Virus record (IMG/VR): IMGVR_UViG_3300016265_000300
Coordinates: 1-35,544 of that record
From: a virus
Taxonomy: Duplodnaviria > Caudoviricetes
DNA length: 35,544 nucleotides
Reading direction: 5' to 3' (one strand)
Made by a program: the position numbers and the translations under genes. Under the pieces are notes generated by a model, which did not search any database, was not told the origin of the DNA, and worked only from the letters and a program-made list of their open reading frames with translations. Positions 1 through 35,544 of this stretch are shown in pieces. Every line of letters begins with the position of its first letter. Position 1 is the stretch's first letter.

Positions 1-2
1 CT

Positions 3-842
3 GACTATATTATCTTTTGTCCATTTCACAACAACTATCGTTCACCAGCAGGAGAAGTTGACAAACAATCTGGCATGTTCTATTGCTTTTCGTGTCAGCA
101 TGTTTGCGATTTAGTTGCATTAGTTATGCAAACATCTGGTAGAACATATTTTGAAGCAGTTCGTTTTATCAAGTCTAAAGAAACAGAAACTGATTTAGAG
201 TTTCAGATTAACCAAGCACTTGTAAACAAACCAGACTATGTTCCTTATGACGAGTTGCAGATTAGACGTTTAAATCAGCAAGCATTCGAATCACCAAGAG
301 CACTCAGATATTATCAGGGTAGATTTATTACAGAAGACTCTATGAGAAAGTTTGACCTTGGATTTAGTGAGAAGCAAGATATGGTTACTATACCTGTTCA
401 TTCTCCAGATGGAATGCCTGTTGGTTTTGTTGGTCGTTCTGTCGAAGGTAAAGAGTTTAAGAATACCCCAGGATTACCAAAAGCAAAAACTTTATTCAAT
501 CTACATCGTGTAAAGACTTCTAATAAAGTCTATGTAGTTGAATCATCATTTGATGCTATTCGCTTAGACCAATGTGGTTTTCCAGCAGTAGCAACGTTAG
601 GTGCAAATGTATCTAACTTCCAAACAGACCTACTTCAAAAGTACTTCAATAACATTATTGTTATTGCTGATAATGATGAAGCTGGCGGAAATATGAAAGA
701 CAAGATTATTGAACGTCTTGGCTCTCGTGTATCTGTTGTACAACTAGATAAACAATATAAAGATATTGGCGATATGTCTGATGAAGCTATTAAGAATCTT
801 GACGAATCATTTGACAAAACTATTGCTAGTATGCTAAACTAA
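3..842 (+). CDS. dnaG: DNA primase (CHC2 zinc finger + TOPRIM), 5'-truncated by window edge
   Basis: Frame is open from position 3 (DYIIFCPFH...MFYCFSC = CHC2 zinc finger). TOPRIM motifs VVESSFDA and ADNDEAG; KDIGD near the C-terminus. Confidence 0.93.
   Translation, partial: DYIIFCPFHNNYRSPAGEVDKQSGMFYCFSCQHVCDLVALVMQTSGRTYFEAVRFIKSKETETDLEFQINQALVNKPDYVPYDELQIRRLNQQAFESPRALRYYQGRFITEDSMRKFDLGFSEKQDMVTIPVHSPDGMPVGFVGRSVEGKEFKNTPGLPKAKTLFNLHRVKTSNKVYVVESSFDAIRLDQCGFPAVATLGANVSNFQTDLLQKYFNNIIVIADNDEAGGNMKDKIIERLGSRVSVVQLDKQYKDIGDMSDEAIKNLDESFDKTIASMLN
811..840 (+). promoter_or_regulatory. sigmaA-type promoter for the ssb/dnaE operon
   Basis: TTGACA-N18-TAAACT with TG extension, followed by an AAGGAG RBS and ATG at 874. 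Confidence 0.6.
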
Positions 843-873
843 TATACCGCTACAAAAACATAAGGAGAATATT

Positions 874-1527
874 ATGAGCGTAATTAAAGGGCTAAAGAAT
901 ATCAGCGATATACTTGATAAGCCAAAATATGAAAGCACTGGACAGAAAGTTCGTTGGGTAAAACTAGCGGATGGACAGTCTGCCAAAGTCCGTTTCATCG
1001 AGGAACTGGACTCCGATTCTGCCACATACAGTGAAGACCGTGGTCTTTCTGTTGTGATTTCAGAACACACTAATCCAAAGGACTACAAGCGTAAGGCTGC
1101 CTGTACAATCGAGACCGAGGGTCGTTGCTATGGTTGTGAGATGGCTCGCAAGGAACCAAAGTCTGGCTGGAGAGCACGTCTACGCTGGTACGGAAACGTA
1201 CTTGTTGAAGATGGTCTAGAGCCAGCATACGTTGCTGTATGGTCACAGGGTATCTCAAAGCAGTCTGCATTCAACACTATTCGTGAGTATGCACTGGAAA
1301 CTGGTTCTATCTCTAACTTGGAGTGGAAGATTAAGCGTAATGGTCAGGGAACTGAAACCAGCTACACCTTGCTTCCTACCAAGCCAGATGTAGAGCCTTT
1401 CAAGTGGGACAGCATCGAACCTTTCAATCTTGAAAAAGTTGTTCGTGAAGTTCCATACGCAGAGCAGGAGAACTTCTTCTTCGGCTTTGACACTCCGTCT
1501 ATTACATCAAGTAATACTGACTGGTAA
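874..1527 (+). CDS. Phage single-stranded DNA-binding protein (gp32-like)
   Basis: KLADGQSAKVRF, a His/Cys Zn cluster, and KRNGQGTETSYTL motifs; C-terminal DW; located between primase and polymerase. Confidence 0.75.
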   Translation: MSVIKGLKNISDILDKPKYESTGQKVRWVKLADGQSAKVRFIEELDSDSATYSEDRGLSVVISEHTNPKDYKRKAACTIETEGRCYGCEMARKEPKSGWRARLRWYGNVLVEDGLEPAYVAVWSQGISKQSAFNTIREYALETGSISNLEWKIKRNGQGTETSYTLLPTKPDVEPFKWDSIEPFNLEKVVREVPYAEQENFFFGFDTPSITSSNTDW

Positions 1528-1536
1528 AAACTAATC

Positions 1537-1574
1537 GTGGTGGGGGTAGATGATTTGTTCTCTGCCCCCACTGC
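1537..1574 (+). terminator. GC-rich hairpin between ssb and dnaE (attenuator or mRNA-stabilising stem)
   Basis: GTGGGGGTAGA...TCTGCCCCCAC inverted repeat; no U-tract. Confidence 0.55.
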
Positions 1575-1598
1575 CCACAAAATTAAGGAAAATTTTAT

Positions 1599-4500
1599 AT
1601 GAGTTATGCTGGACTACATGTTCACACTCACTACTCGCTATTTGATGGCATTGCGACACCACAGGAATATGTGGACAGGGCAGTTGAAATTGGAATGCCA
1701 GCCATCGCTATTACAGACCACGGTTCGCTATCTGGACACCGTGAACTTTATCGTGCTGCTATAGAAAAAGGTATCAAGCCTATTCTTGGAATCGAGGGGT
1801 ATATCACAGAAGACCGCTTTGACCAGAGAGATAAAGATGAAAGAACTACCCCACTAGACCTAGTATATAACCACCTTATTATTCTTGCTAAAGATGAAAA
1901 AGGTTTAGAAAATCTAAACAAACTTAACGAAATTGCTTGGACAGAAGGATTTTTTAAGAAGCCTAGAATGGATTGGGCTTCACTAGAAAAATATAAGGAA
2001 GGACTTATTATTACTTCTGGCTGTCTATCTGGCTATCTTGCTAAAGCAATTGAAGCAGATGATTTAGCTACAGCCAAAACACATTTAGAATGGGCTAAGA
2101 AAACTTTTGGCGATGATTACTATATTGAAGTCATGCCACACAATCCACCAGAAGTAAACAAGACTATTCTAGAACTTGCTGATGAATTTGGTATCAAACC
2201 TATCGTAACTCCTGACTGTCATCACGCTGGTCCAGACCAAAGAGAGATTCAAGAATTAAAACTAATTCTAAACACATATTCTAATAAGGTTCAGAAAGAT
2301 GCCACATTTGTTGGTAGCCAAAAGATAGATAGCCTTATGGACAAGTTGGACTACCTGTATGGTGCTGACCGCCAGATTACTTTTAGAGATTATGAAATAC
2401 ACCTGCTATCTGATGAAGAAATGCACAAAGCTATGGAAGCCCAGGGTATTGTAAGACAAGACATGTACGACAACACTCTTGAGATTGTTAATAAGGTACA
2501 GGATTACAACATTAAAGACCACATAGACCTGCTACCTGCACAATACCAAAATCCAGACCAAGAACTTTATGAACTTGCCATGGAAGGACTTAATGCTCGT
2601 GGCTTAGGCTTTGACCCTGCGTACCACGCTAGAATAGAAGAAGAGTTGCAAATCATTAAAGACAAAAGCTTTGCACCATACTTCTTGGTTGTTCGTAATA
2701 TGATTAACTGGGCTAAGAAAGAAAACATTATGGTTGGTCCAGGTCGTGGTTCTTCTGCTGGTTCTCTTGTCTGCTACGCATTAGGCATAACAGACATTGA
2801 CCCAATTAAGCATGGTCTACTATTTTTCAGATTTATCAATCCAGAGCGTAATGACTTTCCAGATATTGATACAGATATTCAGGATTCAAGGCGTGAAGAT
2901 GTAAAGGATTACCTTGTTCGCCAGTATCGTCACGTTGCTTCTATTGCAACATTCCTAGAGTTTAAGGGTAAAGGAATGATTCGTGACATTGCTCGTGTGC
3001 TAAATATTCCACTACCAGATGTGAACAAGGTTCTTAAGTTAGTTGACGATTGGGACGATTACTTAACGTCAAAGTCTACTGCTGAGTTCCGTGAAAAGTA
3101 TCCAGAGATTGAAAAGTATGGAGAGCAACTTCGTGGTCGTATTCGTGGTACTGGTATTCACGCTGCTGGTGTAGTTACTGCTAAAGAGCCTATCTTTAAG
3201 TATGCACCACTTGAGACTAGAACAACTCCAGGTAGCAAAGAACGTATTCCAGTAGTAGCAGTAGACATGGAAGAAGCAGAACGCATTGGTCTAATTAAAA
3301 TTGATGCTCTGGGTCTAAAGACCCTATCTGTTATTCAGGACACGTTGGCTATTATCAAAGAGCGTTCTGGTGAAGAGATTGACTTGCACCAAATCAATAT
3401 GGAAGATGCAAAAGTCTATCGCATGCTATCTGACGGATACACTAAGGGCGTATTCCAATGTGAAGCAACACCATATACAAATCTACTTGTTAAGATGGTT
3501 GTAAAGAACTTTAACGAGTTGGCTGCTTCTAACGCTTTGGTTCGCCCAGGTGCTATGAATACAATTGGTAAAGACTATGTTGCTCGTAAACATGGTAAGC
3601 AAAATATTGATTACAAGCACGAAGTTATAAAATCATTTACAGCAGAAACCTATGGCTGTATTCTTTATCAGGAACAAGTTATGCTTGCCTGTGTGGAACT
3701 TGGTGGTATGACAATGGCAGAAGCTGACAAAGTTCGTAAGATTATCGGTAAGAAAAAGGATGCTAAAGAGTTCAAGGTATTCCAAGACAAGTTTGTTGAG
3801 AATGCGTCTCGCTATCTTTCTCCTAATCAAGCACTAGACCTGTGGCACGACTTTGAAGCACACGCTGGATATTCATTTAACAAGTCTCACGCTGTTGCTT
3901 ACTCTACTGTTTCATACTGGACAGCTTGGCTAAAGTACTACTATCCAATTGAGTTCATGTATTCGTTGCTTAAGAACGAAAGCGATAAAGATGCTCGCAC
4001 AGAATATCTTATTGAAGCAAAGCGTATGGGTATCCCTATTCGCCTACCACACATCAACGAATCAGACATTGACTTTAAGATTGAAGGCAAGGGTATTCGG
4101 TTTGGACTAAGTGCTATTAAGTTTATTAGTGATAATATTGCTAGTAAGTATATCGCTGCTCGCCCATTCAACTCTTATAAAGAACTTGAAGAATTTACAT
4201 TTGGTAAGGGTAATGGAGTAAATAGTCGTGCATTACAGGCTCTAAGACTCATAGGGGCTGCTACATTTAGCGATAATCCTAGAAACGATGAAGAAGTTCG
4301 TGAAAACCTTTACGAATACCTAAACCTACCAGAGTTTAGTATTTCTATTCCACAGCACTACCACGCTTTTATCAACGATGTTGAAGAGTACGAAGAAAAG
4401 GGTGCGTATGTTCTTATGGGAATGATTAAAGGTATTAAGCGTGGCAAGGGTTGGTCGAGAGTAGAACTGCTTGACAAGACTGGTAGCACAGGTATCTTTG

Positions 4501-4877
4501 ATGATGAAAACACTACAATCGAAGCAGGTCGCACATACATTGTTCTAGCAAGCGACAATAGAATTGTTACCGCTATTCCAGCAGATGAAGTTAAAGGTAA
4601 CACATCAGCACTGATTAAACTGCTAAACTTTAGGCAGTTGCCATACAAAGATGATGAATTGTTTGTAGTATCATTTAAGCCAAGAGTTACAAAAGCTGGT
4701 AAGAAGATGGCTTCTCTCGTATTGGCAGATGCCGCTAGAGAGATGCACAGCGTTACAGTATTTCCAACAACATTTCCAAAAGCATATATGAAGTTGGAAG
4801 AAGGCAATGTTTATAAATTTGCATTAGGCAAAACAAAAGATGGAACAACGATAATGGAGGATGTGTTCAATGTTTGA
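1599..4877 (+). CDS. dnaE: DNA polymerase III alpha subunit (family C)
   Basis: PHP motifs HVHTHYS and TDHG; GPGRGSSAGSLV; FPDIDTDI catalytic motif; GYSFNKSHAVAY; C-terminal OB fold. Confidence 0.98.
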   Translation: MSYAGLHVHTHYSLFDGIATPQEYVDRAVEIGMPAIAITDHGSLSGHRELYRAAIEKGIKPILGIEGYITEDRFDQRDKDERTTPLDLVYNHLIILAKDEKGLENLNKLNEIAWTEGFFKKPRMDWASLEKYKEGLIITSGCLSGYLAKAIEADDLATAKTHLEWAKKTFGDDYYIEVMPHNPPEVNKTILELADEFGIKPIVTPDCHHAGPDQREIQELKLILNTYSNKVQKDATFVGSQKIDSLMDKLDYLYGADRQITFRDYEIHLLSDEEMHKAMEAQGIVRQDMYDNTLEIVNKVQDYNIKDHIDLLPAQYQNPDQELYELAMEGLNARGLGFDPAYHARIEEELQIIKDKSFAPYFLVVRNMINWAKKENIMVGPGRGSSAGSLVCYALGITDIDPIKHGLLFFRFINPERNDFPDIDTDIQDSRREDVKDYLVRQYRHVASIATFLEFKGKGMIRDIARVLNIPLPDVNKVLKLVDDWDDYLTSKSTAEFREKYPEIEKYGEQLRGRIRGTGIHAAGVVTAKEPIFKYAPLETRTTPGSKERIPVVAVDMEEAERIGLIKIDALGLKTLSVIQDTLAIIKERSGEEIDLHQINMEDAKVYRMLSDGYTKGVFQCEATPYTNLLVKMVVKNFNELAASNALVRPGAMNTIGKDYVARKHGKQNIDYKHEVIKSFTAETYGCILYQEQVMLACVELGGMTMAEADKVRKIIGKKKDAKEFKVFQDKFVENASRYLSPNQALDLWHDFEAHAGYSFNKSHAVAYSTVSYWTAWLKYYYPIEFMYSLLKNESDKDARTEYLIEAKRMGIPIRLPHINESDIDFKIEGKGIRFGLSAIKFISDNIASKYIAARPFNSYKELEEFTFGKGNGVNSRALQALRLIGAATFSDNPRNDEEVRENLYEYLNLPEFSISIPQHYHAFINDVEEYEEKGAYVLMGMIKGIKRGKGWSRVELLDKTGSTGIFDDENTTIEAGRTYIVLASDNRIVTAIPADEVKGNTSALIKLLNFRQLPYKDDELFVVSFKPRVTKAGKKMASLVLADAAREMHSVTVFPTTFPKAYMKLEEGNVYKFALGKTKDGTTIMEDVFNV

Positions 4878-5205
4878 TGAATTAGCAATGGAACTGCATG
4901 AAACCGCAGTTAAAAAAGGTTTCTGGAAAGTTATTGACGATGCTTCTAAAGAGCAAGTAGATATCTTTATAGCTAAACAATTAATGATGATTGTTTCGGA
5001 AGTAACTGAAGCTATGGAAGCAATCCGCAAAGACAAGGGCGAAGAAGAAATTGCTGCAGAGTTTGCAGATATTATAATTCGCACACTTGACCTATACGCA
5101 GGTTTAGTAGAGCAAGGTTATACGAATATATCTTTGGACTACGCACTTGAAAACAAAACTGGGTTTAACAAAACACGCCCAGAGAAGCATGGGGTTAGAT
5201 TTTAA
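4870..5205 (+). CDS. MazG-like NTP pyrophosphohydrolase
   Basis: SEVTEAMEA...EEEIAAEFADIIIR motif; ATG at 4870 overlaps the end of dnaE. Confidence 0.8.
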   Translation: MFDELAMELHETAVKKGFWKVIDDASKEQVDIFIAKQLMMIVSEVTEAMEAIRKDKGEEEIAAEFADIIIRTLDLYAGLVEQGYTNISLDYALENKTGFNKTRPEKHGVRF

Positions 5206-6215
5206 TGACAACAATAGAAGAAGCTCTAGCACAACTAGACCCACGCATTCGCAAGAACCTTACTACTGGTGTTGGCTTTAAGACTGAGTATCAGGCTACA
5301 CCTAGTTTTGGACTAAACCGTGCACTCAATGGTGGTTTGCCATATGGTCGCCAGGTACTTATCTGGGGTAGCAAATCATCTGCCAAGTCTTCATTATGCC
5401 TACAGATGATTGCATTAGCACAACAGGAAGGCAAGTTGTGTGCTTGGATTGATGCAGAAATGTCTTACTCGGAATCATGGGCTAAGGCTCTTGGAGTAGA
5501 CACAGCAAATCTAATCGTATCACAAGCCAGAACAATTAATGAAATGGTTGATGTTGGCACAAGCTTAATGGCTGCTGGTGTTGACCTAATTGTGGTTGAC
5601 TCAATCACATCACTATTACCAGCAATCTATTTTGAAAAGGATTCAGATGAACTTAAACAATTGGAAAACACAAAACAAATTGGAGCGGAGTCAAGAGATT
5701 TTAGCAATGCTTGGAAGATGCTTAATTATGCTAATAACAAAGTTAAGCCAACCCTTTTGGTACTTATCTCGCAATCTCGTAACAATATTTCTGCTATGTA
5801 TACTAGTCAACAGCCTAGCGGTGGTCAGGCTACTAAATTTTATTCATCTACGGTTATCAAGTTATTCAGTTCCGAATCAGACAATCAAGCAATTAAAGGC
5901 AAGATTGCAGTTGGCGATAAACTCATTGAGGAAAAGGTTGGTAGGAAAGTTCGTTGGGAAGTCCAGTTCTCCAAGACATCGCCAGCCTTCCAATCTGGAG
6001 AGTACGATTTTTATTTCCGAGGTGATGTTGGGGTTGACAGCATTGGTGATTTGGTTGATACTGCCGAAATAATGGGCATTGTAGAACGCACAGGTGCTTG
6101 GTATATCCTACCAGATGGCTCAAAGCTCCAGGGTAGGGATAAGTTCGTAGCAAGAGTACGAGAAGATTTAGACCTACAAGATGAAATCAAGGCAAAGGTA
6201 AATGGGCAAGTATAG
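5205..6215 (+). CDS. recA: RecA-like recombinase
   Basis: LNRALNGGLPYGR; Walker A variant GSKSSAKS; WIDAE; Walker B LIVVDSI; SGGQATKFYSS; GAWY. Confidence 0.95.
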   Translation: MTTIEEALAQLDPRIRKNLTTGVGFKTEYQATPSFGLNRALNGGLPYGRQVLIWGSKSSAKSSLCLQMIALAQQEGKLCAWIDAEMSYSESWAKALGVDTANLIVSQARTINEMVDVGTSLMAAGVDLIVVDSITSLLPAIYFEKDSDELKQLENTKQIGAESRDFSNAWKMLNYANNKVKPTLLVLISQSRNNISAMYTSQQPSGGQATKFYSSTVIKLFSSESDNQAIKGKIAVGDKLIEEKVGRKVRWEVQFSKTSPAFQSGEYDFYFRGDVGVDSIGDLVDTAEIMGIVERTGAWYILPDGSKLQGRDKFVARVREDLDLQDEIKAKVNGQV

Positions 6216-6387
6216 TATTTATCCTGGCTCATTTCCTTGCCATACCTGTAAGGTAGAAGTCAAAACAGTTAGGCTGTATCCACAGGAAAAACTTATTACT
6301 TGGATGTGTCCAGAAAAGCACCTAAATGAAGTAAGCCTACAAACTAAAAAGAAGAAGAAAGATTATGAGCGAAAAGAACGAGAGTAA
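6202..6387 (+). CDS. Small zinc-ribbon protein
   Basis: CxxC...CxxxH; overlaps both neighbours in the operon. Confidence 0.65.
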   Translation: MGKYSIYPGSFPCHTCKVEVKTVRLYPQEKLITWMCPEKHLNEVSLQTKKKKKDYERKERE

Positions 6388-6652
6388 GCGTATTGGTGCT
6401 AAACAGCATAAAAACTCTGGTCGTGGCACAAAGAAAGGCGATGCTTCTTGGGAGAACTTTACAGTTGATTTTAAAGAAGTAGGCAAGTCTTTTACTTTAA
6501 ATAAAGATGTTTGGGCTAAGGCTACTACAGATGCTATTCGTAATGGTAATGACCCTGCTATTGTTGTCGTTATTGGTGAGAATGGTATTAAAACAAGACT
6601 AGCAATCATCGAGCTTTCTTTACTTGACCAGATACTCAACGATGGTGTATAA
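6365..6652 (+). CDS. Hjc-type PD-(D/E)xK Holliday junction resolvase/nuclease
   Basis: NSG...KGD...VDFKE motif arrangement. Confidence 0.7.
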   Translation: MSEKNESKRIGAKQHKNSGRGTKKGDASWENFTVDFKEVGKSFTLNKDVWAKATTDAIRNGNDPAIVVVIGENGIKTRLAIIELSLLDQILNDGV

Positions 6653-6678
6653 TAGAATTATAACATTAAGGAAACAAA

Positions 6679-6993
6679 ATGGAAAACAGAGAACAAAATA
6701 AATCAACTTTAGAGATGGTCAATGGTCTTTCAGAGATTGCTGACTTTATGAATGACGAAGAACTTACCACAGCACTTACGTTTGTTGCTAAGGTAATTCT
6801 AAAGCCAGACATTCCACTAAACGTTGCAACAGTAGAAATAGTACGCTTGCAAGCAATTGCTGCAAAGATGTCGCTTAAAGCCACTTGGATGGTCAATGTA
6901 GAAAAAGGAGATAGAGCGAAGAAGAATATTTACTTCACTGCTGCCGAAGCAATTAATGACTTGGTATCAGCACTTAAATATATTACTCGCTAG
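6679..6993 (+). CDS. Hypothetical alpha-helical protein
   Basis: TG-TATAAT extended -10 upstream, AAGGA RBS, coupled to the next gene. Confidence 0.75.
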   Translation: MENREQNKSTLEMVNGLSEIADFMNDEELTTALTFVAKVILKPDIPLNVATVEIVRLQAIAAKMSLKATWMVNVEKGDRAKKNIYFTAAEAINDLVSALKYITR

Positions 6994-7001
6994 TGGCTAT
7001 T

Positions 7002-7811
7002 ATGGCTAAGAACTTATTAAATCAGGTTATGCTTAAAAAAGCAGAATCAAATCCACAATCAAAACCATCTTTCTTGAATAAGGAAGAACTGATTGCAAAA
7101 ATTAATTCAGGATACACAGTTAATCGTGTAGACAAATTCCAACAGAAAAAGACATTTGCACCTAGCACTATTGCTTATGCATTTGGTGAGTGCCCTAGAT
7201 ATTGGTACCTTGCTTTTGAAGGTGCAGTATTTACAGACAACGCAGATGCTTATGGTGCTGCAAACATGACAGCTGGAACAAAGTCTCACGAAAGAATTCA
7301 GGAAGCCATGAAGAACGTTCCAGGACTTCTAGTTGATTCTGAATTTAAAGTAACATACAATGACCCACCAATCTTCGGATTTGGTGACGTTATTCTTAAC
7401 TGGGATGAAAAAGAATTGCTTGGAGAAATCAAGACAATGCCTAACGAGGGCTTTGAGTATAGAAAAACAGCAGGTAAACCAAAAACTGGTCACGTCATTC
7501 AGTTGCTTATCTATATGAAGATTTTGAACAAGAGCAAGGCAGTACTAATTTACGAAAACAAAAATAATCACGAACTATTGATTTTTCCTATTGAAGTAAA
7601 TCAGTACATGTATGAGTGGGTAGAGAACACATTTGAATGGATGCGACAGGTTCGTAAGGCATGGGAAAACAAAACATTGCCTACAAAGAACTATCGTTCT
7701 AATTCAAAGATTTGCAAGGTATGTCCTATTAGGGAAGCCTGTGAAGCTGCTGGTTCTGGAGAGATAAAACTAAATTCTCTGGAGCCATTAGATGAAAACA
7801 AAATATTGTAG
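7002..7811 (+). CDS. Cas4-like / PD-(D/E)xK exonuclease
   Basis: CPRYWY, GTKSHERIQ, GFGD..EIKT, QLLIYM and C-terminal CxxCPxxxxC Fe-S cysteines. Confidence 0.85.
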   Translation: MAKNLLNQVMLKKAESNPQSKPSFLNKEELIAKINSGYTVNRVDKFQQKKTFAPSTIAYAFGECPRYWYLAFEGAVFTDNADAYGAANMTAGTKSHERIQEAMKNVPGLLVDSEFKVTYNDPPIFGFGDVILNWDEKELLGEIKTMPNEGFEYRKTAGKPKTGHVIQLLIYMKILNKSKAVLIYENKNNHELLIFPIEVNQYMYEWVENTFEWMRQVRKAWENKTLPTKNYRSNSKICKVCPIREACEAAGSGEIKLNSLEPLDENKIL

Positions 7812-8088
7812 TTGGTGCGACCATCAGTTTGAAACTAAATTATCTTATCAGATATATTGCTCTCCCGAATGTAGAGAGCTTGCAACTAAAGAAAAAATTG
7901 CAGAAAAGTATTTGAGAGATAAGATTAAAAAACGTGCTAATAAAATCAGGCTTTGTAAAAATTGTGGCAGAAAGTTGTCTATGTATACAGATGAAATTAT
8001 TTGTCAATCTTGTGACATTGTTCCAGACGAAGTTAAGGATGCACTAAAAGAAATTAGAGGAATAGCAAATGGTAAAATCGAACTCTAA
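7792..8088 (+). CDS. Cys-rich zinc-finger protein
   Basis: CxxC..YCSxxC..CxxC..CxxC. Confidence 0.75.
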   Translation: MKTKYCSWCDHQFETKLSYQIYCSPECRELATKEKIAEKYLRDKIKKRANKIRLCKNCGRKLSMYTDEIICQSCDIVPDEVKDALKEIRGIANGKIEL

Positions 8089-8635
8089 AAAATTCTGTGC
8101 CATTGATGCTAGCACTAATAGCTTGGCTTTTGCAATATTTGATAATGGCAAGATAACAGCCTGTGGCAAGATTAAGTTTAGTGGAACTACTACTTATGAA
8201 AAGGTTATGGATGCCGCTAAGAAAACTAAGATGTTCTTTGATAACTTTGATTTTGATACTATTGTAATCGAACATACAGTATTTATGAACAGCCCTAAGA
8301 CTGCTGCACAACTGGCTATGGTCCAGGGAGCACTTCTTGGGGCTGCGTCTATGTCTGGGGTAAAACACATAGGTTCTGTGTCACCAATAACTTGGCAAAA
8401 CTTTATTGGCAATAAGAAATTAACTAAAGAAGAAAAGCTTCAGGTTATGAAAGACAACCCAAAGAAATCAAATTCCTGGCTCAAGAATGAAGAACGAAAC
8501 ATTCGCAAGCAAAGAACCATAAACTTTGTTAATATAAATTACGACAAGGATTTGATAGATGATGATGTTGCTGATGCCTGTGCTATTGGGCATTGGGCTA
8601 TTCATAATTGGACTAAGGCATTTGGGGGGTATTGA
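8069..8635 (+). CDS. ruvC: RuvC-like Holliday junction resolvase
   Basis: AIDAST, VIE and DDDVADACAI acidic catalytic motifs. Confidence 0.8.
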   Translation: MVKSNSKKFCAIDASTNSLAFAIFDNGKITACGKIKFSGTTTYEKVMDAAKKTKMFFDNFDFDTIVIEHTVFMNSPKTAAQLAMVQGALLGAASMSGVKHIGSVSPITWQNFIGNKKLTKEEKLQVMKDNPKKSNSWLKNEERNIRKQRTINFVNINYDKDLIDDDVADACAIGHWAIHNWTKAFGGY

Positions 8636-8639
8636 CAAA

Positions 8640-8795
8640 ATGGCAAATAAGTTTTATACTAATGAAGCATGGTTACGCAAACGCTATTGGATAGACAAGA
8701 AAACTCCAGAACAGATAGCCAAGGAATGCGGAGCCACAACAGAAACAATCTATGTATATTTAGCAAAATTTGGATTAAGGAAGTCTAAGAGATGA
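8640..8795 (+). CDS. Small HTH DNA-binding protein
   Basis: TPEQIAKECGATTETIYVYLAKFG helix-turn-helix; ATG at 8640 follows GGGGGG. Confidence 0.75.
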   Translation: MANKFYTNEAWLRKRYWIDKKTPEQIAKECGATTETIYVYLAKFGLRKSKR

Positions 8796-9079
8796 AAAAA
8801 GTTAAAGCAAGCAAGCCGCAGACCACAAAATTTAGCAGAGAGTATAGCCTACAATTTGGCAATTTTACTATTGCTAAAGGTGATATCATTAAGATAGATG
8901 GAGAACATGGTCTAAAGTTCCAGTTTGATAGTCTTGTCACGAACACCGAAACAGGTGTGTCGTGGGTAGATTGTTTTGAAATGGACAAGGGCAAGCCATC
9001 GTCTTGGCGTTCTTTTTATCCAGACAAGGTAAAGAGAATTCCAACAAAGCGTGGAAGAAGGAAAAAGAATGTCACTTGA
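8792..9079 (+). CDS. Hypothetical SH3-like basic protein
   Basis: ATGA overlap with the upstream stop; KGDIIKI...WVDC...RSFYPDKVK. Confidence 0.75.
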   Translation: MKKVKASKPQTTKFSREYSLQFGNFTIAKGDIIKIDGEHGLKFQFDSLVTNTETGVSWVDCFEMDKGKPSSWRSFYPDKVKRIPTKRGRRKKNVT

Positions 9080-9605
9080 AGACCTAACGGTTGAACATCT
9101 TGACGAGATGAATAAGGTTGTGGAGAAGTATCTCCAGGGTATAGAGCCTACCCAAATCTCTAAACAACTTTCTTTATCTAGAAATAAGGTTGTTGCACAC
9201 ATTAACCAATGGAAGCAACTTGCCTCAGACAATTCTATTATTCGTGCTAGAGCTAAAGAAGCTCTTGCTGGTGCTGACGCACACTTTAATAGACTTATTA
9301 GTAAAGCATATGAAGTTATTGATGATGCTACCACTACCGCCAATCTTGGAGCTAAGACTGGTGCTATTAAACTTGTATTAGATATTGAGACCAAGCGTAT
9401 TGATATGCTACAAAAAGCTGGCTTGCTTGAGAACAAAGAACTTGCAGAAGAAATGCTAGAGATTGAACGCAAACAAGATATTCTTGTTGGCATTCTTAGA
9501 GATGTTGCTTCGGAATATCCGCAGGTAAGAGACGAAATTATGCGTAGGCTTTCTGCGGTATCAAAAGAACAAGAGGTAATTACAATTGTCCACGATGTTC
9601 AATGA
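9069..9605 (+). CDS. Probable terminase small subunit
   Basis: N-terminal HTH (PTQISKQLSLSRNKV) plus helical oligomerisation region; directly upstream of and overlapping TerL. Confidence 0.65.
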   Translation: MSLEDLTVEHLDEMNKVVEKYLQGIEPTQISKQLSLSRNKVVAHINQWKQLASDNSIIRARAKEALAGADAHFNRLISKAYEVIDDATTTANLGAKTGAIKLVLDIETKRIDMLQKAGLLENKELAEEMLEIERKQDILVGILRDVASEYPQVRDEIMRRLSAVSKEQEVITIVHDVQ

Positions 9606-11382
9606 TTTTATTGAAGTACTTAAAAGTAATGTATTTGAGGAAAAACCAGTAGACGTAAAGACATTTGTTGAAGGCGATGAATTCTTAGGGCAACCATCAT
9701 TATCAGAAATACAATATGACATTGTAGAAGCTATGAGTCAAATCTATAGACTAGATGACCTTATTGAAATTATGGGAGACACAGAAGGTCGCAGACACTA
9801 TGCTAAATATACTAAAAATGAGATTATTCTACAGCTTGGTAAAGGTTCTGGTAAGGACTTTGTTTCTACCGTTGCTTGTTGCTATGTTGTTTATAAACTA
9901 CTTTGCTTAAAAGACCCTGCTCGTTATTTTGGCAAGCCATCTGGGGATGCTATAGATATTATCAACATTGCTATTAACGCACAACAGGCTAAGAACGTTT
10001 TCTTTAAAGGATTTAAAACTAAGGTAGAAAAGTCGCCTTGGTTTGCTGGAAAGTATTATGCAAAGGTAGATAGCATAGAGTTTAATAAGGCTATTACTGT
10101 TTATTCTGGTCACTCGGAGCGTGAGTCTCACGAAGGTCTTAACCTTATCTTGGCAGTACTTGACGAGATTGCTGGTTTTGCTCAAGAAGTTGGCACAGGA
10201 AATGAGCAGGGAAAGACCGCAGAGAACATCTATAAAGCCTTCCGTGCCTCCGTAGACAGCCGTTTTCCCGATTTAGGCAAAGTTGCCCTACTATCCTTTC
10301 CTAGATACCCTGGAGACTTTATTTCGACTAGATATGACGAGGTAATTGCTGACAAAGAAGTCACGGTAAAGAAACATAAGTTTATTATGAATCCAGACCT
10401 GCCAGAAGAAACAGAAGGAAATACCCTAGAAATAGAATGGGAAGAAGACACAATTCTAGCCTATAAGTTTCCTGGAATGTTTGCCATTAAAAGACCAACA
10501 TGGGTAGTAAATCCTACTCGTAAAGTAGATGATTTTAAACTAGCTTTTTACACAGACCTTGGCGATGCTATGCAACGTTTTGCTTGCGTACCTACCTATG
10601 CTTCAGACGCATTCTTTAAACAACAGGACAAGGTTCGTGCCTGTATGACGTTAGTTAATCCAATTAACTCTAACAAATCATTTGTAGAATCATTTAAACC
10701 AGACCCAGATAAGAAATACTTTGTTCATGCTGACCTTGCACAAAAGCACGACAAGTGTGCTGTAGCTATTGCTCACGTTGAGAAGTGGGTAAATGTCCAG
10801 GTAGTTAAAGATTACCAACAAGTAATGCCTATTGTAGTAGTAGATGCAGTAGTATATTGGGAGCCACGCATTGAAGGTCCAGTAAACCTATCTGATGTAA
10901 AACAATGGATTCAGAATTTGCGTAGACTTGGATTTGATATTGGCATGGTTTCGTTTGACCGCTGGCAATCTTTTGACATTCAAAACGAATTAAAATCTGT
11001 TGGTATTAAAACAGAAACAGTTTCTGTAGCCAAGAAGCACTATGAAGATATGGCTATGCTTATTTACGAAGAGCGTCTTGCTATGCCAGCAATAGATTTG
11101 TTGTTTGAAGAATTAACAGAACTAAAAATTATGAAGGGTAATCGTGTAGACCACCCACGCAAATCATCTAAAGACTTAGCAGATGCTGTGTGTGGTGCTA
11201 TCTTTGGTGCAATATCTCACACACCAAGAGACTTAAATCAGATGGTTGAGATACACACATTTAGAAGTAGAAAAGTTGAAGACATGCACGAATGGGATAC
11301 TCGCAGTATTGTAGAACGCAATAAGCCAGACCAAAAAGATTTAGATGCATACTTTAAACAGTTTAACATTAATATAATGTAG
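9586..11382 (+). CDS. terL: Terminase large subunit
   Basis: Walker A GKGSGKD, Walker B LAVLDE, coupling motif LSFP, nuclease motifs HADLAQKHD and SKDLADA. Confidence 0.92.
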   Translation: MSTMFNDFIEVLKSNVFEEKPVDVKTFVEGDEFLGQPSLSEIQYDIVEAMSQIYRLDDLIEIMGDTEGRRHYAKYTKNEIILQLGKGSGKDFVSTVACCYVVYKLLCLKDPARYFGKPSGDAIDIINIAINAQQAKNVFFKGFKTKVEKSPWFAGKYYAKVDSIEFNKAITVYSGHSERESHEGLNLILAVLDEIAGFAQEVGTGNEQGKTAENIYKAFRASVDSRFPDLGKVALLSFPRYPGDFISTRYDEVIADKEVTVKKHKFIMNPDLPEETEGNTLEIEWEEDTILAYKFPGMFAIKRPTWVVNPTRKVDDFKLAFYTDLGDAMQRFACVPTYASDAFFKQQDKVRACMTLVNPINSNKSFVESFKPDPDKKYFVHADLAQKHDKCAVAIAHVEKWVNVQVVKDYQQVMPIVVVDAVVYWEPRIEGPVNLSDVKQWIQNLRRLGFDIGMVSFDRWQSFDIQNELKSVGIKTETVSVAKKHYEDMAMLIYEERLAMPAIDLLFEELTELKIMKGNRVDHPRKSSKDLADAVCGAIFGAISHTPRDLNQMVEIHTFRSRKVEDMHEWDTRSIVERNKPDQKDLDAYFKQFNINIM

Positions 11383-11407
11383 TGATATAATAAAGTCATG
11401 GAGTACC

Positions 11408-11572
11408 ATGGCTAATAACGTGACACCGTTTCATCATCGTAAAAGTCAGCACTGGCATCTACGAAGACCAAGAAACTTGTTGCGTAGTCAATATAAAATG
11501 AGTCAAAATAGATATCAAAATCAAACTCGAATGGCTCCAAGCAAAAAGAACGACAATCTTTCTTACGAATAG
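11408..11572 (+). CDS. Small basic hypothetical protein (54 aa; not in ORF track)
   Basis: MANNVTPFHHRKSQHWHLRRPRNLLRS...; TG-A-TATAAT upstream and a GGAG RBS. Confidence 0.55.
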   Translation: MANNVTPFHHRKSQHWHLRRPRNLLRSQYKMSQNRYQNQTRMAPSKKNDNLSYE

Positions 11573-11617
11573 AATGGTATAATAATCTTGTCAGGCATTT
11601 CTGACAAGGAGAACCCC

Positions 11618-13069
11618 ATGAAAAAAATTTTTAAATTTGCAGTAGGAGTAGCAATGTCCTGTCTGTTTATGATTGCAACACCTTTGGCTTTTGCTGATAC
11701 AACTGATGACTATAATCGCAAGGTATCTGAAGCACAGGCAAAGATTAATGACTTACAAAACCAGCTTAATGCTGCTCAAGCAAGTTTGGATAGTTGGACA
11801 AACTCGTCTAACGAACAAGCAGAACTAATTAACTCAGCCCAGACAGCGGCTACAGAAGCAGAGCAAGCATTGGATGCAGCATTATCTAATTATGAACTAA
11901 AGAGAGCAGACTATGATGCTTGGTATGTTCAGGTACAGGCAGCAGAAGAAGTTGTTGTAGAAGCAATTGCTGATGTAAATGCAGCCGCTGACGTAGTAGA
12001 TAGCACATACGATGATTATTCGGTTGCACAAGCAAATGCCGATAATGCAGAAGCAGAAATGAATACTGCTCAGGTAAACTACGACACTCAACTAATAAAT
12101 GTTGGTGGAGAAGGTACAACACCAGGTTTGGTTGTAGATGTATATGTTGGCATTAGTCAATACGGTAATCCACCTAGTCGCTCCGACATTGTTTACACAA
12201 AATGTAAAACAGTTACAGTAGATAACATTCAGGCTAACTGGGGTAGTGGCAGTATCTTTGGTTGTGGTGGAGATTACGTTATGCTTCACTACCGTGGATA
12301 CATTACCTACCCAACTACAAGTAAGGTATATTTCCAAGCACAGGCTGATGACGGTTTCTACATGAAAATAAATGGTCAGCAAGTGATTAATGACTGGTCG
12401 CTAAAAGGCTGTGGGGCTAACTCAACTGGTATGTTCTCCTTTACAGGTGGAAAGTCCTACGCCATTGATGCATGGTTCTATGAGTGGGGTGGAGGTGCAT
12501 GTTCTACATTATACTACCAGCCACAAAATGGTCAGTGGGGTGTAGCACCTGCTTCATTCTTTACTCAAGATTCGGCTGCTACATGGGTAAAAGACCCTGC
12601 AAAGAAAGCAATTCTAGACCAAAAGACAGCAGCCTATGTTTCTGCGGTAGCTGTAGAAGAACAAAAATACGACATATATATTAATGCAGAAAACTCCTAT
12701 GACGGTGAATGGCTAACTTATGTAGCACTTAGTGGAGACCTTGCAAGCAAACGAACAACACTATTACAACTAGAAACAGTTATGGATAATTCTGAAAGCG
12801 AGTGGCAGTTTAGGGTTGACGATAAAGCTGTCAAAGATGCAGACCTGAGAGATTTAAAAGTTCAGTATGCAACTACATTTGATGGTATTCAAAATGCAGT
12901 CAATCTTGTTGACAGACTAGAAGCAGAACTGGCTCAAGCAAAAATAGATTTACAGAACATTCCTAAGCCATCAGCAAAGGATAAAAGAAAACCAAAGAAG
13001 GTGACTAATAGACCAATGGCAGATGGAGCCTACATGCCTAGAGAAATCTTTTTCCCTGTCCCAAAATAA
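11618..13069 (+). CDS. Secreted coiled-coil protein with PA14 domain (short isoform, 483 aa)
   Basis: AAGGAG RBS; signal peptide ending AFA/D; PA14 motifs ADDGFYMKING...INDW and WFYEWGGGA, flanked by Ala/Glu/Gln-rich coiled coils. Confidence 0.85.
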   Translation: MKKIFKFAVGVAMSCLFMIATPLAFADTTDDYNRKVSEAQAKINDLQNQLNAAQASLDSWTNSSNEQAELINSAQTAATEAEQALDAALSNYELKRADYDAWYVQVQAAEEVVVEAIADVNAAADVVDSTYDDYSVAQANADNAEAEMNTAQVNYDTQLINVGGEGTTPGLVVDVYVGISQYGNPPSRSDIVYTKCKTVTVDNIQANWGSGSIFGCGGDYVMLHYRGYITYPTTSKVYFQAQADDGFYMKINGQQVINDWSLKGCGANSTGMFSFTGGKSYAIDAWFYEWGGGACSTLYYQPQNGQWGVAPASFFTQDSAATWVKDPAKKAILDQKTAAYVSAVAVEEQKYDIYINAENSYDGEWLTYVALSGDLASKRTTLLQLETVMDNSESEWQFRVDDKAVKDADLRDLKVQYATTFDGIQNAVNLVDRLEAELAQAKIDLQNIPKPSAKDKRKPKKVTNRPMADGAYMPREIFFPVPK

Positions 13070-13341
13070 TTCCCCCCAAGGAGTTTGAGACAAACCCAGT
13101 CGCAAACATACCATTAGTGGGGGCGGTGTTTGAAGGGCTAGCAGATGCTTTTAATGCCCTAAATAACATTGGTGCAGACATGTCTCCAGCGGTCAGAGAA
13201 AAGGCACAAGAGGTGGTTGTATCTGCAATTATTGTTACGCAGATTGCTACACAGGCAGCAGCTATGGCTACACAAGCAGCAGCTGCAGCAAGTGCGTCTT
13301 CTGGTTCATCATCTGGTTCATCTAGGAGGATAAAACAATGA
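13060..13341 (+). CDS. -1 frame extension of the PA14 protein (membrane anchor); ORF-track 13117..13341
   Basis: The -1 frame is open from 13042 through C CCA AAA (13060-13066) into IIPPKEFETNPVANIPLVGAVF...VVVSAIIVTQIA...RRIKQ. No well-spaced RBS for GTG 13117. Confidence 0.7.
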   Translation, partial: PKIIPPKEFETNPVANIPLVGAVFEGLADAFNALNNIGADMSPAVREKAQEVVVSAIIVTQIATQAAAMATQAAAAASASSGSSSGSSRRIKQ

Positions 13342-13517
13342 AAGATTTTTTAAGTGATATGGTAAACCAACTATGGACACTTTTAGGTATGTTTGTTGCC
13401 TGGATTGTTCTTGAAGGTTCTGCCAAAACAGTTGTTGGCTACTGTATTCTCGGTAGCACTGTATTGTGGGCTTTGACCTATAGACTCAGAAACCCTAAAG
13501 ATAAGGAGGAAGACTAA
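13338..13517 (+). CDS. Small two-TM membrane protein (59 aa; not in ORF track)
   Basis: AGGAGG RBS; MKDFLSDMVNQLWTLLGMFVAWIVLEGSAK...; ATGA and TAATG overlaps at both ends. Confidence 0.8.
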   Translation: MKDFLSDMVNQLWTLLGMFVAWIVLEGSAKTVVGYCILGSTVLWALTYRLRNPKDKEED

Positions 13518-13813
13518 TGAAAACATTCGGTAATGTCCTTATGCGTATCGTTGCAACCTTCGTTGCATCAGCACTTGGAGTAGTTGGTGCTGGTACCGTT
13601 GCAAGCGGTGTAAGCGGAATTGATATCCCAGTTTGGTTCAGTGCTGTTATGGGTGGTATTTTAGCAGTAGCTAAAGTAGTAGAACTACTATCCCTAGCAT
13701 TCCTGGAAGATGGCAAGCTATCTCGTAATGAGATTGATGCTGCTTTCCGTCAGACTGTTGCTCTCAAAGATGTTGCTAAAGATGAACAAACATCTAGCAC
13801 ACCTAAGAAATAA
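13517..13813 (+). CDS. Two-TM membrane protein, holin-like
   Basis: Two hydrophobic helices and a charged C-terminal DGKLSRNEID; AAGGAGG RBS. Confidence 0.7.
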   Translation: MKTFGNVLMRIVATFVASALGVVGAGTVASGVSGIDIPVWFSAVMGGILAVAKVVELLSLAFLEDGKLSRNEIDAAFRQTVALKDVAKDEQTSSTPKK

Positions 13814-13814
13814 C

Positions 13815-13868
13815 TTGACAAAACCCCTTTTGGTGCCCTATAATTGATATAGACCTGAAAGGGGTTTT
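13815..13868 (+). promoter_or_regulatory. sigmaA promoter nested in an 11-bp inverted repeat that includes the downstream RBS
   Basis: TTGACA (13815)-N18-TATAAT (13839); arms AAAACCCCTTT (13820-13830) and AAAGGGGTTTT (13858-13868). Confidence 0.7.
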
Positions 13869-13869
13869 T

Positions 13870-14112
13870 ATGTCAATGACTTTTGATGAATGGTTGCAGT
13901 ATGGTTTATCACAGGGCTGGAATGGTCCTGCTGTTTGTGCTATCCACGATGGCTTACCAACAACTGCCGAAGAAGATGCTGGATGGGAACTAGGTGCAGA
14001 TGATTGTATCCATGTTTTAAGATTGTACGAAGATAAAGCAATCAAAGCGGCTGTGGAAGAAAATCATGCTCCGTCTGTATGGCGAGCAACAAATAGTGGC
14101 TATACACTTTAA
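13870..14112 (+). CDS. Conserved-looking small actinophage protein
   Basis: FDEWLQYG..GW.GP.VC..HDG.P...DDCIHVLRLY; has its own promoter. Confidence 0.8.
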   Translation: MSMTFDEWLQYGLSQGWNGPAVCAIHDGLPTTAEEDAGWELGADDCIHVLRLYEDKAIKAAVEENHAPSVWRATNSGYTL

Positions 14113-14119
14113 CTAGCAT

Positions 14120-14192
14120 TCCCCTTTAGCTCAATTGGCAGAGCAATCGGCTGTTAACCGATAGGTTCTTGGTTCGAGTCCAAGAGGGGGAG
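14120..14192 (+). tRNA. tRNA-Asn(GTT)
   Basis: Acceptor TCCCCTT/AGGGGGA, anticodon arm ATCGG-CTGTTAA-CCGAT, T arm CTTGG-TTCGAGT-CCAAG; no encoded CCA. Confidence 0.96.
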
Positions 14193-14194
14193 CG

Positions 14195-14264
14195 GATAGA
14201 TGAAGCACATCAGTGGAGTCACCCAGAGCACTGGGCATGTAGCCCTCCAATGCCTATCTCTATC
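14195..14264 (+). ncRNA. Candidate structured ncRNA 1 in tRNA cluster
   Basis: Nested stems GATAGA/TCTATC, GCA/TGC, TGGAG/CTCCA and CCCAG-AGCA-CTGGG; begins 2 nt after tRNA-Asn. Confidence 0.5.
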
Positions 14265-14266
14265 AA

Positions 14267-14340
14267 GTAATGTATTAGAATAGTTTTCTACAGGGAGTAC
14301 CCAGTGGATTGACTTCGAAGAATTATTCGAAATACATTAC
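14267..14340 (+). ncRNA. Candidate structured ncRNA 2 in tRNA cluster
   Basis: Perfect 10-bp closing stem GTAATGTATT/AATACATTAC, extended by GAATAGTTTTC/GAAGAATTATTC; GGG-AGTA-CCC in the loop; ends 4 nt before tRNA-Asp. Confidence 0.55.
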
Positions 14341-14344
14341 GATT

Positions 14345-14418
14345 GGCTTCGTAGCTCAGTTGGTTAGAGCACTCGGTTGTCAGCCGAAAGGTCGTGGGTT
14401 CAAGTCCCATCGAAGTCG
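14345..14418 (+). tRNA. tRNA-Asp(GTC)
   Basis: Acceptor GGCTTCG/CGAAGTC, anticodon loop TTGTCAG, T arm GTGGG-TTCAAGT-CCCAT. Confidence 0.94.
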
Positions 14419-14422
14419 CAAT

Positions 14423-14495
14423 GCTACCTTAGCTCATTCGGTAGAGCAATGCACTTGTAATGCATAGGTGGTGGGTTCGAATCCCACAGGTAGCT
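14423..14495 (+). tRNA. tRNA-Thr(TGT)
   Basis: Acceptor GCTACCT/AGGTAGC, anticodon arm ATGCA-CTTGTAA-TGCAT, T arm GTGGG-TTCGAAT-CCCAC. Confidence 0.96.
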
Positions 14496-14564
14496 CTAGT
14501 AAGAATGTTATAATTGTATTACTATGAATAAATCATAGAATACATCTTGAAAGGAAGTATTATT

Positions 14565-14993
14565 ATGCCAGAAGCAATTTATGTAGAGCCATTCCCAAAG
14601 TCAAAGCGTGGGGATGGATTTAAAAATATGGCACCTTATCGTACAAATCCACACCGTGGTGTAGACTGGTCAGTTGCTGGGGGTAGTCCAATTAAGGCTA
14701 TTACAGGTGGAACAGTTATGGAAGTAGGAGAAACAAAGGTATTGGGTAATTACCTAATTCAGTCAACATATGACAAGCACTTTATTCTTTATGCACACTT
14801 TCAGAAACCATCGGATTTGAAGAAGGGCGACAAAGTAGAAGCAGGAAAAACTGTTGTTGGTCTAGTTGGAACAACTGGTACCGCATCGACAGGGAATCAT
14901 CTGCACGTCACATATGGAACTGTACAGAATCTAGTTACTGCTGACATTAGCAAGCTAGTTGACCTGTTCGCAGTGTTTGACAAGAAGAAGTAA
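14565..14993 (+). CDS. M23 family peptidase (probable endolysin, catalytic domain only)
   Basis: HRGVD (HxxxD), YAH and GTTGTASTGNHLH (HxH). Confidence 0.9.
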   Translation: MPEAIYVEPFPKSKRGDGFKNMAPYRTNPHRGVDWSVAGGSPIKAITGGTVMEVGETKVLGNYLIQSTYDKHFILYAHFQKPSDLKKGDKVEAGKTVVGLVGTTGTASTGNHLHVTYGTVQNLVTADISKLVDLFAVFDKKK

Positions 14994-14995
14994 AA

Positions 14996-15172
14996 ATGCC
15001 AACCTATAAATTTATTTGTCCTAAGTGTGAAAAGATTGATACCGATGTAAGGTCTTTTGCTGATGCAGATAAAGAATTTGTGTGCCAATCTTGCAACATT
15101 CCCATGAACAAAGTATATTCAATTGGAGCAATTAAATTTAATGGTGGAGGGTTTTACAGAAATGACAAATAA
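14996..15172 (+). CDS. FmdB-family zinc-ribbon protein (58 aa; not in ORF track)
   Basis: MPTYKFICPKC...CQSC...FNGGGFYRND matches the MPxYxxxCxxC...CxxC...FxGxGFY pattern. Confidence 0.85.
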   Translation: MPTYKFICPKCEKIDTDVRSFADADKEFVCQSCNIPMNKVYSIGAIKFNGGGFYRNDK

Positions 15173-15389
15173 CCTAATTGAGCAAATAAACAATAGATGG
15201 ACGCTAACAGCACACGATAGGTGTGATGCTTGTGGCTCACAGGCTTATGTTCAGGCATTAGGTGCAGTTGGTGATTTGCTTTTCTGTGCCCATCATTACG
15301 AGGGTATTCTAAATAATGAGAAGGCACAGGAAGCAATGAACCGATTTGCTTATCAGATTATAGATGAACGTAGTAAGATTGAGATTTAA
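15162..15389 (+). CDS. Small Zn-binding protein of a type common in Actinobacteria
   Basis: LTAHDRCDACGSQAYV...LLFCAHH. Confidence 0.8.
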   Translation: MTNNLIEQINNRWTLTAHDRCDACGSQAYVQALGAVGDLLFCAHHYEGILNNEKAQEAMNRFAYQIIDERSKIEI

Positions 15390-15391
15390 AA

Positions 15392-16315
15392 ATGGAATCG
15401 CATCCTATATTTGCATATAACGAATCTATGTTTGGTGGAACAGAAACTATGGCAAAAGGATTTATTAAAAATATTTTGCCAGAAATGAGCAACATTCACA
15501 ACTATAAGTGTGTTATTATTCCAGGATATTTACCAGAACTCAGGACCTGGGGACTTGACGGTAAGCAAACAGTTTTATGGCTACATAATACAATAGAACA
15601 ATTTTCTCAACAAGTAGATAGGCTACTACACAATAAAGCTATTGCAAATAGTATCAAATATGTAATTGCGGTGTCAGAATATCACAAAAATGTTCTTGCA
15701 AAAGAATTAGGATTTTCATTAGAAAAGATAATTGTAATTCCAAATGCTATAAATATGATAACTCCTATGCCAAATAAGTTTGAGAATGTTGAAAAGGTAA
15801 AAATTATCCATGCGTCTTCTCAAGACAGAGGTTTGGAAATGCTTCTAAACTCTATACCATTAATAGAAGAAGATTTTGAGCTTAATGTATTTAACGATTT
15901 TTATCCAGACACAAAACATTCTTACAACTTAGATGCTGTAAATGACCCTAGAATTAATTTTTGGGGAAAAACTCCACGCAAAATGGTCTATAAATTTATG
16001 TCTGAAGCACACATTCATGCTTATCCTTCAGTATATCCAGAAACTTCTTGTCTTACACAAATAGAAGCTATGTCTGCTGGTTGTTATCCTGTTATTACTA
16101 ATCTTGGTGCATTACCAGAAACATCGATGGGCTATGGGACAATTGTGCCAATAGAAGAGTTAACACCAGAAAAATATGCAGAAGAATTGACAAAAGCAAT
16201 TATATCTATAAAAGAAAATGGGTATGATTATTCCATGCAAGTGCAAGATATACAAAATAACTTTTCTTGGGATAAAGCAAAAGAAAACTGGCTTAAGCTT
16301 GATGAAATGATATAA
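15392..16315 (+). CDS. GT-B (GT4-like) glycosyltransferase
   Basis: GGTE, WLHN, AVSEYH, VIPNAI, YPSVYPETSCLTQIEAMSAG (ExxxxxxxE). Confidence 0.9.
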   Translation: MESHPIFAYNESMFGGTETMAKGFIKNILPEMSNIHNYKCVIIPGYLPELRTWGLDGKQTVLWLHNTIEQFSQQVDRLLHNKAIANSIKYVIAVSEYHKNVLAKELGFSLEKIIVIPNAINMITPMPNKFENVEKVKIIHASSQDRGLEMLLNSIPLIEEDFELNVFNDFYPDTKHSYNLDAVNDPRINFWGKTPRKMVYKFMSEAHIHAYPSVYPETSCLTQIEAMSAGCYPVITNLGALPETSMGYGTIVPIEELTPEKYAEELTKAIISIKENGYDYSMQVQDIQNNFSWDKAKENWLKLDEMI

Positions 16316-16326
16316 TTAGGTGTATT

Positions 16327-16734
16327 ATGGAATATTTAATTGGATGTGTAATAACATTAATAACAATGTCAATAACTGCTATGTTTGTTAGAAAAAATAA
16401 TTTAAAACAATCTAAACTTTTATTTAGTCAAAGTCGTGGCTATTCTATAACTCACCAATATTTTACAAAAAAGTATTCAAAAACAACCAAAAGGCAGTCA
16501 GTTAAAAATCTTTATAAAAAGTCTGTTAAGACTATTTATATTGGGGAAACAGCGTATTGGATTGAGAATAATGCGTTATACGAAGCCGAACATATTAATG
16601 GTCATATACTGAAAGAAACTCAAAAAAGAGTTGACATAATGAGCATGGATAAGGTAGAATTAAAGAGAATGATTTTTATTGTTGATAGGCTAACGGAAGG
16701 ATTAGACAATGATAGTAGCAATTCAGGGAACTAA
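16327..16734 (+). CDS. N-terminally anchored membrane protein
   Basis: N-terminal TM helix; AYWIENNALYEA; extended -10 upstream. Confidence 0.75.
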   Translation: MEYLIGCVITLITMSITAMFVRKNNLKQSKLLFSQSRGYSITHQYFTKKYSKTTKRQSVKNLYKKSVKTIYIGETAYWIENNALYEAEHINGHILKETQKRVDIMSMDKVELKRMIFIVDRLTEGLDNDSSNSGN

Positions 16735-17059
16735 GAAATTTGATGACTATAATGTATTTCTTAGGGCTATGGGTGTGGCTTTGTCTAGCATACCCGAAGG
16801 AGATGCGGAGTTCACAATAGCATCTGCTGGACCTTTGAACATAAATCAAATGGGCTTAGAATTTTCAAATGTTTCTGAGCGTAGCCTAAAAGCTCGTGGA
16901 ATTAAGATTAAATTAATTAAAGTTCCACCCAGTTGGATTAAAGAAAATATTCATAGTATTGGGTACTTTGCTTTTTTTAGCAAACCCAAAGAAACAGTGT
17001 CTGAGCTGGTTGATTTAGCAGAAGCAAAAGATATTGAAGTTGGAGTATATCGTTATTAA
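16709..17059 (+). CDS. Hypothetical protein (possible SLOG/YspA-like Rossmann fold)
   Basis: MIVAIQGTKKFDDY resembles the IxxxGSRxFxDY start of YspA/SLOG proteins. Confidence 0.6.
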   Translation: MIVAIQGTKKFDDYNVFLRAMGVALSSIPEGDAEFTIASAGPLNINQMGLEFSNVSERSLKARGIKIKLIKVPPSWIKENIHSIGYFAFFSKPKETVSELVDLAEAKDIEVGVYRY

Positions 17060-17067
17060 ACGAAAGG

Positions 17068-17295
17068 GTGATTATGTTAATTAAATCACTAAATGAGATG
17101 GAAGCTATTGTAGAAAACAATAAGGCTCTATCGTGGGATGGCTGGACGGTAGTAGAATCCAGGTGGTCTCAAACAGCGTGGATGCAACCAAATGCTGTGT
17201 TTAAAAATAACAAATGGTTCATCGTTAATCGCTTTGAAGCTGGTAAAGATGGTTGGGATATACCATCCAAGTTGGTGAAGAAGTATGCCAAATGA
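17068..17295 (+). CDS. Small Trp-rich hypothetical protein
   Basis: LSWDGWTVV; GAAAGG RBS; overlaps whiB. Confidence 0.7.
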   Translation: MIMLIKSLNEMEAIVENNKALSWDGWTVVESRWSQTAWMQPNAVFKNNKWFIVNRFEAGKDGWDIPSKLVKKYAK

Positions 17296-17575
17296 TAAAA
17301 ACTGGAGAGATTCTGCCAAGTGTGATGGTTGGGATGTTAATTTATTCTTTGACAATTACGAAGAAGATGTCGAACTTAGAAAAGACGTTGACGAGTTTTG
17401 CTCAGGATGTCCTGTAATGAGACAATGTTTTGCTTATGGTATTTCAACTAAGCAATATGGAGTTTGGGGCGGTGTCTATTTGGACAAAGGCAAAATCTCT
17501 AGAGAATTTAACAATCACAAAACAAAAAATGATTGGGCTAATACCTGGTCTGACCTAACAATGGATAAGGAATAA
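17285..17575 (+). CDS. whiB: WhiB-family Fe-S transcription factor
   Basis: W..SAKC...FF...CSGCPVMRQC...YGVWGG (four Cys plus the G[V/I]WGG turn). Confidence 0.93.
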   Translation: MPNDKNWRDSAKCDGWDVNLFFDNYEEDVELRKDVDEFCSGCPVMRQCFAYGISTKQYGVWGGVYLDKGKISREFNNHKTKNDWANTWSDLTMDKE

Positions 17576-17576
17576 T

Positions 17577-17813
17577 ATGTATACAACAGAAATGGCTACA
17601 GCTTTTAAATCAATAGTGCCACCAAAAAATTTTGGGGTAACTTTATTTGACAGCGGAGAGTTTATTACTATCTCAATAGACCCAGAAGACATAGAAAAAC
17701 TACAGGATAATGAAGTAGATAATGTGGTTAAATATATTAATGATGTTAAAAAGGTTTTAGAAGAACATGGTGCAATTGTGTATATTGTGAGAGAGGCTTT
17801 AAAAGATGAATGA
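17577..17813 (+). CDS. Hypothetical protein
   Basis: AAGGA RBS; operon-coupled. Confidence 0.75.
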   Translation: MYTTEMATAFKSIVPPKNFGVTLFDSGEFITISIDPEDIEKLQDNEVDNVVKYINDVKKVLEEHGAIVYIVREALKDE

Positions 17814-18252
17814 TTTGTTTAACTGGATGGATATTGTTGCTATGTCATTTTTATCTATTATTATAGTATTTTTATCTTATAAAAATATTCAGATTCGTTC
17901 TAAGTTTAAAGTTTTGGGTGGAATGCACATGCAAGCACTAGCAGACAACTATTCACTTAATCAAGCACTTGAACAAATGAAGCAAGACATAGAAAATGTA
18001 AAACTACAAGAAAGCGATGGTTTTGTGAGATTTCTTTCCACATCTCGTGACTGGGCTTTTAACTATATCGAACAGGTTCAAGACGCACTAAAAGAGTTTG
18101 ATGAAACAATTACTCCAATTACAAACTGGACAGAAACATATGGTTCTACAATTGAAGACAGCATATTCCGTAATAAAATTATAGAGATTTCTGCGGCATA
18201 CGAAAGATTACAAAGTCTTTTGCCGAAGGATAATGAAACACCAAACAACTAA
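17806..18252 (+). CDS. Membrane-anchored coiled-coil protein
   Basis: N-terminal TM; FVRFLSTSRDWAFNYIEQVQ. Confidence 0.75.
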   Translation: MNDLFNWMDIVAMSFLSIIIVFLSYKNIQIRSKFKVLGGMHMQALADNYSLNQALEQMKQDIENVKLQESDGFVRFLSTSRDWAFNYIEQVQDALKEFDETITPITNWTETYGSTIEDSIFRNKIIEISAAYERLQSLLPKDNETPNN

Positions 18253-18266
18253 CAAGGAGAAACAAA

Positions 18267-18563
18267 ATGAACGTAGTTCAACTAAAAGCACTACTTGCAT
18301 CATATGCTCGTAGCGTTCTCGGTGCTGCATCAGCACTATATCTAGCAGGAGTTACTGACCCACTAGACCTAGCATGGTCTTTGGTCGCTGCTGTATTGCC
18401 AGTACTTCTAAGATTTATTAATCCGAAGGATACTGCATTTGGAATTGTTCCAAAGGAAAGTGACATCAAGGATGCACTTGCTAAGGCAACACCAAAAAAG
18501 GCACCAGTCAAAAAGGCTGTTGTGGCAAAGGCACCTGCTAAGAAGACAACCACAAAGAAGTAG
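18267..18563 (+). CDS. Holin-like membrane protein with Lys/Ala/Pro-rich tail
   Basis: Two hydrophobic helices, LRFINPKD.AFG, and a KKAPVKKA...PAKK tail; AAGGAG RBS. Confidence 0.7.
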   Translation: MNVVQLKALLASYARSVLGAASALYLAGVTDPLDLAWSLVAAVLPVLLRFINPKDTAFGIVPKESDIKDALAKATPKKAPVKKAVVAKAPAKKTTTKK

Positions 18564-18577
18564 TCTTAGTAAGCATT

Positions 18578-18607
18578 GGGGACAGGTTGTAAAGCCTGTC
18601 CTTTTTT
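18578..18607 (+). terminator. Intrinsic terminator
   Basis: GGACAGGT-loop-GCCTGTCC followed by TTTTTT. Confidence 0.85.
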
Positions 18608-18668
18608 GCTATTACAAGTATGGTATAATAATCTAATGGGGCAAAAGCCCCTTGAAGGAGTTTAAGTC

Positions 18669-19904
18669 ATGCCCTATTCAGTAGGTTCACAAGGTTCATA
18701 TGGTTGCTCAGGCTATCCAGTAGTTAAAGAGGGTGGCGAAGTAATGGGTTGCCACAAAACACAAGCGGAAGCAGCTGCACAAGTACAGGCTCTATATGCC
18801 GCAGAAACAGATAAGTCGAACACAGGAGTTAATCCATCATCAACTGCTGACCCAAAGTATCCGAATGTTGGAGTAAAAACACCATCGTCTATGCGTGGTG
18901 GAAAGAAAGTCAGGCTTCGTAATCCTAGAATGCAGGGTGGCAATGGTGCCAATGCTTCTGGTGCTGTATCTAGTTCTGGCACAGCAATTGCTGCTATGTA
19001 CAAGGCAGAACCAATTACTGAAGGTGATTATGTAATGGGAATGACTAAAGAAGGTATGGTTCATGGTCGTGTAGAACACATTATGACAGAGGGCGGTGTC
19101 CTTGGAACTCCTGGAACTGAGTATGCTTTGGAGTCTATGCCACCAGAAAATCCAGCAATGTCTGTTAGGGTTTATGAAGAAGAAGACGGTGAGTGGGAAG
19201 AAACAGCATACAGCATTGGTATGATGTACAAAGATGCAACAAGACTCGAAGCACTAGAAGGGCATGAAATGGAAGAAGAAGAATATGAAGAAGACGAAAT
19301 GGACAAAGCAGAAGGCTATTCACCAACTTCTGGTATGAAGGCAGCTGCTGCTCGTGCTATTCGTTGGAAAGAACAGGGCAAGGCTACAGGTGCAGGTACT
19401 CCAGTTGGTTGGGGTAGAGCAAGAGACATCGTAGCAGGTCGCTCAATGTCACTAAGCGTGGTACGAAGGATGTATTCGTTCTTCTCTCGCCACGAGGTAG
19501 ACAAAAAAGGAAAAGACTTTTACAACACAAGCAATCCTTCTAACGGAAGAATAATGTGGGACGCTTGGGGCGGTGACGCTGGCTTTAGTTGGTCACGAGG
19601 AATTGTAAACAGAATGAAAGACAAAGCACTGTTTGCTGATTTTGGTAAAGACTATTCTCGTCACGAAACTATTATGTATAAAGGAGTTGGTGTTGGTGAT
19701 ATGGTATCTTGGAATTCGTCTGGCGGAACTGCAACTGGCAAGATTGTTAGAATTATTCGTAATGGCAAGTATAATGTTCCAAACTCTGACTTCACTGTAA
19801 GCGGTACACCAGAAGACCCTGCTGCTGTTATTCGTATCTATCGTGATGGCAAGCCTACAGATACTCTTGTAGGACACAAGGTAAAAACACTAAGGGCACG
19901 ATGA
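18669..19904 (+). CDS. Multi-module protein (head/prohead-associated-type modules; C-terminal Tudor/DUF2945-like domain)
   Basis: GCHKTQAEAAAQVQALY module; GTPVGWGRA...RMYSFFSRH...IMWDAWGGDAG module; VGDMVSWNSSGGTATGKI domain; own TG-G-TATAAT promoter and AAGGAG RBS. Confidence 0.7.
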   Translation: MPYSVGSQGSYGCSGYPVVKEGGEVMGCHKTQAEAAAQVQALYAAETDKSNTGVNPSSTADPKYPNVGVKTPSSMRGGKKVRLRNPRMQGGNGANASGAVSSSGTAIAAMYKAEPITEGDYVMGMTKEGMVHGRVEHIMTEGGVLGTPGTEYALESMPPENPAMSVRVYEEEDGEWEETAYSIGMMYKDATRLEALEGHEMEEEEYEEDEMDKAEGYSPTSGMKAAAARAIRWKEQGKATGAGTPVGWGRARDIVAGRSMSLSVVRRMYSFFSRHEVDKKGKDFYNTSNPSNGRIMWDAWGGDAGFSWSRGIVNRMKDKALFADFGKDYSRHETIMYKGVGVGDMVSWNSSGGTATGKIVRIIRNGKYNVPNSDFTVSGTPEDPAAVIRIYRDGKPTDTLVGHKVKTLRAR

Positions 19905-20149
19905 AAGAGTTAATTCATTTTAGTGCTAGCTGGTGTCAGCCATGTAAGCAAATGCAGCCAATCCTCGATAAGTTTCTTAGTGATAATCCAGACATTAATT
20001 ATATAAAGTATGATGCTGATGAAAATGTAAGCGTTTTCCAGGAACATGGGGTTACTGGAGTTCCTGCCTTTATCGCCAAGGTAGATGGCAAAGAGGCTTT
20101 CCACAAGGGAACAGCCACAGAAGACAAATTATCTGCACTATTTGCTTGA
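19901..20149 (+). CDS. trx: Thioredoxin
   Basis: FSASWCQPCK and the cis-Pro motif GVP. Confidence 0.93.
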   Translation: MKELIHFSASWCQPCKQMQPILDKFLSDNPDINYIKYDADENVSVFQEHGVTGVPAFIAKVDGKEAFHKGTATEDKLSALFA

Positions 20150-20180
20150 CTTACAATCCATTTTAGGGTAAAATAGACCT

Positions 20181-20408
20181 ATGAGAAAACTATTCAATTT
20201 CAACAAAAAGTATGAGCAGGGCTATGGTGATGGTCATGCTAAGGGCTGGTCAGAAGGCTTTGATGTCGGAAGCAAGAAAGCAATTGCAGAATTTCGTAAA
20301 GTTATGATTGCTCGTATTGAAAAAGATATTCAGAAAAATCCAGACCACAACAAAAATATAGTTGCTGGTATGAATAAGGCAATTGAACTAATTAGAAAGA
20401 TGCGATAA
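20181..20408 (+). CDS. Hypothetical protein with GxxxG repeats (leaderless)
   Basis: TTGACT-N17-TAAAAT-N6-ATG; YEQGYGDGHAKGWSEG. Confidence 0.7.
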   Translation: MRKLFNFNKKYEQGYGDGHAKGWSEGFDVGSKKAIAEFRKVMIARIEKDIQKNPDHNKNIVAGMNKAIELIRKMR

Positions 20409-20758
20409 TGATTAAATCAGTTAAAGTTGGTCCACAGAAATTTACTGTTATTGAACGTAATCCTAAAGAAGATGGAATGCTTAATGATGGTGCGTATGGA
20501 TATACCCTGGATAATTCTAACACTATCGTAATCTCTGCAGATGCTAGCAATGGCAAGAAGCAAGTCACAATGTTGCACGAGATACTTCATGCTGTAAGAA
20601 TGAGCTATGATGGTATGCCAAAGCCAAGCAAAGATGATGATTTTGAAGCATGGGAGCATTTTTTTATTGCTATGTACGAGAGCGGTTTGCTGGCGGTACT
20701 TAAAGACAACCCAAAACTAGTAGAATGGCTACTTAAAGATGACTCGACAACTAAGTAA
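20408..20758 (+). CDS. HExxH metallopeptidase-like protein
   Basis: TMLHEILHAV; LAVLKDNP. Confidence 0.75.
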   Translation: MIKSVKVGPQKFTVIERNPKEDGMLNDGAYGYTLDNSNTIVISADASNGKKQVTMLHEILHAVRMSYDGMPKPSKDDDFEAWEHFFIAMYESGLLAVLKDNPKLVEWLLKDDSTTK

Positions 20759-20912
20759 TAAAACAATCCAAACACTAGTAATAATATCATTTATTGCTAA
20801 TATTTTGGTTGTCATTGGTATTATAATGAACTCTAGATATTTTGATAACAATTGTTGGAATGATTACAACACCGAGAGAGAAGCAATTTTAAATTGCGAG
20901 GGAGAACAATAA
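20739..20912 (+). CDS. Small single-TM protein (57 aa; not in ORF track)
   Basis: MTRQLSNKTIQTLVIISFIANILVVIGIIM...CW...AILNCEGEQ; overlaps both neighbours. Confidence 0.65.
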   Translation: MTRQLSNKTIQTLVIISFIANILVVIGIIMNSRYFDNNCWNDYNTEREAILNCEGEQ

Positions 20913-21109
20913 TGGAACACGAGCACGAGGGCGAGACCCTTTTTGATACAATAGTAGAAATCACTTTTGGAATTGAGCACATGGTTGCTGAGTTCTTTTG
21001 GAATGCTGTATTTGCTTTGGCAGTATACGCATTTGCAAAGGCTAGAACACTAAGCAAGATTCACAAGTATGTGGATAGTAAGCATGGCGTGGAGCATGAG
21101 GAATACTAA
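20912..21109 (+). CDS. Small His-rich membrane protein
   Basis: GGAG RBS; MEHEHEG...HMVAEFFWNAVF...KIHKYVDSKHGVEH. Confidence 0.7.
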   Translation: MEHEHEGETLFDTIVEITFGIEHMVAEFFWNAVFALAVYAFAKARTLSKIHKYVDSKHGVEHEEY

Positions 21110-21444
21110 TGGAAAAAGAAACAAACCTAACAGCAGATGTAATCGTAAAGTTAGCAGAACAGACACCATTCGAAAAGGCTGTGTCAAACAAATATCTAGA
21201 AGCAGAAGAGTTGCTGTTAAGAAAACACAGGGACTATGGACCTAAAAATATATCAGCAAGTCCAGGAGGTCCAATCAATGGACTTAGGGTACGCATCCAT
21301 GATAAGTTGGCTCGTATTAACAATCTTTATGACTCTGGAGCTACCCCCGAAAATGAAAGTCTTCGGGATTCTTTTATCGATATGGCTAACTATGCAATTA
21401 TCGCACTATTGGTTCTAGACGATGAATGGGATATTGAGCATTAA
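21109..21444 (+). CDS. Nucleotide-modification-associated / DUF1599-like all-alpha pyrophosphohydrolase
   Basis: KHRDYG, RIHDKLARI and NESLRDSFIDMANYAII. Confidence 0.75.
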   Translation: MEKETNLTADVIVKLAEQTPFEKAVSNKYLEAEELLLRKHRDYGPKNISASPGGPINGLRVRIHDKLARINNLYDSGATPENESLRDSFIDMANYAIIALLVLDDEWDIEH

Positions 21445-21446
21445 AA

Positions 21447-22124
21447 ATGAAACTTGGTCTTGTTATACCTTGGAGAGAAACTCCTAGCAGAATAAAACCA
21501 TTTGAAATAGTTGTTGATTGGTATAAAACTAATTTAACAGACATTGAGATATTTTATGCAGATAGACCAGGAAATTGGAATATTGCTGCTAGTCGAAATG
21601 ATGGGGTAAAAAAGGCACAGGAGGCTCACTGTGACGTTATTATAGTTAATGACGCAGATACACTACCCGAAATTGAGCCTTTGTTAAAAGCCATCGAAGA
21701 ATGCCAAAAAGATGGAATGATTCATAATCCTTTTAGTGTTTGCAAAACTTTTACAGAAAAAGAAAGTCAGTTATTTTATGAAAACACAAGCATATCTTTA
21801 TATAATTTAAAAGGGACAGTTCATCAAACATCTGTGGGCGGTGTCTATGTTTGTACTCCAGAAGCTTGGTGGAACATGGGTGGTCAGGATGAAAAATTTA
21901 TTCAATGGGGCTATGAAGATAGTGCATTTGATATTGCCCATCAAATTATTCATAAAACTGCAATCAAAAAACATCCTGGATATATTTATTCTTTAGGTCA
22001 CAAAGAACAGATACATGATGAAGGATTTAATAAAAATCAGGCTGAAAACAGGGATTTATATTTGCGGTATTTTCAGAACCATACTCCAGAGTCAATACTA
22101 AAATTAATTAAACAAAAATACTAG
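21447..22124 (+). CDS. GT-A glycosyltransferase (GT2/GT7-like)
   Basis: VIPWR, SRNDG, DAD and GGQDEKFIQWGYED. Confidence 0.88.
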   Translation: MKLGLVIPWRETPSRIKPFEIVVDWYKTNLTDIEIFYADRPGNWNIAASRNDGVKKAQEAHCDVIIVNDADTLPEIEPLLKAIEECQKDGMIHNPFSVCKTFTEKESQLFYENTSISLYNLKGTVHQTSVGGVYVCTPEAWWNMGGQDEKFIQWGYEDSAFDIAHQIIHKTAIKKHPGYIYSLGHKEQIHDEGFNKNQAENRDLYLRYFQNHTPESILKLIKQKY

Positions 22125-23140
22125 CCAATAGTCTTAATGATTGTCAGCGTTTTTGATTTCACAGAACTTGACAAAGGAGAATACCCTAAGCCAGCACCTT
22201 TGGCTGGCAAACAAGTGCTAACAACATAAGTAAACCATTTTTGAATAGCCAAGCCTTTGTCAGTAGATGTTTTTTGAGAAGTAGGTCTTTTTGGTGCTAA
22301 CCCATAGGTAACTATAGACAATTGATAAGCACCAGAAACAACTTTGTTAAAATCAATTGTAATTGTTCCATCTGGATTTATTATCTGTGCGTTAATAAAT
22401 CTACCTGCAGCACTGGCGGTAGGTGCAACAAATGAACCAGCTGCGTTTCTCAATTTTGCAATAGACACATCTGCATTGATTGCGTCAGACAAGTCAAAAT
22501 AACCAAAGGCATTAGAATTATCTTCGATGTAGGTTGCTAGCAGTTGTGAGTTCGCAAATGAAGTTGAGTTTGCTGTTAATCCACCAGAAGATGCAGCCAT
22601 GTCGCTACCTGGTGTCCAGCCACCAACAGTTTGACGCAAATAGTTAATCAGATTTGTGTTAGTTCCTGAGCCAGATGTTCTATAAGCAACCTTTATTGCC
22701 TTCTTTGGAAGTTTAACTCTAGGATTTAATGCTTTAATTTGAGCATCATCCCAACGAGTGATAGTGCCTTTTAGAATGCCAGAAACAATCTGTGGAGTCA
22801 GGTTGAGTCCATCTCCAACGCCAACTGCAGAATAAGCAAAAGCAACTGGTCCACCAAATAGTGGAAAGGTTACATAGCTAAAGTTTGGATAGCCAGATGT
22901 GTATGGTGCATCGGTAGCAGCCCAGTCAACATTTTTAGCAGCAAATTCAGTACGACCTGTGCCAGAACCAGTCGAAACATAGTTTACATCATCAACTGTA
23001 TAGTTTGCAGAACAAACAGCCAGGGCATTATAAGCAAAAGAAGAACCCTTGCCAGCAAGAGATTCGCCAGCATAGGCTGGGGTAGTAGAGGTCAATAGAC
23101 CAATAGAAAGAACGATAGATATAATACGAGAAATTTTCAT
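22121..23140 (-). CDS. pstS: Phosphate ABC transporter substrate-binding protein
   Basis: GKGSSF, YVSTGSGTG, DWAATD, ITRWDDAQIKALNP, YRTSGSGT, AYQLSIVTY; signal peptide ending AYA. Confidence 0.93.
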   Translation of the reverse strand: MKISRIISIVLSIGLLTSTTPAYAGESLAGKGSSFAYNALAVCSANYTVDDVNYVSTGSGTGRTEFAAKNVDWAATDAPYTSGYPNFSYVTFPLFGGPVAFAYSAVGVGDGLNLTPQIVSGILKGTITRWDDAQIKALNPRVKLPKKAIKVAYRTSGSGTNTNLINYLRQTVGGWTPGSDMAASSGGLTANSTSFANSQLLATYIEDNSNAFGYFDLSDAINADVSIAKLRNAAGSFVAPTASAAGRFINAQIINPDGTITIDFNKVVSGAYQLSIVTYGLAPKRPTSQKTSTDKGLAIQKWFTYVVSTCLPAKGAGLGYSPLSSSVKSKTLTIIKTIG

Positions 23141-23146
23141 ATATAT

Positions 23147-23201
23147 ATCGTAATGGGTTTGTTTGTTAATTTAGTTAATAGAAGGTAAATTAAAAATTAA
23201 T
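23147..23201 (-). promoter_or_regulatory. pstS promoter with PHO-box-like 11-bp repeats
   Basis: On the minus strand ATTAAT (23196), ATTTAC (23185) and ATTAAC (23174) are spaced exactly 11 bp apart over the -35 position; TACGAT -10 lies 6 nt before the ATG. Confidence 0.55.
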
Positions 23202-23310
23202 CTTTATTGCATGGGCACTGGCATACCCAAGTCTTTTCGTAATAGGTTATAGATTTTTTGCAGTTGTGGTGATGACCAGTTATGCAAAATCCACATCTAT
23301 ACTCTGACAA
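23197..23310 (-). CDS. Tiny Cys/His-rich protein (37 aa, TTG start; not in ORF track)
   Basis: MSEYRCGFCITGHHHNCKKSITYYEKTWVCQCPCNKD. Confidence 0.55.
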   Translation of the reverse strand: MSEYRCGFCITGHHHNCKKSITYYEKTWVCQCPCNKD

Positions 23311-23404
23311 GTTTTCTCTTTACTGGGTCAAACTTCTTTGGTTTCTTTTTCCAAGCCTTGCCATTGTTGCGGTCAGCGTTTCTGATTGTAGGCTTCTTAG
23401 GCAT
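23297..23404 (-). CDS. Tiny basic peptide (35 aa; not in ORF track)
   Basis: MPKKPTIRNADRNNGKAWKKKPKKFDPVKRKLVRV; TAATG overlap with the upstream gene; AAGGA upstream. Confidence 0.6.
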   Translation of the reverse strand: MPKKPTIRNADRNNGKAWKKKPKKFDPVKRKLVRV

Positions 23405-23595
23405 TACAGTTCTTCCTTTGCAACCGCCAAAGCAGCTATCATGGATGTAAAGATAGCGGCAAGTATCTCGCTAATAATGACAGTATACTGTTCAAAGTTT
23501 ACAGCAGTATAAACTAACATAAGTGGTAGTTGTGCGGATAAAAATAGCAGTCCCCAAAGTATTAGAAACGCTAATCGTGTTCTAGCTTTTTTCAT
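23404..23595 (-). CDS. Small two-TM membrane protein
   Basis: MKKARTRLAFLILWGLLFL...; TAATG overlaps. Confidence 0.65.
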   Translation of the reverse strand: MKKARTRLAFLILWGLLFLSAQLPLMLVYTAVNFEQYTVIISEILAAIFTSMIAALAVAKEEL

Positions 23596-23777
23596 TAAAA
23601 CCAAGCCTTTCCTTGCTCGTCTAGTTTAGTAAATTTTTCTTTAACTTGTTTAACTTTAATAAGACCTTTGCAAATCTCTATTAAGTTTGTTCCAGATACT
23701 TCAATTTCAGCACCGTCTTCTAGTTTAACTACATAGTCTCGGTCAGCGGATATGATGTATCGTGTTTTATTAGGCAT
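23595..23777 (-). CDS. Hypothetical protein (leaderless)
   Basis: TG-G-TATAAT 6 nt upstream of the ATG. Confidence 0.65.
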   Translation of the reverse strand: MPNKTRYIISADRDYVVKLEDGAEIEVSGTNLIEICKGLIKVKQVKEKFTKLDEQGKAWF

Positions 23778-23911
23778 ATGCCCATTATACCATTAAAAGT
23801 TCGGTTCGTAAAGGGGTAAAATCGGGCGGAAATAAGGTGTCCAAACGCTTGACAAGCAAGCGAATATCCCCTATAATTGATATACAAGGTCCATTAAACG
23901 ATAGGAAACGT

Positions 23912-24415
23912 ATGCAAACCTTTTTACCTTTTAAAGACTTCCATAAGTCTGCACAAGCCTTAGACAGTAAACGCCTTAATAAACAGGTTCTTGAAGGCTA
24001 TCAAATTCTTAAAGTATTATCTAACGAAGACCCTAAAGCTGCTTGGCGTAATCATCCTGCTGTAAAGATGTGGCGTGGTTATGAGGGACAACTATGGCTA
24101 TATATTATGGCTATGGTTAAGGAAGCAAATAAGCGTGGTATTAAGACTGATAAGAATATGTCTAATCTTTCTGAGCTTAAGTCTTGGGCTGGGGATTTGT
24201 GGGGGTATTCAATTCCAAAGTGGTTTAAAGACCCTTTCACTATGTCTAGACTAACCACTACACATAGGGCTAATCTATATAAGAAAGACCCTGTGTATTA
24301 CTGTGATTTCTATAACTCGCTTGAATCTAGTGAGCCTTGTTGCCCTGACCGCAAAGTGCCTTGCCAGTATTATTGGATTGCACACGACCCTAAGTTTAGT
24401 ATGGTGGCTGCATGA
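23912..24415 (+). CDS. Pyrimidine-dimer DNA glycosylase-like (MSMEG_6728 / endonuclease V family)
   Basis: MQTFLP...LDSKRLNKQVLEGYQIL...HPAVKMWRG...HRANL..KDP.YY; TTGACA-N17-TATAAT promoter at 23849. Confidence 0.85.
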   Translation: MQTFLPFKDFHKSAQALDSKRLNKQVLEGYQILKVLSNEDPKAAWRNHPAVKMWRGYEGQLWLYIMAMVKEANKRGIKTDKNMSNLSELKSWAGDLWGYSIPKWFKDPFTMSRLTTTHRANLYKKDPVYYCDFYNSLESSEPCCPDRKVPCQYYWIAHDPKFSMVAA

Positions 24416-24648
24416 TTAAGTTTGAACATGGTATGCTGGTTTTAGATAGTTCAGCTACATTAGAAGATATGCAAGCAATTTCAGAATTTCAAGAGTATGT
24501 TCGTAATAAGGAACAGCAACGTATTTTTAAAGAATTGGATGCAATGGTAGATACTTATTTGATAGAGCATTACTATGTTGAAGCAGCTCTTATTACCAAT
24601 GCTATTGAGTATCTAAAAAATCCGAGGGTAGAGAAAGAAAATTCGTAA
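24412..24648 (+). CDS. Hypothetical protein
   Basis: ATGA overlap with the upstream stop. Confidence 0.7.
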   Translation: MIKFEHGMLVLDSSATLEDMQAISEFQEYVRNKEQQRIFKELDAMVDTYLIEHYYVEAALITNAIEYLKNPRVEKENS

Positions 24649-24649
24649 T

Positions 24650-24844
24650 ATGCCTAAGATAATACATAAGTATAAATATAGAGTACTAAGCAGAGGAACA
24701 AAACATTATCCCCTGATAAACATAAAGTTCTGGAAATGGGGATTTGGTGTAAGCTATAACACCCAAAAATGGATAGGCGGATTTGCTATAAATTCAAGAC
24801 CAAAAGACACAAAAACAGACAAATATACACAAAAAAAGAGATAG
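24650..24844 (+). CDS. Small basic hypothetical protein
   Basis: Adjacent to the upstream stop; last + strand ORF. Confidence 0.5.
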   Translation: MPKIIHKYKYRVLSRGTKHYPLINIKFWKWGFGVSYNTQKWIGGFAINSRPKDTKTDKYTQKKR

Positions 24845-24908
24845 TTATCCACAGATTTATACACAATTTTATACCCAAAAACCACAGTTATCCACAGGTT
24901 TATACACA
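24845..24908 (+). promoter_or_regulatory. Cluster of DnaA boxes
   Basis: TTATCCACA 24845, TTATACACA 24857, TTATACCCA 24869, TTATCCACA 24888, TTATACACA 24900; all co-oriented, with 12-bp phasing. Confidence 0.8.
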
Positions 24909-24928
24909 GAAAAATCTTACTGTTCTGA

Positions 24929-25500
24929 TTTGATATCAAAGTGGAGCAAAATGGAGAAAAGTGGTTTGGGTAATTGTGCCCATCATTAACAGGCTTCGTA
25001 ATCATTTTCAAATCCCCATAGCCCCAAATACCAAATATCAATATCTTCATATCCCCAAATTGGCATAGCACAAATATGTGATTTTGTCAAGGTTTTTTAC
25101 CAAATTGTTATAAAAATTATCCAAATTAATCTAATTTGATATCAAAAATATCCAAATTTGGGGGAAATAAATAGCCCTTCGTAATCCTTTATTTAGTGTA
25201 TATATGTATGGGAATTTGGGGTATTCAGGGGTTGTTTATGTACCCTGCCTTCGGCAGCTGGCAAAGCCAGGGAATAAAAAATAAGGGTTCGTAATACCTA
25301 TAGTACAAATACCTCTTGACAAATAGGCATATATGTGATATATAACTTTGGGGATTTTTTTAATTTGTTCGTAATGTTTGTTTATCCTGATTTGTATATT
25401 TGTTATCAAATTGTTATATCCAAATTTGGGAAAAATAATTATACCATCGTAATCCCAATTTGTCAATAGCTGGATTATAACGATTTGGTAAATTTTTTTG
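24929..25500. repeat. AT-rich non-coding region with dispersed short repeats and palindromes
   Basis: TTTGATATCAAA at 24929 and 25135; CCAAATTTGG at 25152 and 25420; TTCGTAA at 24995, 25178, 25288 and 25368. Confidence 0.7.
25438..25466 (-). promoter_or_regulatory. Perfect consensus sigmaA promoter with no downstream ORF
   Basis: TTGACA-N17-TATAAT with TG extension. Confidence 0.75.
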
Positions 25501-25538
25501 TGCGCAGGAATCCCTGACTAAACAGGCAATTATCCCGA

Positions 25539-25703
25539 TTAGTCTAGGTCTTCTAGGAGTTTAGGCAAATCAAGCCATACATAGTGGTCAATAGTGTCGT
25601 ATAACTGATTAGACAATTCTTGCCATTGCTCGTCAGTTAGTTTGATGTCATAATTGAACTCTACAAGAGAACGACTGATTTCATAAGTGATTGTATTTTC
25701 CAT
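25539..25703 (-). CDS. Small acidic protein (near-leaderless)
   Basis: MENTITYEIS...LTDEQW; promoter at 25711-25732 lies inside the ORF-track N-terminal extension. Confidence 0.7.
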   Translation of the reverse strand: MENTITYEISRSLVEFNYDIKLTDEQWQELSNQLYDTIDHYVWLDLPKLLEDLD

Positions 25704-25732
25704 AGTTCCTATTATACTCTTATCCACTGACA

Positions 25733-25999
25733 TTATCTAGGGGCTGACAGGAAAATGTCATCTAGTGTTGTGAAATCGTTATCTTCTACTTCTAGGCTTA
25801 CTAGTAGTAGTTTGAAGGTCTCTTCAATGAATACCTTGCCAGCATCCCTAGCAGATATTAGGTTGTAGGCTAGAGCATATGCCAAAGGCAGACCCAAATC
25901 GTTATATGAGATAAAGTCTTCAAAGTTCTCGTCATCTCTATAATTCATCCATAGTTCTGCTAGGATTTTAGTCTTGTTTTCGAATGTGGTTTCTGCCAT
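25733..25999 (-). CDS. Hypothetical protein
   Basis: MAETTFENK...ILAELW...YNDLGLPLAY; AGAAAG RBS. Confidence 0.75.
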   Translation of the reverse strand: MAETTFENKTKILAELWMNYRDDENFEDFISYNDLGLPLAYALAYNLISARDAGKVFIEETFKLLLVSLEVEDNDFTTLDDIFLSAPR

Positions 26000-26177
26000 T
26001 GCTTTCTCTTTCTTCTTCCATTGCTTCAAATACTAACTTTATTCTTCTGTATGCTAAACTTGGTAATGACCACGCTAAGTATCTACCTGCGAATTCTAGG
26101 TCAAATCGCAAATCGCTTACATTGTCAGTAATAATTTCTGCTAATTTTTCTTCCTTTGTTTTTGGGTGTCTTCTCAT
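25968..26177 (-). CDS. Hypothetical protein
   Basis: KTKEEK.AE.I...VSDLRFDL; TG-G-TATAAT upstream. Confidence 0.7.
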   Translation of the reverse strand: MRRHPKTKEEKLAEIITDNVSDLRFDLEFAGRYLAWSLPSLAYRRIKLVFEAMEEERESNGRNHIRKQD

Positions 26178-26312
26178 TGCTTCTCTATTCTCTTATCATT
26201 CTATTATACCAAAAATGTAGGGGAAGCACAAGTAGCAAAATGCGGCTCATGCTTCCCCAGATAGTCAGACACAGAAACCCCTAACTGCTCTGACCGTTAG
26301 TAGGGAGTAGTC

Positions 26313-26705
26313 TCAACCCACTAAGCTGTGAAGTTTATCTATACTGTCAATGTGGTATAGGTCCCCATATTCTTCGATGTTTATACTATAGGGGTCTGGT
26401 AGGTCCTTAAGGAAGTCCTGAATACCCTGGCTAATCTCAAGGGCATACAAATCGTCCCTAAAGTCAAACCAGTCATCTCCGTACTCCTGCTCGCTCCTGA
26501 ACGCTCGTATCTTAGCGGTTTCTTCTGGGGTACATCTATAAAGGATGCCAGTATAAACTTTGTTAACTGCACCATAAAAGTCATCAGGTCTTTCGTTGAT
26601 ATAGATAGCAGGGTTTATAGTTATAACATCGTCCAACATGTCCAAGCCATCTTCATCTCGTCCTAAGTCTCTGAACCATAGGTTTAGGTCCCAATCTTTA
26701 AGCAA
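26313..26705 (-). CDS. Acidic hypothetical protein
   Basis: TTG start overlapping the upstream stop; GAAGGA RBS. Confidence 0.7.
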   Translation of the reverse strand: MLKDWDLNLWFRDLGRDEDGLDMLDDVITINPAIYINERPDDFYGAVNKVYTGILYRCTPEETAKIRAFRSEQEYGDDWFDFRDDLYALEISQGIQDFLKDLPDPYSINIEEYGDLYHIDSIDKLHSLVG

Positions 26706-26895
26706 TGTAAGTTCCTTCCTTAATATCTAAAACAAGGTTATTTAGGATTTCATCAAGGTAGTTAGAAACCATACCTTCAATGTCATCTATAATAGTATCC
26801 CACAATTCGTCAGTAATTACAAGACCATCTTCTTCGTCAAAGTATGACTCAAAGTTTTCTCTATCTAAAACTAGACTTTCAAACATCTTACGCAT
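26698..26895 (-). CDS. Small very acidic protein
   Basis: About 18 D/E in 65 aa; ITDELW motif. Confidence 0.7.
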   Translation of the reverse strand: MRKMFESLVLDRENFESYFDEEDGLVITDELWDTIIDDIEGMVSNYLDEILNNLVLDIKEGTYIA

Positions 26896-27064
26896 TATCT
26901 TCTACTCCTATCGCTTCAAATTCCCAACCACCAGATACTTCAAAATCTTCGAAGTCATCTGCAATCCAGTCATCAATCTTATCAAAAGCATCTGCTTCGT
27001 CTTCTGCTTCAATTGGTACTTCATACCAGATTTTACGCAAGGCATAGATTTTAAATTTAGGCAT
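26888..27064 (-). CDS. Small acidic protein (58 aa; not in ORF track)
   Basis: MPKFKIYALRKIWYEVPIEAEDEADAFDKIDDW...; overlaps both neighbours. Confidence 0.7.
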   Translation of the reverse strand: MPKFKIYALRKIWYEVPIEAEDEADAFDKIDDWIADDFEDFEVSGGWEFEAIGVEDNA

Positions 27065-27245
27065 TGTCTATCTTCTTTCCACTAATTGTTACATCAACAA
27101 AAACATTGTAGAAGCGTTCTACAACTTCTAGGGCTGTTTCCCAATACCCCAAGTCAATAGCAGTTTGCTCGTGCATTTCTACAAGGTCTTGTGCCATGCG
27201 TTGTAGCAGTTCATCGTTGTTTAGTTGTTTTACATATTTACTCAT
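27057..27245 (-). CDS. Hypothetical protein
   Basis: MSKYVKQLNNDELLQRM...; ATG 1 nt after the upstream stop. Confidence 0.65.
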   Translation of the reverse strand: MSKYVKQLNNDELLQRMAQDLVEMHEQTAIDLGYWETALEVVERFYNVFVDVTISGKKIDNA

Positions 27246-27246
27246 A

Positions 27247-27612
27247 CTATTTCCAATCTGTGTAGGTTCCATCACCAAAACATAGGTCGCAGTCTTGGTC
27301 AGGCTCTTCATCTTCGTTATCTACATTATAGCAGTCACATACGACATACTTGCAGACAGTAACATAGTCTTCATCTGTCCACGGTACTTCAGTAACATAA
27401 TAAGCAATCCTATTAACCAAATGGTATCCAGCAACAATGTATACACCATCGTCACCATCCATCTCAGTCCAGACAATAGTGTCAGGTTGGTCACAAACAA
27501 ACAGCACTTCATCACCATAAGTCTCAAAGGATGTAGTATCATCAGTAACTAGATGATTTTTGATAGGCTTGTATTTCTCACACCAATCTTCATAAGTTAG
27601 TTCAGTCATCAT
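27247..27612 (-). CDS. Hypothetical protein with C-terminal Cys cluster
   Basis: YKPIKNHL, FETYGDE, VWT..DGDDG, GYHLVNRIAYYVTEVPW, CDC..CDLC.G.G. Confidence 0.8.
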   Translation of the reverse strand: MMTELTYEDWCEKYKPIKNHLVTDDTTSFETYGDEVLFVCDQPDTIVWTEMDGDDGVYIVAGYHLVNRIAYYVTEVPWTDEDYVTVCKYVVCDCYNVDNEDEEPDQDCDLCFGDGTYTDWK

Positions 27613-27748
27613 TTACCACAACTTCTAATAATAGTTGGTTTATATAAGAATAAACATCATCAGCCATAGGGTGTGGTATATTGCCAACCTTATCCATAAT
27701 CTCATAAAGTTCATCTACAAGGTATTCAGGTTTTGCTAGTATTTTCAT
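27602..27748 (-). CDS. Small hypothetical protein (48 aa; not in ORF track)
   Basis: AGAAAG RBS; MKILAKPEYLVDELYEIM... Confidence 0.55.
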   Translation of the reverse strand: MKILAKPEYLVDELYEIMDKVGNIPHPMADDVYSYINQLLLEVVVNDD

Positions 27749-27762
27749 TAGGGGTCTTTCTC

Positions 27763-28311
27763 TTAGAAGTGGAAATCTACTGGTACTAAACAGTATAGCA
27801 TAGCATTGTCGTTTTTGTCAATAGCCTGTTTTATCCTTGCTCGTAAATGCTTAGTTTTAGGAGACCAATCAACAGTATCGTAATAGGCACTATCCCAATT
27901 CCAATAACCTTGCATAATCTTGATTGCTGATGTCAAACTATATAGATTTGCTTGGTGCATTTCGGGGTATTCAATCTCTTCACCATTACCAAACTTTACC
28001 ATAAGGCTGTTTATAGTAGGAAAGTCAAATTCACCAAAATATTCGTTGAACTGCGATAGTTGCTTTAGGTCTATCATGTCTAATGCTTCTAGGAACTCAC
28101 AGGCATTCTCGTCAGAATAGATAAGGATAGGAACATCTTTCCACCTACCGCCAACAGAACAGCCATCAGACCATCCACCAACAAAGCCATTACCATCTGC
28201 TTGCATATCTAGCCAAGCATTCACATGACCAATGGCTTCTTGCTCAATGTCTTCAACAGTTTGTTCATCCATACGCTCAACTTCAGTGAGCAGATATTGC
28301 ATTACATGCAT
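27763..28311 (-). CDS. Hypothetical protein
   Basis: WSDGCSVGGRW and C-terminal LVPVDFHF; promoter TTGACT-N17-TATCCT at 28343-28371; AGAAAG RBS. Confidence 0.8.
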   Translation of the reverse strand: MHVMQYLLTEVERMDEQTVEDIEQEAIGHVNAWLDMQADGNGFVGGWSDGCSVGGRWKDVPILIYSDENACEFLEALDMIDLKQLSQFNEYFGEFDFPTINSLMVKFGNGEEIEYPEMHQANLYSLTSAIKIMQGYWNWDSAYYDTVDWSPKTKHLRARIKQAIDKNDNAMLYCLVPVDFHF

Positions 28312-28571
28312 AGGGTTTCTCTTTCTCTAGGTTTATATTTCAAGGATACAGCCTAATCATCGTAAAGTCAATAGATTTGGGGAAAATTGTTATAGGTTCG
28401 TAATAAAGCTTTTATCTCTAATAAGATTATTATGTAAAGTAAAATCTGCGCACAAAACCAGGGCAGTCAGAAAGCTCCAACTACCCTGGTCCCCTATTTA
28501 TCCCTTATTGTAACATGAAAACTATAGCAACGACAATAAAGGCAATGACTAATATGCCTATACCGTCCACG

Positions 28572-28742
28572 TTACACCTTTTTTAGAATCTCTCGTGCAT
28601 GTTCAATAAACGCCATTTCTTCTGGTGTTGCATTCAAACGTTTTCTAATTAGTTCTAATACTTGTGATGTTGGCAAATTATCAATGCCCTTGATTTTTTG
28701 AAAGTTGTCAATCATAGACAAGACTAGTTCTTTATCTGACAT
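28572..28742 (-). CDS. Small hypothetical protein (56 aa; not in ORF track)
   Basis: MSDKELVLSMIDNFQKIKG...; starts 1 nt after the upstream stop. Confidence 0.55.
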   Translation of the reverse strand: MSDKELVLSMIDNFQKIKGIDNLPTSQVLELIRKRLNATPEEMAFIEHAREILKKV

Positions 28743-28743
28743 T

Positions 28744-28980
28744 TCACTCATTTACTATCACCACATCTACCATGTCGTATAGGTCATTGTATTTGAAAGA
28801 GTGGTATAGTGCTTCAACTAATTCACTACGAACATAGTTGATGATTTGTTCTTGAGAGCGTGGCTCTAAGACTTCATCTTCATCACCCCAGTCTTCAAAA
28901 TGTTCACGCTCGTTTTCAGTGTATCCATCATCATCTACTTCAAAGTCCCAGATGATTTGTGCTCTATAAATTTTTGGCAT
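28744..28980 (-). CDS. Small acidic protein
   Basis: MPKIYRAQIIWDFEVDDDG... Confidence 0.7.
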   Translation of the reverse strand: MPKIYRAQIIWDFEVDDDGYTENEREHFEDWGDEDEVLEPRSQEQIINYVRSELVEALYHSFKYNDLYDMVDVVIVNE

Positions 28981-29128
28981 TATAACTCTCAATCGCAATC
29001 ATACTATCTAACATTTCCATACGACCTACAATAAGGTCATAAGTCCAATCGTTCAGCATACCCTCAAACTTGTCTAGGTCTGCTTCTATTGCTTTGCGTT
29101 CAGCCATTAGGCTTTTTAGTTCACTCAT
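28964..29128 (-). CDS. Small helical protein (54 aa; not in ORF track)
   Basis: MSELKSLMAERKAIEADLDKFEGML...; overlaps both neighbours. Confidence 0.55.
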   Translation of the reverse strand: MSELKSLMAERKAIEADLDKFEGMLNDWTYDLIVGRMEMLDSMIAIESYNAKNL

Positions 29129-29297
29129 TATCTTCCTGTCTGTATTGGTCTAAATAGATTTGTGCTTGTTCTGCTTCCCATTCATCGTGGGTAGAGCAAT
29201 AACCCTGATTACCTTCGCAAATGTCGCAGAATGGAGTGCAGTCATAACTGCCATCGTGTTTAGGGCAATCAACCCTATCGCATTCACAATCACTCAT
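29121..29297 (-). CDS. Small Cys-rich protein (58 aa; not in ORF track)
   Basis: MSDCECDRVDCPKHDGSYDCTPFCDICEGNQGYCSTH... Confidence 0.65.
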   Translation of the reverse strand: MSDCECDRVDCPKHDGSYDCTPFCDICEGNQGYCSTHDEWEAEQAQIYLDQYRQEDNE

Positions 29298-29472
29298 TAT
29301 CTTCTTCGTCTTCTGGTATCTCTTGTAGATGTTCTACATCTATGGAATAGACAGATGAGTATGCTGTGTATTCTTCCCAATTCCAACCTTGCTCTTCTGC
29401 TTGGTCTTCATTATCGCACTCAACTTCGTATTCTAGTTCTACGATTACTTTTACATTGTATAGATTTGCCAT
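29290..29472 (-). CDS. Small very acidic protein
   Basis: About 20 D/E in 60 aa; YNVKVIVELEYEVECDNEDQA; AGAAAG RBS. Confidence 0.75.
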   Translation of the reverse strand: MANLYNVKVIVELEYEVECDNEDQAEEQGWNWEEYTAYSSVYSIDVEHLQEIPEDEEDNE

Positions 29473-29521
29473 AAGGGTTTCTCTTTCTGTTAGATTATTA
29501 TTATAGGGGATAGCACTGACA

Positions 29522-29791
29522 TTACCAAAGCATAGCCGCTTGCTCTAACATTTCATCATAAAGTATCTTATGATTGTCAGGCTCAAGAGACATCCACGCT
29601 TCTTGACGAATGCCTGTTAGCATTTCAATAAAAGACATTGTTTCAGGAGTGCGTTTTATTCTACCACTTTCAATCCCATTCCAAAACTCTCTTTCAAGTG
29701 CTTCAAGACCCCAAACCTTAAATTGCCTGATTTGGTAGGATTTTAGTTCGCTTGCTTCGGGGTATTCATAGTATTCTTCAGTTTCATTCAT
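29522..29791 (-). CDS. Hypothetical protein (leaderless)
   Basis: TTGACT-N18-TATAAT-N6-ATG (MNETEEYY...). Confidence 0.75.
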   Translation of the reverse strand: MNETEEYYEYPEASELKSYQIRQFKVWGLEALEREFWNGIESGRIKRTPETMSFIEMLTGIRQEAWMSLEPDNHKILYDEMLEQAAMLW

Positions 29792-29938
29792 AGATAAATT
29801 ATACAGGGTAGCACTGACATTAGTCAATAGTTCTGGGGAAAAATTTACCTGTTCGTAATTAAATATTTATTCTTATCTATCTTACATAACTAAAAATTTT
29901 TGCGCACAAAATCCAAGCTTTCGCAAGCAAGGATAATG

Positions 29939-29967
29939 TAAGCAGTTTTACAACTTGCTCAGGTTGT
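29939..29967 (-). ncRNA. Pseudoknot motif copy A
   Basis: ACAAC-C-TGAGCA-A-GTTGT-AAAAC-TGCTTA; 5 nt after the DUF932 stop. Confidence 0.7.
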
Positions 29968-29972
29968 TTGGT

Positions 29973-30986
29973 TTAGATGTTTGCCAAAACTAAACTCATT
30001 AGGCGATTTTTCTCTGCGTTGATTACAGGGTCAAATCCAGAAGCACTTGCGTAAATGCTTTCGTTGTTGCCACCACGAGCAGTTCTATACCAATCTAGGC
30101 GTTCTGTTAGAGCGTTGTAAGCACCCCAAGCAGTTCCAGCAATGGTGTTGTTATACTGACCAACATAAATGTCGTTTAGTAGTTCAACTTTGCTGTCGTG
30201 CTTTTTGAATGAACCCTTGCTGTCTTTTTCAGGGGCAGGGTAAGCAAGTTCAACAATCTTATCAAATTGAGCCTTAGTAATTTCAGTTTGAATAAGTTTG
30301 TTAGCAAGTTCGCTAAACTCGTCAATGTAAGAATTGGCAAGACCTAACGCTTGGCGAGCAACTGCGATTTTGCCTTCCGCTGTTTGAGTGTGTCTAATCT
30401 TGAATGTTTGCTTACTTGCTTTTCTACCCTTGAATGATGATAGAGCAAGGTTTAGCGTGTTAGCACATACAACTCTAACAGGTGTGATTGACGCTTGAAT
30501 AGCAATACTGCCATCGTGGCTAGTGTTGATAAGTAGATAGTTGTCTATCTTATCAGCAATGCCATTAGGGTCTAGGGTAATTGAGTTAGCCAATGCGATT
30601 GAACCAAATACAACTCTACCACCCTTGATTGAACCAGCAGTTTCCCAACGCCCACCACCATCTAGCAAGTTATCGCCAAATGAGAACAGGTCTTCATTCT
30701 GTAAAGGTGTGTAGCGTTCTCCAACAATACCAAGAATGTCTGTCTGGTCTTTGTTGAATGGATTAGTTCTTGATACAAAAGAATAAGTTTTGTCGCTAGT
30801 AAAACCAGCAGGGACAGGGACTTCTTCTAAGCGAACATTCCAATTGTCTAGTTTAGCAAGGGATAGCATTTCAGCAGTATTTACTTCATCTTGAAATACA
30901 GTTCCAAGATTGTGCCAAGCAGGTTGTCTAAGCGAAGCGAAAGTTGCTTGACCTGTCGCTTCGTCTATTTCTAATTCGTGAGCCAT
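29973..30986 (-). CDS. DUF932-family phage/plasmid protein
   Basis: PAWHNLG, Y.PLQNED.F.F, ETAGSIKGG..VF, SHDGS, TPVRVVCANTL, IRHT, GTAWGAYNALTE..D; GAAAGG RBS before MAHELE. Confidence 0.88.
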   Translation of the reverse strand: MAHELEIDEATGQATFASLRQPAWHNLGTVFQDEVNTAEMLSLAKLDNWNVRLEEVPVPAGFTSDKTYSFVSRTNPFNKDQTDILGIVGERYTPLQNEDLFSFGDNLLDGGGRWETAGSIKGGRVVFGSIALANSITLDPNGIADKIDNYLLINTSHDGSIAIQASITPVRVVCANTLNLALSSFKGRKASKQTFKIRHTQTAEGKIAVARQALGLANSYIDEFSELANKLIQTEITKAQFDKIVELAYPAPEKDSKGSFKKHDSKVELLNDIYVGQYNNTIAGTAWGAYNALTERLDWYRTARGGNNESIYASASGFDPVINAEKNRLMSLVLANI

Positions 30987-31242
30987 AAATGACCTTTCGT
31001 GATAGTGGTTTATTTGATAATCTATTTTCTCATAGTTTCGGGGAAAAGTCAATAGGGTTCGTAAATTATTTTGATAATCTTTTCCACAAGCTTTTCCACA
31101 GGGCGGTGCGCAAAAAATTATCCCCTTGCTACCAGCCATCTATCCAGACAACTTCGCAAGGGGATAGCCAACAAGAAACGATTATCTTATCTAGAAAGAG
31201 AACCTTTTCAGCAATCGCAGTTGATTATCTGTCTTGTTGGTG

Positions 31243-31271
31243 TAAGCAGTTTTACAATTTGCTCAGATTAC
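31243..31271 (-). ncRNA. Pseudoknot motif copy B
   Basis: GTAAT-C-TGAGCA-A-ATTGT-AAAAC-TGCTTA. Confidence 0.7.
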
Positions 31272-31324
31272 TGGTAGCCATCAGTAGTCCCCCATCTCAA
31301 TGCCACACCAGCCCAATGAGATTG

Positions 31325-31353
31325 GAAGCCTTTTAGACACTTGCTCAGGTGTT
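31325..31353 (-). ncRNA. Pseudoknot motif copy C
   Basis: ACAC-C-TGAGCA-A-GTGT-CTAAAAG-GCTT. Confidence 0.6.
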
Positions 31354-31415
31354 TGGCTAACGCAAGTCTAGCGATTTACCCTGACGGAACGGAAGACTAG
31401 GGGAAGCCAATGGTT

Positions 31416-31859
31416 TTACAGCAAGTCCATTACTGACGAATAGGTTGAAGCATTGACTTCTTCCTGAGTTGTTAGTTTTAGAACTTTGAGTGTCTTTTCC
31501 AACATTTCTAGTGGAGTAGCATACTCACGACCAAAGTGCTGTTTCTCATTTGGATTTGATGGTTTCTTTGGTTGGTCAGGTAAGCCAAGAGCATCAGCAT
31601 CTATGCTTACATCAACGCCACGATAGCCATAAGAAACACGAATAGGGCTATCATAGTTTTCGCCAATCAACTCAGGGTTATCAGTTAGAACCTTGATTAC
31701 AGACTTGACTAGATTTGCTTGGTGAGCCTTTACATCTGCTTCATACTGCTTTACATCAGCAGGGTATGTAGCAAGAGCAGACTTGATACTAGCAATCTTC
31801 TCTTCTACAAGAGAGATTAGACTAGCAGTTGGAACTTTTAGTGCTAATGAACGAGCCAT
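31416..31859 (-). CDS. Hypothetical protein
   Basis: Perfect TTGACA-N17-TATAAT at 31895-31923; AGAAAG RBS; C-terminal EEVNASTY. Confidence 0.8.
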   Translation of the reverse strand: MARSLALKVPTASLISLVEEKIASIKSALATYPADVKQYEADVKAHQANLVKSVIKVLTDNPELIGENYDSPIRVSYGYRGVDVSIDADALGLPDQPKKPSNPNEKQHFGREYATPLEMLEKTLKVLKLTTQEEVNASTYSSVMDLL

Positions 31860-31929
31860 TATTTTTCTTCTTTCTATTTAGGGTTATGTATAAAATTATA
31901 CAGGATAAAGGATGATTTGTCAATAGGGT

Positions 31930-31963
31930 TGAGCAGTTTTTTTGCCAGACATACTCAGGTCTG
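31930..31963 (-). ncRNA. Pseudoknot motif copy D
   Basis: CAGAC-C-TGAGTA-T-GTCTG-GCAAAAAAAC-TGCTCA. Confidence 0.7.
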
Positions 31964-31978
31964 CCCTATTTCTAGGAC

Positions 31979-32137
31979 TTAGTTTAGAACTCTACCTTTG
32001 GCAGAAGTCCAGTGTGGCTTTCCATTTACATCTAAACGCAAACGAATTGAACCATTCTTGTTCTCAACGATTTCCTGAACAATACCAACAAACTTGTTGG
32101 TCTTTGTCTCATACTTATCTCCAACTTTGATAGTCAT
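31979..32137 (-). CDS. Small SH3/KOW-like protein (52 aa; not in ORF track)
   Basis: MTIKVGDKYETKTNKFVGIVQEIVENKNGSIRLRLDVNGKPHWTS; AGAAAG RBS; promoter at 32208-32236. Confidence 0.75.
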   Translation of the reverse strand: MTIKVGDKYETKTNKFVGIVQEIVENKNGSIRLRLDVNGKPHWTSAKGRVLN

Positions 32138-32302
32138 AGATTTACCACTTTCTCTTTTCTTGCGAAAAGGCTATTTGTTTATTTATCAACATTTTTGCTG
32201 ATAGTCTATTGTCCCACGATTTCAGGGTTTTGTCAAGGGGTTTCGTAAAAGATTTCGTAAATGTTATCATTCTGTTATCAAAATCGGTGCGCAGAAATTT
32301 AG

Positions 32303-32374
32303 CAGTCCCAGAGAGAATCGAACTCTCGTTTCCAGGATGAAAACCTGATGTCCTGACCACTAGACGATGGGACC
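32303..32374 (-). tRNA. tRNA-Glu(TTC)
   Basis: Acceptor GGTCCCA/TGGGACT, anticodon arm TCAGG-TTTTCAT-CCTGG, T arm GAGAG-TTCGATT-CTCTC. Confidence 0.95.
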
Positions 32375-32377
32375 AAG

Positions 32378-32404
32378 TGAGCAGTTTTACCACTTGCTCA
32401 GGTG
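32378..32404 (-). ncRNA. Pseudoknot motif copy E
   Basis: CAC-C-TGAGCA-A-GTG-GTAAAAC-TGCTCA; 3 nt before the tRNA-Glu 5' end. Confidence 0.7.
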
Positions 32405-32434
32405 TGTTAGGCAGAAAAGAAAGGTTAGAACTGC

Positions 32435-32869
32435 CTAAACTTCTTCAATGTTGTAGTCATCAAGTTCCCAATGGTCAGTTTCAAGATACTCACTTGCTTC
32501 TCCGTGAAACTCTGTTGAGATACCCATACCATTAGCAATTTCATCAGGGTCAGTGCCAAATGGAACTAGGAAACAGGCTTCAACATTGTAAGTTGCTGTG
32601 ATTACAATTCTGCGTTCTAGTGTTAGACCAAATACATCTGCGATAGAGTTTGCTGCTACGCTGTCAATAGTTTCGTCAGTTAGTCCTTCAATGAGCAATT
32701 CTTGTAGTTCTTGCTCTTGTCTAGCACGATAACTATTCATCTCACTAATTCTAGTGTGTGCTTTGGATAGTTCTAGTTCTAGTTCGCTAATCTGGTTTAG
32801 CAACTCTGTAATCTTACCATTTAGGGCAGTTAGAACAGGGTGGTTGCTTGTTGCGTTTTCGTTTTCCAT
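32435..32869 (-). CDS. Acidic coiled-coil protein
   Basis: N-terminal heptads; AGAAAG RBS; promoter at 32897-32918. Confidence 0.8.
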   Translation of the reverse strand: MENENATSNHPVLTALNGKITELLNQISELELELSKAHTRISEMNSYRARQEQELQELLIEGLTDETIDSVAANSIADVFGLTLERRIVITATYNVEACFLVPFGTDPDEIANGMGISTEFHGEASEYLETDHWELDDYNIEEV

Positions 32870-32992
32870 AATTTCTCTTTCTTTCGGTGTATTTCAATTA
32901 TACAGATACCCACTGACATTTCAGGGTAAATTTAGGGTGTTTCGTAAATGATTTATCATTTTGTTATAATTTTTTGCGCAGCAGGGTAGAGC

Positions 32993-33166
32993 CTAAGCCC
33001 TATCCCACTCAAAACTTTCTATAAAGTTTTTAGCAGCAAGCCAAGCCCTAAACATTACTTCGTTTTCTTGACCTGTATAGTCCCATTGTAAGAGCCTACC
33101 TATTGTGTGTGAGTTTCTTTCCTCTAAGTCTGCTAAGACTATTTGGTATGCTTGTTCTAGTTCCAT
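32993..33166 (-). CDS. Small hypothetical protein
   Basis: AAGGA RBS; TAATG overlap; MELEQAYQIV... Confidence 0.65.
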   Translation of the reverse strand: MELEQAYQIVLADLEERNSHTIGRLLQWDYTGQENEVMFRAWLAAKNFIESFEWDRA

Positions 33167-33378
33167 TAGTTTTCCTTTATTATGTAGGTGATTGCTTTGC
33201 TGATTGCTTCGGGTATTGTTTCGCCCCAAGCCTCTTGTAAGAGTTCTTTGTTTTTATCGTAGATACTTGCCCTAAACTCGTCAGGGTTTTCACTTACTAA
33301 ATCAACCCAAATACTTACACTTTCCAAGATAAATCTGTAATCGTTAGAAAACTCAGTTTCGCTTCTTTGTTCATTCAT
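33166..33378 (-). CDS. Small hypothetical protein
   Basis: AAGGA RBS; C-terminal WGETIPEAISKA. Confidence 0.7.
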   Translation of the reverse strand: MNEQRSETEFSNDYRFILESVSIWVDLVSENPDEFRASIYDKNKELLQEAWGETIPEAISKAITYIIKEN

Positions 33379-33404
33379 TAGTTATCCTTTGTTAGATTAT
33401 TATT

Positions 33405-33545
33405 TTACTCTATACCACTGACATCTTGGTCTATGATTACTTCAAAACAGTCTTCGCACTCTATCGCATAGTTCACTGGTTCATCATCTAAACCAGAATA
33501 CTTAGCAATAACTATACTGTGATTGAAATGGCGTTCAAGTTCCAT
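33405..33545 (-). CDS. Small Zn-ribbon-like protein
   Basis: H.IVIAKY...NYAIECEDCFEVIID. Confidence 0.65.
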   Translation of the reverse strand: MELERHFNHSIVIAKYSGLDDEPVNYAIECEDCFEVIIDQDVSGIE

Positions 33546-33769
33546 CATCTCTCGCTTTCTAGCCACTCTTCGCAAATAGAGCAAGCCCACTCTAAATTAT
33601 CTGCTTGTGTGAAATCGTGGTCATTGTCAGCAAACCACTCTGCGAAACTAGGTCTTAGCCAATCGCTACAATTATCAAGGTAGTTATAGAAATGGTCATC
33701 AAAATTGCTGTCATCAACAACAACCATACCTTCATTATCGCCATAGTTTCCGTCAAGTGCTACATACAT
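33545..33769 (-). CDS. Small acidic protein
   Basis: AGAAAG RBS; MYVALDGNYG...CSIC. Confidence 0.7.
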   Translation of the reverse strand: MYVALDGNYGDNEGMVVVDDSNFDDHFYNYLDNCSDWLRPSFAEWFADNDHDFTQADNLEWACSICEEWLESER

Positions 33770-33989
33770 AGGGTTCTCTCTTTCTTTGTTTGATAAGTCT
33801 ATTTTACAGGATACCCCAGACATTTGCAAGGATTTCGTAAGGTGTTTCGTAAATCGTTATTTGGCTGTGATTTTTTGCGCAGCCTTTTGACCCCTATTGG
33901 AGAAAAAAGACTAACAAGGCTATTAGTGCCATCACAATTAGAAATGTTATCATACTCAATTATCCCATACATCTAACGCTTAGTCAAGA

Positions 33990-34706
33990 CTACTTTTTGG
34001 TAGCACTAAACAAAATGTCATTACGAGCAAAGATACATTGAGAGCATACAGCACAGGCAGAGCCAGCAGTAGAAATCATTGGCAACTTTTTATTATTCTC
34101 AGGGCAGGGCACAGCAGACTTTTCTTGTTGTTCAGCAAAATCTTTTTTACCAGTAGCAAAATCTTTGGCAAGATACGCTAACTTTACGCCATACTTCTTT
34201 TTTAGTTCCCACGCTAGTTTAGTGTTAGCACTATCAGCAGAGAAATAAAGGGCTAGGTTAGGTATGTTGATTAGCAAGGGGACAGCAAAATCACTTCTAG
34301 TATAAACCCAGAATTGAACGCTTGAATGTTTGGTGATTACATCTCTCCACGCCATTACATAAGTTTCATTGAAGAAATCTCCGTCCCAGTGAATACGGAA
34401 TAGTTTTTCAGCATTACGCTTATCGCAGTCAGCAACAAAATCAACTATCATCTCGTCAATCAGGTTATACATAGTTAGATAATCAGCATTGACTAATTGT
34501 TCATAGTTAGATACTAATACATCTCTAACACCCTTGAATACTTTTTCTAACTTGCCAGCGTAGCAGATAGTTTCGCATACGCTAGTAGCACCAGGGCAAG
34601 AATACGCCTTGCCAGAGGGTAGTCCAAAGGTATTGGCAATAACAGCCTGTTTTCCACCTTTATTTACAAGGTTAGCAACTTTTCTATCTTTAGTTCTAGT
34701 GAGCAT
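33990..34706 (-). CDS. Gp88-like protein (Cys-rich, possibly Fe-S)
   Basis: FGLPSG...CPGATSVCETICYA, FRIHWDGDF, FWVYTRS, YFSAD, CP...GSACAVCSQC. Confidence 0.75.
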   Translation of the reverse strand: MLTRTKDRKVANLVNKGGKQAVIANTFGLPSGKAYSCPGATSVCETICYAGKLEKVFKGVRDVLVSNYEQLVNADYLTMYNLIDEMIVDFVADCDKRNAEKLFRIHWDGDFFNETYVMAWRDVITKHSSVQFWVYTRSDFAVPLLINIPNLALYFSADSANTKLAWELKKKYGVKLAYLAKDFATGKKDFAEQQEKSAVPCPENNKKLPMISTAGSACAVCSQCIFARNDILFSATKK

Positions 34707-34798
34707 AGTTATCTTTCTTTAGGGGAAATACCAGTATAGCGTAATCTACTGACATTTACAATAGGCAGCTAAAAATTTGCGCAGCCCGAAGGCTACCT

Positions 34799-34921
34799 TT
34801 ACAGGTAATCAAAAATGTCGCCATCGAAGCGTTCTACTTCTAACTGCTCCATTAGTTCTGGCAAGTCCATTTCGCCAGCGTGGTATAGGTCGAATAGTTC
34901 TTGAACGTAGTTGTCGCTCAT
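34799..34921 (-). CDS. Tiny acidic protein (40 aa; not in ORF track)
   Basis: MSDNYVQELFDLYHAGEMDLPELMEQLEVERFDGDIFDYL; ATGA overlap. Confidence 0.55.
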   Translation of the reverse strand: MSDNYVQELFDLYHAGEMDLPELMEQLEVERFDGDIFDYL

Positions 34922-35067
34922 TTAGTTTGCCCCTTTACATAGTCATTGAATAACTTTGTTGCTTCTGCCTTAGTGTAGTAATAGTAGGTCATAAAAAATG
35001 ACTTGCCATTTACAATAGTAGATAAGTGCCACGCACCCTGCCTGTTTTGTTCATAAGTGATACTCAT
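34918..35067 (-). CDS. Small hypothetical protein (49 aa; not in ORF track)
   Basis: AGAAAGGA RBS; GAWHLSTIVNG...YYYYTKAEA..LF. Confidence 0.65.
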   Translation of the reverse strand: MSITYEQNRQGAWHLSTIVNGKSFFMTYYYYTKAEATKLFNDYVKGQTK

Positions 35068-35364
35068 TTAGTTCCTTTCTTGATTATCTTTATTATAGTG
35101 GCTACCACTGACATAGACTTTAGGGTTTCTGGCATACATTCTGCCGTGCCAGTTATCATAGTTTTTTTCAACAATGTCAAATTGAATACCCTGACCTTTT
35201 AGAAACTCCAGAAACAGTGGTGCTTCAACATCTTCTTCAAGGTAAATAGTTATTCCGTTGATGTAGCCATAGCCAGTGCTAAATTGAATTGCGTCTGGGT
35301 ATTCGCTTCTATCTACTTCTAGCCAAGCGTGCCCTGCGTCTGAAATAAAATTGAATGTTGCCAT
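35068..35364 (-). CDS. Hypothetical protein
   Basis: MATFNFISDAGHAWLEV...IYLEEDVEAPLF; AGAAAGG RBS. Confidence 0.75.
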   Translation of the reverse strand: MATFNFISDAGHAWLEVDRSEYPDAIQFSTGYGYINGITIYLEEDVEAPLFLEFLKGQGIQFDIVEKNYDNWHGRMYARNPKVYVSGSHYNKDNQERN

Positions 35365-35436
35365 TTTTAGCCTTTCTTTTTGGTGTATCTTAATTATAAT
35401 TGCTACCACTGACATCAAATTTTGCGCACCGAAACC

Positions 35437-35544
35437 CTAGCTTTTGCTAAGGTCAAGGGCATACTGTATAGCATCAACAACATCTCCGCTAATGTAGTAT
35501 TCAGTATCTAGGTCATCTTTGTTAGCAACAATAAACCAAGGGTT
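35437..35544 (-). CDS. 3' end of a gene truncated by the window edge
   Basis: Open frame NPWFIVANKDDLDTEYYISGDVVDAIQYALDLSKS*. Confidence 0.5.
   Translation of the reverse strand, partial: NPWFIVANKDDLDTEYYISGDVVDAIQYALDLSKS

Follow-up and report, generated by a model that had tools for sequence, protein, structure and literature searches.

The short repeats that follow genes in this viral DNA are predicted to fold as a compact pseudoknot and, by analogy with known elements, may act as ligand-independent roadblocks to machines moving 5' to 3' along RNA; this reading is held tentatively, at slightly less than even confidence. The machines stopped would be RNase J, scanning RNase E and ribosomes lingering past the stop codon, and whatever comes next on the transcript, be it a gene, a pre-tRNA or a structured trailer, would be shielded; we infer which way the barrier faces and what it stops. 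The original prediction listed a 3' exonuclease barrier among the possible roles. Among the classes of explanation, a barrier does best; on its direction the evidence is split, the 5'-facing form being slightly ahead of the 3'-facing one. It had also supposed a possibly undescribed phage RNA element, which is indeed absent from Rfam but is not this phage's alone, since it belongs to a cross-phylum family.

In the window (the whole stretch of 35,544 nucleotides analysed), a loose descriptor found five copies, all on the minus strand between 29939 and 32407, and none on the plus strand, whereas 200 dinucleotide shuffles of the whole window, searched on both strands, averaged 0.46 hits, with at most 4 in any one shuffle. 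The five predicted copies are thus real, and the P1 arms of copies A to E are exactly those first given. The features of the region are collected in Table 1.

Table 1. Motif copies and neighbouring features of the window, in the order of the minus strand.
Feature	Position	Strand	Remarks
144-aa ORF	32435..32869	-	No known family; precedes copy E and tRNA-Glu
Copy E	32378..32404	-	P1 of 3 bp, CAC/GUG
tRNA-Glu(TTC)	32302..32374	-	3 nt 3' of copy E
52-aa ORF	31979..32137	-	No known family; upstream of copy D
Copy D	31930..31963	-	P1 of 5 bp, CAGAC/GUCUG; long A-rich linker
Promoter, sigma-70-type consensus TTGACA-17-TATAAT	31895..31923	-	Would serve ORF 31416-31859
147-aa ORF	31416..31859	-	No known family; upstream of the trailer with copies C and B
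Structured 3' trailer of ORF 31416-31859	31095..31415	-	Non-coding; contains copies C and B
Copy C	31325..31352	-	P1 of 4 bp, ACAC/GUGU; variant with AAAAGGCU, P2 of 4 bp
Copy B	31243..31271	-	P1 of 5 bp, GUAAU/AUUGU, two G-U pairs
Terminator-like GC hairpin and U run	31112..31165	-	Ends the trailer; from the fold and by eye
DUF932 / TIGR03299 gene	29973..30986	-	Upstream of copy A
Copy A	29939..29967	-	P1 of 5 bp, ACAAC/GUUGU
Putative terminator-like hairpin and short U run	29906..29934	-	Directly 3' of copy A; by eye

The first stem of copy A begins 5 nt past the stop of the DUF932 gene, which is the modal spacing of the family; the best cultured matches of this gene are Streptomyces Stanwilliamsviridae phages (~54% identity). 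In copies E, D and C the distance from the stop of the upstream ORF to the loop C is 33, 20 and 67 nt, respectively. The 3' edge of copy E lies just short of the tRNA-Glu gene, as had been noticed at the outset, and the 5' end of this tRNA is presumably the RNase P site. Copy D is placed 6 nt ahead of a 12/12 promoter match, and a transcript starting at the site expected from this promoter would exclude it. Copies B and C were correctly assigned to a structured non-coding block: the trailer folds better than 100/100 shuffles (z -3.3) and consists of a hairpin, inserted between the stop and copy C, followed by copy C, a module, copy B, a second module and the terminator-like hairpin. The modules vary between relatives, in which the stop-to-loop distance at the copy C locus is 9-12, 22-24 or 66-67 nt. 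The variant seen in copy C is not just a decayed copy, since the same variant is found at the homologous place in relatives. The hairpin that ends the trailer is absent from the scan output that listed the promoter, and a similar hairpin ends the trailer in many relatives. No tmRNA gene was found in the window.

The likely fold, as judged from the sequences of the family, consists of a first stem (P1) of 4 bp, a loop 1 of 2 nt and a second stem (P2) of 5 bp. P1 was left out of the search pattern, and among 98 distinct arms Watson-Crick pairs were formed at pair 2 in 95, at pair 3 in 95 and at pair 4 in 70, against maxima of 59, 49 and 47 in shuffles that ignore relatedness; the innermost pair is C-G in 94/98 arms and U-A in copy B. 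Pair 5 is at chance level. P1 therefore covaries, as the claim that its pairing is kept requires, but the family core has only four of these pairs. When the partner was left free, positions 2 to 6 of the loop strand of P2 were paired in 89/112, 111/111, 100/101, 3/6 and 7/7 cases, and position 1 (the outer U-A) was Watson-Crick in 8/89. This outermost pair shows no covariation, so loop 1 is C-Y instead of the single C first proposed and P2 has five pairs instead of six; it was rejected as a fold element together with the fifth P1 pair. On the other hand, the assignment to an H-type pseudoknot acting as RNA is upheld by the covariation of both stems and by a strict sense strand. The central P2 pairs interchange among G-C, A-U and C-G, and across phages true two-sided compensations occur in addition to the G-U-compatible changes that had been stressed at first. 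The unpaired core bases are near-invariant; in 462 of 466 clusters the loop ends with A or U, although most patterns prescribed A/U at that position, and the AAAC linker was fixed in the search patterns. To judge from luteoviral and coremin pseudoknots, base triples would be formed by the invariant C of the loop and by the AAAC linker, and the element would be expected to fold inside the cell.

A strict pattern matches ~1,800 IMG/VR stretches, and the family analysis was carried out on 692 distinct copies of this element of ~28 nt. Tandem copies occur, and early regions may hold up to five. Carriers include a crAss-like phage and the cultured Arthrobacter phage Amigo, Mycobacterium phage Labelle and cyanophage S-RIM4. 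In Amigo the loop C comes 12 nt past the stop of the SSB gene, and a tRNA-Gly begins 2 nt beyond the motif. The search pattern gave no copy in bases 1-14000 of Samisti12, and one blastn query against 5,426 E. coli genomes was negative; a blast match in S-EIVl and a match in phage Page, both intergenic, are not counted as copies because the patterns did not recover them.

In 70 related loci, 105 copies are in the sense strand and none is antisense. The loop C is found 9 nt past a stop codon in 68/373 flank clusters, 10 nt past it in 39 and less than 8 nt past it in 10, P1 starting most often 5 nt 3' of the stop. Copies are closely tied to the stop before them and only loosely to the start that follows, and the placement 3' of genes is supported. 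In terms of a 5'-facing roadblock, the modal position would be the nearest site at which a terminating ribosome leaves the fold intact; nevertheless, a minimum distance together with genome compaction could also account for the peak, and this would fit any function.

Related to this, the spacing of 5 nt from the stop could also suit a recoding signal, and small H-type knots act as aptamers and recoding signals (PMC10321173). The least probable of the explanations considered is, however, that the motif serves as the aptamer of a riboswitch, as a signal for stop-codon readthrough or frameshifting, or as a site on double-stranded DNA. The genes next to the copies have no common pathway and many copies precede tRNAs, which makes a ligand binder unlikely; no readthrough signal was detected at the 161 stops examined, 107 of them being UAA, with the frame open for at least 40 codons beyond in 34. 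As for the DNA site, which the original prediction had named as a finding that would overturn it, the strict strand polarity speaks for an element acting at the RNA level, and so do base changes that keep the pairing, G-U among them.

The motif is also found next to tRNAs, tmRNA, hammerhead-like cores and DUF2800 RNA, and some of these contexts bear on the direction of the barrier. The main alternative to the 5'-facing roadblock, though rather unlikely, is a cap at the 3' end. The knot would halt the 3'-to-5' exonucleases PNPase, RNase R and RNase II shortly before they reach the stop codon, and the upstream message would survive intact when RNase P, a hammerhead or RNase E has cut the transcript; by analogy, it would be the bacterial counterpart of the MALAT1 triple helix. 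It fits the 39 copies (13 flank clusters) that end 2-13 nt before a tRNA, against 7 upstream tRNA calls within 30 nt, with the reservation that tRNA-Asp makes up 25/40 of the downstream tRNAs and that homologous loci are numerous. It also fits the seven copies 5-16 nt ahead of hammerhead-like cuts, recognised by eye, where a 5' barrier protects nothing; no convincing cut lies upstream of a copy, and Rfam made no hammerhead call at loci L002 or L093. Among 424 clusters, 16 promoter matches lie downstream and 6 upstream, so that a copy seldom stands at the head of a transcript. This counts for the cap, as does the place of copy D, and against the roadblock; terminators show no asymmetry (18 downstream, 21 upstream). 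The tie to the upstream stop also favours the cap. On the other side, copies between two tRNAs (L415, L268 and L710) and one in the intervening segment of a permuted tmRNA (L381), 3 nt before the tmRNA 5' end, have no message to guard, and there a cap would impede 3' trimming. The trailers of copies A, B and C already end in terminator-like hairpins. Both arrangements suit only a 5' barrier, and the sequence likeness is to 5' barriers, namely the tested coremin elements, with the guanidine-III riboswitch as an analogue.

The cap needs no RNase J, whereas a 5' roadblock would have this enzyme among its targets. RNase J scored over the family cut-off in 30/50 motif-bearing genomes and in 18/50 chance-hit genomes, both sets containing many incomplete or possibly mis-binned MAGs, and this excess is only suggestive. 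The tandem copies and the negative blastn query against E. coli also count for the 5'-facing roadblock. The first set was taken from 63 paired genome hits after 3 tmRNAs, 2 hits judged to be chance and 8 near-duplicates were dropped, and the second from 55 unpaired hits after dropping 5 possible degenerate copies. Against the 5'-facing roadblock, 18/50 motif-bearing genomes show no RNase J, 4/4 Aminicenantes among them (incomplete MAGs are numerous in this set), and the motif is present in a crAss-like phage. Besides, in several chromosomal copies a 20-codon ORF enters the motif and stops inside it; two such 20-aa peptides gave no NCBIfam family.

Self-cleavage is a possible explanation, as is an antitoxin decoy, but both are weaker. 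A protein-binding site or an excised decoy RNA of ~35 nt, which could mimic tmRNA PK1, bind a ribosomal protein or resemble an antitoxin, seems improbable. The near-invariant unpaired bases, the PK1 of three clostridial tmRNAs that fits the strict pattern, the number of copies per early region and the tRNA-motif-tRNA and motif-hammerhead layouts, which would free a very short RNA, are all consistent with it. However, the free swaps of the central P2 pairs indicate that shape rather than sequence is read, and a fixed spacing from stop codons is unexpected for an RNA acting in trans. Type III antitoxins are head-to-tail repeats of ~35 nt upstream of a toxin gene; the copies of the window are dispersed, 82-1304 nt apart, the flanking proteins scanned include no toxin family, and Rfam gave no antitoxin. 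Very improbable is a self-cleaving ribozyme or an endonuclease-recruiting signal that would cut early transcripts into single-gene units, even though the copies have invariant core bases, lie beside tRNAs and occupy intergenic slots of hammerhead type. A size of ~28 nt is well under that of known nucleolytic ribozymes, Rfam has no ribozyme match for the motif, and self-cleavage would be redundant where a hammerhead-like cut lies 5-16 nt away or an RNase P site 2-13 nt away.

The Rfam search recommended with the original prediction was carried out: Rfam 15 gave no match to the motif in the window, either at the gathering threshold or at E<=10, and in 40 other loci only tRNA, tmRNA and adjacent DUF2800 were matched; preQ1-I, SAM-II, ToxI, M23 and GP20 were not among the matches of the motif. 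A literature search, whose scope excluded the supplement of PMC5737381, found no description of it, and there were no matches in the six files searched of the catalogue of 10,006 viral candidate RNAs in PMC10690425. It appears that a very common phage RNA element is missing from Rfam, probably because it is shorter than 30 nt and pseudoknotted.

It is possible, although we would not expect it on balance, that the motif is a natural exoribonuclease-resistant RNA of the bacterial world, a coremin-like roadblock of 28 nt used by phages and some chromosomes. A roadblock would then be present in phages of at least Actinobacteria, Firmicutes, Cyanobacteria, Alphaproteobacteria and Bacteroidota. If the motif blocks 5' decay or run-on ribosomes, the xrRNA principle would extend from eukaryotic viruses to phages; polycistronic RNA would be punctuated, uncoupling the decay and translation of neighbouring genes, and stable trailer RNAs would be generated, like the subgenomic RNAs of eukaryotic viruses. 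This would be a simple answer to setting RNA levels gene by gene on long early phage transcripts, and the motif could serve bacterial expression constructs as a minimal and portable insulator or stabiliser. Because the cultured carriers grow on harmless hosts, it is open to direct testing.

Several known systems use small pseudoknots, or intergenic and tRNA-flanking slots in phages, among them ToxI, preQ1-I, SAM-II and the theta and hammerhead ribozymes. The phage motif differs from them in that no Rfam match, tandem array, toxin gene or known catalytic core was seen and its neighbours have no pathway in common. It shares with tmRNA PK1 (RF00023) the H-type layout and a UAAA-type linker in the Rfam consensus line. 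Only three hits (L148, L220 and L249, clostridial) lie inside a tmRNA gene upstream of the tag frame; PK1 is an internal domain upstream of the resume codon, whereas phage copies stand alone past stops, and those tmRNAs have G-U as the innermost pair of P1, where the phage motif has C-G. As PK1 accounts for 3/118 genome hits, homology and convergence are indistinguishable, and the motif may share ancestry with PK1 or with coremin.

The guanidine-III riboswitch, a bacterial H-type pseudoknot that blocks RNase E scanning (reviewed in PMC12186494), is likewise a compact fold shielding downstream RNA from a nuclease tracking from the 5' end; it is ligand-dependent, located in 5' leaders of exporter genes and unrelated in sequence. 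The ribosome termination structure is a stable fold at the edge of the terminating ribosome that insulates the next cistron (PMC7518266). It consists of generic folding energy without conserved sequence or pseudoknot, whereas the phage motif is a discrete conserved family. The same paper sets the edge of the ribosome entry tunnel at '+9 from the first base of the stop', which agrees with the peak of the loop C.

The closest known element, as far as sequence indicates, is the coremin xrRNA, which, like tmRNA PK1, the original prediction did not name. The coremin motif (xrRNA-C) and its Watson-Crick variant, xrRNA-WCC, are described for plant, fungal and other RNA viruses in PMC10520033 and PMC10321173; in the former, the CGAGUAA coremin loop resists Xrn1, and coremin also halts scanning ribosomes. 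Two defining features of coremin fail in the phage family, which counts against a roadblock of this kind. The loop should be YGAD or YGNNAD with G at position 2, but position 2 is U in most copies and G in 1/91 non-U variants. A second hairpin, which coremin requires directly after the spacer, was found in 75/459 clusters, fewer than the 108 counted at a control site 40 nt beyond. A bridge through 7-nt YG loops in metagenomes was near chance (12/54) and was rejected. In xrRNA-WCC the loop starts with G and its last base forms a G-C pair with a C of the spacer, whereas the phage loop begins with C and, as given above, nearly always ends with A or U. The phage motif differs further from coremin in its 8-nt loop with U or C at position 2, its canonical 5-bp P2 and its bacterial hosts. 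Both elements have a 4-bp hairpin with a loop that begins with C and usually ends in A-A/G/U, followed by a spacer of ~8-10 nt containing AAAC (fixed in our patterns), the 3' part of which contacts the loop. Both also lie just 3' of stop codons or between genes and occur as repeats, and the tested 7-nt coremin loop CGAGUAA is one base off the CUGAGUAA loop of the phage motif, the canonical second stem of which could explain the unsolved coremin fold.

The motif, a predicted H-type pseudoknot RNA of about 28 nt, is a real, very widespread and uncatalogued phage RNA element, and a putative compact pseudoknot roadblock. In the window, a 35.5-kb phage fragment, a loose descriptor recovered five copies within 2.5 kb, every one on the minus strand, against at most 4 (mean 0.46) in 200 shuffles, and the stems and positions of the original prediction were correct. 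The copies sit among consecutive small genes on the minus strand, where several consensus promoters also occur; this is probably an early region. A putative actinobacterial host is indicated by WhiB and by a DUF932 gene that has Streptomyces Stanwilliamsviridae phages as its closest cultured matches (~54%). The non-coding block holding copies C and B is a 3' trailer; in relatives the same gene is still followed by copy C, with a spacing of 9-12, 22-24 or 66-67 nt, and the hairpin modules ahead of a terminator-like hairpin are exchanged. The 82 nt between these two copies are absent from a single contig (run X1, 85% likeness), as if, perhaps, a module had been dropped through repeat recombination.

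Features of the window and of other loci carrying the motif (L-numbers)
Feature	Location	Strand	Remarks
Copy A		minus	loop C 10 nt past stop codon
Copy B		minus	farther down trailer shared with copy C
Copy C		minus	loop C 67 nt past stop codon
Copy D		minus	loop C 20 nt past stop codon; ends 6 nt before 12/12 promoter match
Copy E		minus	loop C 33 nt past stop codon; ends 3 nt before tRNA-Glu, as originally predicted
82-nt module	window 31249-31332		between copies C and B
ATGTCAGTG promoter-like class, first four sites	25706-25734, 29480-29529, 29786-29820, 32873-32921	minus	families D1, D2, D5, D8
ATGTCAGTG promoter-like class, last four sites	33390-33424, 34709-34757, 35072-35121, 35373-35422	minus	families D1, D2, D5, D8
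TGCGCA ... TTTACGAA cassette	29835-29910, 31035-31112, 32219-32295, 32918-32985, 33823-33859	minus	
Two tandem TGTGGAAAA boxes	window 31070-31100	minus	
RecA	window 5205-6215		
Cas4-like exonuclease	window 6993-7811		
PstS phosphate-binding protein lookalike	window 22121-23140		by eye only
Pyrimidine dimer glycosylase	window 23837-24415		
~20-codon ORF	L155, L160, L164, L189, L196, L205, L237, L244		
Phage permuted tmRNA	L381:500-740		tag GNVNNIVDYTNVA
DUF2800 RNA (RF02960) abutting motif	L014:285-445, L035:1525-1680, L060:1525-1685		
Compact hammerhead-like ribozymes	L002, L093, L216, L266, L278, L312, L432		just 3' of motif; type III layout
CRISPR spacer	L212:1500-1525		Limisphaerales MAG

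Other elements recur in the window. The ATGTCAGTG sequence, followed some 12 nt on by a TATAAT-like box, precedes small genes and is possibly a phage-specific or WhiB-dependent promoter. The TGCGCA cassette, also present in relatives, lies immediately 5' of TTGAC-type promoters and is likely an operator. The tandem boxes resemble DnaA boxes, and similar TTATCCACA boxes come after the motif in two other loci (L047, L078). RecA and the other three window proteins in the table are products of accessory genes.

Covariation supports most of the fold. Among 98 distinct P1 arms, 94 have C-G as the innermost pair, and pairs 2, 3 and 4 are Watson-Crick in 95, 95 and 70, against maxima of 59, 49 and 47 in shuffles that ignore relatedness; pair 5 is at chance level by the same comparison. 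P2 was analysed by six scans in which the loop-strand base was forced to differ and its partner left unconstrained, counting distinct matches with at least three P1 pairs. Position 2 was Watson-Crick in 89/112 and mismatched in 23, position 3 gave 105 G-C and 6 G-U pairs (n=111), and positions 4, 5 and 6 were paired in 100/101, 3/6 and 7/7. The outermost P2 pair is not canonical, because its partner remains A in 59/89 and is complementary in only 8/89, and the supposed single-C loop gives way to C-Y. The sequences thus support a P1 of 4 bp, a C-Y loop, a P2 of 5 bp, a single junction base and a linker with AAAC at its end. Groove triples may form, by analogy with the luteoviral pseudoknots discussed in PMC10321173.

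With P1 left free, the strict pattern matches about 1,800 IMG/VR stretches, as estimated from 5/64 parts of that database. At least three P1 pairs form in 132/136 distinct viral matches and in 63/118 matches from GTDB genomes, where the remainder look like chance. Among cultured phages, intergenic copies were inspected in Mycobacterium phage Labelle, cyanophage S-RIM4, Lentibacter phage ICBM1, Lactobacillus phage AQ113, Paracoccus phage ParKuw1, Arthrobacter phage Amigo and crAss-like cr7_1. A single blastn query, of low sensitivity, gave no match in E. coli genomes. Around relatives of the DUF932 gene, 55/70 loci contain copies, 105 sense and 0 antisense. A Limisphaerales MAG holds the motif as a CRISPR spacer, so it is likely carried by a phage of this host group. 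In Saccharibacteria, a gene that is whole in L211 ends early at the motif in L137, L157, L168, L187 and L236, apparently through recombination at a short shared sequence.

Sufficient flank was available for 617 of 692 distinct copies. A same-strand ORF stop lies within 30 nt of 396 (opposite-strand control, 96), and 14 are inside a long ORF. After flank clustering (n=373), the distance from stop to loop C is 9 nt in 68 clusters, 10 nt in 39 and less than 8 nt in 10, so P1 most often begins 5 nt past the stop, the ribosome entry tunnel edge as used in PMC7518266; spacing to the following start is broad. A riboswitch, a recoding element or a DNA site is hardly to be expected, readthrough in particular being unsupported. 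A conserved ORF of about 20 codons (MKxFxxPRxAHCxxGC), which has a strong ribosome site, lies some 60 nt upstream of the motif and mostly terminates at the UGA within it, often with a terminator next; its carriers are MAGs of Aminicenantes, Deltaproteobacteria, Eubacteriales and others, and the two peptides tested had no NCBIfam match.

The neighbours include other RNAs. A tRNA begins 2-13 nt downstream in 39 copies (13 clusters), tRNA-Asp accounting for 25/40 tRNAs within 30 nt; within the 30 nt upstream there are seven tRNA calls, three of them in the order tRNA-motif-tRNA. The intervening segment of the permuted tmRNA contains the motif, at 3 nt from where the coding piece begins (its 5' end). 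DUF2800 RNA begins at the base directly after the motif (0 nt) in 3/3 such loci tested, which suggests a processing boundary at the 5' end of this RNA. By regular expression, 11 hammerhead-like cores were matched downstream, seven convincing by eye with the cut 5-16 nt from the motif, and eight upstream, none convincing; neither of the two cores submitted gave an Rfam call. A role as ribozyme or processing signal is very improbable, and a decoy or protein site improbable; the comparisons here are with type III antitoxins, theta ribozymes and the sizes of known ribozymes.

Position, polarity and conservation of shape over sequence point to a mechanical barrier. The P1/P2 knot would face 5' on the transcript, a reading we favour tentatively, at somewhat below an even chance, given the likeness to coremin (xrRNA-C of RNA viruses), the guanidine-III pseudoknot as precedent for blocking RNase E (PMC12186494), the copies that lie between tRNAs, in the tmRNA spacer or before trailers closed by a terminator, and a modest excess of RNase J. 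This enzyme passed the cut-off in 30/50 motif-bearing versus 18/50 chance-match genomes, many of them incomplete or possibly mis-binned MAGs, and reached E below 1e-80 in 32/50 versus 23/50. A 3' cap, analogous to the MALAT1 triple helix and compatible with a 5'-facing barrier, is rather unlikely; it would suit the copies that directly precede RNase P or hammerhead-like cuts, the close tie to the upstream stop, the hosts with undetected RNase J (18/50, including 4/4 Aminicenantes) and the promoters found downstream (16/424, versus 6/424 upstream). Terminators lie downstream in 18/424 and upstream in 21/424.

Regarding known systems, Rfam 15 does not contain the motif, and the window, checked as originally advised, yielded no Rfam match for it, whether at the gathering threshold or with E relaxed to 10. 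It is undescribed in the literature searched, and it may figure among the unnamed candidates in the supplements of PMC5737381 and PMC10690425. The strict pattern is also matched by PK1, the tmRNA pseudoknot, of three clostridial tmRNAs (L148, L220, L249), where the innermost P1 pair is G-U, a likeness due to either homology or convergence. Coremin, which halts Xrn1 and scanning ribosomes (PMC10520033), has G at loop position 2 and a second hairpin, whereas the motif has that G in 1/91 variants lacking U at this position and a hairpin in 75/459 (control, 108/459), so membership was rejected. The base rules of the Watson-Crick variant, xrRNA-WCC, do not hold either, and intermediates with a 7-nt loop were near chance (12/54, ~8 expected by our own estimate). 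The motif may nonetheless work like coremin, its longer canonical P2 perhaps standing in for the second hairpin.
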